Below the pieces are notes generated by a model. It ran no database searches and was not told where the DNA came from. It saw only the letters and a program-made list of their open reading frames with translations. A stretch of 63,307 nucleotides of DNA, the filler included, from Klebsormidium nitens (Eukaryota; Plantae; Klebsormidiophyceae), in the NCBI GenBank assembly GCA_000708835.1. It is 5 parts of 5 records of this genome, joined end to end, with 100 filler letters (N's around TTAATTAATTAA, not from the genome) between each part and the next. Parts side by side here need not be neighbours in the genome. Positions count along the whole stretch, not along the records: positions 6,805 to 27,637 come from DF237416.1; 4 more parts are not named here. One strand, given 5' to 3'. Made by a program: the position numbers and the translations under genes. Positions within the stretch are counted from its first letter, which is position 1, and the number at the start of each line of letters is the position of its first letter. This document shows positions 1 through 63,307 of the stretch, piece after piece.

Positions 1-199
1 CAAGATCACGCAGTCACGTCAATGACTCAGCATACCTATCTTGCCCTCTACGAACTATTCGGTGGCGTAATTAATCAAGCTTGCATCATACGTCACATCA
101 ATACTGTGCTCATACGCCGCAACCTGGCGTAATCGCTTAACTCAGGGGTTATTCTTGTAACGACGTGCGGTTAGACTTAACCAAAGCCCGTTCGTTACA

Positions 200-758
200 T
201 AGAGGCTATGGTCTTCGTACCCCCATTCAGTCTTATTGGGATACCTGGAACAAGTTGTCCCAGGGGTCCAAGAGCGTCGATGAGTATTACATCGAGTTCA
301 ACCAGGCCATGGTTAATCTTCGTGAGGAGATTACTGATGAGGCTGTAAAGTTCGAAAGGTATCGGTCTGGCCTGCAGCCTGACATCAGGGAGATCTGTCG
401 TACTTCTCCTACGGGTGAACGTTGAGCTAAGCTCAATGCGATTGGGAACTATGCGACGTTGATGTGGCCTACTGTGGCTGAACGGCTGGCCAAGCGCAAG
501 TCTTCCCAGCCTGCCAAGTCGGTGGGTGGAAAGCGCAAGGCATCTGGTGGAGGTGGTTCTGGACGTTCTTCCAAGGCCAAGTTGTCGGCAGCTCTTACAT
601 ACGAGCAGTATGCCAACGATATGGAGAACCGGCTGTGCCATATTTGTCACAAGCCAGGCCATATTGCACGTGACTGCGAGGAGGGTCCTCCCAAGGAAGC
701 CACGAGCAAGGGTAAGGGCCAGAAGAAGGGCAACAAGAAGTCTGAGAAAGGTTTTTAG
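200..758 (+). pseudogene. gag: gag of element 1 (retrotransposon Gag core plus CCHC knuckle)
   Basis: ORFs 165..425 and 459..758 share a frame and are separated by TGA 423-425. Homologous to the gag at 4658-5715 (SGLQPDIREICRTSP vs SGLQLALRELARVSP). Confidence 0.85.
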
Positions 759-2740
759 AAAGACTAGAAGACGTAGGACAATTGCTTAGTCAGAAGAACT
801 CTTTATTGGATCTGACAGAACGGGGCTTCCTGAACATTTCAAATGTTACTGGTCGTATCTTCAAAATGGGAGTTCAACGTTTAGAAGATTCCATCTCTAC
901 AAATGTGTGTCCCAGTTTAGCTTTTCTGTCATCGTCTATGGCAGGCAAGCATGCTTGGATAAACGCGAGTACATTTAAGGATGTGACAGAACGTCTTAGG
1001 CATTTGCACTCTGCGTTTGTTGATAGCCCTACTACGACGTCCGCTTGTGTGTTAGTACGTGATAGCATGCCTATTGCTTTGCTATTGTTGAAGGATTTTC
1101 GTGTTGAGCTGAGAGTTCCGAAAGGTGGGTTGGTTCGTCAGTTGCAGTCAGATAACACGTGGGCTGTTGTGCGAAGTCCTGAGAAGTTGCGAGTTTTGTT
1201 CCTTGCTTCTGTTGCTGACAAAGTGTCTGCTGAAGCAGGTCTCTTGACCAACAAGATTCTCGCAGCCTCGCAAAAGGGCTCAGCTAAGTTGCCAAGTATG
1301 ATGTTTTCTAGTAAGGCAGCTGCGGCTAAGGCCAACATCCTCTTTGACTCTGGAGCGTCAGTGAACTTCGTTTCTGCCAAATTTGCTAAGCAGACAGGCA
1401 TTACGGTAAGACCTACTGCTCAGACTGTACGTTTGGCAGATGACGTGGTTGGCGAGATTCTGGGTGAGGCAGCTGTGTATGTCCAGTAGGGAGCGTTTCA
1501 CAAGCCTATGAAGTGCTACGTGATGAACTTGTTGTTCGAGGTTGACCGAACGTTATTCTTGGTGACGAGTTTATGACTAGGTATGATTGTATTCTGCATT
1601 ATGGCAAGAGTGTTGTCATGATAAAGAAAGGGAAAAGACACTTCATTGTACGTAGTCCTGCTCTTCCTCGTTCACGTTTTGACGATGATCAGAAGTCTAA
1701 TCCGGACGTGTTGTCTCATGCGCAGTTAAAACGATTGGTGAAGCGTGGCGCATGCGTGTACCTGGCCTCGTTGAAGCCTAACGACCCAGACAACGCCACG
1801 TGTTCTACCGCTACTGTAGCAGGCTTTGTGTCCGGGGGCAACCAAGATCATGCCACTACACTGTCTGAGCCAACCGTACAACCAGTCCAACCGAGCGACT
1901 TTCGGCAGATATACTGTTTATCTCCGTTGGAATATCGTGAGTTGGAAAAGCAGGTCACCGCGTTTTTGAAGGCTGGAATTCCGGAAGTTTCTCAGTCTCC
2001 GTATGGTGCGGCTCCTGTGTTTATTTGTCCCAAAGCCTAACGGTCGTGGTCTTCGTCTGTGTGTTGATTATCGGGCTTTAAACTCGATAGCTGTGAATAA
2101 TCGCTGTACAATTCTTCGCATTGATGATCTGTTGGATGCTGTGAGCCGTTCGCAGTACTTTACCTCTCTGGATCTGACGTCTGTTATCATCAGATCCTAA
2201 TCTCTGAGGAAGGTCGTCCGAAGACAGCTTTCCATACGCCTTTTGAACACTTTCAGTTTAAGGTGTTGATTGAAGGTCTGACGAATGCTCCGGCGACGTT
2301 TCAGACTGTAATGAACTCAATCTTCGCGCCTTATCTGAAGAGTTTGTCGTTGTGTACTTAGACGACATTCTGATCTTTTCGAAGTCTGAGGAAGAACATC
2401 AAGCGCATGTGCGGCTTGTTCTGGATGTTTTGCGTCGCAAACGGCTTTACGTGACAAAAGCGAAGTCCAAGTTTGCTCAGATTGAGATTCATTATTCGAG
2501 GCATGTTGTAAATGCACAGGGCATTCGTGTTGATCCCAAGAAAGTTAGTGCTGTTCAGTCTTGGCATGTGCCTGAGAACGTCCACGACGTGCGGTCGTTT
2601 CGGGGGCTCGGTGATTATTTTCGCAAGTTCATTGATCACTACTCTTCTATAGCAGTGCCTCTGACGAACTTGACGAAAAAGTCTTGTTGGCTGGGATTGG
2701 ACCTGACGGTGTCAAGATGCTATTGAGAAGCTTAAGTAAT
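746..2740 (+). pseudogene. pol: pol of element 1: degenerate Dam-like domain (~806-1204), protease (DSG at ~1346), reverse transcriptase (~2003-2726)
   Basis: The pol frame opens after TGA 743-745, in the -1 frame relative to gag. Motifs as above; broken by stops and frameshifts. Confidence 0.85.
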
Positions 2741-2881
2741 TACGATCCGTGTGGCATATCCATTTGGACGGGCTCGTATCAATCTGTTTGGCAAGACTTG
2801 TCCATTAGGGTAGTCGAATATCTGTTCTGAACCTCTATTCTGCATATTCTGAGCTACATTCATTTGTCGCTTCAGTCTTGT

Positions 2882-3324
2882 TGTCACCCGCACATGAGTA
2901 CTGTATATGTGCACTGCCGGCCACGTGTCATATCTGATGTACGCATGGCAGTCGGCGCGCGTATTGGACGCGACGACTCACACATGACACGAATGCATCT
3001 TACTGGATAATGATGCACAACCGGGATGACTCGACCTAGCTCTGTCCAGACTTATCCACGCGGCCATGTCTCATGTATCGATTACTGTGTTCGACTGAGT
3101 ACCTGATAGGAATACCAACCTGGGTATGTAGTACGCTTCGTACGTACCGAGCCAAGAAGGATGGCCTTGAGGGAGAAGGTCAATGAACAAGATCACACTT
3201 CTGGTGCTGATCTGAAGTAAGCGGTTTTTAAGAGCGCGCAGCTGGTGAGCAAGACAAGGGCTTCCGCATATGTAATCTGATCCGCTATATGGTCAGCGTA
3301 GTCTTATAGACCCGTAGCGTATCA
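2882..3324 (+). repeat. Probable 5' LTR of gypsy element 2
   Basis: Begins TGTCAC and ends GTATCA, 1 nt before a tRNA-Met primer-binding site. No second copy is in the window, so the left boundary is tentative. Confidence 0.45.
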
Positions 3325-3325
3325 C

Positions 3326-3336
3326 TGGTATCAGAG
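3326..3336 (+). promoter_or_regulatory. Primer-binding site complementary to the initiator tRNA-Met 3' end
   Basis: TGGTATCAGAG (canonical TGGTATCAGAGC) directly after a CA terminus and upstream of a same-strand gag. Confidence 0.75.
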
Positions 3337-3789
3337 GTTTTCCTCTTTCCTTCTTCCTGAGGAAAGGGCCCCTCTTTCTTGCTTTCAGCTTAGCAGAGCT
3401 TGTTGAGAATCACCCTTCATCACATCATAAGCACGCCATCAAACGCCGCAGGCTTCTCATGCCCGTGGAACACGCCGACACATTCTGAGTTTCACCGGGG
3501 CTGAACGCCCTACACTGAAGCGCCCCTTGTCTCCTAAGCACTTCTCTTAGAATGAATACAATCATCTTCATGTTCGTCTCCTCTATCAAGTCTAGCAGCC
3601 TATCAAATCTGATTACTGTTGTGAGTCTCCAGTCTACCGTTACTGGGTCTATTCCAAGTTCAACACCTTTGGGCTCTAGGCTCTTCTTTACCGTCCGATC
3701 TAACTAACTTTAGAGCCTACGTATCTGGGCCGTCGATAAGCTGTCGGCTGACTCATTATGAGTCAACGACTTCTAACAGCTTGTGCTGC

Positions 3790-4218
3790 ATGTCTGAGAA
3801 CTCCTCAAGCAGTAGCGAGGAGGAAAAGGTATGGCATAGGTTCCCAGCTTGTAACTGCGAATACACCTTCTCTGGTCAGCTCAAGGCCATCCGCCCTGAA
3901 GGTCCCTTCCATCTCCCAGTTAGAGTGTTCCTCGCTAGGAGGAACAACCAGTCCTGTCATTGGGAGATAGATTCATCGTGTGAGGTGCGCCAGGGGGACA
4001 CCATTTTTGACGTGGACTGCCGCATGGGGCGGCATAGGTCACGTTTCTCGTCCGGGAGGCTGGCCTACCCGGTCAGCAGAAAGGACCTGATTTCAAGAGG
4101 CGAGGATCTGAGGCAAGCAGGGTGTGGACCCCGGGCCTTCATGGAGCTTGACGCTAGGGTAGAGGACCTTCAGTCCTACTTCTGGGATAACCAGATTTTC
4201 ACAATCCTGTACCTGTAG
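3790..4218 (+). CDS. Hypothetical 142-aa ORF between PBS and gag of element 2
   Basis: ATG 3790 to TAG 4218, uninterrupted (MSENSSSSSEEEKVWHRFPACNCEYTFSG...). No family recognised. Confidence 0.4.
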   Translation: MSENSSSSSEEEKVWHRFPACNCEYTFSGQLKAIRPEGPFHLPVRVFLARRNNQSCHWEIDSSCEVRQGDTIFDVDCRMGRHRSRFSSGRLAYPVSRKDLISRGEDLRQAGCGPRAFMELDARVEDLQSYFWDNQIFTILYL

Positions 4219-4657
4219 ATAGGAACATACTTACATTGTAGATAACAAATACATTGTAAGTAGACCGTTACCCCATTCTGTTTCATCGGAAGGGTGAGCC
4301 CCGGCTACCGCAGCGCCGTCAAGGCGCTGCGACAATTCAAGTGTTCAGCGCCGCGAAGGCGCTTCCCGAAAGCTGCGGGGCAAATTCTGGACGCCGATTT
4401 CCGTCGTAATTTCCATCGACGGTTAAAATTTAAATTTACCAAATTTTGCTGCACGTGCGCGCGAGTCGACCGGCTGCGACGTCGCAAGTGTGTAACGCCC
4501 TCGCGTCGCTGCGAAGGCATTCACGCTGTCGCGTCGGACGCTGAGGCGACTCGGCGGCGCTGCCCGGGAATTCAGGGAATCGCCCGGTTTGCCGCAACGT
4601 CGCGACAGCGCCTTCAAAGCTTGCTCTCAACCTTCCGATGTTGTTACTCTCTCACCT

Positions 4658-5715
4658 ATGAGCACTAGCAAAGATTTGGAGACTGCAATGTCCTCCCTTA
4701 TCTCGCGGGTTGCTTTTCTGGAGATTGAAACCGGGGTAAAGAGAAAGGCCCAGTCTTTTTCTGTTGGGTCTATTTCTGTTTCTATCGTCGATGGCTCTGA
4801 CGGTCCTGTATCTGTTTACGTCACGCCTATGCAGTTGCGTTCATCCTCTAGAATAGAGGCAACTGTTGGAACGCAGCAAGCTCCTGAGGCGATGGCACCT
4901 TCTGCTGCTGTTATTGCCTTTCTGACTGAGTGGGCTTCTGTTGATAGTGAAGATGCTCGCATTGCCGTTGAGGATGCACATGTTGCTAGCCCAGACTCAG
5001 CTGTGGTAGTAGAAATTCTGAAGAAGAGGTCTGCACGTGATCGTGCAACTATGACAGCTCTAGTGGCTCGGGTTGAGGCTGGTGATGCTAACGCCGTTGC
5101 TGCGAGAGCACAAGCTGATGCTGCCCTGGCAGCACAAGCCTCTGGGTCTGAGAAGTTTAAGCCTGCCCCTCCTTCTAGGTTTGAGAACAAGGAGAAGGAC
5201 ATGGAAATCGGGAGATGGGTTCCCATTGTTGAGGAGCATTATGCAGGCTGTCCTGATGTTGATTACCTGCGTCTGGCAAGCTCTCATCTATCCGGCAAGC
5301 CCAAATCATTCTGGCAGAGCAAGCTTGATGCTCGCAAATCTTCTGGAGAGCCTATTGCTGACCCTTTGGTTTTCTTCCGAGATACCATGTACTCTGGCTA
5401 TGGTCTGAAGGAAGAGGTTCAGGGCTACTGGGATGCTTATCACGAGCTTAAGCATGGTCATGATCAGGATACTTCTGAGTACAACTCTGAGTTCAAGCAG
5501 GTCATGACCAATCTGTCCAAGGAGGTCACTGACGAGCCCGTTAAGATAGAGAAGTACAAATCTGTCTGCAGCTAGCTCTGAGGGAACTGGCAAGGGTGTC
5601 GCCAGATGGCACTCGCTGGACGTCTCTGTCCTCTCTGATCTCCAACGGTACGCTCCAGTGGCCAACTATCAGGGCCAGGCTGGAGAGGGAGAGGAAGCCA
5701 GGCGGCCACAAAGTG
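4658..5715 (+). pseudogene. gag: gag of element 2
   Basis: KFKPAPPSRFENKEKD..IGRW..LASSHLSGKPKSFW..YGLKEEVQGYWDAYHELK. A 1-nt frameshift at ~5563, after which SGLQLALRELARVSPDGTRW..LQWPTIRARL continues in another frame. Confidence 0.8.
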
Positions 5716-6704
5716 ACGCTCGCTCGCTAAGCTCAGCTATATTGCAGCGATACGATCAAAGAACGCAGCGCAAAGTACTGTCACCTATGCAGCAGCCATG
5801 AAAACCAGGAGCGCCCTTCTTCTTAAACTGAATGTGTGTTATGTGTCCCGCATCTCTCCCGTTCTCCCTCCTAGGTGCCAGTCCGCAGACTGGAGTTACC
5901 CTAGACCGAATACTAAGAAGATCATTTGCCAGACTAACAGACCCAGTAGATAAGCTTGGGACATTCCTGGTTCCGAGCCGCTCGCTTAAGTGACAGTAGG
6001 ATCACGTGATGTGACATGTCACTATCACATTGGATGCATTAAGCAACATGCATTATGCAATATTGTCAATACAGTTACATGATGTGAATCGGCACACTCA
6101 ACTTATTCTACGCAGCCAACAAGCATCAACACGGCCGAGGTAAATCCGTGAAAGCTCATCCGTCAAATCTACAGACAAACAGAATTCCAGAGTGCGCATG
6201 AACCTTGTACAAGATCCGGCGACACAGATATCGGAGACGCCATACGCACGCGGAAATACTGAGACGAGTTCAGGTATGCAGGTGAATACAACTGAATCGT
6301 CACATCAGAGATGAGCCCTCGGACGAACCCGACCGGGGCATCGTACTTTCCTCCCCGCAGGAAGTCCGCCGCTTCTCAACGAGTTGGAGGAAGTACCAAT
6401 GGGGGTTGAAGGTTTACAAGATTGGCATTCATTTTTATATTCATCATTTTTCTAGAACCGAAATGAATTAGGGTATTTTCAGGATGAATATTCTACCAAA
6501 AAATAATTGGAATTTATTATGAAAACAAGTGTTACAAGCCTGTTCAGGTAACCGGCTTTTCAAACTCTCTACACCTCCGTTTCATTTTGCTCATCATCAT
6601 CATTTACCTTGTAATGATGATTATGCAGAGAAAATGGGGGAATGGGGAACGGCAGATTTTCGGGGCTCCTATACATTTCCAATGATGATGATGAACAAAA
6701 TGAA

Positions 6705-6804
6705 NNNNNNNNNNNNNNNNNNNNNNNNNNNNNNNNNNNNNNNNNNNNTTAATTAATTAANNNNNNNNNNNNNNNNNNNNNNNNNNNNNNNNNNNNNNNN
6801 NNNN
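6705..6804. other. Artificial contig spacer (44 N + TTAATTAATTAA + 44 N)
   Basis: The identical 100-nt pattern occurs four times; the 12-mer puts stop codons in all six frames. Confidence 0.97.
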
Positions 6805-6824
6805 TGATCATCGTTCCACGGCAT

Positions 6825-6972
6825 TAGGGTTTTGAAATCGTCGAATTAGGGAAGTTCGACCTTAAGTTCGCGACGCGGTAACCATTTTCTGCTCTGTACG
6901 ACATTACTATCCGGTAATCGTTGTATCCTGCGTGGTTGTTATTCCATTGACCCTAGTTAGGACCAAACCCTA
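6825..6972. promoter_or_regulatory. Two telo-box motifs upstream of the ThrE-family gene (TAGGGTTT 6825-6832; AAACCCTA 6965-6972)
   Basis: Exact plant telo-box 8-mers, 240-390 nt upstream of ATG 7215. Confidence 0.35.
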
Positions 6973-7214
6973 ATCTACAAGTGCCGCGCATGCATCATGG
7001 CGCTGCATGCAGAGCTCTTGTGTTTGAGAGGAATCTGAGGCTGAGGCGCTTTGCAGCAAAGGCTGGTTTCCGTGAGCTAGGGGGAAGTGCGGCAATCCCT
7101 CCCCTTCCCACCTCTGGCTCTCGCTGTTAAGGTTGGGATTTTCATACCTTTTAATGCAGCTCCTTTGGAGCTGGGAGAATCCATCTTCACAGTTGCGCAG
7201 CGCTGGCGGGCGGG

Positions 7215-10200
7215 ATGGAGTCGTTTCTGAACATTACAGAGCACCTGCTCGACAAAAAGCTGGGCAGGAGCTCCGGACGAGGCCGGGACAGTCCCGGGTC
7301 AAATGCGGGGTCAGCTTCTCGGAGATACTCGAATCAGAGTGACTTCCCAGACCAGCCAAGTCCCAGTTCGCATGGCCACAGTAAAGAGGCCAACCCAGCC
7401 CTGAAGAAGAAGTTCCTTAAGCGGCTGGCGATAGCCTTACATGCGTATGGCAACTCAAGCACGGTGAGTGCCTTTGATGGAATCCCGGTGTCTTCTTTTG
7501 CAAGTGTCTCTATAACATGACATGTCTCTGGGAAGCCACCACTCTGTCTTAGTCTCAGGCTTTGATTGACCACTTGAGAGCACCACCTTTCAATGCCCTC
7601 GTTTTCTGGCGGCACTTCTTACCTTTCCAATTGGCCCCAACCTGGGACAGTATACAGCCTTGTGCCCCTTCTTACTCCCTTTCCAATGATCATATGTGGA
7701 TTCAGAAGATACTGTAAATCAAAAGAGACCTTGTCTTTCACTTCCAGGGTCCTGAGAATTGGCATCTCTCACTGTGTTCTGAAATTCTTCTCCTCCGTTT
7801 GGCACTTCGAGTAATCAATCTCCCTGAACTGCTGGCATCGCATCAACAATGTTCCCTGACCGCCGTCTTTCTGCTCCCCCTGCAGCGCACAGAGTACCTG
7901 GTCGAGAAGGCTAGCCGGCAGCTAAACGTGGCGGCCAGCGTCGCAGTCTTCCCCACCGTCATTCTTCTCTCCTTCCAATCAGATGACCGGGATCCGGCCA
8001 AACCTGAAACGCACCTTCTGACTGTTGAACCGGGCTTGAACGTTGACAAACTGGGGCGGGCCGATGAGCTGGCTAACCGGGTGGGCATGGAGCACATGCC
8101 TCTGCTGGTGAGTTACCAAGGGGCGGGTTAGGATAACATAGGGCGCTTGAAACGCTGGCGGCCACATCTGATTTACAAGCGCCGTTGAGCTCCAAAGCCT
8201 TCTAAAGAAGGCACCCTCATAAAGGCTGTCCACAGAATGTTGCAGTTGGGTGTTTAAGGCAGCTCTGTTATCAAACGCGGCTTTGGTTTCGATTCATGTT
8301 GCTAGAGGATTCAAATGCCGAGGAAGAGGCGGATGCTGTGTGCCTTCTGAGCAGCTCTTGGGTCACTGTTCTGACTTCTTCTCCTGACATACTGCCAGCC
8401 GTACGATCTCGACTTGCTCATTCCACAGCTTTCCTTCGCGACGCCAAAGCTCGTCCATACTTTCCCTCCAGGTCGGTTACTGGCGGCTACGGGCTATTGC
8501 CACGGCCCCCCCGCAGTTCGGGGAGATCAAGCGGCTCCTCAGCTTTGGCGTGGCGGGTTGTACATCGGCCGTGCTCTTCTTCAATGGTGGGCTGGATGAT
8601 CCTCTTACTAAACTTGGTGGCTCGAAAAGCAGAATATCAAGGAGTGTGTGAGCCGAGGTGCACAGATCCGGGCTGGCAGAAGAAGGCTCACGTGGGACTT
8701 TGTGAGGATTGCATTAAACGGCATGGGCATAGATCCGTCTTTTGCCAGTCAGTGAAGATGTTCGCATCAAGCGCTTCAAAAGGCAGTCAAAATATCCGAT
8801 TGATGGGGGTTGGGACGCACCCCGAAGCAAGGGGGCCCGACCTCTACCTGCTTTCCTTCAAGCGCTTCTAAGACCAGTTCTCGCAATGACCAACATTGTC
8901 AAGGGTCGATATGGTTTGAAAGCCCCACTCCCAGAGCTGGCAAGAAAGGCCTAGTGCTGCTTATCAATGGGGTAACCCCCAACTTCGGCGCCCTCTACAG
9001 TGCGCAATGATGGTAGCAACCGTGAAAGCGTCGTTTCTTTGGTCCTGTCTTCTCGACGTCATATGATGTCTTGATTCAAGGCATCGCTGGCTTGTCGAAC
9101 TCTTCGGTTGACACTTGTAAGAACCATTGGCCTTGACATCTCCTGGTTAAAGTAGTCGGATGCGTGCATCCGAACTGATTTGTCGTGCTCGCGACCAGCT
9201 CTTAAGCTCCGCAGGACCGTTCAAAAAGCTGGTGTGAAGGCTCCTGAAAACTTCTACGTCTGAATTTTACTACGAGGGCTTACTCTCTCCTTACTTCCCG
9301 GGGCAGGTACCCTGAACAGCGGCGCCAAACTCTCCACAGGACCGATCAAGGGCCTCTTCTGATGACCCTTCGGGTTTCTCGTGAATTCTCAAGGCCTGAT
9401 GTTTTTAATCGCTCACTCTTGCCCCATTCCTCCCGGGCAGGCAACCTGTACAGCGGCGCCCTGGCGGCCCTCCTGGGCCTGGTCGCCGGGCTGTTCGACC
9501 TGGTCGCCTCGCGCAGTAACGTCTTCGCCAACGTGACCACGTTCCTCTCGGCGACCTGCGTGGCGCTCCTCTCGCGCCTGCTTGCGCTGTACCTGCCCGC
9601 GCGCTTCGACCTCTGCTTCTTCTCCATGACGCTCGGCTCGCTCGTCTGGCTGCTCCCCGGGCTGTCGCTCACGGTCGGGGTCTCGGAGCTGACGTCAGGG
9701 GCCAAGGTGCGTGGCCGCTTCTTAGTCGGACCTTTCCGTGTGTCCGGAAATTCGGTCAAAAGCTTAGGTGCGATACGAGGCGCCGCCGAAGGTGGTGCTC
9801 GTTGAAGCGACGGTCATGCTTGGCAGCCCTCGTTTCACGAATGCTTCCCGCAACTTCGATGACGATTTTTGTCGTTTATCTGCTGGTGACTGACAAGATC
9901 GATCAGCTTGTGGCCCTTTTGACTGCGCTCGAAAGAGGTTTATCAGGCACATCATACAATCAGAGATACACCGAGGTTGTGAACCGCACGCATGTGCGGG
10001 ATGCCTCTAGAAAATCCCAACGTCTGTTCTGGACGAAAAGGCGCCAGCGCTCTTTTCCGAATTCTGAAAACTCCACAGGTCGCCTGCACCGTTTACGAGC
10101 CACGTCCTTTACCCGTGAATCTGGGCTGACAATGAGCTCTCACTCTTTCCAAAGAAAGAGTGCGCACAAAACTACATCTGGATCTGCGACACGTGTCCTC

Positions 10201-12419
10201 ACAAGTGCCCCTTCACACGTCCCAGGTGAGCGGGTCGGCCCGCGTGATGGGCGCGCTGTTCGAGGCGCTCCAGTTGGGCTTCGGCATGGAGACGGCGCAG
10301 GGCCTCGTCTGGTGGGCACCACGTGTCAAGCGCGCGTGCAACGCGGCCACGCAACCCGTCTGGCTGCAGCTTATCCTGTGAGGCCAAATTTGGTACTTCT
10401 CAGCCGTCCGAACCATCAAACGTTTCGCTTTGTGCGTCCCTATGCTTGTGAGGTGGGGACGAATGTCGAGGGACGAATCGTTTGTGATGCAAGGTTCTGA
10501 CATGAAGCGGGGCGGATCCGTCCCATTTGACGGGAGAGGATTTCACATGCAGATTCAATCTGACGGCCGTATTGCTTCACTGAGCATCTCCCTTTGAGGC
10601 GTCCTTAGAGTCTCTGATTGCGAATTTATTGTCCGATCAATCGCGCGAATCTTGGCGTTACTTGTCCTTAACGACGAATAATCACGAATGTCCGATGTCC
10701 TTAAACAAGTCAGAAGGGTCTGCTGATTGGTCAAGCGGTGGAAAAGACTTCTGTCTTATGTACTACCGCGCCTTGAAGCACGCAGTCAGAAATTATGCTG
10801 GAGTGGCGTCCCTTTCCCTCCCATGAGCGTTATGTGGAAGGAGAATTGCAGGTCATAGGTGTTGCACCCGTCAATCTTTTGGCCGCGTCTTCATACGCAG
10901 GACAAAAGCCTCTGCCGCCAGCCGTTGCTGACCGCCCTCTCCTTCGTCACCCTCACCTGGTCACGTCACACCCCTCACGCCCCCGAATTAAAGTCTTCCT
11001 TCGTCCGTAAAAGCGCTTTAGACTCGTTTTCTCAGAAGCCCACACTTACCCTTCTGCTGATACTGAACTCGGCCCGTCTCCCTTCTTCCCTGGACTCATC
11101 TATCGTGTGGAACGCACCAGTTTCCGTTTCCTGCACACACCTTCCGGTCTCCTCCTGTCGTTCGACTCGTCCCGCTACCCGCTTCCGTTCCGCCGGTTCG
11201 TGCTGTGCTCCGTCGCGGCTCAACGCACCACCACTTCCGTTCCTATCACACTTTTCTCTCACACCTCATTTCCGCTCCTTCCGCTCACAACGTTCCGCTC
11301 CCCCCTTCCGATTCCGCAGGTTCCTGCTGTATTCCGTTGCGTCCAACGCGCTGCTCCAGGCGCGGTGGGACCAGTGGCCCGGCATGATCCTGACCAGCGC
11401 CGTCGGCTTCTTCGTCTCGACCGCCGCGTCCGCCGTGTTTGCCGCCAACGTGCTGGCGTCCGTTGCGATCGGGCTGACGGGAACCCTCTACTCGCGCTAC
11501 TCCGGCCACCTGCCAGTGACCATGGTGGGCCCTAATGTTCTCGCCCTGGTGCTTTTTACTTGGTATCGTTACGTGTTTGGAAAAAAGATGCTTTCATGGG
11601 TGTCTCAGATTCGCAGCGTTCGAACGACTACATCAGGTCCGACTGTGAATTCTGACGTCCGCTTGTGATTCGATGGTCGTAGGTCCACAAGCGCCCCACC
11701 GTAAGCTTTCAGTGCCGTCCTGTCAAAACCTTAGGTGCTGACTTTGTTGCCAGCAATCACTTCCCATTCCGGCTGAAGTGCCCCTCGGAATCATTAGCAG
11801 AGGCTGCACATCAAGCAGCCCCAGGAAAGCCTACTACCCCAATCGTCCTTCCTCCATACGCTTGTCAGGTAAGCGCTCCTGAGATCATTGGATAGACGCT
11901 CTGTTCGACCCCCTTGGAACCTTCCTGCTAGTCAATTCTGGCGAGACCCGCCTACAAAGGACTCACGTAAAATCAAAGCTGGGTATCCGGAGACCCTCTA
12001 CGGCAAGTCGGCCTTGGTAGTTAAACCCGCAATTGTTCAAGCCTTTGCATCGACAACTCACCAAGAACCAAGGAACACCCGCTACTACCCCTCCGGAACG
12101 TCACTACATTCCCCCCAAAAAGCCGCTGTCCCTGCAGACCCTATCCGGCATCCTGATCCTAGTCCCGGGCGGGTTAGGCGTGCGGGGGAGCGCCGCGTTG
12201 TTGGAGCACGACCTGCTGAGCGGGGTGGGGTTCACCATGGACATGCTGGTCGTCAGTCTCAGCATAACCCTGGGTCTGCTCATCGCCAAGATCGTCCTGC
12301 CTTCCGGGTTCTTCGGCTCCAGCCGTCTGCCCCACGAGGACCAGATGTCTCTAGCGGCGCAGATGGAGGACGACCGGGACGAGGGGACGGAGGGGGACGA
12401 GGAGGACATGGCGATATGA
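7215..12419 (+). CDS. Threonine/serine exporter family (ThrE/ThrE_2, Prm10-like) multi-pass membrane protein, 7 exons
   Basis: Approximate exons: 7215-7462 (FLKRLAIALHAYGNSST), 7886-8106 (RTEYLVEKASRQL..VFPTVILLSF), 8472-8587 (LRAIATAPPQFG..AVLFFNG), 9441-9706 (LGSLVWLLPGLSLTVGVSEL), 10227-10376 (VSGSARVMGA), 11320-11523, 12139-12419 (SGILILVPGGLGVRG). GT-AG junctions keep the frame. Confidence 0.85.
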
Positions 12420-13907
12420 GGACACGTGTACGGCTGAGATGACGAGTGTGAGGACAACGATTGCAGAGCGAGATCAAGAGCGATTGCGGCAAGCGCTGCG
12501 GCTTGCTGTGTTTGTTTTGATAGGAACAGAACTGGACAGCCTGTAACATGCGGGTCAAACCGACGCGATAGATTAGGCTGAAAGCAAAGCTTTCCGAGTT
12601 GACGGTGAGAGTTAGTCCAAAATTGGGCGCATGTACCATGCAATGCATTTAATCAAGCAAATAGAAGATTTCCACATGCATAGACGGCAACTTCTGCAGC
12701 AGCTTAGTGTCGATTAGAAGCATTGGAAGAGCCGTAATGATAGACCATTATAGCAACGGGTTAACCTCCCAGCGAGATCGGAAGTAGGCGACTCATCAAT
12801 GCGGCTCAACAGCACAGCGTTCATGAGTTGAACCAGAGTCCCCGTGTAATTTAGGCATAGACGTCTTAGCTTCACCGCATGTATGATTCTTCAAAGCAGA
12901 TGAGTAGCAGCATATCAAAGCGGATTAGGTGAGTGAGAGTTCCTTTAGAAAGTCCTTAACCTGAAACTTGAGCCTGAGTGCGGACCGACGGTCATGTCTG
13001 TGATCATTCGACTCCGATCTGCATGAACATGATCCGGTATGTTCGGATTTACCAATCATTGCATGTCAGATGCATGAATCGCGGACACAACCGTCGATCT
13101 ACTTTTCAAATGCTGCAATGCATGCAGCGCCGCCGCATGCATTAACCGCACATGCATGATCCGCGCGGCACCATCCGACGCGAGCTAGACCGTCAGAAGA
13201 TATTGCTCCGAAAACAAAGTTAATTCACGCGTGACTGTCTCTGGACATCTTTCTGGTTCGCTTCTTAATGACGTGATTGTGTAATCTTCAAAACCCCGGG
13301 GTAATGCAACATAATATATGATCGATAACCCTAGCTGAGTCCAACAATTAAGCATGTTGAATGGCGAAACATATACTGCATGGAAATGCACTTAAGCCTA
13401 GTATCTCGAGCTCGAACGAAACGTGGGCAATCCCGCTAAAGGCCGATCAATACGTGAGTCTGCAAGCAAGCTATTCGCACTATTCTGATTTATCCAAAAC
13501 AAAGAAGCACCAAACACGTCTGTTTCCAATTCAAACTACACAAATTCAAGCGGACGCGAATGCGCAGCTTTCTACTTAGTCCGTCTATGATAAACTATAG
13601 GGTTCGAGTACGCAACTATTCGTTATCTAGGGAATCTTGCAAAATTGGCTGATTCTACCGCACTCACCCGGCGACTAGCTCGCAATGTACATTGAATGTC
13701 GCCTCGCTTCCCCGATTCAGGGACGCACTAATCTTCTCATACAATCTGTGTCGGTCTTCCCACACGTACCAATCTAGGGCAATCAAATTCCGCATCTTTC
13801 TACCTCTCTGCACCTTTTAACCTTAAGAACATCGACGACAACCCGCAGCGCCGTCAATGGCGGCCGTCCGAACACACACTTTCCGGCGGCTCCGACTGTG
13901 CGTGACG

Positions 13908-16900
13908 TCACCGAGCGGCGCCGATGACGTACCGCCCTTGCAGCTGTTCGAACATGTCGATCGTCATGCTCTGCGAAAGAGACCGTGTCCTGTCAGAACT
14001 CAGCAAGACTGAGCTACAACTGGACTCGCAAAGGGCCGATGCCTTTCCTCCGCATACGGCTGAGCTCAAAGCGGTTGGATCGGTTGGCAAACTTGCCGCG
14101 AGAAAGATTAACCACTGCACGTCCTGCCATTCGCTCATCCAACTTGCCGGCAACAAGCTTCACCCTGTTGCCTCGCCTATCAACCAAGGGGAAGGACATC
14201 AACTTGGAAGACCCCAAGCCCATTCAACTCAATTGGCACAGCGTAGAATAAGTGGGCACTACCACCGGCCAGCGCGCGGCTGCGGCACTCACGTCGATGT
14301 CATACTTGTTTTGCCAACCCCAATCCTTCCGTGCCAGCGAGTCGTCGATCGTGCGCGGCCATGTCGTCGCAATCGCCTGCATCATGAAGATGACCGGACG
14401 GTTGGAAGCAGCATCTTCGAGCATTTCGAACTAGTTGCGCTGTTGAAACTCTCGAGTAACGGATGTCCATGACGTGCGTTGCCCTAGCAATTCTTCACCC
14501 CTCGGGTAAGGATGACCAGGTAAAGCATTCGCCCTCTCAGAGCTTAGAAACGAGGTCCAAAGCTTGACCAAGGCGTTCCACTAGTGAATACGGGGCGCTG
14601 CAAACCGACGGGGGCCGTTGAAACCAGCCTGCAGTCACGAGCCACTCGTTCTCGTTCTCGTTCTCAGGCCCCCTGTTCGTTCTCTTCATTAATGTCAAAA
14701 GCACCCAAGGTGACGGCTTCGCTATTTCTAGGACCTGGTCCTCTGATCTCGATATCAACTCGGGATTTGCAGTGCCGCGTTCTAGAGGCGTGCTAGAGGG
14801 TACGCGGCTGATTTCACACCTGTCGAAAGTCGGGCTCGTAGACGATGCGGAAGTCGGGGCGCCGCTTGCGGATGGCGGCCGCGAGGTCGCTCGGCGTGAA
14901 GCTCATGCCGGTCACGTTGTACACGGCCTGCGGGGGTTTGGAGGTTTGGACGTTTGGAGATCCTGCTGTTTGCAGCGCTCGAATTTCGACAGATGAGATG
15001 AAAGGAAGAAGGGCGCTTCCGAGCACGTAGCATGCGGTCAACTGCAGTCTTTCTCCTTCGCCCCACGAACTCTGAATGACCTTTTATATGAGATCGATCT
15101 CCGGTCCCGCCTTTTGTGCCTTCGAGGTTTTTTGGGGGGGGAAGGATAAATAAAGCATCCTGTGTCAATCTCACAGACGATTACAGGCTGTCTGGGCTTC
15201 AGATAATTGCTTTCGATACATTCAAGGGAGGCTTTCGCCCCCTTACTTCGGAGTCTTAATCGTGTTCGCTTAGTGCCTCACCTGCGTCAACTTCTCTCGA
15301 GGCGCCATCATCAAGTTGACCGTTGCCTGCAGGGGAGTAGAATCGACTAGATTACGAAAAAGCAATCCGGTCCGCGAAGGAAAGCTCCCCAAGGTCAACA
15401 GGGCCTTGAGATGGATATCTCAAAGATTCTGTCAAAAGCGAAAGTAAGACTCTGGAACTTGTGGCAGATGACGCCTTTTCCTTTGTCTTCCATGTTTTCC
15501 TGATCCTCTCCCATGTCAGCAGTCTTCAATACTGGCCTCGCATTCTCTCCGCTATGTCCCGTGCTCGTTGAACAACCTTCGGATGCTTTCCCGGCTCACC
15601 TCGAGGCAGTCAGGCATGTACATCATGGGCAGCACCTGCTTCTCGTCCTGCAAACGGAGAAGGAAAAACCTCTTCAAGAAACTCGTTGAACATGACGATT
15701 TGGGACATGGCGAGTTATAACGACTAATTTACTTCCATTATGAGGTCAGACCGCGCGACTCTGCTTTTACCATACTACCAACATCCCAATTTGCCTTTCC
15801 TAAAATGACGGCCAGACCGGGCTTGAGAGGCCGGTGACCCATCCCGTCTCATTGTGGGCACGCTATCACCAGACGAGACAGCGGCTCCAAAAGCAATCCC
15901 ATGAAAGAAGGCAAAAGCCAACACGCAGTAAAAGCGGCTTAAGAAGACAAATAGAAAGAGAAAGTCGTGGAGCGGCTCACCAGGAAGCACCGGTATGTAC
16001 CGTGCCTGAGCGCGTCGTGAAAGATCTCGACTGCATAATCGGTCGTTCCCCCGCCCTGCGAAAAAACAGAATGTGAGAATCTTGAAGTGCTCATAAGGTA
16101 AGGGTGAGATATGTCTGCCCTGCATGTCGAACTAGAGCAGCCCCCCGAACGGCTGCCTCTCGCGCGATACGGTTGGGCAGAGCTGCGTTGGCTCGTACTT
16201 CCACATTGAACACGAAATTGCTTCTCGCCCGTTCCAAAACAACGACTTCAAATCCGGTAAGCACTCAGCCCGTCCACTTTATCTCTTCGAATCACAGTCA
16301 CCTTCGCAAAACCTTCGCAACAAGTGTCTCGTAGGGCTCTAAGGCACCCAACTCTCACACTTCAGACGCATGCACCCGCTCGCAAAGAATCGCAGAAACA
16401 TGCCCACGCCCCACCGCCCGCCATACTCACCGGCATGGCTTTCGAGGAGATGACACCCGGATAGCGTATGGACCGGAAGTCGACCCCGTATACCCGGGCG
16501 TAATACTTGCCCAGCAACTCCAGGTGGACCTGCTCTAGGAGCGCCACGTGTCAGCGATCCCAGCGACCCAAAAGAGCTCAATGAAGCTGTTTCCATCTGA
16601 ACGGATCAAAGGTCAAGCGAATCGGTACAGTGATTCGTGCAACCATCGCCCATGCTCGAGCTAGTCCTGGCGTTTCGGTTCTTCGGTTCCACGGGTTATC
16701 ATGGTCCTTCCGCTGAGAGTGTTTCCGCATTGTCCACCTCCGCTGCTTCCGAAGGCCTGTTCCGCTCTTTCGATGTCCTCTCTTTCGGAAGCATTCTCGA
16801 TCTTCCATCCGAAAGCATTTCGAAGAGGTTCTTCCGTAGTTGCCAGCAGGGCCCCTTCGTTCTTGCTGTTCAAGACGCACTCCGGATCTTCCATCAGGAG

Positions 16901-18882
16901 CATTTTGAACACATTCATCCGTAATTGTCCGCAATATCTCCAGATCGGCCCCGCTCACTTTGGTGATCCCGTACATGGTGGTCGGCTCCATGACGGTCGT
17001 GTTGGGCGTCAAGTCCCGCGGCGTAGACGGCCCAAATACCGCGATCGTGCTCGGCGCAAACACCTGGAGCGAGTGCAGCCGCGCCAGCTCCAATACGTTC
17101 TGCGAGCACCATCAACCGGGGAAGCTTCACTCTTCAGTGAAGTGAAGAAATGTTTGTCGACTGCGGGGTTATGAAAAGGAGGAGTGTGGCTCGGATACAA
17201 TATGCATATGTGCAGGCAGCTGAGGAGCCCAAAGTTTTTCGAAGCAAAGGGTCGCATGTGCAACAAGGTATTGCTGCAGCGATCTGCAATGAGGTTTGAA
17301 AGTTTGAACTTTGGGGTTCGGGATGCGAGAGAAGATTCGGACGTTGAAGACAATAGTGATCGACTTGGACTGCACCAGTACCTGTATCCCGTTTGTGTTG
17401 ATCTTGAGCGCCAATTGAGGGTTCCGTTCACCAATGGCTGCGAAACGCACAAAAATCAACGTCCGCCTGTCAGTCAATTGGTGTCCTTCGTGTAGCAACG
17501 CCTCCAAAACGAGCTGCGCATTTTCGAGTATTTGAACGGAGACCACGCTTGACGAAAGCTTCTGCATCCAAGGGGGCCGTCGTGAGCGCACAAAAAGGCG
17601 TTCTTGTTAGAAACCAAAGCACAGCAGGAAAACAGATTGTAGGTAAAGATTAACGAATCGGTAACCGTAAGCTTACAACAAAGCAATGAGCAACTCTCAA
17701 AATGGGTAAGCGGGCGCTTTCACCAGACAAGAGGGACGCCAGATGCACGATGTAGTCGACCCCGTGCTCGAGGACGATGCGCGCCAGGCTGTCCGAATCC
17801 TGGACGTCCGCATATACAAACGGGCCCGCGTCAACAAACTCCCGCGAGCTGGTCTTGATGTCGGACGCAATGACCTCATCCCCACCAAACCTGCGCACGA
17901 AGGGTCTCTGTAAACTGGGGGCAAATATATGGCAAAAACGGCTAAGGTTTGTTCAGCTGGACCAGCCTGGAGGGAATCACAGAAAGCTGGTCGAGAGCAG
18001 CAGAAGGTAGGGGATTTGGGTTAAGGAACAAGAATTTTGTGGAGGGCTTGGGAGCTGCCAGTACTTACAAATCACTGCAAGTCCTCGCTCCACTCTTTTG
18101 AGAGTGATGCTTCCGTTGCTGATGATTGTATGCTGCTCAGATGATGGGTGGTCAAAATATCCGTCGATCTTTACTCAATTCTCAGCCCCTGTCGGACCGG
18201 GTCGAAGATCACAACTGCCTCAAAGAACATCTGCGAAGGACCTCATTGCATCAGCCATAGCTCAAACTACCTTAAGGATGTGAAATGAACTCTCTTTTTT
18301 CTTGGTGACTGAGCCAGAGCCTTTCAGAAAGGCGCCTGAGGGTCACTATGTGTGATCAGCAATCAAAGACTACGCGGGACGAGCGCTGACCTCGCTCGCA
18401 GGAACGGCACCAGCTCCATTCCGACCTGGCCGCACGCGCCGGTGACCAGAAACCTCGGGGGTCGAGGAGCCCCAGGCAAAGCGCCCGTGCGCATATAACT
18501 GCATCAGAAAAGCAGCTCATGATATGCAAACTTCATGTCCGATTCTGACGAGGCAGCTGCCACCTCAGCTTCTCAAAGGGCAGTCTCTTGATCAAGAAGC
18601 GGTCATGTTGAGCTGATTCTCAGTGCTGCTCAGATCTCAAGTCGTTGCTGGAACTGGGATGTTTTGGCAGCTGGCCAAGCAGAGCAGTGAAGCGATCAGA
18701 CTGTATTGCAATGTGGAAGTTTTGCAGAGCTCATACCCGCCTCCCCCGGGCCTTTTCTTCCTGCCTGTCCCGTGTATCTCGCGCAGTTGTTGCAGACCGG
18801 CTGGCCAGGCTGGGCTGCACGGCCGAGCCAGGCCCAGCTGACTGCGACTCAGCAGCTTCGAAAGGAGGCCCCGAGCAGCCAT
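13908..18882 (-). CDS. TDH: L-threonine 3-dehydrogenase (extended SDR type) with mitochondrial-like presequence, ~10 exons
   Basis: Exons encode [81 protein letters not shown] (YxxxK), [69 protein letters not shown]. This follows the SDR-type TDH motif order. Confidence 0.92.
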
Positions 18883-18888
18883 AGCTCC

Positions 18889-19538
18889 AAACCCTAATTC
18901 AGCGTCAGTCTAGGCTTTGAGCCCGCGCAGCACCTGCAATAAGACCTCCCAAGATTGGCAGACCTGGACATTGACTGCGGCTGACGTACGGTAGTCAAGG
19001 GGCTGGAGCAGCGACCTCAAAATTGCTCTTAAGAACGGGCTTCTTGTAGGATTGGCAGCAATCGAAGTACCCACTCAAAGCTCAAACCGCTCTGAACCTT
19101 GACTGCACAGAACGGGAAGCCCTGCAAGTGTGGCACGAAAGGCATGGGCATTGATTGAAATGGACGCTGCTGCCGTTGCAGGACTTGAAGAGGTGGACAC
19201 AACTGAAGCCCAGAACCATTTGGCATTTGATTTTGCCTTATCCAAAATTTCAATCAGTGCTGCCTTCTAAAACATATTCGAGCAATAAATTTCCGCCTTT
19301 CTGGAGCTTTTATGAAACCGTACGACCACGTACGACCCTCTTTTCGCAGCTGGCAAGGCGAATTGGTGAAACTGGCTAATCGAAGTCACTTCTGCAGTGT
19401 CCCCGCGTCGTATCTTCGACAATAAAGTTGATGGGTTCCAGAAAACCCCCTAACCCAATTCCTGTTGTGTACATCTGCTATGATAATTTTAATGGTAATT
19501 TGAAGTGGCGCTGATGAGAGGTTCGACTTTTAGGGTTT
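18889..19538. promoter_or_regulatory. Divergent promoter region between TDH and the F-box gene with two telo-boxes (AAACCCTA 18889-18896; TAGGGTTT 19531-19538)
   Basis: Head-to-head ATGs at 18882 (-) and 19770 (+); one exact telo-box near each gene. Confidence 0.4.
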
Positions 19539-19769
19539 GAACTTTCGAGCGCGCGCGACCTCGAGCGCGGGCCTGCATGAGCTAGCGATGGTTCAGTTAA
19601 CCCCATATGCAGGTTAGCGGAAAACTCTCCTGGAATCCAAAACTTTCATGCTTGCACAACAGTCAATGACAACACACACAATGCATGGCCGGATCGAACC
19701 TATTCATATCCAGGGCTAATAAGCGGCGGCTCTGCAGCTGTGCACCACTGCAAGAAAAGGCTGGCCAGC

Positions 19770-21877
19770 ATGAAGCTCCGCTTGCGTCATTATCAGGGCG
19801 GTCCCACCCAGCGCCTGGACGTCGAGAGTGATTGCACCTTGCGCTCCCTGAGGGCCGTTGTGGCATCTTTAACCGGGCAAAGCCTTGAGACGGTGCGCAT
19901 CTCGCTCAACAAGGTGGATGAGCTGGACGGACCTGGGAACCTTCTCGTCAGCAGCCTGGGCGTGTGCGGAGGAGACCTCTTGTATCTGCTCGATCCCAGG
20001 AGGCCCAATCAGGTGCAAGCATTGGCAAGCTCCGAGGCGGGTAGAAATGATGTAAGCCAGGCGTCGGCCGCTGCTCCTGTAGCAAATGACCGTAGCAGAG
20101 GGCTGCAGGCGGCATCTTCAACCGGGACCAGCGAGCCTGGAACAAGGACGGAAAGAAACGGTGTCGGGAAAGTGGATGTTGCGCAAGAGAGGCGAGAGCG
20201 GTGCGCCGCGGCCGCGGCAAAGAGGGTTGCGGGCCTGGCGGGAGACGGACCTGCGGATGCTCTTCCCCTTCCTCTTAAAGCCCCAGCAATGAATCCAACA
20301 TCGATGGAAATCGATAATGCTACACCTGGGGCCACTGCAGAGCCCCCTGCCTCCGAAAACAGTGAACAAAGCTCGATCAGCACCGCTCCTCCTGTCCTCC
20401 AAGAAGTGGTCTCAACGTCCGCTTGGGCAGTGCACTCTGCGCACGACCTCCTGATTCTGGCCCTTCACGCTGTCATGCTCGAAACCGGATTCAGCTTGGT
20501 TCCAATCGGCGCACCTCTGGAGCAATGCTGGGAGCGGGTGGGGGGCCGGACAATTCTTCGCTACACGCTCGCAAACCGGGACGCAAACCCTACTCTGACC
20601 GCTATCTTGCGGAGCCAGCAACTAGGCGCGAACCTGCTGGTGTACGGGACCTACGACGGGGACGCTGGGGGCGCTGTATACCGCCTGAACCTAGCCCTCT
20701 CAGCGCAACTCCGGCCATTCCCCCCAGCAGGGGAGAGAAGCACCGCGGAGCTGCTCGCCCTCTTCAAAAACGCGCGGCAGCTGTTTGTCGAGGCCAAAGA
20801 TGGGCTCTCGGTGCCGCTTCTGAGCCTCCTGTGCCAGCGCGCGGGCGTGTCACCGCCGGCTTCGCTCATCCTCCTCCCCTTTGATGCCAAGAACAACATC
20901 CTCGCAAAACTCTCGGCGCGCGACCTGGCGGCCGTCGCGGTGACCTGTTCGGAGCTTCGGGAGGCGGCGTCGGGCGACGACTTCTGGAGGGCCCTCTTTC
21001 AGAGGGAGTTTCCAAACGAGCGGCCTGCCGTGCGGGCAGGGATGTGGAAGGAGGCATTCCGCATGGCCTGGGTGGACCGCAAGCTGCAGCGCGAGAGGCG
21101 GCTGGAGTACGAGCGGCAGCTGCACGTGGGACGCAGGGAGTGGCGCGGTTTTCGCTACCAGCCCCCTGGGATGGTTGGTGAGTTCCGCCGTTGCAGTATT
21201 GAATGTCATTGTTCTTGGAAAATTTTGTGTTCCTATGGGGGCTTAACAAAGGTAACTGTGTATTGGTTTGTCTTTGAGACCTTGTTTGCTCCATCACGTC
21301 TCTGGCTTTTCGACTGTTGAACATAGACTTGGATGCTGACCTTGCCTTGACACTGGCTTCCTGAAGCAGGTCAGGTCGAACCATTCCGTGCTGCGACAAA
21401 TGATGCAGCCGTATCCAGCAACGGATCTGCATTTAGCTGTACCCACCAACTGCTTTGCATCTATTATAGACGTCATTACATCACTCAATCAGCATAACAT
21501 GGCTTTTCCTTAGCATAACATGGCTTTTCCTTACAGGAGGCGACTATGATCGGTTTCCCTTTGGTGGAGGTGCCGGCGTTCCCCCCGGAGGTTTCCCTGG
21601 GGGCTTAGGGGGCGGTCCGTTTGGCATCCCACAAGGAGGAGCCTTTCCGGGTGGCCATCTTGACGGAGGGTTTAGCCCCAGCTTAGGGCCGGATGCACTA
21701 GACTGGCCCCACGGAGGCCGAGCACGATTTGAAGCGGGGTTGGGACCGCAGGGGGGCGTCGGCATGCCTGGGATTCCGGGAAGTAACCTGCCCGGGTTCG
21801 GACCTGGCTTAAGAGGGGGGCCGCCCCGGGGCGGAAGACCGGGAAGAGGTGGCTTCTCCGGTTCGTCGATCATCTGA
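19770..21877 (+). CDS. F-box protein of FBXO7/SKIP22 type (ubiquitin-like, PI31/FP, F-box, Gly/Pro-rich tail), 2 exons
   Basis: Ubl-like MKLRLR..ISLNK..LSSLGVCGGDLLYL; FP domain HDLLILALHAVMLETGF; F-box LILLPFDAKNNILAKLSARDLAAVAVTCSELR..DDFWR. Intron 21178-21536 joins in frame to GGDYDRFP; stop TGA 21875-21877. Confidence 0.85.
21491..21532 (+). repeat. Perfect 21-bp tandem duplication at the 3' end of the F-box intron
   Basis: AGCATAACATGGCTTTTCCTT twice, followed by ACAG|GAGG. Confidence 0.95.
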
Positions 21878-22874
21878 GTATCGTGATAGTTTTGTACATA
21901 CAAGGGCAATCTGCAAGTCTGTAAATAGAAGGATGATACTTGAGAGCAAGTACGTAGAGTCCTTGTCATAAATCTCCGAGATCGATCTGCTCGGCTTTCA
22001 TGACATTGCTGACATTCGTAGGTGCAATGAAACCATGTCGGATTCGTGGTTAAAAGGTGCCAACCGACATATCAATGGTTGCTATCTGCACTTCATTGTA
22101 AGCCGCCATGCCAGGCAGCTGAATGCTGAGTTGTCAATTACTTGATTCTGCTGTGCATGACAGTGGCGGCCCTTACAAACGCATGCCGACTCACTCTATA
22201 TTAGATATGTCTCATGCATCATGCATGGATGCAACCATCGAGACTCGTTGGCTGGCAATCATATGTAAAAGCTGAGTTGTATGTAGTTGAGGGGCCGCCA
22301 GACGATCCATCATGCAACCCGGCTCGTGCAGGAAACACGATGCCGCAGGCCAAGTTCCTACAGACTTGTGTAGTAGCTGATGTGCCCAACACCCGAGCTG
22401 CGGTATAATGCAGACGTACACAGAAAGCGATAATCCAAGGAAAGGTACCAAGTGGTCTGGTTAGAAAAGCAGCAGCGAATTGACCCCGTCCAAGGAGAAG
22501 CTCCCAGACAGGCCCGCGTTGAACAAGTTCATGGTCTGTCTTCACAAAAGTAAGCCAGTAACCGGTCCAGTTGTAGCTAGCTCAAAAAACTAAGCAGTTG
22601 TAACCTACCCACCTTCCGAAAGCTACGAGTTTAAAATGTAAACTACCTCTCCAGCGGTTTTCCGAGCCCTGATCCGGCCCTTATTGCCCAGGCCTGTTGC
22701 TTTTCAGCACTCATGAAAGCATCATTCAGCCCGGCCTACGAACACACTGTGACGAGGCCTCCGTCGTAACGGCCCACAAACCTAGAGCGTTCTCGCTAAC
22801 CAGTACGCTGTTTGCTGATCTCTCTCTATCTGGCAATGATCCCTCAAACACAGCCTGCGCGGCGAGCAAACCCG

Positions 22875-25800
22875 TCACCGACCGCTCGTCGCCATCTCCT
22901 TCTTCGCGGTCGACGGCAGCGCCTCGATCGTGCACTTCGGCCCGTACAACCACTGTCCAACGACCGTTGCAAAGAATGCGCCGCCGAAATCTGCTTCGGT
23001 GGTGATGCCCACAAGAGAAATGCCCGGGGCCACTGCGCTGGTCGCCCCCGCCGGTGCGACCTGCCACTCCTTGCTCAGCGCGACGGGGCGACCGGGGCTG
23101 TCGGGCACCTTGCTCTCGCTGATGGCGTACACGGGGAGGCCCGGGATGACGTCACGGACAACATCGATGGCTGCCGCGTCAGTCTGCGAGGAGCAAATGG
23201 AGCGTTGAGGGGGATGGGCAATCATCGAATGGAAGCTGTCCATCCTTCAAGGAGGACGCTGCCTGCGAAGTATCACGTAGCAGCAACTTGACCGTAGTCG
23301 AAAATCGGGCGAGTACGGTGTACAAGGTGTACAAGATTGCCATAGGGTAGAATTTTGACATGGGTTTCCATGCCGTTCTTCCCGGAAACTCGATCTGACA
23401 AACCGCCTCACCCCTTGATGGCTCATCTTTTGGGCCATCACTTATGTCACAGGTCAGTTTCGGGGTGCAAAAGAGAGACTCCATCGAAGCTGCTAGAAGA
23501 GTCGGCTCAAAAGGGGAGCACAGAAATCGGTGCCTACCTGTGGGCTCGAAACAATGATGACCGCCTTCAGCTTCTTCCCCACTGCCTTTGCGCGCAGGCC
23601 CTCAGCAGCCATTTCGGCCGCCAGCCGGGGAGAGCCAGTCGTAATCTGCAGGATAGAAGAAATGCTCATCAACAGCGGTCGATATTTTGGCGTGGGATAA
23701 GGTTAGTAAACACATCAAACCAAGGATTGAAAGGGGATCTTCGGGATTGACCTTAAAGCCCGCCGGACGTCAAGCCTCAATCAATAGCCTTTGCTTCAAA
23801 CATGAGGAGTCGATCGCGTTGCCTCAAGGGACATATCATTTTCGCGCAAACTTCGCCTGCTGATGCACTCGTTTTGCTTCTACAGAAACAGCATTCGGCA
23901 GTGCTTGTCAGGATTGGTACAGCAGACAGTGGAAGAATACATGCAAGGCGTAGTTCATCGACCGCAGTATCTTGCATCAGAGCGCCCCATCTTTTAATGA
24001 GCTTCTCTTGAAGCACGCAGAGACAAACGCTGGATCTGGACCTTCCGTCAGCTTGCTATACGGCAACCAAATGTCAAGCGCTGACTTTCCCTCACCGAAA
24101 GAAACGTCACAGCTCGAAAGTGGTCTAAAACCAAAAGCTGCCTTTTTCTTTCTAGCTTCAAAACCGCCTCTGGACCCTCACCGTGGATCCGTTTGCCACC
24201 ACCCGGCCCTGTGCCGAGAACAGCAGCACAGCCGCCCACTCCTTCTCCTTCTCCTCCCCCGCCCCATTCCCATCCGCCCCAGTGATCCCCCACGTGCAGA
24301 TCCCCTGCAGGTTGCAGTCCGCCGGGAGCGTCGACCTCAGCGCAACCACCGCTTCCGCCGTGCTGCCCCAGGTGAAGTCCTCGCTTGCCAGACCAATGCG
24401 GCCCGAGCTGAGCGCAACAAAGGCGAGCGTCTGGTGCAGGGGTCCTAGGGATTGGGAGGCGGCGCGATACGCCCCCTGGAGAGCACGCGTGATCGTGGCT
24501 TCTTGGCAGAAGCTGGACCCGACGCCGAGCTGGCCGTCAGTGGGCTGCGGGGAGAAGGGAGAGGAGGTGTTGTGAGACAGTCTGTGGCCGATATGTTGCG
24601 GCCTGAAGACTGGAGACAGGGGATAGACGTATTCCTGAGAAGAAGGGCTCGACTCGGGGTTCGCCCAACACTTCGAGAATGTTGCCTTCAATCGACATCA
24701 GGTGCACAGCTCTATGTGAGTATCTTTTTGACAAGCAATTTGCAATGCTTCCTTGCGTCCTCACCTGTGGTTGCTTTTCCGCAATGTCCGTCGTCTCGAG
24801 AGGCACCAGCCCGTCCGGCAGGATGTCTGTCAGAGACACCGAGGTTTCGCTAGCAGCCTCGTCCTTGTGTGCGCTCACAACAGACTCCACTGCAGCAGCC
24901 CCGTTCTGCGCTTCCTTCTTGTCTTCAATGACCAGTGACGGGGTCACTTCTGCTTCTTCAATGACAGCCGACGCGATCACTTCCGGAACGGGCGCCTCCG
25001 CTGTATCTACAGTCACCGCTGAGGCGCTCGCTTCCGGTTTCACCAGCTCAGGCTGCTGCTTTTCTGCTTCACGCGTGACACTGGTCAAGACCACCATGGG
25101 GGCTTTGACTGCGCGCCCGTTTTCTCCTTCAGGCGCTGCCATAGGTGTGGGTGGATCGGCTGAAGCAGCTTCCGGCAAGCTGGGGGCTGGAAGCTCTGTG
25201 GGAGCAAGGGGGGCCGGGGTCGCTTCTGTCTCCGCCGCTGGAGTGCTGGCCACGATCGGATCCAGAGGAGTTGCGGTTGGTGACGAAACGGAAGGAGGGG
25301 GTGCTACAGCTTCCACAGGGGCAGGAGGGGGTGCTACAGCCGCCGGGGGTTGTGCCACACTTGCTTCGTCTGCGACCACAGGGTTTGCCGCAGCCTCTGC
25401 TGGGGGAGGGACCACCGGGGTTTCACCAGTGGGGCGGGGAGCGGCAACGGCAGCAATGATCTCAGCTGCTTGCAGGCTGTCCGTCTTGGTGTTGTCGACA
25501 GTGGAGGCAGCAAGCGGGGATGCGAACCCAGCGGCCGGAAGTGGGGGCTGTGTCTCCTCGACGGCAGCAAGCTTCTTCCCCTTCATGAGATCGTACGCGT
25601 AGGCTGCCGCTGCTGCTCCCAGAAGGGCGAGCCCCACCCCGATCGCCCAGCCTGTCTGCGGCTTGCGGGAAGGCACTGGGCAGGTGGGGGGGGGCGCCGG
25701 GCACACGCTTGCGACAATGGCCGCCTGCGGTTTGGAGTTGGCGGGGATGCGCAGCGTTTGCTGCGGGAGGATCGTGCTCTTGAAGTGCAGCTTGTTGAGC

Positions 25801-26834
25801 TTGACGAGCTCGGTCATGGACACGCCGTACCTCTCGGCGATAGTGAAGAGGCTGTCGCCTGACTGCACAACGTACTGCAGCTCTCCAGATGCTGTAATCG
25901 TGTCCAAGACCGCACCAGTCTCAGCAACGGCTGCAGGAGTGGACTGCGCCGGGACTTTGACTGGTTGACGAGGAGAGGCCTTGGAAGGAGGCGCTTTTCC
26001 TGCATAGAATGAAGCGCATCGTTATGCAGGCTCGTAACATACGGGCAAAAGAGTGTCAGCTTGCAGTGGACATCTAGACCAACTACCAAAGCAAGGCCGT
26101 CACTTGGTGTCAAGGACTGACAACAGCATACTCTTCTCAGACAACGAACCGTGCTCCAGACCTGAGCAACTGGCTGCACGTCAGCTGCTATGGTAAGCCG
26201 GATATGCTGCAGACCACTATTTGCATCTCCTCTTGGTGCCAATCTCATTCTGTTCACACAATTGCTTTCACCCTCAACATCGAACGAATGCACTGCGTTT
26301 GAATCGGAGGTCTAGTGACATACCCTTTGGTGGACAGATCCCTGGCACATCCATGCCCTTCGCCGCCCCTGCTGTTGCAACAGCCCTCAACTTTGGCACC
26401 ACGATCGTCTGCTTCGGTCGCACATAGTCGAGGGCCACACCCGGATTGAGCTCGTGCAATGTCTTGAGGTCCGTTTCATAAAGCTGCGCAATCTTGGACA
26501 TAACCTGACCCCTCTGGACAACGTGCATTTGCGTCTCAGGCTCTGCTGGTCGCCCTGCAGCCGCATTCTTGCCAAACGGCAGACTTAGGGCTGCCAATGG
26601 TGGGAATGTGGATTGGCCCAAGTCTGCGGTCATCACCACGCCCAGCTTTGCTCGGCGCTTCTGATGCCGCCAACCTGCGGCTGGAGAAGCCTCTAGTGAA
26701 GGGCCGATCCTGCACCGCTCTAGGGAGAGCAAGGTGAAACTTTCGGCAGCCTGAGATTTTAGGGTTCTGAGCTGGGGCCCAGTGCTGTGCAGACCCCCAC
26801 ATTTTGCTTGGCAGGCGACCGCAGAGGACGCCAT
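22875..26834 (-). CDS. Predicted plastid-targeted LysM-LysM-TM-(Pro/Ala/Glu linker)-FIST_N protein, ~841 aa, 5 exons
   Basis: Exons 26834-26324, 25999-24765, 24544-24182, 23645-23538, 23183-22875, all GT-AG and frame-preserving. LysM1 HVVQRGQVMSKIAQLY..LHELNP; LysM2 YVVQSGDSLFTIAERYGVSMTELVKLN..QTLRIP; TM GWAIGVGLALLGAAAAAYAY; FIST_N-like GVGSSF..RALQGAYRAASQSLG..LAFVALSS..LPADCNLQGICTWGITG. The FIST call is by pattern only. Confidence 0.7.
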
Positions 26835-27637
26835 TGGAAGGGAAGGATGGTGGATCTTACTAAAGTTTGACTCTGTTCACTCTTTGCAACAGAAATGTGC
26901 AGAGATCAAGATCCTACTCAAAGTGCAACGCGCCTGCAAGGTCCCAGCGCCCCAGCAATGTCCTAACCGATTCCCTGTGCTTTTACCATAGAACTTCGTG
27001 GTTCAAAGCTCTGCCACAACAGCGAGGCGGCACAACATTAGGTCTGGGTAGTCCAACCTTCAGACCTTCTCAAATGCAATGCAACAATGGGCCGTCCAGG
27101 GAGGATTGGGAAAGGACGCGGACGCTCCAGAACGTTGAATGGGGAAGGAGGCCTCAACTCGTGACTACCTATGCTCAGACTTCAATTTTCAATTTCAAGC
27201 TGCTCGCGTCTTCTTGATCGAACCTGCACGGTCTTCTTGAACCTGGCAGTGGCCCACATGGGACTTCAAGTTCCAGGGCCAGAAGTGGCCAGAAGTGGCC
27301 GGCAGGTGGACCGGTCAGGGTCCTCACAAATTCGACGCGCAGGCAGGTGGCCCTGGTTTGCTACTACTTTCTAAGTATGTAACTACCTAATACCCAGGTG
27401 GGTTTGTATGGTAACCGCTCCTCAATTGTGGGCGGCTGGTACGTGCACTGGTGCACCTACCGGTATGATGGACTGAAGACGGGAACCTGGAAACTGCCAG
27501 GGAAGCGTACGCGAACGTCGACGTTAAGACTGATGTGGCAGCCGCGCGCGCGTAATAATGGCGCTGCCTCGAGCTCGAACAGACGTTTTGCAGAGGCGCT
27601 ATTCTGTACTAGTACTAGTAGCCTGTGGGAACCTAGC

Positions 27638-27737
27638 NNNNNNNNNNNNNNNNNNNNNNNNNNNNNNNNNNNNNNNNNNNNTTAATTAATTAANNNNNNN
27701 NNNNNNNNNNNNNNNNNNNNNNNNNNNNNNNNNNNNN
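27638..27737. other. Artificial contig spacer
   Basis: 44 N + TTAATTAATTAA + 44 N. Confidence 0.97.
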
Positions 27738-30700
27738 ATTGTAAACTTTGTTTATGGAAACCTTCCGCACAAGATCTTGCGATTTTGATCCTGAGCGAAC
27801 AAGCGCCGTGCATTCCTTCAGAAGACCTTGCATGTGGGTCGGACTTTTTCCCAAAGCTGCCCACAGGTTACTGAAAATGCAAACAGGTGTCTGCAGCTGC
27901 TGATTCTCGAGTCATTCCACCGATGCTCAATGCACAATCTCTGTCATTGAGGCTAAATTCACAGTTCACAGGGGGCTACCTTAGGTCTTCTCTTGGTCCG
28001 CCATGATCACCGTCTCACAATCTCTCAAACTGAAAGCACAAGGTGGACCAAGCAAATGCATGCGGCTATAATGATAGCGGTCCTTTATGCGCATGCAAGA
28101 TAGCTGAAGGTTTCCACGTTAAACTTAGCATGTGGGAATATGTGAAAAGTGACATGCGGAGCATCAGAGTCTTACCGTAGATTGAAATTGGGTCTTATGA
28201 CCAACTAATACGTATAATAACAAATCACAGTAAATACAAAACAGCGCGTTGGTCAAGCCAACTCAATGTCAGATCGAATACCTTGTTGACACACGGCCAG
28301 ACAAAAGTGGACAGGGGTTTGGAGGCAAATTTGACAGAATGTATGCCACGTGGGACACGCACTGCATGCTGCATTGAAGGGTGATCATGTCAGCGAACAA
28401 ATCCAGGCCGTACGATATCGTCCGTAATCATACCATACGCTGAGCATGACGTGACCCAAATGCGGTAGTTGGATGGGTGCCCAGGCCCGCTAGAGCGACT
28501 CAATGCGACTCGTCGGCAACCCTCCAACCCTCGCCGCAGTGACCACCGTCTGTAAGGAAACCCCTGTTTAAAACCGGTTGTGGCTGAATCCTCGCCATAA
28601 ATGAAGTGCGCAACGCGGGATTTGAATCGGCAGAGTACGACGTAAGTTTTTATTAGGTAACATCAGCACTTTTTAAATGGTGCCCCGAGTACCATGATCC
28701 TCCAGGAGTTGATGACGCTTTTGGAGCTTTTCTGACAGGCGAGTGATGCGGGTTCTCAGGGAAGAGGGTGAAAGATTAATGAGAGGGTTGCGGTGATGAA
28801 TTAAACATTGAAGAAAAACTTAAGGTGGCGACGTGGTTGCCTGACAATGATCCGAAAGGATGCCTGAGCAAAGGGAACCCTAGCAGATTCTGTGTTGCTT
28901 CTGAAAAGCTGCAGAAGTAGGGCACGGTTACGTCACAAGGATCGTACCATGTATGGTCCGCCATGTATGTTCCACGTAATGTAGAGCAGTTTAACTTTGT
29001 TCAAAAGCTTTAGTCACTAAGATTCACGTGCGTGGAATCGACGGCGCGGACGGTTGGTTGGCTGCGATGCTACCGTCGATGAGAAAGAACTGTTATCCGG
29101 CGTATACCGTAGTTCGGATTTTGCAGATCCTAGACTGGCCAGGAGCCGCCTCCAGTGTGCTCCGGCGTCAAGGCACCGATGGACCCAAAGATGCACGGAG
29201 GCTGGGGCTACATACATGTAGGATATATGTGACGGTGGTTGGCGGCCCGGGGCTTGGCCGTGCGAGCTTTTCTGATAGCGATATCCGATCCACCTTGTCT
29301 CCTGACGCGTGATAAATCTCCTACCTGCTTTTAACACGGGATCTTGCGGTTGAGATAGAAGTCGAATAATTAATTCATAAAACACCGTTGCGAAAATGTT
29401 CATGATTAGGCAGCCACTGAGCAGGCAATAAATATGCAAGAACAAGAAGAAGAACAAGAACGAGAGTTGGCCGAACTTAATGTCATATGTGGAGTGCCAC
29501 AGCACCTCAAGAGTCGAACCTCACTAACGCGGCCCGCTCCGGCAATCATAATGAGATCGCCTCGGCCAACGAATTCGGACATCCGAAAGGCTATACTAGG
29601 TAGACGCCTTGCAGTACATGTGGTATCTAGGTACGACATTTCATCAGCAGGCTGGAAGGCCGCCTTCAGGGCTTCTAGAACAACAGGAAACTCAGCATTT
29701 TGCGTTCCTCACATGGTCCCTTTCACATTGCTCGATCCCAGGCCCCATGCCTCATGAGGCTCTTGGCCCTGAGTCTATGAGGAACTTCAAGGGCCATGGC
29801 CCTCAGTGGGAGGCGGTCGAGACCAGATGGTCCAGCCAACTGTGACATTGCTCATCCAGCAGTCCAGGTTCTGAATTTTTGACTTTGCGCTTAATGTCCG
29901 TGCTCAGATTCTCTTCGATCAAAGAGATTGTAGCACAGAACAGCGCGACTCGATAAGCGAAAGCTGCACCGGGGGCGCCGTCTTTCACAGTTATCCAGGA
30001 TTGCTGCAGAACGCTCAGCATAGGACTTACATTATGCTAAACTGCATTTCCTTCTTTGGCTAAACCAGGAGAACTCATCAAAGAACAGGTTCTCAGACGT
30101 GGTTGCCCTGTTGGCTGCTGGCTGCTGGCTGCTGCCATCAATCAACGACTCTAGCTGGGAGCAAACCCCAATGAAGCAAGCTAGATACAATTAGCGACAG
30201 AAACAAGGCTATCACTGATAGGCCTAGGCAGACATTATTTCAAAGCAAAGATCAATCCTCTTAGTTTTCACCACCTTTCCGCGGCACTAGACTGACACCA
30301 GTGCTTTTGAGTCCATTCTACATGAGATTTTAAATTCAGATTCAATGGACAGAGATCAGCCGTATGACAGTTCACCCAACAGGCGCAGCAGAATGGACGC
30401 ACTGCCGTTTGGCCATGCAAAGTGTTGGTCAGACGTTAGGCTCCTTCGCTTGGGTATCATGGTGAGTTGGAATTTGGCTGTCGCGCTTTCTCCTTAAGAT
30501 TGATGTATAGAAACCATCTGAAACCTGGTCAGCAGCTGGTCGTTTCAAAGTTTGTAAGAGTACCGAATTAAGTTCCCAAAGCTGTGAAACTGAATGTGGA
30601 AAACACAGCTGCTAGACGGAAAAGGAGAATCTATGCTTCTCTTAAAATCTCAGAATTGCTAAGGAGGCGCAATTGGTGTGTTAATGTGCTACAGATCAAA

Positions 30701-31136
30701 TGGAGGCAGCCTTAGAATTTTGGGGGCTGTATAGCATAAAGCCAACTTATGCGCAGCTGAAGGTCAATTGCTGTACAACTCACCACCTTCATGGCATGAT
30801 ATCCAATGTGGTTGCGTGGGACGTCTGGATGGAGTCGCACTACAGGGTTAGCGCTGTGTAGGTGGTGCTCTAGATTCAAGCTTTTGAGCTCCCAATGGAA
30901 GCTCTGCAACAATTCATTTAATTCTTCATATGCTCAGCAATCTGAGCAATCCTCATCTTCATGAACACCACACGAGCCGAAGTGGAGCATTCCAAAAATG
31001 CCTTCAGGCTACTGCATTTCCCTTGCTTTGGCCCTGAGTCATTGATTGGCACCACTTGAGGCCAACCGCTGACTTCTAAGGAGTCTGATTAATCACTCAA
31101 AGTAGACCAAAGCTGAATATCTTGACTTTTCCCCAG

Positions 31137-34100
31137 GTTCTGCTGGCAAGTCTGCTGGCCGGTACCACGACCATCACATTTCACTTCACACGCGCCGCCT
31201 CCTCGACCTACCTTTCGAGCCTGGTGCACTCCTACCAAGGAGAGATCCTTCTGCATATTTCCAGTAGCGTCTCTCAGCTGCTGGACAAGGCAGAACCATG
31301 CGGCACAAGCTTTGCGCAGTATCTTGACCTGATTCACAGCCCAGGCCTCAACCTGACAGTAGATCAAAAACAGGATCTTACAGCATCCTCCCTGAGAAAG
31401 ACGTTCCAGAGCTGCAACACAGTCTCTGGCCTGGGACTCACCACGGAGGAGGGGCCCTACGTGGTTGTCAATTCCGTTGACAATGCAACGAGCCCCTATG
31501 CTAACACAAGTCTGCTGTGGACCTTTGCAAACCAGACCCTGCCCAAGGGCCAGGCTCCCCCACGCTATGTAACGGTGAGCCAATCACAGGACGACAGGTA
31601 TACTGTTTTTGACTGCGTTTTGCCTGCGAAATTGGAGAAGCCGGAATTGACAATGGGAACCTGTGTGTACAAATGGGCCGTGCTCTTGTCTTGTCCACGC
31701 TTAAAGCTTGCAGATTGCTTGCCATGTTCGGAGCTTCGAAGGCCTTTGAACTTCTAAGGGCCGGTGCTCTACATTGAGCTCGACTTTTGGCAATAGTCCA
31801 ATTCTACCTCTCATAGAACGAGCCAGCACTTTGTGTTTTCGTCTCTTTCGTTTGTGACTTAGCACGAAGTCATCGATTTTTCGTTCAGTAGGGACCTTAC
31901 CAGCTGACTATGCGCAGAATTAATCTTAGGCAACCCAGCAACAGTGTCCATCTGTTTCAGACAAAATTGGTCAAAATTCTGGTTTTTGATCGACTGGGGC
32001 CCTTCCGAGATAATTCTCGTCACAAGGTGGTCAGTATGTTCTGCTTTCATCTAACTTGCGAGACCTGACAAATGATTCAGCTTTTAGAGGCACCTGAAAC
32101 AAAATAGCACTTGCAGTAGTCATACTTGTCTCTGTGTCTGTGCAGTATGTATCTCCAGCTGATGGAAGCTTCGTTGCCAACGTCACTCCTGACGTCCCTG
32201 TCGACATCCGCAGCCGGCTCTTCTACCGAAGAGCATTGAGTAGCCCTGATGGATTAGCGGTCCAGATACTTGTCGGGGCAACACGGCAGCCTCTTCTGGT
32301 CGTTGCCAAGCGTTACACGCTGCCAGGATCCACCATGGTTCTTGGGGTTATTTCCAGTGCGCTGTATCTGACAGCCATCGGAGACTTCGTCGAGGGGCTT
32401 GATCTGAAAGGGGGCGACATGTTTGTACTAGACGGGACGACGCTCGTTGCAGATTCGGTGCACGACTACCGCCAGGCCAATCAGTCAGGAACACCGACCT
32501 TGCTCGAAGCGAGCCAGTCGAGTAGCCCCCTCATCAGGGAAACGTTTGCACTTCTCCCGCCGCAGTTGCCTGATTGTGACAAAGGCCCAATACAAGCACG
32601 CCTCCAGGGGGGGCGCTACAGCATCGCGTGTAAAGATATAGCTTACACAGGGCTTTCGCTCAAGCTGGTGACGATTCTTCCAAGGAAGGCCGTCTATGGG
32701 AAGCTTGACGAGCAGCGGCGGGATGCCACTTACATCATCAGCTCAGTGACAGTTGGCATCTGTGGGCTGGGTTTTCTTGCTATTATATACCTGACAGACC
32801 CTATAAGTAAGGCCGTGCGGTTGAAAGCGGAGCTGCTTCGGAGTTTCGAGGCGAAGAGGCAGGCCGAGGCGAGGGAAGAGTTCAAGACAAAATTCTTCGC
32901 TAAGACCAGGTGAGCAGACTCTCTACTCTTCTCGCTCGATTCAAAGGCCATCAGGAGGTGGGAAAAGTCCTGCGGAGTTTGTTGGACGAGCTGCATTGGT
33001 CCTAGAGCGATGACATCCTGAACCTAGTATGAAACTCGCATTAACAGCTTTCTGCGGGGCCCTTTCTTAGGATGCGCCAAGAAGTGCTTCTACTCAAGCA
33101 AAGGTCTTGCTGCTTGACAAAGCAAAACATATGTTGCTTACCAAGTTCTTTGAGCCCTCTCAGGGAGCCCGCCACGTCAGCTGAGCTTGCTTAGGCAGCC
33201 TTACTCTGCAAACGCCGCTCACGAAGTATTGATGTAGCACAAAATTATGCTGCAAACCTGAGCTTCCTGGCTCGTTATGGAGAGTTCGCCTTTCTGTGCT
33301 CATTTTGCGAAGCAAACAGACTGTCTTAAGCCTATCAGAACTGAGGATGAAGGCAGAATATACTGTTTGCAGTCACGATATCCGGACTCCCTTGGCCGCG
33401 ATGTTGGGCATACTGGACATCATCTTGGAGTCAGATTTGGAAGCGGAGCAGTCAGTCCGGGTGGCTCAAGTCAAGGAGTGTACCGTCGGTCTCCTGAACC
33501 TGCTCAACGATATTCTGGATTTTAGCAAGGTGCGGATTCGCTCATCGCGCAGGGTCTGGACATTATTTGACCGAAAACGGACATTCAGTCTTGGTTTGGG
33601 CGTGTGGGTGCTTCGAACTTACATGTTTGAGTGTAGGCAATCAAGTTATATCGTCGTCTGATCTCCATGTCGATACTGTGGATCGATTGGAGAGTTGCTC
33701 ATGTGAACCGCATCGCACAGGCGTCTTGTGCATGTCTCGGACATGTTGCCACCCTGTATCGTTTTTTCTCAAGGTTTCGAAAGATCCGTACTGCGACCGG
33801 TTCTTCCTGGACAGGTCTCGGAAGCGACGCTTGGTCAGACGCCCTGTCTGCGGCGCCACTTGACCGCGTGCTGTACAACTAGGAAGTGCGATTTCTCCAT
33901 CTTCATCGCTCTCTATTTTGAATCACGTGCAGATTCAAGCTGGGCATCTGCAACTGGAGCACGTGGAATTCGACCTAAGCAATCTACTGGAGTCCTTGGT
34001 GGACGTTTTTACAGTACAGTGCACTATGAAAGGTGTCGAACTCGGTTTGGACATGCCAGGTATGTGCCTTTTAGGCATCTTTGGATCAGCCGAGGAAGTT

Positions 34101-37100
34101 TCAAAATTGTCATCTTCTCACCTTGTGTTACCCGTAACTTCCAGAGCGCGGTTGAAGGATCTGTATCTATGTTTTTCCCTGCGCTTTCAAGAGTAAAGGC
34201 AATCTTTATCTGCGTATGCTGAAGGTCAGGTTGCTAGTATGTTCATTGGATACCTTCCTCGGCATGCTGGCAACTTGAGAATTTGGAGGCTCTGGACCTC
34301 ATGTGAAGCTATGAGGTGTTGGTTACTTTACAGAGATCGTGAGCAACTTCCATAGAAGGTTTACCATCGTTAGGGAACATTAGGAGATATGGAGGAAGGC
34401 TTGAGAGGATCAAGGATACTCAGAAACGTACCAGGGGTTGAGAGGCGTGTTTTTGCGAGGTCAATCAAGTTGCCCTTACAGGAGAGATTTGTAGTCTCTT
34501 CAGGATGGAAATGAGGAATTCGCTTCGTTCTCTTACAGATCTTATCCCGCTAGTTCGTGGCGACCCTACGCGCTGTCGCCAGATCTTCATGAACCTTCTC
34601 AGCAACAGCATCAAGTTCACAAAGGTAATCTACCCTTCTTGAGCTTCGTACTACATTTGCAGAGGCTTACCACTTGCAGGGTCATTCAGCAGAATTATGA
34701 AGCATATTTGCGCAGCCTGGTGTAATTATGTCGCGCCCTCGTAAACTCTGTGAGGACAACCTTGAGTGTGCCCATAGAGATTCTTCAAATTGCTCTTGGA
34801 AATGCTGCAGCGTTGCTTCAAGCGGCCGCTGTCTCTTCGATTCAAACGGACTGCTTTAAGTTGTTAAACACATTTTTCAGTTCTGGACTAGCTCTGAAAT
34901 ACTTTGCTGTAGAAAGCAATCACAATAGGGCTAATTTCAGAATAATAGCGGCTTAAAGCACCCTCTCAAGATCGAGCACAACGGAATATTTCGAAGGCTG
35001 GAAAAGTATCGATTTTAGGGATTGATTATGTACCTTTATTACACTTGGAGCGGCTCAGTGCAATTAAGAGCAGACATCCCCAGTCCTGACCAGCGGCTCC
35101 AATTGAAGCGCTCACATGTACTTCGAGGCGGCAAGTCAACAGATGCTCGATGCAAGTCTTCTCTGCAGATTCTCAAGAGCACTGCAAAAACGTGCTGCAT
35201 TCTCAAAAACATTGACACCCTGCATCTCCCGTCTCGTCGCTTTCCTCCTGTCAATTGCAAATAAGCCGGTTTCAAACGCAACTGTCGCCTGTTCTTGGCA
35301 GGGGGGCTACATCCTCATCCGCTGCTACTTGGAAAACGACAACCAAAGCCCTCGTGACTCTCCTCGCTGGTCCATCTCGGGGCGAAGCCCCTCCCATTCC
35401 TTGACCTCCCCACTATCAGTGAGCCCACTGGTTCGTCTGCGGTTCGAACTCGAGGACTCCGGATGCGGCATTCCGCCGGAAAGGCGCGCTGTCGTTTTCC
35501 AGGACTACGCCCAGGCGGAATTGTCCACCACGCGCGAGCACGGGGGAACCGGCCTTGGCTTGGGAATCGTCAGAAATCTTGTCGAAATGATGGGGGGCTC
35601 GATCGCAATCGCCGACAAAGTCGGCCCCGGGACGCTCTTCCGCTTCGACCTCGCCCTCGCGGCCGCGCGGCCGCCCCTGCTGTCGCCGCCTATATCCCGG
35701 GGGAATCCCCCCGTGCACTTCAACGTGGTGCTCGGCATCCCGAGCTTCCTCACCCGGTCGCTCTCGGCGGCGTCCATGCGGCGGCACGGCGCGACGGTGG
35801 TGGAGGCACTGTGCTGGCGTGACGTCATCGAAGCGCTGAGCAGCCTTGCGGAGCATTCGCGGGACCCGGGGCTAGCCACCGGGCGCGCTCTCTCGCAGAG
35901 CTGGGCGTACGGCGACGCGCACCAACCGGGCGGGACACCAGCCCCGGCGATCAGAGTCCGGCGCACACAGTCCATGTTATTCCGCCGGTTTCCGTCAGCG
36001 AAACGATCACAAGCGCCGGCGGTAGTAGATCTCGAAGCAGGACAAAGTGTGCGCAGCAAGGATAGGTTCTCTGCGCCGGGGGGGGGCTTTGCGGGCGTTG
36101 AGACACCCTTCAGGCCGCGGTCGCCGCCTGCTGCCGCGGGCTGCAAGGTTGTTGACTGTGCGATCCTTGCGGTCTCCATTCTCCCGACGGACTTGACCAT
36201 GGAGGAGTTGGAGGGATACCTGGCGCAGGTTCATCATGCCCTTGGGAATTCCGGTACGACGGCTGGCCCTGTTTTTGTTATAGATTCCGGACACACCTTG
36301 CGGAGTGTGAAGATTGCAGAGCGAATCGTGCAAACTTCACGAAACTAGCTGGGTCAAACAGCGATGCCCTTCAAATTGGGGGAAGTGAGTGGTCAAAGTG
36401 GCTCCTTGGGGAACGGGCCACACATCCCGAACCGTCTTTCAGTCAGCCCTTGACCAATTTGATCTCGTGCTTTCATTCCACACGTCCCGGGTTCTGTCCT
36501 CTCATCATTTGAAATGAAGTAAGATAAAATGTATAAGCAGCAGCAAACAGTCACACAACAGTCACACAAAAGACGCTAACGGACTGGGGGCTTGCTCGAT
36601 GAAATCTCTTACTCTATTTCGTGCTGACGAGTGTGTTTATCAGTATCTGGATGCTGACCACGTTCTTGATATCTGCATCGACCTATAATTTTGCGCCGTC
36701 CTTGCTATTGTTCGACTCTCAAGGGCACTGCACGCCACGAGCTCCCCACATGCTATCAATATAGGCGAACGACCGGCCTGTGCATCGCTAAGCCTTCCGG
36801 GCTTCCGTTCGCCTTTCCTCATTGTCAGCATCCTCTTTAAAATGGCTCACCATACGTTCGCGACCTTCTTTATGGGCAGGACTTCAGGGCGGGGCGCACC
36901 TACCGGTCGCATGGGTGGTGAAGGCTTCGACGCCGGTCTGCGTCCGGGACACGCTGCGAAAGGCGGGTTTCTTGGCGATCGCCACCAAACCACTGTACGA
37001 ATCCAAGCTGCAGCGCCTGCTGCACACGATGGCCGGAACGGAACCAGGCCCAACGGCGGAACCGGGATCCCCCAAGCCGCTCGGCAGCCCGGGAGAGAGC

Positions 37101-38166
37101 TTCAGGCAGGAAGACGAGCCGCGGGCCGGGCAATCGGGGCATCCCGTGGCAGGGGTCGACAGAGAGGGCGCGGAAGGGGCGAAACGTCGAGGCGTGTGCG
37201 CGCGCGTGGGACGAGATGGACTGGACGCGTTCTTGGCGGAGGAACCGGAATTTGAACAGGTGGACAGAGCAGCGGTTTTAAGCGTTCAATCCAAGACCCA
37301 AACGGAGGGTTTGAACCTCCCTTTGAGAGGCCGGACGGTTCTAATCGCCGAGGATAACGTCCTTCTGCGGAAGCTCGCAGTCCAGGCGATGGCGAAATTG
37401 GGTGCGCGCGCCGTCGCGGTGGAGAATGGGCGGCTGGCCGTGGACGATATCGAGCGGCGGGCCGCGGCCGGCGAGGAGAGATATGACTTCGTGCTTATGG
37501 ATTTCATGGTGAACACCTGTCTCACCGGTTGCCCCGATGCTGGTTCGTGTTTGGTTCGGTACTCTTCCTTCAGACGATGCGTGCTTCAAACTGCTTAGTA
37601 CTTGCAAGCAGCCTGGGGCGTCTTGAGCGCCGCTCAAGCGCGGGGAGAGTTCCGCACAATCAACAGTACAGGCTGTCTATTGCTTCATCAAAAATTTGAT
37701 ACGAGGTGATTGATGTCCAAATCGCTGTCGGACAAGCTGGAGCCTGATTTTGATGATTCTTTCATTCACGGTTCTGGAATCTGCTATTGGAAGAGTACCG
37801 AAGCCAGGACTATTGACCCGAGTCAAAGGCCAGACGTGTTGTTTTCAAGCTCCTCCTGCCTTCGGCGCGCAAGCCTTTGAGAAGCTAAAGAGCTAGACGA
37901 AACCGTCAGTGTTTGCCTTTCAGATGCCCGTCATGGACGGTCTCGCGGCGACGCGGCTGGTGCGCGACCTCGAGCGAGCGCGCGGGATGGGGGACCACGT
38001 GATCATTGTCGCGCTCACGGCCGGCACATCGTGCGACGACCAGCGCGCGTGCATCAAAGCCGGGATGGATGTCTACCTCACGAAGCCCATTGATACATCC
38101 ATGCTCCTTGCGAAAGTGCTGCCGCTTCTTGGGGACAATAGCTTGCGTGTACAGATAGAGCATTGA
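31137..38166 (+). CDS. Hybrid histidine kinase, AHK1/CKI1 type (2 TM, Cache-like ectodomain, HisKA, HATPase, pseudo-receiver, receiver); 5' exon(s) uncertain, possibly from ATG 29434
   Basis: TM1 VLLASLLAGTTTITFHFTR; TM2 YIISSVTVGICGLGFLAIIYLT; H-box FFAKT-S-HDIRTPLAAMLG across an intron; N-box GDPTRCRQIFMNLLSNSIKFT; G-boxes EDSGCGIP, HGGTGLGLGIV; AHK1-like VAWVV..AGFLAIATKPLYESKL; receiver VLIAEDN..FVLMDFM|MPVMDG..YLTKP. Confidence 0.9.
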
Positions 38167-39449
38167 GAGTGTAGGAACTGATTGCTTCAATCGGAAAGCG
38201 AATCGCGCGCACGCTCGAGAATGTTACGAGTGAGGTTGAATCGGCTCCGGTTTGCTGCGAAATGCAGAGCGCACAAATCTTGCGGGACGGTCCTGGTGCC
38301 GTAAAAGTTGGAAGAACAACCCGCCGAGAGTTGATCCGCCGCGTGTACTGAGTTTGACGCGCAGACATCTGGGGGTTTTTGGGACGAGAAGTATTTTGTG
38401 TTTGAACCGAATAGAAGTCCGAAAACAGCACGCATTTTCATCCACAGGAGTCTGACTCGGTGGTTTAGTTTCACTGGATGGGTTCGACTGTGCCAGAGAC
38501 TCACGGCCCGGACCGGAACGTGATGTAGCTTGACTCTGCTGCAATTCTCGACGACCACAAAGCCAGAGTGTTCTTAAAAGTGCATGTTTTACACACCACT
38601 CGATTTGAGTGTCGGCACAAACTTGAAAACTCGTTCCCCGTCAGTATCTTGATCGAAAGTATTATGCAGGCGGGACCGATCTCGAGGTTTTCAAAGCCTC
38701 AGGTCGACGGTGCCCTTGCATTGAATAAGACAATGAGTACGGTTATCCGGGAACGCGCGAGCGCACCAAGCGGGCTGCGGCGCTTGATCAGACATCATTC
38801 TACTCACTGTCAATGTGAATCGAGTATCATAATCATGACTCAGACGAGAGGCACCCTAGATTGCTTGAAGCATTGAAATACATGCGACCGCGCCCTTGTT
38901 CAACCCACACTGAAGCTAACCAGACAGAGCGCCCCACTAACGGCCCAGGGGCAAGTACACCGTGCGCAGTAGTGGAAAAACGCGAAGTTCGGAGGCGAGG
39001 AGAGGAACAAAAGGAAGAGACCTAATAATAACGAAGCGGTCGGTCTCCTCGTCGTACAAGACAAGGTGGCATTCCTCAGCCAGGAAAGACCGTACATACA
39101 GCATGCAAGAGGTCTGAAGCGGGCCAAGAAGTAGATGTATTCATGTGAGGGGATACCGGTTGAGCGAGGCTAGAACGTTTGACTAATGTACATACTAACC
39201 GAGCTATCGATCTGCAATCCTACACATGCTTGCTCAGGCTTCGGCCGTGGACCACTAGCGTTGACATACTACAAGGATGCGAAGGTATTGTCAATGCTCT
39301 AATGTGACGCTGGTATGACATTCCTGGTTGGGCAAGCACTTCGACAGATAATAATTACTATAACGACATTGACTATCAATACCTGCACGCTACCTGTCCG
39401 ATCTAGGCTGCTTCTGAGAATCCGCCATATATTCTTCTCTCAACTGCTT

Positions 39450-42400
39450 CTAGCGGCGACCAGCCCTTCGCTCGTCATCTGTTTCTAGAAACACTCCTTG
39501 CACCATGTCCCAAGAGACACTCTCTTTCTTCAATCGCAAACCCTTGTATGCCGTGAACTGGTTCATCGTAGCATGATGCCTGATCCTTTCCCCTTTGTTA
39601 AAACCCTTCGCCTTCAGATCCTTCGTCAGGGCAGACGGCTTGCACTTCCCCTTCTGCTCTTGGTTGAGATACGCGTTGTATGCCGCGTGCATGACAGAGG
39701 TTTGGATCAGGAAGCTCTGTCCAACCTCACATTCCGACTTTATGAACACCTCCAATGGGTCGTTACTAGCATACAGCTCCTGCTTGCACTGCTTCAGATA
39801 TGCGGGCTGGTCCCCGATGCCACCGTTCTTCGAATTGGTGACTTGCCCGTTCACCAGCCAAACCAGAAGTTCCTGCTGCGCTTCGGGGGTCTTCATCTGG
39901 TCCTTCAACGTCAGATCCCTCGGACGAATCCTCGGGTCCCCTTCCACGTAATTCTCTCGCTTGACGAAAGAACGCTCCAACGGGAAGTATATCAGCCGAT
40001 CCTCCATCGCAGCATCCGCAAAATCAAGAAGCGGCGGACGATTGGACGTCACCACAAACTGCAAAGAGAGCGAGCACGAGCGCGTCATACACAAGGCTTC
40101 AAAGGCCCAGTACCAGGTCTCTCGTTCATCAGAGAACAGGAGCCATCTTTCCGACCCGTCCCCCAGCAAAGCTGCGTTAATTCGGGGTTTCCGATTTTGG
40201 TTTGTGCCCGGTATGCTCATGGGACGTCGAGCACGGTGTCGAAACGCCACTATAAAGGCGATTTTCTGCGAAGGTCAAGTCTGTGGGTCGCCCTAAGATG
40301 CGATCCAACCCGTAAGATCTTCATCCAGCGGTCTAAATACTTTCCAAGGCTTTCGCAAGGACGCTCAATCTGCACGGATAAAATACAAGGACTCAAGCGA
40401 AGTCAATGCATTCGAAACACCGTTGCCTAAGCTCTAGAGTAGCGAAGCGTCCCTTCTCGAAAAAGACGTTGATCCACGACAACCCGTATCATTGTCGGAG
40501 AGGATTTCGAAGGCAAACCTTGGCCGTCGGCTTGAAAGTCGCATCCGCACCCCTCTCGTACAGATCCCTCGCGTTTATGTCCGCCCCCCCAGTCATGTAC
40601 TTCACTCCTGCATCATCCACCCGGTCCATTGCGCCGCTCTCGTCGATCAACACCACGCGCTTCTTCTTCGTAGCTGCCAAATCCGTGTTCGCACCACCCC
40701 TGGAGATCTCCCCCTGCCCCGCAGCCCTGAAGATGAGGCTCTTGTTGCCTTGGAGGAAGAACAACCCCAGCAAGTCTCTGACAGCCTCCATCAGCAGCCC
40801 CTTGCCTGCACGACACAGCAGGGGGGGGCTAAGCACTGTTCACCCGGGTTCGCTGTCCCGCCTCTTTCACTCCAGGTTACATCCTGCGGATCTGGGCATA
40901 TCGATGAGGTGCAGGCTTACCGGAGGCTGTAGGACCACATATGTACACCAGGACCCGCTCATCCACGTCGCCGGTTAGCAAGTACCTGCAAGAAGATTCG
41001 CCGTCGTCGTCAATATATCCATTTTGAAGCGGGCGCCCGATGGCAGACCAGTGCGGATGTTTTCATCAGAATGCACGTGCCCGAACACCAGCTGCAGAAG
41101 GAGCTCACCCCAGTACCCGCTGCAGGTAGGACACGATCTCCGCCCGCTCCGGGTACACGTCCACCATCCACGCGTCCCTCAAGATCTTGTCGACCAGCGG
41201 CGTTGGGTGCAGGAGGCCATCTCGAGGATAGTCCGACCCGAGCGTAGAAGAGAACAGGTACCGGGGGTGATGAGGTTTCAACGTGCCGTCCTTCAGGTCG
41301 ATGACCCCGTTCTTGACGGGCAGGGCCCACTTGCTCACGTAGTCCAAGTCCCGTGCGAATTCGGGTCGTAGAAGCGGTGCCTGGCGTACTTGATCACACC
41401 ACCGGGGCCACCGGCCCCATTCCAGCGGGGCCGCCTCTTCGGGAGCAGCTTTGCCAGCCGCTTCACCGCATCCTCGTCGCCCTCCTCCTCAGCCGCCTTC
41501 GCCAGCTTGGCCGCTTCCCTGTACGCCCGGTCGGTCGCTTGCGTCAGCTGGTCGGCTATGATGTTGTGCACCATACCGCCCTGTGCCTCCGGGATGTCCT
41601 TCTCGAAGACCCGCGCGTTCCAGAAGTAAAAGCCGGCACCGCTCCCGCTGCTGCTGCCCGCCACCCACTTGATGCGCGGATCCCCAGCGTAGAGAGCTCG
41701 AAGGAGGCGCGACCCGCCATCCGCAGACAACCACAGGTACCTTGCCGCCATGTCGAGCGGAACCCGCTTGTAGATGCTCTGGTCCGTTCCAGAGACGGGC
41801 CCGATGCCACACTCCCCCACGACGATGCCCGCCAACGCAGGATCCTCCTCCAACTCCGTCCTTGCACGCCGGTCGCACACCCCGCCGTGGCACCGCTCGG
41901 TGAATCGGTCCGTCTGGGGATCGTAATAGAAGGAAACGCTGTTGCTGCCCCTGTGCGCCACGTCGTGACCGCACACCCACCCCCCCCTGAGGCTTGTACT
42001 CGAAGCGCCACTCGCCACTCTCCATGCGCTCCCTCTTGTAGTACACGTAAGAGCGGCTGCCCCGGCAACTCAAGATAGCGTCCAACCGGGCCACGACCGA
42101 GGCGGACAGCTCGCCCTCGGCCACCGGGATCGGCCGCGCCGTCTCACCCTCGACCCCGAGGGCAACCCCAGCCCCTCTCGCAACCCTACTGGCTGGCCTC
42201 GGCCCCCGGCACGTGCCCTCCCTCTGAGCGGGGGCCTGTGAGTTCAGCAGCTCGATCAGCACTGGCGGCATGGCGGGCAGCTCTCCCTTGCCCGGAATCG
42301 GCCGGAGGGCCTGGTAGTACCGGGTCTCGCCCGTGGTCTTGCTGAAGGTGATCGACGTGGGGGGCAGTATGATCAGACCACCGTCGCCCCGAAGGTCCAT

Positions 42401-42617
42401 GCTCACGCTCTGCCCGTCCAGCACCATCTTCACCATGTTGCTCATCTGATTCGCCTTCCACGGCTCGATCGCCAGCCCCGCCCGCACCGACTTTTCGTAG
42501 CTGAAGAAGGCGTGCCTGCCGCCCGACTGTGTGAGGGTGTGATCCAGGCTGCCGAAGGGGATCCCGGCAGAGTCGAGCAGCTCCCTGTAGGCCGTCATCC
42601 CGTTCCCCAGGTCCACA
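39450..42617 (-). CDS. Virus/plasmid-type bifunctional primase-polymerase (Prim-Pol) + D5/P4-family SF3 helicase, spliced, 5'-truncated, two single-base frameshifts
   Basis: Prim-Pol motifs TQSGGRHAFF, MDLRGDGGLIILPPT; D5_N LPVKNGVIDLKDGTLKPH; Walker A GPTASGKG, Walker B VVLIDES, motif C FVVTSN. GT-AG introns 41108-40986, 40920-40806 and 40518-40059 each preserve the frame. Frameshifts at ~41980-41987 and ~41363-41366. Confidence 0.88.
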
Positions 42618-42810
42618 CTACATTGACCATCCCGTTGTCAAAAACCGCACTTTAACTAGGTACATTTCGGGGTCCCGAACTTTCCGCTGGCTGGGGCTGG
42701 CACCGTCCGATGAGTGCCACGTATAGGGACCGAGTCCAAGTCTGTCAGAATTGCACTTGTACACTGCGGCAGTACTTTCTCCGTCGAGTGTACTCGGAAA
42801 ATTCAAGGTT

Positions 42811-42910
42811 NNNNNNNNNNNNNNNNNNNNNNNNNNNNNNNNNNNNNNNNNNNNTTAATTAATTAANNNNNNNNNNNNNNNNNNNNNNNNNNNNNNNNNN
42901 NNNNNNNNNN
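42811..42910. other. Artificial contig spacer
   Basis: 44 N + TTAATTAATTAA + 44 N. Confidence 0.97.
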
Positions 42911-42999
42911 CGGTCCTAAATGCCCGTATCTCAACAGAGGCTATCAAGTGAGATTGCTAGAAGGAAAATCAAAAGCGTAGGTCCAAACACGGACGAATC

Positions 43000-45900
43000 T
43001 GGATTCCGTAAGTAGATTCTGAAATCGAGTGAATTTGCCGCATGACAACGCATCTAAGAAAAAATTCATTCTTGCTGAAAATAACAACCTGTTAGTCGAA
43101 TGTCATGGCGTGCAGACATCCAAAAAATAGCTCACAAATATTCCATTATGCGTGGACCACTTACCGCTTTCGCAGTGCCCTTGTTGATTTTCAATACCAC
43201 AATAGTATTGTCAATGTGCAAACGAATGTGTTGACCGTTCAATGCGGTGGAATACTATAATTGTTCGAGAATGAAAACCACAGACATTTCGTGTATGTGA
43301 ATAGGTTTGACCGGCTTGGGTGCATCCGAAAAGAGAGCTTGCAACGATGAAAGGGAGAATGTCCCCATGAGAAAGGCACCATAGCCATAGCTGGAGGAAG
43401 TATCGGTCGATAAGTCATGCAAAGAAAAGGGTTTAGTAGCATATAAATCAGTTCGACCGCTAATTTATGGCAAAATTGTTGCCACATTTCACAATTGAGA
43501 AGAAGATTGGAGAAATGCGAACATGTTAATGGGATCGGATTTCACTCCATATCACTAAATCAACGTTGAAAATTACGGCCGCCATATAAACCTTGCAAAT
43601 CAATCCAAATTGCCATTCAAGTTTCTCGATTACAACGCGGAATACTAGCATGCTGCAAGGTTTCATGACCACGCGAGGAGGAGAAGCTAAACTTTCACAA
43701 TTGAGGCAAGCTTGCATAGCCACGGAATTCAATGTGATACCAAGAAACTCGATGCCTTGACATGGAGTTATACTTTTATTCGCCCGTATATTGACTCTTG
43801 AAGCCGAGTTTACGTAGAAATTTGCGGAGTGCTCAAGATGCAACCAAGCCACTGCTTGATCGACGCGATTGAGGAAGTCGTCTGCATAGACAATGATGCA
43901 ATCAAAACATAGCCGTTTCATCATCTAACAAATGCTTGCCCGACGCAATTGCATACCTCACAAGCATTTTTCGAACCGAACAGCAGGAAACCGTCTAAAT
44001 ACATATCGTCCGAGCAATCGTTGGCCAACAAAAGCCCGATTTGTTTTCAAAAGGCCAATCTGTTGCAATCAGACAGATTAGTGGGGACGTGACGATAGAC
44101 CGCTTTAATGTTCGACCTTTGCCTTGTAGCACCCACTGCTCATGAGCCGCACTGTGTCATCTACAAAGTGTAATGAAAAGTTGGGTTGCGTCTGCGCATC
44201 ATAAATTTAGCGAACGACCAAGCGGCCGTGAAACATTGTGAATTAGTCGTACAATCGTTTCAATTTTAGGGACCGGGCCAAAACTGCGCCCGAAAGCTGA
44301 TGTTCGATTGTCATCAAGGAGAAAGATTGGAATGGCAATAATATCAGAGTGGAGCGCAGACTGAATTTGGTCGCGCGCAATGCAAACCAAGTTGTACGTA
44401 TAACATTCGAACTGCGCGATAGCCGCAAAGGCTGGGGCGTAAGCCCAAGTCGCCGCAGAGGCATTTGTGCCCGCGAGCCGGGGGCAAGCCGTACCCAAGA
44501 CACAGGTTTAGTTGTTCCACTGGTCAAAGCATCGTTGGGTGGTGGACCAAACGAAGCCATTGCTTTGGACCGCGGCGCAAACCAGAAAGGAAAAGGACTG
44601 AAAGGATTTGCTCAATTTTTCACTTTAAGAGGCTGCCATGCCGCAAAGTGCTCCATGCGCGTCTGGCAGAGACTGTCGAACGGGGTGCCGGTTGCCCATT
44701 GGTTCGTCGTGTGGTGAGAAATATAAAAATCGAAAAGATTTCCAAAGGCCATCCTTGTCCCCGCACCTCGCATTCAAGACAAGCGTCATGCATCAAATCT
44801 GATATTGAGCATCTTTTGGGCCCTAAATCCCACTGCACGGCTGTCTGAAGGCGCTTGGATGTCTTCACGCTGGCAGGTCGGACCACTTTGTCTTACGTCT
44901 CGCCACATCGCCTGACATGACATGTCGGATAAGTCGCGATTGCGCCTCAGTGACACTATCTAAGACGAGCTTTTGAGGCGCTTTTCCTTTGGAGGGAAAG
45001 CACTTTTAGAGCATTGAATGAGAAAATCATCAATCAAAAGGGGCTTTGGGGGCTGAATCGGGAAGAACGTGTATAGTCGAGGCCAACCGGCCCGACTGGA
45101 GCAAGTTGCGGGCTGGAGTAGTCGAAGGCGCCCCGGTCAGCGAAAATGTATCCTCCGGAGCAGCGACTGGCGCCACAAGACATTCGACGGCGGCGCGCTC
45201 AAAATGCCATGCGTGGGAAAACGTGCAGGGGGCATCAGGACAGGCGGTTGGGCCACTAACAGAACATGGGCATAACCCGAGGGTGGTGCAGGCACGAACT
45301 GAGCAAATCAGGGGGTTCCAAGAGGGGCAACATGTTGCACTTGAGGCCGAATAGGGTCAGGGGGAGGAGAAAGGGGGGGGGGGGCGAGGGGGGGAGCGGG
45401 AAATACACTTGCTGGGATCGTGAGATTACCGTGGCCCATCACAAGCATTTCTCGATGCATCATTGCATTGCTCTTGCATTCAAAAATGCATATATAAAGC
45501 GATCAACACTTGGGTCATATTCCAAGAAAGCCAACGGAGGCGGAGGAGCCGTTGTTGCGAGAGGAATACAAGAGATGGAAGGCCTGGGGACATCATCTCC
45601 GGCGGTCGCACAGATCGAGATGGGCCATGGCTCGTGTTTAGAAGCATGAAGGAAAAGGGCATAGGCCATTGCCACCCTCACCTGCAAATGCCGCAGCAAT
45701 ATTCAACTGAATTGGACCGAGTCGATCATCAATGGTGCGGGGCGGAGGTGGGGGAGTGGAGGAGAGAGGCCATTGCCTAACATATTGTACCCCCGTCCAT
45801 AGTACGGATTAGTAGGGGGGAGGCAAGGAAGGGATCAGAAGGCCTCCTCCCACCATAACTGCTAGTCTAGGACCACATGACTGCGATGGCTGCACGGGCA

Positions 45901-46060
45901 ATGGTGCAGATGACTGCACAAATTATGATTTTTGTGCAAGTAATGATGGTCCATCAAAGTGGAGCGCACGATCAGCACCGTTGTGCTTTGCTAATGATTC
46001 ACTCACTCTTCTTCCTACATTTCCTCATCCGGATCTGCATTGCCACCAGCACTAAACCTA
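43000..46060 (-). mobile_element. Decayed DIRS-order (Ngaro/PAT-like) retrotransposon: gag-like region, RT, RNase H start
   Basis: SFGPVPK..RLIHNVSRPLGRSLN, VDDTVRLMSSGCYKAK, IVYADDFL, KSITPCQGIEFLGITLNSVAM, FSDA. These spacings are typical of DIRS-order RTs. Many stops; no tyrosine recombinase is visible before the contig end. Confidence 0.75.
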
Positions 46061-46099
46061 GATAAGATCCGGCCAAAGCTAATGCAGAGGGAGCACAAG

Positions 46100-47846
46100 C
46101 TAAAGTTGAGGGCTGAAGCGGGGTCCTTGGAGGGGATTCCTTGAAGATGGAGCGGTGGCTTATGCCGCCAGCATAAGGCTACTCGAGCTCAGAGAAGGGC
46201 CGGGGAAGCTCGGAGGTAAGAGGCGGGAGCTCAAACCCGCCAACGTGCTATTGTTCTGGCAATGTGTGCCACATGAAGGGAAAGTGCAGGTGCGTGATGC
46301 GGAGTGCCGCAAGTGCGGCAAGAGGGGCTGCACGGAGGCGGTGTGTAGGCAGATTGCGCGCGCAAGTGGCCGTGCGGAGGAGAGAATTTCTGCGGAGGAT
46401 GCAAATGGAGTAGCTTTTACGGCGTGGGGCAACGATAGGGATGTGCGCAAAGGGGTGTGGATTGTCGACTCGGGCAGCACCCAGCATGTTACGGCCGAAA
46501 GGAGCCACTTCACGAGCTACAAAGAGCTCGTGCGTGACGAAAAGATCGTGAGGATCTGTGCTGAGTCTCTAATCGCAGTGGGCATTGGAGAAATGGAGCT
46601 CAAGTAGAAGACCCCAAGCGGTGTGAGTCCGGTAACGTTGTGGGAGGTTTGGCACGCTCGGAGGGCACATGCGACTTTGTTCGCTCTGACGAGAGCGATC
46701 GACGCAAGAGCACGTGTGGTGGTGCTCGAGGGAGAACCGCCCAAATTGAAACGGACAATCTGGTCCGTATGGAGGCAGTCAAGCGTGGGGGACTGTGGGA
46801 AATTGAGACCGTGAGGAAGCAGAGAGCATTTTTTGCAAGGGGTCAGGTAAAGGGGAACCGGGTGTGCGCCACGGCAAAGGGGCCGATAAAGCGGAAGCGT
46901 GGTGAGAAAGACGGTGAAGGTCGTGGAGCTCGACCTAGACGAGTTAGACAACGAAAATGGGGGCGTCGAACGAGAGAGGAACTTCTGTGGGGGCGGATGA
47001 GGTGCCGCGTACATATCCCGAAATGGTCGAAAAAGGGGCGGAGTTTGAAGTGAAGCGCGAGAAAGATGCGCACGCGCCCGCGACGGACCGCGGTTGCGCC
47101 GAGCGCACAGATTCAAAAAGAGGCCAATGTGGGCCGATTGTGGAAATTGTGCAAGAAGTTGTGAAAGTGTTCGAGGAGATCGGAAAGGGCAATGAGAGCC
47201 CAAAGACGGCGGTAGAGAGCGAGCCCGCCGGTGTCGAATAGGCAACAGAGAAGCCTGTAGTGGAGTCCAATAAGTTGGAAAGATATTCCGCAAAAGTGCG
47301 ACGGGAGCCCGCGAAGTGGTATCGAGCAAATGTGGGAGCAACAGCGGAAGCCGTGGGAGCCGAAAAGCCGGAGCACGGAGTGGAAAAGACGTCGGTCGGA
47401 GAAGAGCGACGCAGTGCGCTACCAAAAGAGCAGAGATGGCAAAAGTGGAGGCGTCTGGGTGACGCCAAAGGCAAAGAAGACAGCCCGCAAGAGAAGCGTG
47501 ACGAGTTAGAGGCCTTAGAGTAAATTCGTCTAAGTGGAAGTGTTAGAATTTGGTGATTATGATCAGCCGGATTACTATGTGATTAGGGTTCGACCCGAGT
47601 TGAGTTTGAACTAGTGAGCGCCGGCGTGCACGAACGGCGGTTAGGCGGTTAAACCGTTTGGCGATTTGAAGGTTAGGCGGTTGAGAGCGGCCGTCAGTGT
47701 AAGCCGTAGATAAGTGCATAGAAGACTAAGATTGAGTGTGATTGTGAGCTAGGCTAGTAAGCCAAGTAGTTTGTGACGTTTAGGTTAGTAAGCCTAGTAG
47801 GCTAGTGAGCCTAGTGGAACGGAAGAGACCCGTAAGACTCTTAACA
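46100..47846 (+). mobile_element. Internally deleted Ty1/copia fragment with 3' LTR
   Basis: Degenerate knuckle CRKCGKRGCTEAVC, protease VWIVDSGSTQHVT, VGIGEMEL, post-integrase RYSAKVRREPAKWY, then an LTR. No integrase core, RT or RNase H. Confidence 0.75.
47541..47846 (+). repeat. Copia-type LTR (306 bp)
   Basis: Begins TGTTAG and ends TTAACA, directly after the Copia coding remnant. Confidence 0.65.
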
Positions 47847-48899
47847 CTTGGTGAAAACCACCAATGTGATACATCATTCCAATAGAAGGTTGTGGAGAGA
47901 AGGAAGCCGCTTGTGAGGCGCTTCGTGTGTCTTAGGATGCATGGCTGCCATCATTGAGTGATGAGCATAGGTGTCAGGCAACACGATAAGACCCGATGAA
48001 GAGTAACTCAACTACACTACGACCTCCCTACCACGAGTTTCAACAGGGCCGCTTTCAATAGGCACGGCATACTGGTGACGCCCCTCACCACCGAAGAGGA
48101 GAAGACGCGCTTCTACCTCGCCAAGCACCAACAGTTGTACTTGTGGTCGGTCGCTGGCAATGGAGTGCGAAAGGTGTTTCGCTGACACATGCTTCGGGTT
48201 CTTCGTCACCGTCAGCGATCAGCAAGTCTATTTGGAGTGTGCAGAAGGAGAAGAGGTCTCAAGCATGCAGACGGCAACCGAGCTCAAGGAGCTTAGAGGG
48301 TATCTCAGAAAGTGGGGCCCCATGGCAGACTCGTGCTTGTGCAAAGAGGGGGGGCTGCTGGGCGGGGTTATCGAGGAAACTGGATAGGGTTACCTGATCC
48401 TCGACGACTGTGGTTCCCCGCTGGAGGATGGCCCCCGGAAACCGGTGAGCAGTACAAACGGCGGGCAATTGAGAGTCGGGAACGAGCCCGAGGTGACTAC
48501 AAAGGAGGGAATTGAGTATTTGAAAGAGAGTGCGGCCGCTACAAGGGACAAGGCTGCGCGGAAGGGCCTGGGCTCATGATTCGTGGGTTAGAAGGGTGCG
48601 TGCTCTATCAGGGGGATCGGGAAGAGTTGAAGGATATCCGGAAGTTTGCGCTCGAGCCTGAACTGTGCGCATTGGATGGCATGAGCACAGGTACGGGGCG
48701 CTGAATCTGCCGGCAGTTGACGCCCGCCCTGAGAAGAAGCCAGTGGCCTTGGTACGGAGGGGCCGAGACCTTGCGCCAAGATATGACGACGGGTCCTCAC
48801 GCAGAGTTGGCATGTTGAATAAAGCATAAGGATGTGGTGGAGATGCAGAAGCATTCGCCCACCTCCAAACTTTGAGCTTTTCGAGCCACTTCCTCAATT

Positions 48900-49525
48900 T
48901 ATTTGTGTTGTCCTCCCACCTTGATCAAAGTGTTACTCCAGCAGACTGAAAGCGTCGATACAGGGGACTGGATTGGTGTCGAAAGAGGGGCAACGGAAGG
49001 CGCCTCACTTTTCCAGACGCCCACCGAAAGACCCTTGCGTCATCCATGTTGGAACCTCCTCTCCAAACCCCAAGAACTCCACAGCAGCGGCATACTCCTC
49101 CGGCAAACCCTCCAAGGCGCAGCTCCCTCTGAGACGGTTTGTCCCGCCGCCTACAAGTCTATCTTGAGCTTCCGGAATTCCCTCAGGTACTCTGCAATGG
49201 CTTTCCCCTTGGTCAACCTTAGACCCGTCAGCTTCTCTTGATCCGAATCATGCGCGCATTGCTCCTCTTCTCAAACAGTGTCCTCCAAATTCTTCCACGC
49301 TTTCTCCGCAATGGGTTCCCCCTCAATCAACTTCACATAAGCATCTTCCGTGTGGATCAGCATCAACCCCCTTGCTTGGCTTGACACTTTCCTTCCGTCC
49401 ACGGACTCCGGCTCGTCCAATGCACACAGCCATCCCTTGTATGCTAGAAGCCCACGAAACTTGGCCTTCCACGTTGACCGATTCTTACACACAATTGCGG
49501 ATTAGACACTCTGTCTCCCGCCATA
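48900..49525 (-). pseudogene. gag: Ty1/copia gag 5' fragment
   Basis: TWKAKFRGLLAYKGWLCAL..SSQARGLMLIH..AEKAWKNLE..LTGLRLTKGKAIAEYLREFRKL, with stops. Confidence 0.7.
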
Positions 49526-49584
49526 AAAAAAAGAAGCCGTTTGTGCATGGAACAGCTACGGTGCGGATTTCTGTACCGGCAAAC

Positions 49585-49885
49585 TGTTGAGATTAATGTT
49601 GGTTGACGGACAGATTGTGGACATTAAGAACAAAGAGAACAACTACTTGTAAGATTAAGATGAAAGAGAGTGAGGATTTGACACATTACGATGAAAGAAG
49701 TTGAAGACCCGGTAGACTAGAAGAGAAGGGATAAAGGGCTTGGCAGAATTAATATGAAAAGGATTGAGTGCTTGATAGATTAAGATAAGAGGACTTGAGT
49801 GCTTGGCAGATTAAGATAAAAGACTAGTTGAGTGCTTAATGGTTTAAGATGAAAGGGATTTGTGTGTTTGGCAGATTAAGACCAA
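49585..49885 (-). repeat. Probable 5' LTR of the minus-strand Copia, containing a 31-33-bp degenerate tandem array (49738-49885)
   Basis: Terminus reads ..CTCAACA on the minus strand upstream of gag. At least five units like GCTTGGCAGATTAAGATRAAAGGATTGAGT; cut by the contig end. Confidence 0.6.
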
Positions 49886-49985
49886 NNNNNNNNNNNNNNN
49901 NNNNNNNNNNNNNNNNNNNNNNNNNNNNNTTAATTAATTAANNNNNNNNNNNNNNNNNNNNNNNNNNNNNNNNNNNNNNNNNNNN
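49886..49985. other. Artificial contig spacer
   Basis: 44 N + TTAATTAATTAA + 44 N. Confidence 0.97.
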
Positions 49986-52900
49986 GTGACTACCCTAGGT
50001 AGTAATCTGGGAGTCTCAGGAGCAGTGACTGCGGCAGGTGGGTTGACCTCGTCAAACGGGCTCAACGTGAGCTCGGGAATTACGAGCTTGGGAAGTAATC
50101 TCTCCGTGACTGGCCCTATCGTGTCGGTAGCAGGAATCACCTCTTCCAACACCCTCAATGTTACAGGCACGGCCACTCTAGGCAGTAACTTGGCGGTCAC
50201 GGGGCCAATCTCTGCCTCTGGTGCGACTCTGAGCGCTGCGCTCGCCCTAGGATCCAATCTACTAAATACCACCGGCGACATTTCCACTTCGAGCAACCGC
50301 GCTGGTTCGATCTACTCCACGACGGAAAACACCAACGCTCTGACGATCAACAGCAACCTGACCGTATCAGCGGGCAGCACCACCAACATCGGGACGGATC
50401 TGAGGCCCTCGAGCAACATCGCTTACGACATCGGCACGACTTCCAACAAATGGCGGACGGTGTATGCCAGCAACTTCAACGCAGCCGGAGGCACACTGAG
50501 CGGAGACCTCAATCTCAATGCGAACAAGCTGCTGAGTACTGGAGATATTGCTACGTCCAACGCTCGGATCGCAAACGCGTACCTCTCCTTGGCAGACGTC
50601 AGCTACATCACGGCTGGCAATGCCACAGTCAACGGTTCGTTGCAGTGTACGTCCATCGATACTCAGAACAGCAACATCAATCTCGGTACGGGGGCCATCT
50701 ACGCCGGCAGTCTCAGCACGAGCAACGCGATATCCGGAGGAGCTCTGATCGTGACCAGCCTGAGTACTTCGGGTGGTGCCATCAGCGCCGGAACGATCAC
50801 CGGCACGAGTCTGAGCGCGGGGACGGGCTCGGTCAATGGAGGCACTGGCAACTTCAGCGGAAGCGTGACGGTGAATGGCGATCTGCAAGTCGGAGGAGTG
50901 TTGAACTACATCAGCAGCACCACTCTGCAGGTCCAGGACAAGAACATCGTCCTAGCTACCTCGTCCAACGCCACGGATGCCCTAGCTAGTGGTGCGGGGC
51001 TGTACATACAAGGGGCCGGTTATTCGAACTCCAACAACGCCATCTCGTGGACGTGGAATACCGGATCCAATGGCAACTACTGGCTGCCGAGGGGAGGAAA
51101 CATCTCTCTCCTGGGAGTGGCCGGATCGACCAAGATGGTCAGCCTGGTCACTTCTGCGGACGGGTCCTTCAAACTCCTGTCGGACGATGGCTCCACGGCG
51201 ACGAGCACTGCGCTCTTCGGGACGCCTCTCCTTGCAAACAGCTCCAACCTGGACGTCGGCAGCACTTCGAACGTATGGGGAACGGTCTACGCGACCACCT
51301 TGGGAAACTCCAACAAACCGATAACTTCTCTGAACGCGACTTCCATCACCAGTGGTACGATATCGAGCGGGTCCATCAACACGAACAACTCCAACATCTC
51401 TCTAGGTACGGGCAGCATCACCGGAGGGGCCGTGAGCGGAACCACTGGATCGTTCTCCGGGGGCATAACGTCTTCCAACGGGCTCACGGTGACAGCAGGC
51501 AGCTCCACCTTCTCCAGCAACCTAGCAGTGACCGGCCCTATCGTGACGGCAGGGGGCTTGACCTCGTCGAACGGGCTCTCCGTGACGTCTGGGAACGCAG
51601 TCTTCGCAGGGGGGCTGACGTCTTCCAACGGGCTCAACGTAGCTTCGGGCCCGGCGACCTTCGCCAGCAACGTCTCCATCTCAGGGCCAACTTCTTGTGC
51701 CTCTCTGACAGCCTCCGGGACCGGCACCTTCAGCAGTAACGTCTCCATCACGGGACCGACTTCCTGCGCGGCTTTGACCGCGTCCGGCACTGGAAGCTTC
51801 AGCAGCAACGTCTCCATAACCGGACCTGCGTCGGTGGCTGGCCTCTTGACGGCATCCAATGGCCTGACGGTCTCGGGAGGTTCCGTATCCCTTCCGAGTG
51901 GGTCCATCGCGGCCTCGTCCGTGGGCAACCTACCTGCGTCCCAGATAACCTCGGGCACCTTCTCAGTGGGCTCGTTCGGAAGTACGAACATTAGTACCAC
52001 GGGAACTCTTGGGGCTGGAGCGAGCACTCTCGGGGCGCTGACCTGCACGACCATAAGCACCGGAAACAGCAACATCACCGCTGGAACCGGCACGATAACG
52101 AGCGGACAGCTCAATCCCACCACTACTGCGACTTACGACCTGGGATCTTCCAATACGACGTGGAGGAACGCCTATCTTTCCGGCACGATGACGGCGAGTA
52201 ATTACGTGGGCCTGCAGCGAAAGTTGTGGAACGCAGGGGCGCTCGGCATCCAGTCGATAGCCGCCAACAGCTACTTCAAGTTGGCTACTCTGCTCGATAG
52301 TGGTAATACCGCCAGTGCACAGGGTCTTCGGATCGTCGGACAGCTGGGTGGTTTCGGGAACACGCAGACGGCGACGGTAGACTGCACCATAGTCTCTCGA
52401 GGCAACTTTTACGTGAGAGGCACTATCCAAGGCTTCATTTCAGGGGCCAAGCAGCGCGCTGACATCGTCGTCTACATAGAGACTAACGGGCAATATAGCG
52501 TCTATTATTACAACCCCGCGCAATTCTCGGTTTGGGACCTCAGCATCGAGGGCGGCTACGGTACGATCCTCTACGAACCCACCTCGACGGCCATCACTGC
52601 TCCCACAGGCACCCTCGTGACGTCATCTGTGCTGAGCATCCTCACTACCTCATCCGAATTCTCGTCAGGAACGGTGACGACGAGTTTCAACAACTTTAGC
52701 TTTTCGAATTCCGCATCGTCAGGGAATCCCGTTTGGAATCTAATCGGATCTTCAAACTCGGGATCGATACTGAGTGGCAGCATCACCAGCGGCCAACACA
52801 ACCCATCAGCCACGGCGACGTACGACCTGGGAGCATCTGGCACGGCGTGGAGGAGTGCTTACCTCTCGAGCAATATCAACGTAGGTGGTTCTATCACGGG

Positions 52901-55900
52901 TTCCAACGGCCTGACGATCTCGACAGGCTCGGTATCTTTGCCGAGTGGGTCCGTTTCGGCCTCTGCTGTGGGAAGTCTACCTGCTTCCCAGATCACATCA
53001 GGCACGTTCTCGGTGGGCTCGTTCGGCAGTACGAATATCAGCACCACGGGGACTCTGGGGGCTGGGGCCAGCACTCTGGGGGCACTGACTTGCACGACCA
53101 TAAGCACCGGAAACAGCAACATCACGGTAGGAAGCGGTTCCATAACGAGCGGTCAGCACAATCCCACTACCACCGCGACTTACGACCTGGTGCATCTGCG
53201 ACCGCATGGAAAAGTGCTTATTTATCCAGCAATCTGTCAGTCGGGGGCGCCATAACAGGGTCCAACGCATTGACAATATCAGGAACCGGCACTTTCAGCA
53301 GCAACGTCTCCATAACCGGGCTGACGACAGTGGCGGGCCTATTGACCGGTTCGAATGGTCTGACGGTGTCTGCTGGCACCGTCTCCCTGCCTAGTGGGTC
53401 CATATCAGCTTCCGCAATCGGTAACCTACCTGCATCGCAGATCACGTCTGGAACCTTCTCGGTTGGCGCGTTCGGTTCCACAAACATCTCGACCACTGGT
53501 AGCCTCAGTGCCGGGGGGACTACCGTATCTTCGCTTAGCGCGGCGACCGGCGTCTTGGGACAGAGCACGAATAACTGGGCCAAGCGGACCTTCAGCATCA
53601 CCGGTCAGACCTTGTATTCGACACCGACGTGGTGGAAGATCGCAGCGTTCTGGAACAACGGGGCTTATTGCTCCGGTTGCCTTACGATAACCGGGCTCCT
53701 CGCACGTGTTTCAGGGCCGGTGAATTTCACGGCGAACATCGGCTTCCACACTCAGAACTCAGTCTGGAACGCTTCCCTCGTCCTCGACAGTCCGGACAGC
53801 ACTGACCCTTTCGGATCGGGAACATTCGACATCGCACTCTACATCGACAACAGCAAGAATCTGTTCGTGTACGCCAAGCAAAATATGGATTATCTGACCA
53901 TGAGCCTCGATGTCACGACATGCCAATTCGAAGGGAACGTTTCCGCATCGAGCATCTATCCATCTACGTCTTACTCGCTCGCATACGCGGCGACAAACAC
54001 TCAACTGATGGCAGCAGACACCGCGCTCACGTCCGTTCTGAGCTCTTCCAGCTTCTACACATTATGCGGCTCCAACGTCCGAAAGACGAAGGGGTCCGTC
54101 TCCACCTTCGGGGGTGCAGTCACGGCTGGATCCATCTCGACCACCGGAATTCTGAGTGCGGGAGGTCTCACGTGCACGAGCAGTGCGGTCAGCGCATCCG
54201 GCACCGCCAATGCCGTAACTACGACGGATTACGCACCCTCGTTGGCAGCCGGAAATTCTGTGGTGAAATACTTTGGAGTCGCAAACACAACAAACAACTC
54301 TGCGTGGCACCTTTTCAAAAACGTAGGTGCAGGATCGACGTCCAACTACGCAGCATTTGGGATACAAGGGTTTGGTGTGGGAACTGGGTCCTTCAATGCG
54401 AGCGCTAACGGAAACTTTGGTGTTTGCACGGTGAATCCTACATACACTCTGGACGTGTCCGGAACTCTTCGAGCTAGTTCCAATTTTGCAGTTTCTGGAG
54501 GAACGGTCACTCTGCCCTCTGGATCCGTTGCAGCATCCGCAATCGCGAATCTAGATGCATCTAAGATCACGACGGGAACTTTCTCCGTAGGGTCATTCGG
54601 TACAAACATTTCCACGACTGGGACGCTGACGGCGTCTGGTGCATTCACTCTGCCTGGACGCTATTACAAGTCCTATACCATTGCTTGCGACACGACTGCT
54701 GACTGCGCTTACGAATTCGCATCCTTCACGACAGGAACTGCCACGACTCTCGATGTCACCATAGTATCCCCCAAGACGAGCAACATCGAATTCACGAAAA
54801 GGTATTCCATCACCGTCGGGAGTAGTCTGCTAACGGCGGACGGTGCTTGGAGGCGATGCATACCACTGTCCACACACAACGGATATCCGTCGAACGAGGA
54901 CTATGAGCTGCACGTGTCATCACCAGGTGCGACCACCGTCACCGGCGGATCCCAGTACGAACTGAGACTCAGACTGTTACACAGCGTCTCGACCATAGCC
55001 TCGACTATAACCGTAAACGTGACCGCTTATTATGCCCAGGATGGGCTCTTCACGACTTCGAATCTGTCGAGTACCTATGTCGAGGACACCTGGAGAACGC
55101 TCAATTATCTGCCTTCGACCGCCCTGACACAGACGGGAGGTCAGGTGGGCGTGGGAACGACCAGTCCATCCTACAAGCTAGACGTGGCCGGAAGCTTGCA
55201 TGCATCTGGGGCCGCCACATTCGATTCGACCCTGACAGCTGGGGCAGTGTCGACGTCAGGGGCGATCACCACCACGGGAACGGGGACGTACGACATCGGA
55301 ACTAATGCGAACAAATTCGGAAATCTCTTCACGGCGTACATCTACCCTACCACCTTTGTCACGAACCTCGTTCCTGTCACCCATAACGCGTACGATGTGG
55401 GAGTCTCGGGGGGCAACTACTGGAGGAACGCATACTTTGCTGGGACGGTGAATGCATCGACATTGTCCGCAAGCACGTACACCGGTCTCCCCAGAAAGTA
55501 CTGGAATGCTACGACTCAAGGCCAATACAGTGCTACGCCCGGAACTCTCTACAAGATCGGGGTGCTTCCAGCCATCGGCGATGCCTCTGGTGGTGGAGCG
55601 GTGCGGATTTGCGGATCCATGGGAGGCTTTGGCACCAATCAGAGTGTCACGGTAGACTGCACGATTGCTTCGCGAGGTGGGTATGTCGTCAAGGGCTCCG
55701 CAAATGGATACCTCAGTGGCGCAAAAACAAACGCAGACATCGTCACCTACGTTGAGTCAAACGGCAAGTTTACGATTTACCTCAAGAATCTCGGGACTTA
55801 CGTCTGTTGGGATCTCAGCGTCGAACCAGCTAGTATCAATGCAACCGTCAATGAGCCAACTTCCAGCACTGCCACCGCAACTGGGACTCTCAACACATCA

Positions 55901-57607
55901 TCGGTTCTCTCCGTGCTCAGCTCTGTCTTTGAAACGAGCACCTCGACTGCCTCCTTTGGCAACTACTCTTTCTCTTCGAATGCCGCCAACCTCACCTGGG
56001 CATCATCGGGTACCGCTACTGGAGGCTCGGTCTCTTGCGGCCCACTAACTTGTACTACCTTGTCTGGGACTACGGGAAGCTTCAGCGGTGCAATCTCATC
56101 AGGGACGAGCTCGATCCAATATGGAACTCTCGGGGCGAATTCTGCAACATTGTCTGGAGCCTTGTGCAGCCTAAACGCAGGCTCCAACCTTAATAACATA
56201 GTGATAGGAAGCCCAAGTGGACAGGAATATATCCGATTTAACAGCACCTGGTATACTGGAAACCCCAATTACCCTTATGTCATAAATTCTGGGTACGGGG
56301 GGCACATCTGTTTCAATCATACCACCGGTTCGATGTCTTTCGCAACAGCTCCTACCTCCAACATCCCCGCCTATCAGGTGAGCCCTGTAGCCGCTCTGAC
56401 GATTGACAAGAATACGAACGTGACGCTCGCTGGAACATTGACGGCCACAACGGGATCTTTTACAGGTCCTGGCGGTGCTTCGGCCGGAGTCATGAATATT
56501 GCCTGCACTGCGACCAGCACGAGCGTGATAGCTTCATCCACGTTTGCAGCAGGGCTCTCCAGCGCTACATACATCCTAAGCCCGTACGGAGTCAACACGA
56601 CGTCAGTTAACAACGCTGGATATCTCGGATTCAACTACGTGGGTGGAGCAGGCTCTTCGAGTAATTACTATGCCTTTGGCTGTTGGGGATACACTATCGG
56701 GTCGCAATCCTTCAACGCTTGTGCAAACGGAAATTTTGGGATTTGCACGGCTACACCCGCATATACTTTGGATGTAAGCGGTACCCTTCGGACGACCGGC
56801 ACCCTCACTTGCGCTGGCCTGATTCCAGGTGCCACAAACACGAGCGATCTGGGCACGACGAGCTTGTTGTGGAAAAACGCGTATCACACTGGAACGCACT
56901 ACAACAGCGGCAACGCAGGCTTCACCGCAAATTCAACCACAGCACTCACGACGGTCGCTCCCTTCCACTTCTACGGTGCTTGCGATGTCAACGGCACCAC
57001 GGCAGTTATCGGGGTCAACACTTCCGGATGCGGTCTGGTTCTGGACGACGTAGCACAAGCCAAGTGGAGGCTCGGGACGGGTGGTTATAACCTCACTTTC
57101 CAACAACATACCAGTACGTCGGCAACCAACTATGGGAATGCGCAATTCACGACCAGGGTCTACTTCAGCTCAAACGGTGACGTCAACGCATCGAGGCACG
57201 TGTACGCAGGTTCCAACGTGTACGCATCTGGGTCATGTTATAACAATGGCAATGCGATCACTTCCGACAAAAGACTCAAGACGAACGTCCGCCCAATCGA
57301 GGGTGCGCTGTCCAAGATTTGCCGGTTGGACGGAAAAGTATACGACTTCAAACCGCACAATCAGAACATGGTGAAGCCGAATTCGTCCGGCTTCATCGCC
57401 CAAGAGGTGCGGGAATTGTTCCCAGAATGGATAGCTGAGTGGGATGATGGAGTAACGGAGGCCTTCCCAGGAGAAGAGCCCATACTTTGTATCGATGCTG
57501 GTTATGGTCTGCAAGCATACCTCGTGGAGGCGATCAAAGAACTTCGAGACGAAAACGCCGCACTCAAAGCCAGAATGACCGCTCTGGAAGAACGTTGCAA
57601 TTGCTAA
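49986..57607 (+). CDS. Giant modular fibre/spike protein (>=2540 aa, 5'-truncated) with C-terminal Peptidase_S74 intramolecular chaperone
   Basis: ORFs 49986..53255 and 52733..57607 join if one G is restored at 53189-53190 (DLG-ASATAWKSAYL, matching the sister repeat DLGASGTAWRSAYL). Ser/Thr/Gly-rich repeats, YDLGxxxxxW repeats, VGVGTTSPSYKLDVAG; C-terminus TSDKRLKTN..GFIAQEV..YLVEAIKELRDENAALKARM. Confidence 0.88.
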
Positions 57608-57667
57608 CGATCAGGCCTGGCGTTTCCTCCACGAAGAAACTTTCCGGGCATACTCAAAGGAGCGTGC

Positions 57668-58459
57668 ATGGCGCTTCCGAGCTGCTCGGCGTTGCAGAAG
57701 CTCAGACTGCGATTCGTCGCACGTATAGACACTCCGAAGTACGCCATCTTTTACGCCCTACGCAAGATGGACTCCATGGATCTATTCGAAGCCCACTACC
57801 GCATGGGGTTCGACCAGAACCGGATCGGCCGCTGCTATATCTCCCCGAAGACATGGTGCATACTCAAAGAGGACGGATTCGTCGCTCGGGGAGAGGACCC
57901 CAGGGTTTTTTTCTCGGACGGGAAGCCTTTCGTCATGGACAACACGTGGGGCGATGCTTCGCTCCTGGATCAATACAAGCGCTACGACCGTATCAGATTG
58001 CCCTCCACCGGGAAGAACCTCACGATCGTACCCGACGAGGGACGCACGCTCATGGTGGAATGGTTCAAGCCCCTCCGCGTGCACGAGACGCGAGATCTCG
58101 CAAAGGACATGTGGACGCCAAAGATCATGAGGCACGAGAACGCCGACCTCAGCTACAGAGGAGGCACGCCCGGATATAGTTGCGCGGAAAAGAACCACTT
58201 TTACGGTTTCGGACATAGGACATCCATGGATGAGAAAGTCAGGCATAGACCATTCCTCTGGATATTAGATACCGCGAAGTGGAAGGTCGTGACATCGGAT
58301 CTAGATAATTGCGACTGTTTCTCCAACAACATAGTAGATCCCACGAGCGTGGTGGAGCATGGGGGCAAGAGATATCTGGTGACTGCGGAGTCTGACCTGC
58401 CGTGGTTCACCCGACAACAACGATACTACACTTGCGTCTACGAGATGGTACTGGACTGA
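57668..58459 (+). CDS. Five-bladed beta-propeller glyco-enzyme (GH130 / beta-mannosyltransferase-like)
   Basis: Motifs EDPRVF, GKNL, YRGGT, YGFGH..RHRPF, IVDPTS in the expected order; intronless. Confidence 0.55.
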   Translation: MALPSCSALQKLRLRFVARIDTPKYAIFYALRKMDSMDLFEAHYRMGFDQNRIGRCYISPKTWCILKEDGFVARGEDPRVFFSDGKPFVMDNTWGDASLLDQYKRYDRIRLPSTGKNLTIVPDEGRTLMVEWFKPLRVHETRDLAKDMWTPKIMRHENADLSYRGGTPGYSCAEKNHFYGFGHRTSMDEKVRHRPFLWILDTAKWKVVTSDLDNCDCFSNNIVDPTSVVEHGGKRYLVTAESDLPWFTRQQRYYTCVYEMVLD

Positions 58460-58540
58460 TCTATTCCCAGACCCTCCCTCTTTACATCGAAGACCTAACT
58501 TCCATCAAGATGTCCTCGGAGAAAGATGCAGCTACTGCCT

Positions 58541-58798
58541 TCATCCTGCTTTCATCTTGATTCCCATAGGCCCGTAAACCACACCCCCTTCATCTAACAG
58601 TTCAGCCAGTGTGCTGATGCGGTGTGTGCTCACATGAGTCAGGACCGCTTTCTTCTGGTTGGAATATCCCAGTACATTGGCGACATCATTCCCTCGAAAC
58701 CAGGGGTGTTTCTTCTCTACCCCGACCAGAAGAAATCGGACATTCTTTCCGTCCCAAATGATCAGCTGTTGATCCGCATCGAACGTGAAGTTCGCCAT
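58541..58798 (-). pseudogene. BRO-N domain protein, apparently C-terminally truncated
   Basis: HPWFRGNDVANVLGYSNQKKAVLTHV is a typical BRO-N core. The ORF stops after 85 aa without the usual later IxESGLYxL segment. Confidence 0.75.
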
Positions 58799-59165
58799 AC
58801 TTCCTCTCTACGAGAGGGCGCGAAAGAATTCCTAGACTTCTAGACGCGAGATACCGCCTGTGGCTGTTGTTACTTTCCCTAAATCGAAAGCGGTTGCCTC
58901 CTGATGTTTTTGATGTATTTGGTTGTCATGATCACGTTCCCTAAGCCAACAATCTGTCTTCCATCCAATGAATGTTCCACAAGATGATCATTGAACGGCC
59001 TTCGCGCGCCCAAGTGCCTGCATCATTGACGTTCAAATGCAGTCATGCTTTGCAGTCCGGATGGTGTAGAAAAACGTCGTGCATGGCCGCACCGGGACTC
59101 TGAGAGGTACATCCTGTCTGCGTCCCACGTGCACAATCTATGTTACTAACATATCAATATACTCT

Positions 59166-60080
59166 ATGTTTGTAACTGGTCACCTCACGGAAGGCTTCTT
59201 TGGCCGGGCACTTATCTGGATTCTAGAATTACTGCCATTCTTCAAGAGCTCCAACGAAGACGTGACTTTTGAGATAGGTTGCAAGAATTACGGCGTTCCT
59301 CCGGAGTACGATTGCATCGAACCCTATTTCGATCACAGAAGGCCAGACAAGACGCCCCGGGAGAATGCGCGAGTCGAGTCTATCACCGGATTGAAGAAGA
59401 GGCACTGGACGCATTTTACTGAATTCGAGACGCCGAACAAGTCGTGGAATGAGTATTTCTCGTTCAAGCCGCGAGTCACAAACGAGGTGAACGATTTCGT
59501 ATCCGAGAACTTTGTTGGAAGAACTTTGGGCATTCATTACCGCGGGACCGATAAGCAGGTAGGACATTGCATCCAAGGCGGAAAGATCGATTACGAAGAC
59601 ATGGATGCGATCATCGAAGACTTTTGCAGTCGGCCCGAAAAAGTTCCCGACACGATCTTTGTCACGAGCGACGAAGTGGACTATGTGACCCACTTGCATG
59701 CGAGATTCGGGACGCGTTTCCGCATAGTACACAGAGAGGATTCCATCAGGAATGCAAGAGATGTACAGAGGCCTGCGTTCTACGGGGTCGATTTGGAGTC
59801 TGGCGCGACTCTCAAGAGGTCTGACGAGCAGGTCTTTGCACTAGGCCTCGATGCCATATGCAACGCGCTTATCCTGTCAAAGTGCGATGCCGTGCTGAAA
59901 ACGTCATCCGCTCTGTCGGCGTGGGCCAAGATCTTCGAACCGAATCTGGAAGTATACAGGGTCAACGCATGCATGTACGATTGGTTTCCAGACGCAGCGA
60001 TTCCCCTCTATACTTCGTCGGACCCACTCGTACAAACGATCCTTGCAAAAACACTCTTTGGCGAACGGTCCAAAGCCTGA
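59166..60080 (+). CDS. NodZ/GT23-like (O-)fucosyltransferase family protein, 304 aa
   Basis: LGIHYRGTDK, IFVTSDE and LILSKCDAVLKTSSALSAWA correspond to fucosyltransferase motifs I-III; ATG 59166 follows an AT-rich stretch. Confidence 0.72.
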   Translation: MFVTGHLTEGFFGRALIWILELLPFFKSSNEDVTFEIGCKNYGVPPEYDCIEPYFDHRRPDKTPRENARVESITGLKKRHWTHFTEFETPNKSWNEYFSFKPRVTNEVNDFVSENFVGRTLGIHYRGTDKQVGHCIQGGKIDYEDMDAIIEDFCSRPEKVPDTIFVTSDEVDYVTHLHARFGTRFRIVHREDSIRNARDVQRPAFYGVDLESGATLKRSDEQVFALGLDAICNALILSKCDAVLKTSSALSAWAKIFEPNLEVYRVNACMYDWFPDAAIPLYTSSDPLVQTILAKTLFGERSKA

Positions 60081-60082
60081 CT

Positions 60083-60883
60083 CTACCAAGATGCAGCAGT
60101 TCCCCTGATCCTCAGCACGCGCTCTGGGGCGTAAGGCTCCCCACATTTTTCACCGCGATAGCCCCGTTGGTTTGAGAAGACCAACGTCCCGTCTGCATCC
60201 TGCTTCGTGTTGTAGTGCGTGTGGCCGTGAGCCCACGCCACCACGGGCGGGCCCATAAACTCGGTCAGGTCCGTGCCGAACGCGTAGTTGGTCGGTCTCC
60301 CTTCGTAGGCCGGTGCGGAGACTCCCTTCCGCAACGGAGCATGGTGCGTGAGGACCAGCACCGGCTCCCGTCTGCCCTCTGCCTCCAGAATCGCCTCCAG
60401 AACGAACTCAAAGTCTCTCTCGTGCAGGGCGTTGGTGTCTTCGACGGTGAGCGGACGGAGGTCGGCCCCGACCTTCTTGCCGATGCGGACGTAATCGTTG
60501 ATCGTATTGCGCACGACGTCTCTGGCATGGTCCGGGACGCGACTCCACAGAGTACAACCGATCACCCTGACGCCTCTGAGCGAGATGCTCTTGCGGTCCA
60601 TGAAGTGCACGTTGTCGTGCTTCTTTGCGAGCTTCGCTATCTTACTCTTTACCTCCTCGTATTCCCCACCGTAGAACTCGTGATTCCCGGCGATTATCAG
60701 GACGGTCTCGAACTTCCTCGAGAGGTCCTCCACGAGCGCCGCGTACTCCGCGCTCCTCGGTTCGCTGATGTCTCCCAGTAGAGCGATGTGGGGTGCTACG
60801 GCCGGAATGATCGGTAGCTCTTTAGAATGCTCCATCTCCATGTGGAGATCGGATACTATCTGGATGTCCAAGCAGGCGGCCAT
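60083..60883 (-). CDS. Calcineurin-like metallophosphoesterase
   Basis: All five metal-binding motifs present: SDLH, GDI, GNHE, THH, HGHTH. Confidence 0.92.
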   Translation of the reverse strand: MAACLDIQIVSDLHMEMEHSKELPIIPAVAPHIALLGDISEPRSAEYAALVEDLSRKFETVLIIAGNHEFYGGEYEEVKSKIAKLAKKHDNVHFMDRKSISLRGVRVIGCTLWSRVPDHARDVVRNTINDYVRIGKKVGADLRPLTVEDTNALHERDFEFVLEAILEAEGRREPVLVLTHHAPLRKGVSAPAYEGRPTNYAFGTDLTEFMGPPVVAWAHGHTHYNTKQDADGTLVFSNQRGYRGEKCGEPYAPERVLRIRGTAASW

Positions 60884-60969
60884 CTTCAGCTGCTAGTACC
60901 TCCTGATAGAAGATTTTGCAGGATCGAAACGTACCAACCATATTATCTGGCGTCTGAGTATACGAGCCA

Positions 60970-61242
60970 ATGGCGAAGTGTGGCGCGAAGACCGCATCCG
61001 GTAAAACCTGTCGTAGGACGGTGTCCTCCGGTCACAAGTGCTGCTATCAACACAAGCGGACCAAGTCCGGCAAAAGAGCGGTGCCGAAAAGAATGACCAT
61101 GAGAGCCCACCCTGCCAACGCCGACCGCATCCATCAGCTGACCGAGAAGCTGCTGAGAAAGGGTCTCACCAGAGTGGAGATGAAGGAGCTGAAGCGGCGC
61201 GTGAGATCTAGGGACGAGATGATGAGATCGTTCTGGCTCTGA
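60970..61242 (+). CDS. Small basic protein with CCCH zinc-finger motif (DUF5763-like)
   Basis: CGAKTASGKTCRRTVSSGHKCCYQH, followed by a Lys/Arg-rich helix. Confidence 0.6.
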   Translation: MAKCGAKTASGKTCRRTVSSGHKCCYQHKRTKSGKRAVPKRMTMRAHPANADRIHQLTEKLLRKGLTRVEMKELKRRVRSRDEMMRSFWL

Positions 61243-61305
61243 AACCCGACTCGTACCATATGGGCCCTCGCCTATCCCTGCGCCATCATGTCGCAAACCA
61301 TATGC

Positions 61306-63262
61306 CTATCCCGACCTGGTTTGAAGGTCTGAGGCATCGGGTCTAGGGGTTCTATCCCGCGGCGAAAGAAAAGGGGGATCATGCGATGCGTCATCCTGCA
61401 CGAATTTTATCTTGGTCACCCCATCTGCCAACAGTTCTAGCTCGGCGAGAGCCTTCATGACGGTAAGCATGAGCCGGTTCTTATTTGCCAGTCTGACGTC
61501 GACTTGCTGAAAGTTTGTGCGATGCGACACGAGAAAAGTCATTTGTATCTTTTCATTATCAAACTGCTTCATGTTCAACGTCACCTTTGGGTACCACTGC
61601 TCAGGGTTCGCTTGTAGGAAGCGCAAGATGCACGCTCTCATCTCTTCGATTTTCTTCTGAGGGGTGCCCCAGCCCAGCGCCAGATCGATGAGCTCGATCT
61701 GATCGGGGGACCTGTAGTAATTGCTGATAACTTTCAGAGCCAGTTGATTGTTGCTGTAGTATACCTTGCTGTTGTCCGCTGCTAGGAGGATCGTGGACAG
61801 CAGCTGCATCTCTTCCACCACGTACGTTTGCCCGTCCACCCGGATGATATCCGAAACGTCAAAGGGATGCGTTACGAAGAGGAAGATTATGGATTCGAAG
61901 ACGGTCTTGCAGGTGTTGCCAAAGACGAATAGGGAGGCCAGGAAGGATCCCGACGTTACTACGAGCAGCTTCTGCACGTTGACGTCGAGCACGAAGAGGC
62001 ACATCAGGACGACGATAACTCCCACCACCCAATCCAACAGCCTGCCGAGGGATCTTATCGCAGTCTTCGTATCGCTCAGCGTCAGAGCCAATGCCTTCCG
62101 CTCACGCACCACGTTGATGAGCCAGTTCTCGAACGATTCGCACGTCACCACGCCCTCCTCGCTCTCGAAAGCCTAGAAAGCCCGCTCGGCGTCGCTTTCC
62201 TCCAAGAAATGGAACAGGATGAATCACCATATGATGTCTCCCCTCTGGTACCACGTTCTTGAAGATGTCCCTCGCGGCGTCCCGTCCGTGCTCCTCGCTC
62301 CGGACGTCCCTCTGCTGCTGCGTGGAGATGGTCGTGATCTTGGTGCTGCGCACGAAGCGCATGATGCTCTGGAACGTCCGAACGCCGAGTTGCCCCTGAG
62401 AGAGCGTAGCCAGGATTCCCACCTCCTCCTGGGGTTCGCCGCGTATGCCGGTCGTCGCCGAGCTGGAAGATCTATTGAGCATGTAAGCAGGTATGGAGAG
62501 TCGTTCTATGACGTAGTGGTCGAACATGGCGTCCCTAATCCTCTCGAAGTAGGCCTTTCGGTGGAAGGCGTTCGCGAGGATCTTGATGAATATCATTTTT
62601 CCCGCCATCACGAGGGTGGCGATCTGAGTGCACACTAGTATCTGATTCACCTTTACCGGTATCTTGCCCACGATCTTCCTTCTCCCGTTGAAGAGGACCG
62701 TCCAGACGCACAGGACTTGCAGGCACCAGATCACGTTCCAGGCGGACCTCCGCACCCCGTAAGCAACGTACAGTATCTTTCCGTTGTCCTTGAAGATCAT
62801 CTGGAGTAAGAAGATCATCGTGTACACCAGAACCCTTCCTATGAGCCTGCCCGAGAGCAGGGTCAGGAGCAGGACGGTCCACTTCCAGACCTCCAGCTCC
62901 GCGATGGTGTACCTCGAGAAGAAGAGCAGGGAGATCACGATCTGCGCTACCAAGTAGGCACCCAGCGTCACCTGCCCATATGCGAGCAATCTCCTCGAGA
63001 GACGGGTCTCGCGTACCGTGGAGGGGGCCCGAGGATCCTCCTCGTCCTCCTCGCCCTCTTCCTCCTCCGAGAGGGCTCCCAATATCGACGTCTTTGGTAC
63101 CTCGCCGGTCTTTATGGCGTCCAAGACCGCCGAGTGTGGTACGTTGTGCATGTTCCCCTGCAGCGGTCCGCTCACCAAAACCGTGGGTTCGAAGTCCCGA
63201 GACTTGGTCATCGACGCCCGCCGCCCGAATTTCAGGGAAGCGCTTCGCTTGTAGTCCTGCAT
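61306..63262 (-). pseudogene. Intronless plant-type MscS-like (MSL4-10 class) mechanosensitive channel, disrupted
   Basis: LEVWKWTVLLLTLLSGRLI, ILYVAYGVR..VIW, KILANAFHRKAYFERIRDAMF, FVFGNTCKTVFESIIFLFVTHPFDVSD, SNYYRSPD, WYP. Frame break at ~62218 and in-frame TAG at 62175-62173. Confidence 0.9.
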
Positions 63263-63307
63263 CTCCTCATTTTCCACCAGAATATTATCACGGGAATTAG
63301 CATAACC

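Follow-up and report, generated by a model that had tools for sequence, protein, structure and literature searches.

KFL_004670040 of Klebsormidium nitens joins LysM repeats, a predicted transmembrane helix and a putative FIST-like domain in a candidate plastid wall protein

The plastid peptidoglycan wall of Klebsormidium nitens has been visualised (cited in PMC9434261), and streptophyte algae in general retain plastid peptidoglycan or its genes (PMC13519894). DipM, which combines LysM with an M23 peptidase and is found in Klebsormidium, offers a precedent for action on plastid peptidoglycan by a protein with LysM (PMC4015805) and is the only plastid-related LysM protein that we found described. 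The K. nitens gene KFL_004670040 and its relatives share the N-terminal LysM repeats of DipM and NlpD, and by analogy the use of LysM to target a protein to peptidoglycan is likely a logic common to both. However, the KFL_004670040 family differs from DipM/NlpD in having no M23 peptidase (no PF01551 match in any member) and in carrying a transmembrane (TM) helix and a FIST-like domain that would lie across the membrane from the LysM repeats. DipM occurs in moss and glaucophytes, whereas no member of the family was found there at E ≤ 0.001.

The plant receptors LYK/NFP and CEBiP/LYP display the same order of LysM repeats, single TM segment and intracellular domain, and the LysM domains of the family weakly matched the LYK/NFP-specific LysM sub-models. 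In contrast to LYK/NFP, the family lacks a signal peptide and no Pkinase match was obtained in the K. nitens protein (P0001) or in the relatives P0017, P0018 and P0022. The K. nitens protein also has neither a GPI signal nor an above-threshold signature of the CxC-linked three-LysM ectodomain. ARC6/PARC6 and PDV1/PDV2 span the plastid envelope with a single pass and connect the parts of the division machinery in the stroma, the intermembrane space and the cytosol. Their likeness to the proposed K. nitens protein, with a folded domain on either side of an envelope membrane and the relay of positional information, is a functional analogy only, since they have no sequence or domain relation to the family, and to our knowledge none of them binds peptidoglycan via LysM. 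FIST proteins comprise FIST_N and FIST_C of roughly 300 or more residues in total and are fused to F-box or bacterial signalling domains, while the C-terminal domain of the K. nitens protein has 259 residues (583-841) and the family is fused to LysM and a TM segment.

The window, which is the whole stretch of DNA analyzed (63,307 nt), contains KFL_004670040 as five minus-strand exons from 26834 to 22875 joined by four GT-AG introns. The joined coding sequence of 2526 nt encodes 841 amino acids and is a 100% match to the database protein P0001 (NCBI KFL_004670040), for which the public annotation is just hypothetical or LysM domain-containing. The initial annotation had joined separate reading frames into one gene with four canonical introns, and this structure was fully recovered. 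The junction between exons 2 and 3 that it considered key also agreed in donor, intron and acceptor, reading CAACCACAG/gtgagg at the donor, intron 24764-24545, and ...cccttctccccgcag/CCCACTGAC at the acceptor. The features were located as follows:

26324..26834, minus strand: exon 1, ATG at 26834, residues 1-170 and the first base of codon 171, with presequence-like N-terminus and LysM 1
26394..26525, minus strand: LysM domain 1, residues 104-147, Pfam PF01476, E 3.7e-7, 30.4 bits (gathering score 20.9)
26000..26323, minus strand: intron 1, 324 nt, GTATGT...ATGCAG, phase 1
24765..25999, minus strand: exon 2, with linker, LysM 2, TM helix, KGKK and Ala/Pro/Glu-rich acidic spacer
25743..25874, minus strand: LysM domain 2, residues 213-256, Pfam PF01476, E 7.3e-13, 48.7 bits
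25587..25652, minus strand: predicted TM segment (Kyte-Doolittle), residues 287-308, GWAIGVGLALLGAAAAAYAYDL, then M-KGKK
24765..25571, minus strand: low-complexity spacer by composition, about residues 313-582
24545..24764, minus strand: intron 2, 220 nt, GTGAGG...CCGCAG, whose removal joins the LysM-TM half and the C-terminal domain
24182..24544, minus strand: exon 3, residues 583-703, the first 121 of the C-terminal domain, conserved in relatives
23646..24181, minus strand: intron 3, 536 nt, GTGAGG...CTGCAG
23538..23645, minus strand: exon 4, 36 residues (704-739), colinear with the uninterrupted reading frame P0022
23184..23537, minus strand: intron 4, 354 nt, GTAGGC...TCGCAG
22875..23183, minus strand: exon 5, residues 740-841 and the stop TGA at 22877-22875, with the most conserved motif of the family

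The GC content was 63% in the exons and 48-52% in the introns. Reading through intron 1 in the frame of exon 1 led to a stop at 26274-26276, and the length of intron 2 is not divisible by 3. When 23263 was taken as the acceptor of exon 5 the frame was broken, and it was open only with 23184/23183.

All five exons were colinear in two Klebsormidium-like relatives (L001 and L002/L003), and Met1 and exon 1 were kept in both L001 and L002. For exon 3 the identity was 96% with L001, compared with 75% for L002. The exons of the C-terminal domain were 75-79% identical in L002 compared with 39% for exon 2, which is mostly spacer; overall, the values in the relatives were 75-96% and 39-67%, respectively. 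The gap at the position of intron 2 varied between the relatives, measuring about 470 nt (L001) and 690 nt (L002). Further members were CBR_g40652 of Chara braunii, with four LysM domains, and SM000048S16509 of Spirogloea muscicola, with LysM repeats; in both a TM segment follows, and the protein ends with the same domain. The same order was found in P0022, an uninterrupted 870-aa reading frame with three LysM domains. Its three contigs have coinciding 5' ends, an in-frame stop upstream and, in two of the three, an adapter at the 3' end, and therefore appear cDNA-like. The spliced K. nitens product aligned to P0022 free of indels over the exon 3/4 and exon 4/5 junctions. A partial protein of Cymbomonas covers the C-terminal part of the domain. 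The layout of the family comprises a presequence-like start, two to four LysM domains, one TM segment with a basic C-terminal flank, a variable disordered linker and a C-terminal domain of about 260 residues.

An exhaustive single-sequence HMMER search detected no land-plant or bacterial member at E ≤ 0.001, and the moss orthologue presumed in the initial annotation was likewise not found. Word-index searches with the C-terminal domain, used alone or within the complete protein, returned nothing beyond the query protein and fragments that were Klebsormidium-like. In scans of metagenome contigs with family alignments, one alignment (A1) contained no usable conserved stretch and the other (A2) gave 121 pattern matches, none of which was confirmed. 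The literature searched contained no paper on kfl00467 and none pairing LysM with 'FIST domain', in agreement with the earlier remark that the architecture was unrecognised. This combination of known parts is new, and the family is small and green-alga-specific among its named members.

Both LysM domains of KFL_004670040 exceeded the Pfam gathering score, the whole protein reaching 75.7 bits against the cutoff of 20.9. The TM segment is weakly hydrophobic: its best 19-residue Kyte-Doolittle mean was 1.62, and it was the sole window of the protein with a mean of at least 1.5. A hydrophobic segment occupies the equivalent position in P0017, P0018 and P0022. The spacer (270 aa) consists of 21.5% Ala, 16% Pro, 11% Val and 11% Glu with a net charge of -28, and the linker is much shorter in other members. 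The K. nitens TM segment has two K/R before and three after it, ahead of this acidic spacer, and the positive-inside argument is weak in this protein; the bias appears clearer in the relatives (1 vs 5 in P0018, 1 vs 4 in P0022). The first 60 residues of P0001, P0017 and P0022 are Ser/Thr/Ala-rich and include 6-8 K/R but only 1-3 D/E, and in none of the three was there an N-terminal hydrophobic core (8-residue Kyte-Doolittle mean at most about 1.5). By composition and hydrophobicity the N-terminus resembles an organellar presequence and not a signal peptide. Thus, the transit-peptide-like start, the two LysM domains, the single helix followed by KGKK, albeit of marginal hydrophobicity, and the long Pro/Ala/Glu spacer of the initial annotation were all borne out, as was a folded domain at the C-terminus.

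The C-terminal domain defines a protein family that is unannotated. Its most conserved motif, located in exon 5, is G-[IV]-S-L-x-G-[IV]-T-x-x-A-x-F-G-G-A-x-x-A-x-V-x-G-x-W-L-Y-G. The FIST_N-like character claimed for this domain was only partly upheld. Pfam FIST_N (PF08495) matched the K. nitens protein with 13.3-13.5 bits (E 0.07-0.08), below the gathering score of 23.2, over profile positions 16-96 of 189. This was the only one of the four full-length members to match, the profile finding nothing in Chara, Spirogloea or P0022. FIST_C (PF10442) gave no match at E ≤ 10 on the C-terminal domain or on exon 5, and exons 3, 4 and 5 searched singly matched nothing in Pfam. NCBIfam on four family C-terminal domains and phmmer with three of them against PDB sequences returned only noise. 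The FBXO22 sequence weakly matched the domain (E 0.43, sub-threshold) in the same stretch as the FIST_N signal, which corresponds to the FIST_N core.

An AlphaFold model of the domain built on alignment A1 had a pLDDT of 72.6 and a pTM of 0.75, while that from the single sequence was unusable (pLDDT 48). When the former was compared with the PDB by Foldseek, the first and second ranks were both FBXO22, namely 8ua3_C (E 1e-4, probability 1.00) and 8ua6_C (E 1.7e-4, probability 1.00); the two spanned nearly the full length (246 columns for 8ua3_C, 244-246 for the pair), yet with TM 0.42 and rmsd of about 11 A for 8ua3_C, and TM 0.41-0.42 and rmsd 10.9 for the pair. The next matches were cyanuric acid hydrolase, ThiL and FtsZ (E 1e-3 to 1e-2). 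Similarity to FtsZ covered only about 112 columns at TM 0.2 and was generic Rossmann-like. The model and the weak profile signal partly support a FIST-like, alpha/beta domain of about 260 aa. FBXO22 and the K. nitens domain are both devoid of catalytic output, and the latter could be a binding module. A TAL-effector-like protein would show repeats of about 34 residues in tandem that individually match significantly. The PDB matches to TAL effectors (E to 2e-12) and those of P0015, P0019 and P0020 were sums of many sub-threshold stretches, each with an i-Evalue of 0.07 or worse, and were rejected as weak similarity to the motifs 'A-x-E-x-V-x-x-L-x-x-L-P-x-x-C-x-x-x-G' and 'V-V-x-I-A-S' added up over numerous repeats. 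The K. nitens query contains no tandem repeat, and its model there is strand-helix instead of helical hairpin.

It might be argued that the fusion is an artefact, with exons 1-2 forming a LysM-TM gene and exons 3-5 a second one, encoding the C-terminal domain, placed head to tail with it, because the exon 2/3 junction falls in the non-conserved linker where alignment is unable to confirm it. However, exon 3 contains no Met, the earliest Met of the C-terminal domain being residue 715, and intron 2 is just 220 nt long. The donor CAG/GTGAGG of intron 2 is kept in the relatives, whose reading frames run through as ...PQ-VRT, and exon order and spacing pattern are kept across three Klebsormidium-like genomes. 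Since the exons are colinear in relatives, the same order recurs in the gene models of Chara and Spirogloea as well as in the uninterrupted P0022 frame, and exon 3 is free of Met, comparison of the sequences indicates that the fusion is a genuine single gene and makes an artefact highly improbable.

The membrane in which such a protein resides allows two further readings. In one, it would resemble a receptor and sit at the cell surface or in endomembranes, with LysM outside sensing microbial chitin or peptidoglycan and the FIST-like domain signalling in the cytosol, an algal, non-kinase counterpart of LysM-RLK/CEBiP. Plant LysM receptors have the same succession of LysM repeats, single TM, basic flank and intracellular domain, Pfam LysM3_LYK4_5 reached 25.5 bits for P0001 (below the cutoff of 29.3) and LysM_RLK 42 bits for the Chara protein (sub-threshold or borderline), and the positive-inside bias across the family places the C-terminal domain in the cytosol. 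However, the three full-length N-termini all lack a signal peptide and look like organellar presequences instead, and translocation of 280-970 folded N-terminal residues into the ER is then not expected. A kinase or other output domain is also absent, and in the exhaustive search members are missing from the many green algae and land plants that possess LysM immunity receptors. We therefore regard a receptor as unlikely. The other reading is a type II signal-anchor protein with cytosolic LysM and a lumenal or exterior C-terminal domain, having no role in plastid peptidoglycan. The animal proteins LYSMD3 and LYSMD4 have such a layout, with N-terminal LysM, internal TM and no signal peptide, and long N-terminal domains that have no signal peptide normally remain cytosolic. 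The basic flank C-terminal of the helix in all members (including P0018 and P0022) speaks against N-in insertion at the ER, an exhaustive search revealed no sequence relation to animal LYSMD proteins, and the C-terminal domain is Cys-poor and resembles the cytosolic FBXO22. Such an anchor seems quite improbable.

We tentatively favour, at slightly less than an even chance, a single-pass protein of the plastid envelope that would act as a tether or adaptor, with LysM on peptidoglycan in the intermembrane space and the FIST-like domain opposite. The presequence-like N-terminus would direct the product into the plastid and to the envelope membrane. The LysM repeats may then bind plastid peptidoglycan in the intermembrane space, as is thought for the LysM of DipM; LysM domains bind chitin as well. 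The FIST-like domain would lie on the other membrane face, in the stroma if the membrane is the inner envelope, and by binding a protein partner or small ligand could couple the wall to the machinery inside. Simple stop-transfer into the inner envelope, by ARC6-type insertion, would leave the N-terminal LysM half in the stroma, which is a point against LysM in the intermembrane space. Plastid targeting, peptidoglycan binding and a sensor role are putative for KFL_004670040; they fit both the presequence-like N-terminus, which is devoid of a signal peptide, and the confinement of the family to algae retaining plastid peptidoglycan. No enzymatic or signalling output domain was detected by Pfam in P0001, P0017, P0018 and P0022, and we therefore prefer the role of an adaptor, or of a tether between wall and membrane, to that of a classical sensor; an adaptor or tether is at least as likely as a sensor.

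The closest LysM matches outside the family include bacterial proteins of the NlpD/M23 type. All named members belong to algae for which retention of plastid peptidoglycan or its genes has been reported, among them Cymbomonas, whose complete peptidoglycan pathway is 'uncommon in the Chloroplastida' (PMC5741210). The co-occurrence with peptidoglycan genes that had been suggested spans about five taxa but is one-sided, because mosses, lycophytes, glaucophytes and Micromonas retain peptidoglycan genes and gave no member at E ≤ 0.001 in the exhaustive HMMER search.

A bolder proposal, possible although on balance doubtful, is that the protein is a new envelope-spanning component linking the relict wall to the stromal machinery of division or precursor synthesis via a divergent FIST-like domain. 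It would have persisted in streptophyte algae and in one prasinophyte with peptidoglycan, whereas land plants would have lost it or let it diverge past recognition. Should the protein instead be a surface receptor, it would represent a non-kinase type of LysM receptor in the algal relatives of land plants and bear on the origins of immunity and symbiosis receptors. The KFL_004670040 family offers a testable candidate for a coupling by which the thin peptidoglycan layer of green plastids would be placed, sensed and kept in step with the division ring; if the proposal is true, this would be the first dedicated wall-to-membrane coupling protein known for a green plastid.

Candidate exons read from window 27100-22600 and joined by script gave a single open frame of 2526 nt on the minus strand, arranged as follows.

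Exon-intron structure of the Klebsormidium nitens LysM gene
26834-26324, minus strand, exon 1, ATG at 26834
26323-26000, minus strand, intron 1, 324 nt, GT..AG
25999-24765, minus strand, exon 2
24764-24545, minus strand, intron 2, 220 nt, GT..AG
24544-24182, minus strand, exon 3
24181-23646, minus strand, intron 3, 536 nt, GT..AG
23645-23538, minus strand, exon 4
23537-23184, minus strand, intron 4, 354 nt, GT..AG
23183-22875, minus strand, exon 5, TGA stop at 22877-22875

The initial annotation, which joined several ORFs into one gene through four canonical, frame-preserving introns, was thereby reproduced (4/4 introns GT..AG). The exon 2/3 junction also fell where it had been placed, with donor CAACCACAG followed by gtgagg at 24765/24764 and acceptor cccttctccccgcag followed by CCCACTGAC at 24545/24544. 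With a different acceptor for exon 5, at 23263, the frame is broken. GC content was 63% in exons (GC3 67%) and 48-52% in introns. The 841-aa spliced product was identical to P0001, 'hypothetical protein KFL_004670040 [Klebsormidium nitens]', labelled 'LysM domain-containing protein' in UniRef. A public model of the gene thus exists, and its annotation gives no function beyond LysM.

Both LysM domains that had been proposed for P0001 (residues 104-147 and 213-256) passed the Pfam threshold. The proposed TM helix corresponds to the sole hydrophobic window, residues 287-308 (GWAIGVGLALLGAAAAAYAYDL, then M-KGKK), a predicted helix with a marginal Kyte-Doolittle 19-residue mean of 1.62. The low-complexity spacer, put at ~300 aa, spans residues 313-582, about 270 residues containing 21.5% Ala, 16% Pro, 11% Val and 11% Glu with a net charge of -28. 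Residues 583-841, encoded by exons 3-5, form the C-terminal domain (C-domain). The first 60 residues agree with the suggested transit-peptide-like start: they are Ser/Thr/Ala-rich, with 8 basic and 3 acidic residues and no hydrophobic core (maximum 8-residue mean 1.55), and thus resemble an organellar presequence, unlike a signal peptide. Met1 was kept in two relatives.

An exhaustive HMMER search of 1.84 billion representatives, using residues 583-841 as a single-sequence query, matched 11 proteins. Most of them were Klebsormidium-like fragments and three repeat-protein artefacts. The family members from other sources were:

P0017, Chara braunii CBR_g40652, 1396 aa, 4 LysM domains (Pfam)
P0018, Spirogloea muscicola SM000048S16509, 643 aa, N-terminally truncated model, at least 2 LysM domains (Pfam)
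P0022, 870 aa, 3 LysM domains (Pfam)
P0023, Cymbomonas tetramitiformis, partial protein

In P0017, P0018 and P0022 alike, a single hydrophobic segment follows the LysM repeats and the domain sits at the extreme C-terminus. The public P0018 model begins within a LysM domain (MQRRQWVAAVAKRRGVPLEELRRLNPG...), so it is probably truncated and lacks the first exon(s). In Chara, Spirogloea and P0022 only some 80-105 residues separate the TM helix from the C-domain; the ~270-residue acidic Ala/Pro-rich spacer (window 24765-25571, minus strand) is peculiar to Klebsormidium.

These genes suggest that exons 1-5 almost certainly form one gene encoding one protein. A gene-model artefact, in which the LysM-TM part and the C-domain would not belong to one gene, is highly improbable, since the LysM, hydrophobic segment and C-terminal domain recur together in P0017, P0018 and P0022. 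Exon 3 contains no Met (the first in the C-domain is residue 715) and intron 2 is just 220 nt, which also argue against an artefact. Two Klebsormidium-like genomes, found via exon-2 ORFs, were L001 (Logan SRR23617307) and L002/L003 (JGI metagenomes 3300060285 and 3300060284). In both, all five exons keep their order and orientation, which again speaks against an artefact. Identities to P0001 across exons 1-5 were 79, 67, 96, 68 and 91% in L001 and 54, 39, 75, 70 and 79% in L002, indicating that the C-terminal domain is most constrained and exon 2, mostly spacer, least; the spacer is the fastest-evolving part of the gene. In the relatives, the called ORFs run on past the end of exon 2 (...PQ-VRT), which shows that the CAG/GTGAGG donor is conserved.

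P0022 provided a further argument against an artefact, being one uninterrupted ORF on three ~3 kb contigs (L004-L006, Logan SRR8128905-7). The 5' ends of these contigs agreed within 6 nt, an in-frame stop lay 5' of the ATG, and Illumina adapter was attached directly to the 3' end in two of the three (L004 and L006). They therefore behave as cDNA, not genomic DNA. Alignment of the K. nitens spliced product with P0022 showed no indel at the exon 3/4 or the exon 4/5 junction. The P0022 ORF had 48% GC and a GC3 of 39%, quite unlike the K. nitens GC3 of 67%.

The C-domain had been described as FIST_N-like, which is supported in part, by a predicted fold and not by sequence. Pfam FIST_N matched at E 0.07 with 13.5 bits against a gathering score of 23.2 (profile positions 16-96), and only in the K. 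nitens member. FIST_C was not matched in Pfam, NCBIfam yielded nothing, and neither did single C-domain sequences searched against PDB sequences. Searched against PDB sequences, the family profile reached FBXO22 at E 0.43 over the same stretch as the FIST_N signal. The sequence signal for FIST is at noise level.

Structural support, taken from a predicted model, is better. The AlphaFold model built on the 11-row family alignment A1 (pLDDT 72.6, pTM 0.75) displayed an alternating beta/alpha fold. Foldseek ranked two FBXO22 cryo-EM chains first and second among PDB entries: 8ua3_C (E 1e-4, probability 1.00, 246 aligned columns) and 8ua6_C (E 1.7e-4). A third FBXO22 entry, 8s7d_D, ranked 17th, and TM values for the FBXO22 matches were only 0.36-0.42. 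Cyanuric acid hydrolase, ThiL/PurM-type proteins and the FtsZ GTPase lobe (~112 columns) followed the top chains at E 1e-3 to 1e-2, matches that reflect generic alpha/beta similarity. On this model, a FIST-like fold is reasonably probable. We read the domain as FIST-like in fold and very divergent; by the sequence criteria that define FIST it is not a member.

Strong-looking TAL-effector matches of the C-domain were rejected as sums of many sub-threshold repeat matches, each individually insignificant. Two stretches of P0001 (residues about 647-665 and 730-760) resemble the TAL-effector consensus (LP..C...G; VV.IAS......A.E.V...LP.L) and thereby inflate the whole-protein E-values against TALE crystal structures and giant repeat proteins (P0015, P0019, P0020).

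Other ORFs were also observed. A 526-aa uninterrupted ORF at 19740-21320 (plus strand), convergent with the LysM gene, contained an F-box (PF12937/PF00646) above threshold, with weak PI31_Prot_N and ubiquitin-like N-terminal matches, an FBXO7-like layout. L001, L002 and L003 each have an F-box/PI31_N ORF (483-504 aa) that is equivalently placed and oriented, which makes the gene pair syntenic. An ORF fragment at 9362-9805 (plus strand) matched the ThrE putative threonine/serine exporter family (PF06738, E 4.8e-10) and is probably a single exon of a multi-exon gene. L002 carried a 507-aa reverse-transcriptase (RVT_1) ORF at 2899-4422 (minus strand), ~4.6 kb upstream of the LysM gene; in the part of the window examined, this ORF has no counterpart at the equivalent position.

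Streptophyte algae, bryophytes and lycophytes have the full peptidoglycan synthesis toolkit (PMC13519894), and the plastid wall has been visualised in K. nitens (Takano et al. 2018, as cited in PMC9434261). DipM, a LysM plus M23 protein present in Klebsormidium, acts on plastid peptidoglycan (PMC4015805). All named family members belong to lineages with plastid peptidoglycan or its pathway. The lone chlorophyte match, Cymbomonas, is among the few chlorophytes with the pathway, which is predicted to be complete there and 'uncommon in the Chloroplastida' (PMC5741210). The association is one-sided, as moss, lycophyte, glaucophyte and Micromonas proteins, all from peptidoglycan lineages, gave no match at E <= 0.001 in the exhaustive single-sequence HMMER search; the moss orthologue once proposed for knockout was accordingly not found.

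P0001 is a tentative candidate for a plastid-envelope protein binding peptidoglycan. A cell-surface or endomembrane LysM receptor-like protein without a kinase is unlikely, and a LYSMD3-like type II protein with a cytosolic LysM half more unlikely still. The family has no signal peptide and places 280-970 residues of folded LysM region ahead of the TM helix; on an ER route, the LysM half would then stay cytosolic, as in the LYSMD3-like reading. The basic flank, C-terminal to the helix, conflicts with this. K. nitens has 2 K/R before the helix against 3 after it; the corresponding counts are 1 against 5 in Spirogloea and 1 against 4 in P0022. Chara has 2 ahead of the helix and 1 in the 15 residues that follow it, with an Arg cluster (RRVRFGR) just beyond. 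The charge bias behind the positive-inside topology suggested initially is clearer in Spirogloea and P0022; in K. nitens it is too weak to decide the orientation alone. Post-translational organelle import through the presequence-like N-terminus would remove the conflict. By the positive-inside rule, a protein in the plastid inner envelope would have a stromal C-domain, with its LysM repeats on the intermembrane-space side, where the peptidoglycan is; insertion by simple stop-transfer would reverse this arrangement.

FBXO22 binds substrate through its FIST region. Because of this, and since P0001 has no output domain, we favour a tether or adaptor, which would couple the wall to a partner across the membrane, over the ligand-sensing 'reporter'. 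LysM, single-pass receptors and FIST are each known; their combination and the C-terminal family are unannotated. Neither the gene nor a LysM-plus-FIST combination was named in the papers searched, in keeping with the initial view that the architecture was unrecognised. The LysM gene is of moderate interest now, and would be of high interest if plastid-wall coupling were true.

Follow-up and report, generated by a model that had tools for sequence, protein, structure and literature searches.

Phages, plasmids and transposons commonly carry fusions of a prim-pol domain with a D5-like helicase; such a fusion was noted in 2008 in a selfish element of the green alga Ostreococcus lucimarinus (PMC2579912). 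Replicases of the AEP-S3H and TVpol-S3H types have been found in Polinton-like viruses (PLVs) and virophages (PMC4642659, PMC12220804). Introns have been described in viral genes of algae as well: in green-algal endogenous giant viruses, 25-72 spliceosomal introns are predicted (PMC9693826), a virus of an alga that is latent but active (punuivirus) has introns in 61 of its 506 genes, with the mean length of 176 nt (10.64898/2026.10.09.758095), and Polinton-like insertions have been invaded by introners (PMC12166617). Moreover, giant-virus core genes are present in streptophyte algae (PMC5294986), phage-type primase ORFs are present in streptophyte-algal plastids (PMC4877394), and in trypanosomes virus-related primases have been domesticated (PMC10719067). 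In the literature searched, with most subscription papers outside its coverage, no report of an intron-bearing D5/P4 primase-helicase was found. Published precedents exist for intron gain in viruses of algae and for the fusion of prim-pol with D5 in an algal element.

The candidate gene of this type analyzed here comes from the window, a stretch of 63,307 nt (spacers included) from the Klebsormidium nitens assembly GCA_000708835.1, which is composed of five contigs joined by identical 100-nt spacers (6705-6804, 27638-27737, 42811-42910, 49886-49985). The order of the contigs and the gap sizes across the spacers are not given by the stretch, and adjacency across spacers is not implied. The gene is encoded on the minus strand and lies at one end of contig 27738-42810, which also carries a host histidine kinase gene (Table 1). 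The type of this kinase, the style of the introns and the other genes suggest a green, probably streptophyte, alga as the host. The two genes are convergent, and their stop codons are separated by 1.28 kb, in agreement with the original prediction, which had placed a host kinase 1.3 kb away on the same contig. Our tentative reading, with a probability of about 0.45, is that the gene is a recently disabled copy of a replicase from a DNA virus or mobile element that is as yet unsampled and was transcribed in the nucleus.

Table 1. Features of the primase-helicase gene and its surroundings (positions in the window).
Feature	Position	Strand	Description
Hybrid histidine kinase, host	30345..38166	+	9 exons, 1170 aa, intact; neighbour and control, not part of the finding
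Last exon	39450..40058	-	motif C Asn, arginine finger, helical lid, winged-helix tail, stop (TAG 39450, end of the gene)
Intron 3 (predicted)	40059..40518	-	460 nt, GTTTGC..TTGCAG, phase 0, directly before motif C
Exon	40519..40805	-	Walker A Lys, Walker B, motif B'
Intron 2 (predicted)	40806..40920	-	115 nt, GTAAGC..GTGCAG, phase 1, within the Gly codon of Walker A GK
Exon, 65 nt	40921..40985	-	runs into Walker A
Intron 1 (predicted)	40986..41108	-	123 nt, GTGAGC..TTGCAG, phase 2, in-frame stops inside
First visible exon	41109..42617	-	C-terminal part of Prim-Pol (AEP), linker, Cys/His module, D5_N; two frame breaks inside
D5_N domain, C-terminal half	41168..41332	-	Pfam PF08706, E=5.5e-10
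Frame break 2	41357..41362	-	at a G run, inside the conserved FYD..F..LD stretch of D5_N
Cys/His module C-x5-H-x21-C-H-x3-C	41875..41973	-	predicted zinc-binding; occupies the place of PriCT_2 in many relatives
Frame break 1	41986..41993	-	within a G run; the shifted frame stops at 41489
Prim-Pol domain	42305..42616	-	PF09250 profile positions 72-146 of 158, E=0.004, below the Pfam cut-off
Upstream piece	42618..42810	-	193 nt, representing either the last part of a fourth intron (acceptor TAG, with TTGAC located 24 nt before it) or a breakpoint followed by foreign DNA
Contig spacer	42811..42910	.	100 nt: N44, stop-codon linker, N44; cuts off the 5' context of the primase-helicase gene

The read-through protein, with X at both frame breaks, is 821 residues long. 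Its Prim-Pol, D5_N, SF3 helicase and winged-helix parts follow the order of D5/P4-type primase-helicases, and the colinear match to these proteins covers residues ~300-800. The original assignment to virus/plasmid-type primase-helicases stands. The best sequence matches, with 24-30% identity, are phage and plasmid P4/D5 primase-helicases (TIGR01613; PHROG 1156, 6088, 1829; Liberibacter and Gordonia phage DNA primases), in which Prim-Pol, D5_N, SF3 and winged helix follow in the same order. By its helicase features, the predicted protein belongs to the D5/P4 primase-helicase family. In particular, D5_N is followed by an SF3 ATPase with Walker A, Walker B, motif C and an arginine finger, where the Walker A Lys, the Walker B Glu, the motif C Asn and the finger Arg are retained, and all three helicase exons match TIGR01613 (far under the cut-off, as fragments).

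The C-terminal winged helix is present according to a Pox_D5 match (E=5e-4, below the Pfam cut-off), the Atlas value of 0.96, and matches of the structural model to C962R and to the RFX winged helix. The closest solved structure is ASFV C962R: the last exon folded with 39 relatives has pLDDT 87.9, all five PDB matches of this model at E<=0.001 are ASFV C962R chains, and a profile search with eight sequences lists C962R, a 797-aa DNA primase (7OLA), and poxvirus D5/E5, while single-sequence searches of PDB yield no match. At the N-terminus, the Prim-Pol part starts at the second Asp of the DxD motif and contains the motifs SGGRH and DLRG; of the three catalytic motifs, II and III are in view together with the last Asp of motif I, and the Pfam score is below the cut-off; its alignment to virophage and phage prim-pols is weak (probability 14.6).

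Unlike the phage and plasmid P4/D5 proteins, the K. nitens protein has the Cys/His module in place of PriCT or HBD and forms a long separate branch, and its gene has predicted spliceosomal introns, adjoins a eukaryotic host gene and has no phage neighbours. The Cys/His pattern occurs once in 14 reference proteins, at an unrelated place, and no family match to the module was found in Pfam and a further library. The single-sequence fold of the middle segment has pLDDT 41, leaving the module without fold support, and the Atlas matches of this segment, all below 0.9, serve as a lead only. We assume that the module resembles the zinc finger of PrimPol/UL52, with no Pfam match to a finger of that type in it.

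Three predicted spliceosomal (U2) GT-AG introns sit where homology requires them, and the coordinates, lengths and ends given for them originally agree with ours. When they are taken out, the C-terminal part of the gene is open over 403 codons, the matched positions of PHROG 1156 continue over the exons (481-547, the 22-residue exon, 570-656, 660-829), and those of TIGR01613 likewise run on across the predicted introns. In the junction analysis, all open in-frame variants within +-24 nt were scored against a profile of 14 reference proteins. The predicted junctions of introns 1, 2 and 3 come third (tied best) among 448, 13th among 774 and 14th among 799 open variants, respectively, each being the best of the GT-AG variants (of which 2, 3 and 1 exist); the chance of such ranks, by hand arithmetic on the counts, is ~1e-5. 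The acceptors of the predicted introns are TGCAG, like those of the kinase (CAG-ending in 8/8), and we infer that the three introns are spliced. As had been claimed, one of them lies inside Walker A, since the codon of the Gly that precedes the Walker A Lys is interrupted by intron 2. The statement that the introns restore the frame exactly holds for the open C-terminal part, but the exon 42617-41109 contains two further frame changes. An introner-like origin of the three introns was considered and rejected, as they have no match to each other or to the rest of the stretch at E<=0.1; a search for structured RNA gave 0 Rfam matches.

The Ostreococcus lucimarinus selfish element resembles our gene in that it combines a prim-pol and a D5-like helicase in one protein within the genome of a green alga; it is compared here by description only, and no introns are mentioned in that description (PMC2579912). 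The introns as such do not show domestication, because endogenous and latent algal viruses carry them too (PMC9693826; 10.64898/2026.10.09.758095).

The two further single-base frame changes, near 41990 and 41360, are revealed by a switch of the GC3-biased frame and by tblastn, and the assembly contains no continuous frame for the full-length enzyme. As the stop at 41489 lies between the breaks, the gene as assembled yields no helicase; the same stop rules out that one break compensates for the other. The frame changes are not explained by small introns either, given that there is no low-GC3 gap and break 2 falls inside a contiguous motif. The gene has two breaks in 2463 nt, whereas seven other ORFs, with 16,955 nt in total, have one (conditional P=0.044; the comparison set excludes retroelements and a broken MscS-like gene, and P would weaken with the latter). 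The single break of the comparison set, at 53190, is in a long gene that is one G short relative to its own internal repeats. Since both breaks of the primase-helicase gene are at G runs and a G is missing at 53190, assembly error is a live cause. The two breaks favour a disabled copy; we infer that the decay is real, and, as the gene has no in-frame stop, its GC3 is 0.80 and its CpG o/e is 0.92 with no CpG loss, any decay would be recent.

The kinase (HisKA, HATPase_c and Response_reg domains in Pfam) provides a host reference on the same contig. Its coding sequence of 3513 nt has 0 frame breaks, its GC3 when spliced is 0.69, versus 0.80 in the primase-helicase gene, and its introns have lengths of 403-677 nt, versus 115-460 nt. 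Because of these differences in GC3 and intron lengths, the composition of the primase-helicase gene looks foreign. This comparison bears directly on the possibility, rather unlikely in our opinion, that the gene descends from a virus or phage and has been domesticated as a functional host gene, e.g., for a primase-helicase of an organelle or of DNA repair whose targeting peptide would be encoded by the unseen 5' exon, and that the breaks are assembly errors near the contig end. Against this possibility are the GC3 and intron lengths, which differ from those of the neighbouring kinase, the lack of breaks in that kinase, and the lack of a homologue in the protein collection (weak evidence); on the other hand, the three acceptors are of the host style, the catalytic motifs are intact with no stop in frame, the gene is convergent with an intact host gene at a short distance, and the G-run position of both breaks, with a break of the same kind at 53190, agrees with assembly errors.

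The original prediction had left two options, a domesticated viral replication protein or the replicase of an undescribed intron-bearing element; the protein identity and the three introns underlying both of them stand, and the two frame breaks shift the preference to a disabled copy.

Word searches of the protein collection with longer lengths retrieved no close homologue (a null result that is weak evidence), and neither did searches of viral contigs with the last and third exons or a search of plasmids. The lack of close homologues is expected of a lineage-restricted element. Among the loci gathered by motif scans, the best match is a bacterial locus, L104 (30% over 356 aa, 131 bits). The best phage and bacterial proteins score 94-131 bits in BLAST, the giant-virus panel scores at most 72, and the virophage-like set at most 61.

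The phylogeny comprises 34 sequences and 358 columns, and its panel covers one lineage of giant-virus D5. Of the giant-virus loci every fourth is included, so that about three quarters of them are omitted, as are loci L100-L113 and four near-duplicates. The group labels in the tree are our own; a virophage capsid is shown only for the L011 family (Sputnik-type), and four phage-type loci have phage-type neighbours. The K. nitens protein is a long lone branch outside the clade of giant-virus plus virophage-like proteins (support 0.988), but the AU test rejects neither its grouping with giant-virus D5 (p=0.24) nor the one with virophage-like proteins (p=0.064), at 5000 replicates, which is below the program's advice. 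As neither grouping is rejected, this limited tree does not fix the origin of the protein.

The AU result is thus compatible with an ordinary endogenous giant-virus (or virophage/Polinton-like virus) relic whose D5 gene gained introns, an explanation that we consider unlikely. Intron gain in such green-algal insertions has been published (PMC9693826; 10.64898/2026.10.09.758095). Giant-virus D5 proteins (ASFV C962R, poxvirus D5/E5, mimivirus-type) share with our protein D5_N, the SF3 ring and the winged-helix tail, but the two that were scanned have AEP_C962R and PriCT_2, while our protein has a Prim-Pol-type domain and no PriCT_2 match and shows lower similarity to them. The prim-pol/AEP-S3H replicases of virophages and PLVs (L011) are similar to our protein in the Prim-Pol-type N-terminus, motif spacing, INARDLYE-type motif B' and eukaryotic setting, and virophages do carry Prim-Pol + SF3 fusions (L011, with the Sputnik-type capsid). 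Still, these replicases carry PriCT_2, are intronless and capsid-linked, and here no PriCT_2 match, capsid or ATPase is seen. The BLAST scores of both groups, below those of the best phage and bacterial proteins, also argue against such a relic.

The surroundings of the gene were searched for other genes of an element and for its termini. Capsid, packaging ATPase and integrase families were not found by Pfam in scans of 33 ORFs, 12 ORFs and 102 ORFs (the last out of 187 listed), a method with low sensitivity to divergent capsids, and Pfam scans for the giant-virus hallmarks (capsid, A32 ATPase, PolB, VLTF3) found none, on a contig that ends 193 nt upstream of the gene; in this respect the locus differs from giant-virus insertions, as no hallmark gene is seen on its contig. 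Apart from the spacers, no repeats of at least 25 nt touch the gene. The 3' flank shows no integrase or recombinase gene, terminus or repeat and has no match elsewhere in the stretch, and tblastn finds no second copy of the gene within the stretch. The earlier statement that no capsid gene, integrase or terminal repeat is visible therefore agrees with the scans, but as the 5' end of the gene is 193 nt from the spacer, the absence of partner genes and termini is uninformative for the 5' side.

Past the spacer 42811-42910 there are decayed retroelements, including Copia-type pieces with Pfam support; the reverse-transcriptase and RNase H motifs in this debris look DIRS-like by eye only. The last contig (49986-63307) is an intronless virus-like island with a tail-fibre-like gene that has a Peptidase_S74 domain; the two confirmed viral matches (2/2) of its metallophosphoesterase include a giant-virus MAG at 28%. 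The spacers preclude linking either the retroelement debris or the virus-like island to the gene. The resemblance of the last contig to a virus-type island, based on the Peptidase_S74 gene and the metallophosphoesterase, would suit a giant-virus relic, but the island is separated from the gene by two spacers that do not tell the contig order or the gap size, and its genes are intronless.

At the 5' end, ~70 N-terminal residues and any border of an element are outside the view. The original prediction placed at 42618 a probable fourth acceptor that would split the DxD motif. In agreement with it, the first visible exon starts in the middle of the hhhDhD motif, where the codon bias falls off, but the site ends in TAG and has no pyrimidine tract, while the other acceptors examined end in CAG (11/11); the odds that it is an acceptor or a breakpoint are about even. 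The 5' exon is not within the stretch, as none of the 11 candidate donors (0/11) gives a prim-pol N-terminus. The upstream 193 nt have no family match in four libraries, recombinases included. By eye only, this piece reads like a decayed C-terminus of a tyrosine recombinase.

Such an appearance of the upstream piece would be in line with an intact active member of an undescribed, capsid-less, intron-bearing group of replicative transposons, whose other genes are past the contig edge and whose breaks are assembly errors. The lone position in the tree, the phage/plasmid-like best matches, the unusual Cys/His module, the strong codon bias and the intact motifs also conform to it. This explanation is very unlikely, as it needs both breaks to be errors and is at odds with the lack of a terminus or repeat in the 3' flank, of a recombinase match upstream in the four libraries and of a second copy in the stretch.

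On the present view, the gene is not assignable to giant viruses, PLVs/virophages or domesticated genes. The preferred reading, a recently disabled replicase copy, is based on the colinear match, the kept motifs, the foreign composition, the excess of breaks, the lone branch and the retroelement debris past the spacer; against it are the G-run position of the breaks, the fact that no element gene or terminus is seen, and the AU tests, which reject neither grouping. According to this reading, transcription of the virus or element in the nucleus of its host would have lasted long enough for introns to be acquired. Judging by the family, the intact protein would be a one-gene replicase, where the N-terminal prim-pol domain would make and extend primers, the Cys/His module would likely bind zinc and the template, D5_N would form a hexameric collar, and the SF3 ATPase ring would unwind DNA, with the winged-helix tail gripping it. 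The spliced transcript, as assembled, would encode the prim-pol part, then ~165 wrong-frame residues and a premature stop, with no helicase.

It is doubtful, although conceivable, that the gene represents an undescribed family of intron-bearing self-replicating DNA elements of a eukaryote, probably a streptophyte alga, with a phage/plasmid-type prim-pol-helicase and a zinc module of their own, or a domesticated descendant of such an element, serving host or organelle replication. Equally doubtful is the further proposal that this family would not be run by the giant-virus or virophage versions of the enzyme, and that its stay in the nucleus placed introns in Walker A and, perhaps, in the primase DxD.

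As it stands, the locus is a single broken, truncated copy, and every ingredient of it has a precedent. Introns in the catalytic core of a virus-type replicase would record a long stay under host nuclear transcription, whether as part of a latent virus or element or in the course of domestication. With at most 30% identity to anything retrieved and the best scores to bacterial P4-type enzymes, the gene may mark an unsampled class of eukaryotic DNA elements; alternatively, like the trypanosome mitochondrial primases before it, the gene may stem from the recruitment of a virus-type primase to host replication, as a second case of this kind.

The gene that opens the last contig part is incomplete, extending past the contig start, and its predicted product, judging from the sequence, is tail-fibre-like, with abundant Ser/Thr/Gly repeats and a Peptidase_S74 chaperone domain at the C-terminus. 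Its single frame break, near 53190, is one G short compared with the gene's own internal repeats. The third of the compact ORFs downstream encodes a metallophosphoesterase (28% match to a giant-virus MAG), while the family search yielded zero matches for the 263-aa and 333-aa ORFs. Together, these ORFs and the tail-fibre-like gene look like an endogenous giant-virus island. Near 62150 the reading frame of the MscS-like gene in the same contig part shifts and is interrupted by a stop; the gene would be either a decayed retrocopy or a host gene captured by a virus.

Features of the window and of the virophage contig L011
Feature	Position	Strand	Details
Retrotransposon pieces	426-5575	+	zinc knuckle, aspartyl protease, reverse transcriptase, gag
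Host-type genes	7155-27000		ThrE-family exporter, epimerase, F-box protein, LysM-domain ORFs
Copia-type remnants	46110-47600; 49274-49495	+; -	Pol_BBD, Retrotran_gag_2
Short degenerate repeats	49654-49881		31 nt
Tail-fibre-like gene	49986-57607	+	intronless, ~2,500 codons
Three compact ORFs	57668-60883		263, 333, 266 aa; no introns
MscS-like channel gene	61306-63307	-	eukaryote-type, intronless
Virophage contig, lake sediment	L011:1662-13406		replicase and capsid genes

The ThrE family is chiefly prokaryotic and fungal; the exporter gene found here has multiple exons. The F-box protein has a PI31-like N-terminus.

The replicase of L011 combines Prim-Pol, PriCT_2 and SF3 domains, and the capsid genes of this contig, major and minor, are of the Sputnik type.

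By eye, region 42911-45000 (minus strand) contains decayed reverse-transcriptase and RNase H motifs of DIRS-like appearance, and a 63-codon stretch in 42618-42810 (minus strand), directly upstream of the primase-helicase gene, resembles a decayed tyrosine-recombinase C-terminus. Library searches of both regions for DIRS-like or tyrosine-recombinase pieces gave no match. If these pieces are real, a DIRS element would cross the 100-nt filler between the two contig parts, adjoining the primase-helicase gene.

Follow-up and report, generated by a model that had tools for sequence, protein, structure and literature searches.

Giant-virus inserts in Klebsormidium

The closest described systems are the giant-virus inserts of Klebsormidium itself. 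Gallot-Lavallee and Blanc (2017) reported Klebsormidium viral contigs with five PolB, six MCP, six ATPase and five VLTF3 genes, placed them in Phycodnaviridae, found captured expansin and cyclin genes among them, and noted that, up to 2017, giant viruses of streptophyte algae were unreported (PMC5294986). CHG-methylated GEVEs were described in K. nitens by Sarre et al. in 2025 (PMC12344493). S74 fibres, in turn, are known in prasinovirus and Heterosigma akashiwo virus (HaV) genomes (PMC12906663; 10.64898/2026.02.06.704369).

We analysed a window of 63,307 nt from K. nitens (GCA_000708835.1), made up of five contigs with N-linkers between them, and describe here the segment at positions 49986–63307. 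It resembles the K. flaccidum/nitens NCLDV inserts in coming from the same assembly as a virus-dense contig without an obvious host junction, and in its several diverged copies, captured plant genes and spurious fused gene models (PMC5294986, PMC12344493). Those inserts were identified via core genes (PMC5294986), whereas the segment has no core gene in the window. The contig probably represents part of an endogenous giant virus, likely a nucleocytovirus of phycodnavirus-like type, whose decay is recent, and would be one of several diverged copies in K. nitens.

Layout and composition of the segment

Positions 49986–63307 form one contig of 13,322 nt, in agreement with the 13.3 kb given in the initial annotation. 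Seven genes occupy 12,618 of the 13,322 nt (94.7%), with intergenic gaps of 2–367 nt; the near-continuous coding described at first stands as a matter of density but not of intactness, given the BRO-N stub and the damaged fibre and channel genes. Since the channel and phosphoesterase genes align colinearly with single-ORF relatives, the segment is without true introns, as had been proposed. Its trinucleotide profile correlated with those of two gene-bearing host contigs at r 0.56–0.58, while the two host contigs correlated with each other at 0.97. Neither CpG depletion nor clear CHG depletion was seen in the composition of the 13,322-nt contig. Crude counts of splice signals in the segment were just slightly below those of the host and carry no weight here.

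The segment's proteins are identical to K. nitens gene models on a 31,392-nt scaffold, and its DNA underlies models KFL_008380060 and KFL_008380070. A truncation of the contig by the window edge was considered and discarded: of the two models, that of the channel comes later, and some 18 kb of scaffold lie upstream of the segment.

Profile searches (Pfam, NCBIfam, PHROG) detected no NCLDV hallmark gene (double jelly-roll MCP, PolB, A32 ATPase, VLTF3 or D5) among the seven genes of this contig, itself a fragment, consistent with the initial report of no core hallmark. No junction to a host chromosome was found within the contig. A comparison with 154 loci recovered no gene in common besides the bait, apart from one S74 match, and an IMG/VR scan with a D5 piece returned no relative. 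Affinities are mixed, the channel being plant-type, the fucosyltransferase bacterial-leaning and the fibre virus-type; coding is dense and intron-poor, as in Nucleocytoviricota.

A giant repeat fibre

Pfam, internal repeats and the K. nitens model identify a giant Ser/Thr/Gly-rich repeat fibre or adhesin (49986–57607, plus strand) with a C-terminal Peptidase_S74 chaperone (Pfam E 1.6e-13) and 53 N-x-S/T motifs. It is equivalent to KFL_008380060 from residue 379 of that model onward; the 378 extra N-terminal residues find no match anywhere in the window, and the gene starts before the contig, giving a fibre of ~2,540 aa within the contig and ~2,900 aa counting the upstream part. Its open frames (49986–53252 and 53192–57604) are offset by a frameshift near 53190.

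Four of the 11 fibre matches were in K. nitens; besides the gene itself, the alga has three fibre paralogues. With the prasinovirus and HaV fibres it shares a long, repeat-rich adhesin build, an endosialidase chaperone at the C-terminus and an algal-virus setting (PMC12906663; 10.64898/2026.02.06.704369). Unlike them, it belongs to a modular, Klebsormidium-linked family with PA14 domains in some members, for which the fibre alignment found no IMG/VR relative. The fibre end had no DNA match among 50,697 phage records; at the profile level, S74 and BRO-N also match phage families (PHROG).

A plant-class mechanosensitive channel

At the other end of the contig lies an intron-less MSL10/FLYC1-class mechanosensitive channel pseudogene (61306–63262, minus strand; Pfam MS_channel E 1.1e-9), which constitutes the channel part of KFL_008380070. 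It carries a frameshift at ~62218, an in-frame TAG at 62175–62173 and a 12-nt deletion near 62463. A paralogue, GAQ90635.1, is 96% identical and lies on a 46,880-nt scaffold, and two relatives, P0002 (on a 32-kb contig) and P0003, are intact at 653 aa. P0002 aligned to AtMSL10 with E 5e-76 over ~510 residues and retains the positions of AtMSL10 F553 and G556, which we take to be pore positions. The MscS beta-domain, an N-terminal transmembrane block homologous to that of MSL10 and the pore-helix Phe/Gly are present in both P0002 and the window pieces. Judged by sequence, the channel class is MSL10 (plant group II) MscS-like, with predicted tension gating.

Among at least 120 listed channel matches, four made up the close intron-less clade and the other named ones were from land plants (39–45%). 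Among the 120 matches listed, none was bacterial and none was a distinct, closely related host gene of K. nitens. In a quick tree of 28 of these 120, the clade formed a long branch of its own; the tree holds no algal host MSL and no outgroup and flags long-branch joining, and therefore cannot name a donor. P0002 had no relative in IMG/VR or in JGI metagenomes.

The class resembles plant MSL10 and Flycatcher1 (PDB 8JWE, 8TDJ, 7N5D) in the extent of its alignment and the conserved Phe/Gly positions of P0002. It differs from land-plant MSLs in its ~33–37% identity, its own long branch, its lack of introns, an N-terminal region ~75 residues shorter, and the broken state of the segment copy. In the literature we found no description of a plant-class viral MSL, and the only relevant paper was Greiner et al. 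2018 (PMC6163359). The likeness there is a large DNA virus with a channel gene; those channels comprise a 261-aa bacterial-like MscS and two 101-aa MscL-like proteins, whereas the segment's class is a 653-aa plant-class MSL. The accessible text of PMC5294986 names expansin and cyclin as captured genes and does not mention a mechanosensitive channel. The intron-less MSL10-type clade, with intact members elsewhere, is a new element that is likely virus-borne, and the broken plant-type gene was likely carried in by the virus.

Glycan enzymes

A 263-aa probable GH130/DUF1861-like glycosidase (57668–58459, plus strand) is treated as a lead, its Atlas recognition of 2205 falling under the 2300 mark. 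Atlas associated it with DUF1861 (0.95), with an 82%-viral cluster in which Nucleocytoviricota are commonest (0.94) and with GH130 (0.93). It matched nothing in Pfam, NCBIfam, PHROG or PDB, had no relative in IMG/VR and no DNA match among the 50,697 phage records, and its single-sequence structure model (pLDDT 32) was unusable.

The second enzyme, an intact 304-aa NodZ/FUT8-like (GT-B) fucosyltransferase (59166–60080, plus strand), matched profiles of NodZ (E 3e-17) and FUT8, with Pfam NodZ matched by 12 of the 41 members of its alignment. Its structure model (pLDDT 92.5) has NodZ as the best PDB fold, and the protein keeps the motif HYRGTDK; the GT-B fold and the H-x-R-x-x-D GDP-fucose motif are present, as in GT23/NodZ-like enzymes. 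We regard the GT23/NodZ-like assignment as firm, with donor and acceptor use predicted. Of the glycan enzymes first proposed, then, the fucosyltransferase is secured by profiles and fold, and the glycosidase stays an Atlas lead.

All 16 GVMAG-named loci sit within the 42 best-scoring of 80 viral fucosyltransferase loci, and the family is common in bacteria as well (353 matches, best 35%). A quick tree took in 10 representatives, 32 distinct viral proteins with scores >200 and the top 40 of the 80 bacterial loci; in it the protein fell beside two other proteins and four MAG rows from Pseudomonadota (SH-aLRT 99), apart from the GVMAG rows. Scanning IMG/VR with the single sequence returned no relative.

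BRO-N, phosphoesterase and Cys/His protein

A truncated BRO-N gene of 85 aa (58541–58798, minus strand; Pfam Bro-N E 2.6e-8) covers just profile positions 8–46 of 96, and phage antirepressor PHROGs match it as well. The intact 266-aa calcineurin-like metallophosphoesterase (60083–60883, minus strand; Pfam Metallophos E 6.6e-11) has closest relatives at 49–54% identity, one cluster including K. nitens KFL_006770160. The K. nitens paralogue (50%) adjoins an EsV-1-7 repeat gene, its model being fused to nine EsV-1-7 repeats; named relatives outside the close clade are mostly eukaryotic, at 30–40%. S74, Bro-N and Metallophos are all recognised by Pfam. The gene set, first called typical of nucleocytoviruses, is compatible with them but not diagnostic, each family occurring also in phages or bacteria.

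The sequence of a 90-aa basic protein (60970–61242, plus strand) shows a C-X9-C-X9-C-C-X2-H motif. Canonical CCCH zinc fingers are spaced C-X8-C-X5-C-X3-H, and with this different spacing and no Pfam match at E≤0.5 we withdraw the CCCH label. A weak PHROG match (E 6e-4) and Atlas scores of 0.81–0.83 serve as leads; the protein is likely a zinc-binding nucleic-acid binder.

Decay and sister copies

Decay and duplicated, diverged copies are as expected of a GEVE: frameshifts, a stop, a deletion, and paralogues on other scaffolds. Copies in K. nitens comprise the 96% channel paralogue, the three fibre paralogues and the 50% phosphoesterase paralogue. In DNA runs X1 and X3, depth was ~10–20 over most single-copy parts and ~30–57 over parts of the fibre and channel. 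Two extra nucleotides at 62218 were present in 11.4 of 22.4 of depth in X1 and 23.2 of 39.5 in X3, indicating that broken and intact channel copies coexist; the channel indels were seen in about half of the depth in both runs, alongside an intact second copy. One 4,543-nt contig joins the fibre end to the Cys/His gene with zero differences. The read tables contain no individual bridging of the channel stop codon or the fibre frameshift, which counts against a decaying endogenous copy. Substitution tallies in X1 (C>T 69, G>A 54, T>C 57, A>G 47) gave no strong deamination bias. A soil metagenome (X5) holds a copy 95–98% identical and without the channel indels, and the occurrence of such near-identical copies in soil suggests that the integration or the virus is recent.

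Origin of the segment

What was directly observed is the gene content, the absence of introns, a composition foreign to the host, sister copies, and damage to the fibre and channel genes. Viral origin and the streptophyte-alga context are supported, and we infer the nucleocytovirus label; the searches brought up neither phage DNA nor a close bacterial relative. The high ranking of the GVMAG fucosyltransferase loci speaks for a giant virus. Against it stand the missing hallmark gene and host junction, the lack of IMG/VR relatives for fibre, channel and 263-aa protein, the bacterial neighbours of the fucosyltransferase, the mostly eukaryotic wider relatives of the phosphoesterase, and the phage-family matches of BRO-N and S74. 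Because Klebsormidium giant-virus inserts are already published, the segment is likely one more piece of the known set. The initial reading as a fragment of an uncharacterised streptophyte-alga virus holds for viral origin and K. nitens context, but the copy is decaying, sister copies are in the genome, and NCLDV inserts with PolB, MCP, A32 and VLTF3 had been described (PMC5294986).

That the segment, though viral and endogenous, stems from a different kind of large DNA virus or element (a mirusvirus or Polinton-like virus, for example) is improbable. None of the seven genes (0/7) is restricted to nucleocytoviruses and the fibre lacks an IMG/VR relative, as such an origin would allow; yet the alga's published viral inserts bear NCLDV core genes (PMC5294986), the phosphoesterase paralogue lies beside an EsV-1-7 gene, and a ~2,900-aa fibre with glycan enzymes and a channel would suit a large genome. 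The literature pairing Klebsormidium with mirusvirus consists of a methylation study alone.

The frameshifts in fibre and channel, and the presence of several diverged copies and not a single genotype (the argument also made in PMC5294986), make it quite improbable that an infected culture supplied the contig as free or persistent viral DNA, or that it is a reactivatable insert, rather than a fixed fossil. Methylated GEVEs in the species (PMC12344493) point the same way, against a window without a junction, five of seven genes with open frames of plausible length or mere truncation, and the indel-free soil copy. A bacterial or phage contaminant, or a host gene cluster with a channel retrocopy, is very improbable: the fucosyltransferase does cluster with Pseudomonadota rows, the S74 and BRO matches are phage-type and the channel is plant-type, but the 120 listed channel matches include none from bacteria and no separate close K. 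nitens host gene, four of 11 fibre matches are K. nitens, and composition is unlike host contigs.

If the segment descends from an endogenous giant virus, the ancestral fibre would have trimerised aided by its self-cleaving S74 chaperone and functioned in attachment, and the fucosyltransferase and probable glycosidase may have built or trimmed glycans on virion proteins or the host wall. The channel, of MSL10 type, likely entered the virus in the distant past as an intron-less copy taken from a cell of the plant lineage; in an infected walled cell it would have opened when the membrane came under tension, releasing ions and turgor. In its present setting the segment is likely under silencing and not maintained by selection any more, which would explain why its two largest genes are broken.

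More tentatively, and with considerable doubt, a giant virus of soil streptophyte algae may still circulate with a working plant-class MSL10 channel, venting turgor or depolarising its walled host; no channel of this class would have been seen in a virus before. If so, its genome might be reached through the intact X5 copy from soil and the 32-kb contig of P0002.

Coding content of streptophyte-alga viruses

To our knowledge, no giant virus of a streptophyte alga has been reported. Because none had been, inserts are the main record of such a virus's coding content. The segment adds a likely attachment fibre, glycan enzymes and an MSL10-type channel, which joins expansin and cyclin as the third captured plant gene and fits a virus having to enter and exit a walled, turgid cell. 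The gene models KFL_008380060 and KFL_008380070 are likely artefacts of annotation placed over viral DNA, a point of concern for any plant channel phylogeny that includes them.

Gene content and composition of the segment

The segment (49986-63307), the fifth of the five contigs that together with N-linkers make up the window, is densely coding, as initially proposed, with seven genes taking up 12,618 of its 13,322 nt. The genes contain no real introns, which also agrees with the initial annotation, since the MSL10-type channel can be aligned over its whole length to a 653-aa, single-ORF relative, the frameshift being the sole break between the two blocks. Pfam matches to S74, Bro-N and Metallophos upheld the three families named earlier, and the MscS beta-domain was matched as well. 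The proposed CCCH finger fell away, the 90-aa Cys/His protein lacking the canonical pattern. The remaining four contigs are eukaryote-like, carrying LTR-retrotransposon remains and F-box, LysM and histidine-kinase genes split by introns. Segment GC (0.55) is similar to that of the host contigs; its trinucleotide correlation with the two gene-bearing host contigs is 0.56-0.58, compared with 0.97 between those two. No NCLDV hallmark gene was found among the genes of 49986-63307, and no host junction lies within it. The contig's sole long gap (58799-59165, 367 nt), which holds no ATG-started ORF of at least 60 aa, is thinly covered by the soil metagenome X5 and the further run X6 and may be a decayed gene.

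The fibre combines Ser/Thr/Gly-rich repeats and 53 sequons with an S74 end containing S-D-K-R-L-K, whose Ser-Lys presumably acts in autocleavage. Phage tail-fibre matches are confined to this end, and S74-ended fibre-type proteins are known in prasinoviruses and HaV. The fibre family (P0239-P0247) has a modular build: repeat blocks are shuffled between members, and some members contain PA14 domains, resembling a variable host-attachment region. The BRO-N gene is a stub, and for the 263-aa protein Atlas features gave a weak recognition, first GH130/DUF1861-like and then a mostly nucleocytoviral cluster.

Gene models and lesions

Two K. nitens gene models on one 31,392-nt scaffold correspond to the segment: KFL_008380060 is its fibre, and KFL_008380070 is identical, letter by letter, to the N-terminal 345 residues of the channel plus the phosphoesterase. 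The fibre model begins 378 residues ahead of the contig start, implying a gene of ~2,900 aa and ~18 kb of scaffold outside the contig. Both models appear to be annotation artefacts, because their "introns" jump over the lesions and over an open stretch of 1,149 nt, and the channel-phosphoesterase fusion spans another gene. False introns and fusions recur where eukaryotic models overlie intron-less DNA (KFL_008380070, P0005; KFL_008380060, P0238; KFL_006770160, P0235; GAQ90635.1, P0004), the fusions joining the phosphoesterase to the channel or to EsV-1-7 repeats.

The channel carries a frameshift at ~62218, a TAG at 62175-62173 where a paralogue has Gln, and a loss of 12 nt near 62463. DNA runs X1 and X3 come from a single sample, from which the assembly may have been made. 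At 62218, 2 extra nt are present in roughly half of their depth (11.4 of 22.4 and 23.2 of 39.5, respectively), so broken and intact channel copies coexist. The second copy fits GAQ90635.1, a 96% identical paralogue on a 46,880-nt scaffold. The fibre frameshift near 53190 is likely real, though less firmly supported, as X3 lacks the insertion (depth 10.8) but two X1 contigs have the extra base. One X1 contig of 4,543 nt spans the fibre end through the Cys/His gene with zero differences.

Sister copies and the channel

All 30 bins of the segment are covered by soil metagenome X5, which has four long listed pieces at 95-98% identity and carries extra bases at both frameshift sites; X6 covers 23 of 30 bins with more distant sequence. 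Within K. nitens, three further fibre paralogues occur among 11 matches, and in KFL_006770160 a phosphoesterase paralogue (50% identity) is annotated as fused to nine repeats of EsV-1-7, a family that takes its name from a gene of a phaeovirus.

The interest of the segment lies in its MSL10-type channel and the intact soil copy. Four of the 120 channel matches listed form its close clade (83-99% identity over the C-terminal part), a long branch in the tree; the other named matches among them are land-plant MSLs at 39-45%. The intact relative P0002 has an MSL10 match at E 5e-76, and the residues that align with F553 and G556 are conserved in it. P0002 and P0003, both intact at 79-83% identity and from independent data, suggest that the channel gene was kept under selection outside the segment's copy. 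We found no report of a viral MSL10-class channel in the literature searched, most subscription papers lying outside that search. Viral mechanosensitive channels in the available text of PMC6163359 are only bacterial-type MscS and MscL-like, whereas that of the segment is of the MSL10 class.

Probable viral affinity of the segment

By profile and a confident structural model, the 304-aa protein is a predicted NodZ/FUT8-like fucosyltransferase. GVMAG (giant-virus metagenome-assembled genome) contigs supply 16 of its 80 viral loci, every one within the best 42. Bacterial matches number 353 (best, 35% identity), and a quick tree places the protein beside four Pseudomonadota rows, a point against an unmixed giant-virus signal. 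The fucosyltransferase of locus L177, encoded on a 3-kb contig that is binned in a Flavobacteriaceae MAG, is nested in near-identical viral-contig proteins, so that contig may be a mis-binned viral one.

The K. flaccidum assembly of the earlier insert study is, we take it, the one now named K. nitens. That study (PMC5294986) counts on its contigs genes for PolB (five), ATPase (six), MCP (six) and VLTF3 (five), assigned to Phycodnaviridae, describes captured expansin and cyclin genes as well, and favours distinct insertions over contamination; its Figure S5 may display the 31,392-nt scaffold. GEVEs (giant endogenous viral elements) with CHG methylation are reported from K. nitens in PMC12344493 and its preprint.

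The segment's content, linkage, copies and lesions are direct observations; we infer the nucleocytovirus label from its architecture, from the setting of its paralogues and from the inserts already published for this genome. The feature is real and is likely a further piece, in decay, of the giant-virus inserts known from Klebsormidium. In a large algal virus its gene set would make up a surface module, in which the fibre, folded by S74, would serve attachment, enzymes would add fucose to glycans or trim them, and a captured intron-less MSL would vent the ions and turgor of the infected cell. The copy in K. nitens is likely silenced and eroding.

Other contigs of the window

An intron-less, heavily frameshifted PrimPol-D5 primase-helicase gene lies at 39453-42637 (minus strand), at the end of contig 27738-42810, adjoining the intron-split host histidine-kinase gene. 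Its profile matches are D5_N (E 3e-10) and, weakly, Prim-Pol and Pox_D5, and its trinucleotide correlations are 0.82 (viral contig) and 0.76-0.81 (host contigs). The site may mark where a mobile insert, viral or other, joins host DNA; D5 is apparently not among the entries for this alga in the PMC5294986 table. GATC is about twofold over-represented in the virus-like parts (2.1 in 57608-63307, 2.0 in 39401-42810; host contigs, ~1.0-1.1). Decayed retroelement sequence occurs in 1-6704, with aspartyl protease and reverse transcriptase fragments, and in 42911-49885, where CAG/CTG content is low (0.73).

What the first reader, a model, noticed from the sequence alone, without database searches (positions are those of the whole stretch)
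61306..63262. Plant-type MSL mechanosensitive channel apparently captured by a giant virus
The sequence has the extra N-terminal TM helices and signature motifs of the plant plasma-membrane MSL4-10 class, not of bacterial MscS. It is intronless and sits within the virus-like gene run, whereas all host genes in this window are spliced. Algal viruses are known to encode K+ channels and aquaporins, and prokaryote-type Msc homologues have been reported in a few giant viruses; I know of no plant-class MSL in a virus. Inference: host mRNA-derived capture, giving a way to manipulate turgor, depolarisation or MSL10-like cell-death signalling in a walled host. Its soluble N-terminus (~85 aa) is shorter than in land-plant MSL10.
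Basis: partly seen in the sequence, partly recalled or inferred. Interest (0 to 1): 0.8.

Follow-up and report, generated by a model that had tools for sequence, protein, structure and literature searches.

The report
Giant-virus copy of plant stretch channel
An algal genome assembly holds a broken, intron-free gene for a land-plant-type stretch-sensing ion channel among virus-like genes, and full-length relatives in environmental DNA suggest that giant viruses likely took this channel from algal hosts and would use it as a pressure-release valve in infected cells.

Summary
Window 63262→61306 (−) is an intronless plant MSL4-10-class channel gene from Klebsormidium nitens (it matches KFL_008380070). 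It is a pseudogene, with a frameshift near 62218, a stop at 62173-62175 and two small in-frame deletions. It sits in a 95%-coding, virus-like contig. An N-gap separates that contig from the host genes, so the host junction is not seen.

It is not a recent retrocopy: no close host parent was found. It belongs to a well-supported clade of ten rows: two K. nitens copies plus environmental proteins about 30-86% identical, several of them full-length ORFs. The clade branches among streptophyte MSLs. A full-length member folds like AtMSL10 and keeps the pore Phe gate and Gly kink. Soil-metagenome contigs tile the gene without introns or the frameshift, and their differences are mostly synonymous.

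Best reading: a host-derived channel kept by giant viruses of streptophyte algae as a tension-gated turgor valve. MSL10-like cell-death signalling is unsupported. Not shown: an NCLDV hallmark gene linked to any copy, or channel activity. I found no paper on a plant-class MSL in a virus.

The parts
61306..63262 (-). Intronless plant class-II (MSL4-10-type) mechanosensitive channel pseudogene; about 650 codons in intact relatives
   Evidence: matches K. nitens GAQ91717/KFL_008380070 letter for letter over 344 + 196 residues
62219..63262 (-). 5' part: short soluble N-terminus with acidic patch, TM1-TM4, shortened cytoplasmic linker (12-nt in-frame deletion near 62463)
62216..62220 (-). Frameshift, 2 nt shorter than the other copies; seen in about half of run X1's depth, absent from the X5 and X6 contigs
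   Evidence: table 4
62173..62175 (-). Premature in-frame TAG
61306..62172 (-). 3' part: TM5, pore helix TM6 with Phe gate and Gly kink, MscS beta-domain and cage
60958..61242 (+). Small basic ORF with a CxAxT...C..H (HGGxSTG-like) motif; also lies next to the second copy
   Evidence: weak hits; record 2
60083..60883 (-). Metallophosphoesterase ORF, wrongly fused to the MSL by the public gene model
   Evidence: 28-31% relatives in a giant-virus bin and another viral contig
59166..60080 (+). Probable NodZ/FUT8-like glycosyltransferase ORF (lead only)
58541..58807 (-). Bro-N fragment
57668..58459 (+). Probable GH130/DUF1861-like ORF; one look-alike cluster is mostly Nucleocytoviricota (lead only, recognition below threshold)
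49986..57607 (+). Very long repetitive fibre gene with a C-terminal S74 chaperone, frameshifted near 53190, 5' end cut by the gap
49886..49985 (.). Artificial 100-base assembly linker separating the virus-like run from host-type DNA

Best explanation
This is a dead, intronless copy of a plant MSL4-10-type channel gene lying among virus-like genes, likely left by an integrated giant virus whose lineage likely captured the gene from a streptophyte alga and would use the intact protein as a tension-gated valve releasing ions and water pressure from the infected walled cell. Shown: family identity, the breaks, no introns, a second copy, intact environmental relatives, one clade within green-plant MSLs, the strongest conservation in the pore helix, and mostly synonymous change against a soil relative. 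Inferred: the carrier is a nucleocytovirus of Klebsormidium-like algae. The intact 590-710 aa protein would form a heptamer in the host plasma membrane and open when membrane tension rises on rehydration, hypo-osmotic shock or wall loosening. It would then release anions and osmolytes, so that the cell does not burst before virions are finished, as MSL8 does for rehydrating pollen. Chloride preference may be weaker than in plants because the portal Arg is lost in every clade member aligned.
For: Fold and class: the model of P0002 (pLDDT 81.5) matches AtMSL10 at E 7e-27, TM 0.82 by target length, against about 5e-08 for E. coli MscS. The positions of AtMSL10 F553/G556/K560 are F/G/K in P0002, P0003, P0123 and P0273 and in the window copy. 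Selection: identity to P0002 is highest in TM6 (58%, 72%, 97%) and low in the N-terminus (19%, 11%, 61%) for P0123, P0273 and P0003. Of 34 listed differences between soil run X5 and the window, 23 are third-position; 22 of 33 codons are synonymous, and 12 of 13 in 62597-62900. Tree: ten rows form one clade (SH-aLRT 100) inside streptophytes, joined with land plants and Spirogloea at 96; a position outside all green rows is rejected, p-AU 0.012. Viral context: 95% coding and intronless, with an S74 fibre, Bro-N and a metallophosphoesterase. X5 covers 30 of 30 bins of the segment but has other flanks next to the MSL. K. nitens is known to carry several NCLDV inserts with captured plant expansin and cyclin genes (PMC5294986, passages) and methylated viral genes (PMC12344493, passage).
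Against: No NCLDV hallmark gene lies in the visible segment. The contigs of P0002, P0003, P0123, P0126/7, P0128/P0273, P0199 and P0226 were never seen, so their viral nature rests on being single ORFs in metagenome assemblies. All 8 IMG/VR scans and both JGI scans gave no MSL locus, although one search reported one relative without returning it. The giant-virus bin with a related metallophosphoesterase has no MSL. Neighbour annotations fit phages as well. Nesting inside streptophytes is not proven (p-AU 0.17). The trees are quick searches; the careful run did not finish. No host Klebsormidium class-II MSL was identified, so the donor is unknown. No functional or expression data exist.
Confidence: 0.6

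Rival explanations
1. Same viral origin, but the channel is packed in the virion's inner membrane and acts at entry. On fusion with the turgid host membrane it opens by itself, depolarises the cell and lowers turgor so that DNA can be ejected, as the chlorovirus Kcv channel does.
For: Kcv precedent in a walled algal host (PMC10583209, passage). An intact gate in full-length members. The fibre gene and putative glycan enzymes nearby are compatible with a virion/entry gene block.
Against: A heptamer of about 650-aa subunits with a large cytoplasmic cage is far bulkier than Kcv (my inference). Neighbours differ between copies, so linkage says little. No virion data.
Confidence: 0.12
2. The clade is not from a giant virus. 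It is an intronless MSL lineage of Klebsormidiophyceae-type hosts, or a passenger of another mobile element, and the environmental ORFs are algal DNA.
For: The clade sits where a Klebsormidiophyceae gene would be expected, after Mesostigma and Chlorokybus. No other K. nitens class-II MSL appeared by name in my searches. GC3 does not separate it from host genes: 0.71-0.81 against 0.61-0.76. No hallmark gene was seen.
Against: The window copy lies in a 95%-coding intronless run of fibre, Bro-N and other virus-type genes, decaying together with the fibre gene. The whole run recurs in a soil metagenome with reshuffled flanks. Branch lengths within the clade match or exceed those across land plants.
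Confidence: 0.15
3. The viral protein acts mainly by signalling: it co-assembles with host MSL subunits to blunt a swelling or cell-death response, or it triggers MSL10-like death for virus release.
For: MSL10 has a separable death-signalling role and forms heteromers with MSL9 (PMC10560256, passages). The viral form lacks the long N-terminus, as a decoy subunit might. P0199 and P0226 have lost the gate Phe.
Against: The signalling domain is absent, so triggering death is unlikely. The pore helix is the best-conserved part in the main clade, as expected if conduction is under selection.
Confidence: 0.08
4. It is a recent host retrocopy that landed in viral DNA after integration.
For: Intronless, and found in an algal genome.
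Against: In one search, 4 of 120 listed hits are 83-99% identical (two K. nitens virus-type copies, two environmental ORFs) and the other 116 are 39-45%. In the exhaustive search the best row outside the clade is 38% identical. Intact intronless relatives span about 30-86% identity.
Confidence: 0.02

Closest known systems
Arabidopsis MSL10 (PDB 8tdj, 8jwe) and Venus flytrap Flycatcher1 (7n5d); plant MSL4-10 class
   Same: Six membrane helices, a TM4-TM5 cytoplasmic linker, the MscS cage, and the pore Phe gate, Gly kink and Lys.
   Different: Intronless, in viral context. N-terminus about 84 aa against 165, with no death domain. Shorter linker. Portal residues FLYC1 R599, K606 and K624 are replaced by I, T and N in the window copy (AtMSL10 also lacks the two lysines). 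About 31-37% overall identity.
Viral Msc channels of Greiner et al. 2018 (AaV MscS YP_009052121, 261 aa; TetV-1 and CroV MscL-like, 101 aa; PMC6163359, passages)
   Same: Mechanosensitive-channel genes in large DNA viruses of algae and protists, with function untested.
   Different: Those resemble prokaryotic proteins at 25-29% identity and have 1-3 TMs. This one is the six-TM eukaryotic plant class; the AaV protein matches only the core, 13% identity.
Sylvanvirus 'mechanosensitive ion channel family protein' A0A3G5AH92 (651 aa, BFVD)
   Same: Similar length; MscS-family label; soil giant virus.
   Different: Only 12% identity, TM 0.16, E 3.5e-3. I could not fetch its sequence, so its class is untested.
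Captured plant genes (expansin, U-type cyclin) in K. nitens NCLDV-like contigs (PMC5294986, passages)
   Same: Same genome, same pattern of plant-type genes among viral genes, and the same fused gene-model artefact.
   Different: A different gene family. 'Mechanosensitive' and 'MscS' were not found in the supplement text held, and I did not search the main text for them. Whether the genes come from the same virus is unknown.

Membership tests
Plant MSL4-10 class | MscS beta-domain and cage | tested here: met
   PF00924 above cut-off
Plant MSL4-10 class | Six TM helices, four of them ahead of a cytoplasmic linker domain | tested here: met
   Model of P0002: helices 85-116, 127-158, 163-193, 202-257, 381-431, 436-471; superposes on 8tdj over 530 columns
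Plant MSL4-10 class | Pore-helix Phe gate and Gly kink (AtMSL10 F553, G556) | tested here: met
   Window copy and 4 of 6 environmental rows aligned; P0199 and P0226 lack the Phe
Plant MSL4-10 class | Branches with green-plant class-II MSLs | tested here: met
   position outside green rows rejected, p-AU 0.012
Plant MSL4-10 class | Heptameric, tension-gated, anion-preferring channel at the plasma membrane | not testable with these tools
   Needs electrophysiology and imaging
MSL10-type cell-death signalling channel | [quoted passage not shown] | tested here: not met
   About 84 residues, unalignable to MSL10 before residue 105
Endogenous NCLDV insert | Dense, intronless run of virus-type genes | tested here: met
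   95% coding; S74 fibre, Bro-N, metallophosphoesterase
Endogenous NCLDV insert | NCLDV hallmark genes on the same contig | tested here: inconclusive
   None in the 13.3 kb visible; the public scaffold is 31,392 bp and no whole genome is held
Endogenous NCLDV insert | Physical junction with host DNA | tested here: inconclusive
   Gap linker at 49886-49985, not bridged
Endogenous NCLDV insert | Decay and multiple diverged copies in the host assembly | tested here: met
   Breaks in the MSL and fibre genes; second copy P0004 at 97%
Recent host retrocopy | Near-identical spliced parent gene | tested here: not met

The most novel reading that the evidence does not exclude
An unisolated lineage of terrestrial giant viruses captured a plasma-membrane MSL from a streptophyte alga before or around the rise of land-plant ancestors and has kept it conducting ever since. 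It diversified into a virus-only clade as deep as the land-plant family. Together with the viral expansin it forms a toolkit that lets the virus control both wall stiffness and turgor of a walled host cell.
Probability: 0.35. Interest if true: 0.8.

Novelty: new variant of a known kind. Interest (0 to 1): 0.6.

Why it matters
Viral ion channels and endogenous giant viruses in K. nitens are both known, but the viral mechanosensitive channels described in the papers I read are small and prokaryote-like. A six-helix plant-class MSL kept under selection in viruses would mean a virus senses or relieves host membrane tension. It would point to a strategy for infecting walled, drying-and-rewetting relatives of land plants, whose giant viruses are known only from genomic traces in what I read. 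The compact, naturally full-length forms lack the N-terminal signalling domain and the portal Arg, so they are ready-made tests of which parts of plant MSLs are needed for gating and anion preference.

Tried and rejected
No whole genome is held, so the rest of the scaffold and the host MSL repertoire could not be read.

IMG/VR scans. Window C-piece: one relative reported, no locus returned. P0002, P0123, P0273 and two neighbour ORFs: nothing. A pore-motif DNA pattern gave 1 match, an unrelated prophage-like contig with no MSL by tblastn. The metallophosphoesterase gave 2 loci at 28-31% identity, neither record holding an MSL.

Other collections. JGI metagenome scans with P0003 and P0123, a GTDB scan with P0002 and GenBank phages gave nothing. 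The profile search with alignment A3 returned only 5 proteins and no host Klebsormidium gene.

Sequencing runs: no RNA holder listed, which says nothing about expression. Composition (GC3, CpG) did not separate viral from host genes convincingly. The careful IQ-TREE run did not finish. The VIA fold comparison was not run because the machine was busy.

Rejected: the public MSL-metallophosphoesterase fusion, whose model splices across both breaks and across an intervening opposite-strand ORF; an assembly-error explanation of the frameshift; a recent retrocopy; MSL10-like death signalling. Earlier-findings look-ups by sequence, by place and by the first word set were empty.

Full report
What is there. 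The minus strand from 63262 to 61306 encodes one intronless MSL gene in pieces: a 5' frame to about 62218, a 2-nt frameshift, a short stretch, a TAG at 62173-62175, and a 288-codon 3' frame. The 3' piece carries PF00924 and matches AtMSL10 and Flycatcher1 at E about 1e-53, against 7.5e-08 for bacterial MscS. The locus is the Klebsormidium nitens gene model KFL_008380070 (GAQ91717). It is identical to the window over 344 + 196 MSL residues and 257 residues of the next ORF. That model splices around the breaks and into a separate metallophosphoesterase gene, which I judge an artefact.

Are the breaks real? Four of the 24 listed runs were laid on the gene. In X1, the run with most words, about half the depth at 62218 carries two extra bases and half matches the window. 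The same holds for the 12-nt and 6-nt in-frame indels. So there are at least two copies, and these lesions are specific to this one. The second copy is GAQ90635 (P0004, 97% identical). Its model skips 64 residues that X1 covers without gaps, so its state is unknown. The TAG was not among the 40 of 153 rows printed. No joints were listed, so no introns. X5 (soil metagenome) tiles 61327-63304 with 5 contigs at about 93-97% identity, and the X5 and X6 contigs lack the frameshift.

Context. From 49986 to the window's end, 12,639 of 13,322 bases are coding. The genes are a giant repetitive fibre gene with an S74 chaperone, itself frameshifted near 53190; a GH130-like ORF and a NodZ-like ORF (leads only); a Bro-N fragment; a metallophosphoesterase with 28-31% relatives in a giant-virus bin and another viral contig; and a small Cys/His ORF. 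None is an NCLDV hallmark, and phage families match as well. The run begins at an artificial 100-base linker, one of four in the window, and no contig bridges it to host DNA. X5 covers 30 of 30 bins of the run but has different sequence on both sides of the MSL. Gallot-Lavallée and Blanc (PMC5294986, passages) report several NCLDV inserts in this genome, mostly without visible host junctions, with captured expansin and cyclin genes. Their Figure S5 could not be seen: only 1,677 characters of supplement are held, with no hit. Sarre et al. (PMC12344493, one passage and one supplementary file) report methylation enrichment on K. nitens viral genes; this locus was not found in the file held.

Relatives. 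The 90%-cluster search listed 120 of 371 hits. Four are 83-99% identical (P0004, P0005, and full-length 653-aa ORFs P0002 and P0003); 116 are 39-45%, and all named ones are land plants. The N-terminal region added P0123 (711 aa, on a 115-kb contig). The exhaustive search (150 of 3115 listed) added P0126 and P0127, probably two halves of one split gene as both list a 40-kb contig, and P0128, P0199 and P0226. P0273 is a 592-aa member of P0128's cluster. All are unnamed metagenome proteins. I could name only 10 representatives, among them Chlorokybus, Mesostigma, Spirogloea and Myrmecia. I could not retrieve any of their contigs.

Trees. FastTree on 145 rows (the window, 17 picked rows, and representatives of 480 aa or more) and IQ-TREE quick trees on 46 and 27 hand-picked rows agree. 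The window copy and the environmental rows are one clade (100), outside the land-plant subclades. In the IQ-TREE trees it joins land plants and Spirogloea at 96, after Mesostigma and Chlorokybus. Holding all green rows together without it is rejected (p-AU 0.012). Holding streptophyte host rows together without it is not rejected (p-AU 0.17). So a green-plant origin is supported and a streptophyte donor is likely but not proven. P0199 and P0226 are on a long branch. Outgroup and 'chlorophyte-like' labels other than Myrmecia are my guesses. The careful search did not finish.

Structure and selection. The AlphaFold model of P0002 (68-row alignment, pLDDT 81.5, pTM 0.75) has a disordered N-terminus of about 84 residues, four N-terminal membrane helices, a linker domain, TM5, TM6 and the cage. 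It matches AtMSL10 at E 7e-27. The gate Phe and kink Gly that control AtMSL10 (PMC10560256, passages) are kept in the window copy and in P0002, P0003, P0123 and P0273, while P0199 and P0226 lack the Phe. TM6 is the best-conserved region and the termini the worst. Of the portal basic residues that set conductance and chloride preference in Flycatcher1 (PMC8844309, passages), R599, K606 and K624 are replaced in the window copy, and R599 is lost in all 6 environmental rows aligned. AtMSL10 also lacks the two lysines, so this is only a hint of weaker anion preference. Of 34 differences listed for X5 (32 of the 34 in its best contig, plus 2 others), 23 are third-position and 22 of 33 codons are synonymous. 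This fits purifying selection before this copy died.

How it most likely works. Steps 1-3 are shown or supported; steps 4-5 are inferred. (1) A green-plant, probably streptophyte, class-II MSL lost its introns. (2) It was kept intact across a deep clade. (3) Copies entered K. nitens with virus-like DNA, and this one decayed. (4) The carrier is a giant virus of Klebsormidium-like algae. (5) The intact heptamer would open under tension in the infected cell's plasma membrane and release osmolytes, protecting the virus factory from bursting on rewetting or wall loosening, as MSL8 does in pollen hydration. A Kcv-like role at entry (PMC10583209, passage) is the main functional rival. MSL10-like death signalling lacks its domain.

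Novelty. Viral mechanosensitive channels are in print, but those described are prokaryote-like MscS or MscL of 101-261 aa (PMC6163359, passages). My searches found no plant-class MSL in a virus (the library is open-licence only). A 651-aa MscS-family protein of Sylvanvirus scored weakly (12% identity, TM 0.16) and remains untested; I saw only the search listing of the paper describing that virus. Other papers seen as passages only, adding little: PMC13715775, PMC7060721, PMC11928749 and PMC4052687. The supplement of PMC4052687 lists two other K. nitens MscS-family genes whose class I did not determine. Earlier scan notes on viral OSCA and MscS channels are unchecked; they suggest channel capture by giant viruses is recurrent, which tempers the surprise.

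Verdict. A real feature and a new variant of a known kind (a viral channel gene taken from a host). Interest 0.6. The main open point is a hallmark gene on the same contig as any clade member.

Noticed in passing
window 39453-42598 (-): Broken primase/D5-helicase gene on the same contig piece (27738-42810) as a host histidine kinase/receiver gene; a viral or mobile-element remnant directly joined to host DNA.
   Followed up: partly
window 49986-57607 (+): Fibre-like gene of over 2,500 codons with a C-terminal S74 chaperone, frameshifted near 53190; several diverged copies in run X1 and relatives in X5.
   Followed up: partly
window 6705, 27638, 42811, 49886: Four identical 100-base linkers (44 N, a 12-base all-frame stop, 44 N); the window is several joined contigs.
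   Followed up: yes
window 60083-63262: The public model KFL_008380070 fuses the MSL pseudogene to the metallophosphoesterase ORF, so databases list a false MscS-phosphoesterase protein.
   Followed up: yes
P0199, P0226 (ENA): Very divergent 575-580 aa members of the clade that have lost the gate Phe and much of the linker; they may have changed function.
   Followed up: partly
BFVD A0A3G5AH92: Sylvanvirus 651-aa MscS-family protein, class unknown.
   Followed up: no
window 866-5575 and 45900-49500: Decayed LTR retrotransposon pieces (gag and protease hits near the start; copia-like remnants by eye).
   Followed up: no
window 19770-21320 and 24537-26834: Host F-box/PI31-like gene and a LysM-domain gene.
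   Followed up: no
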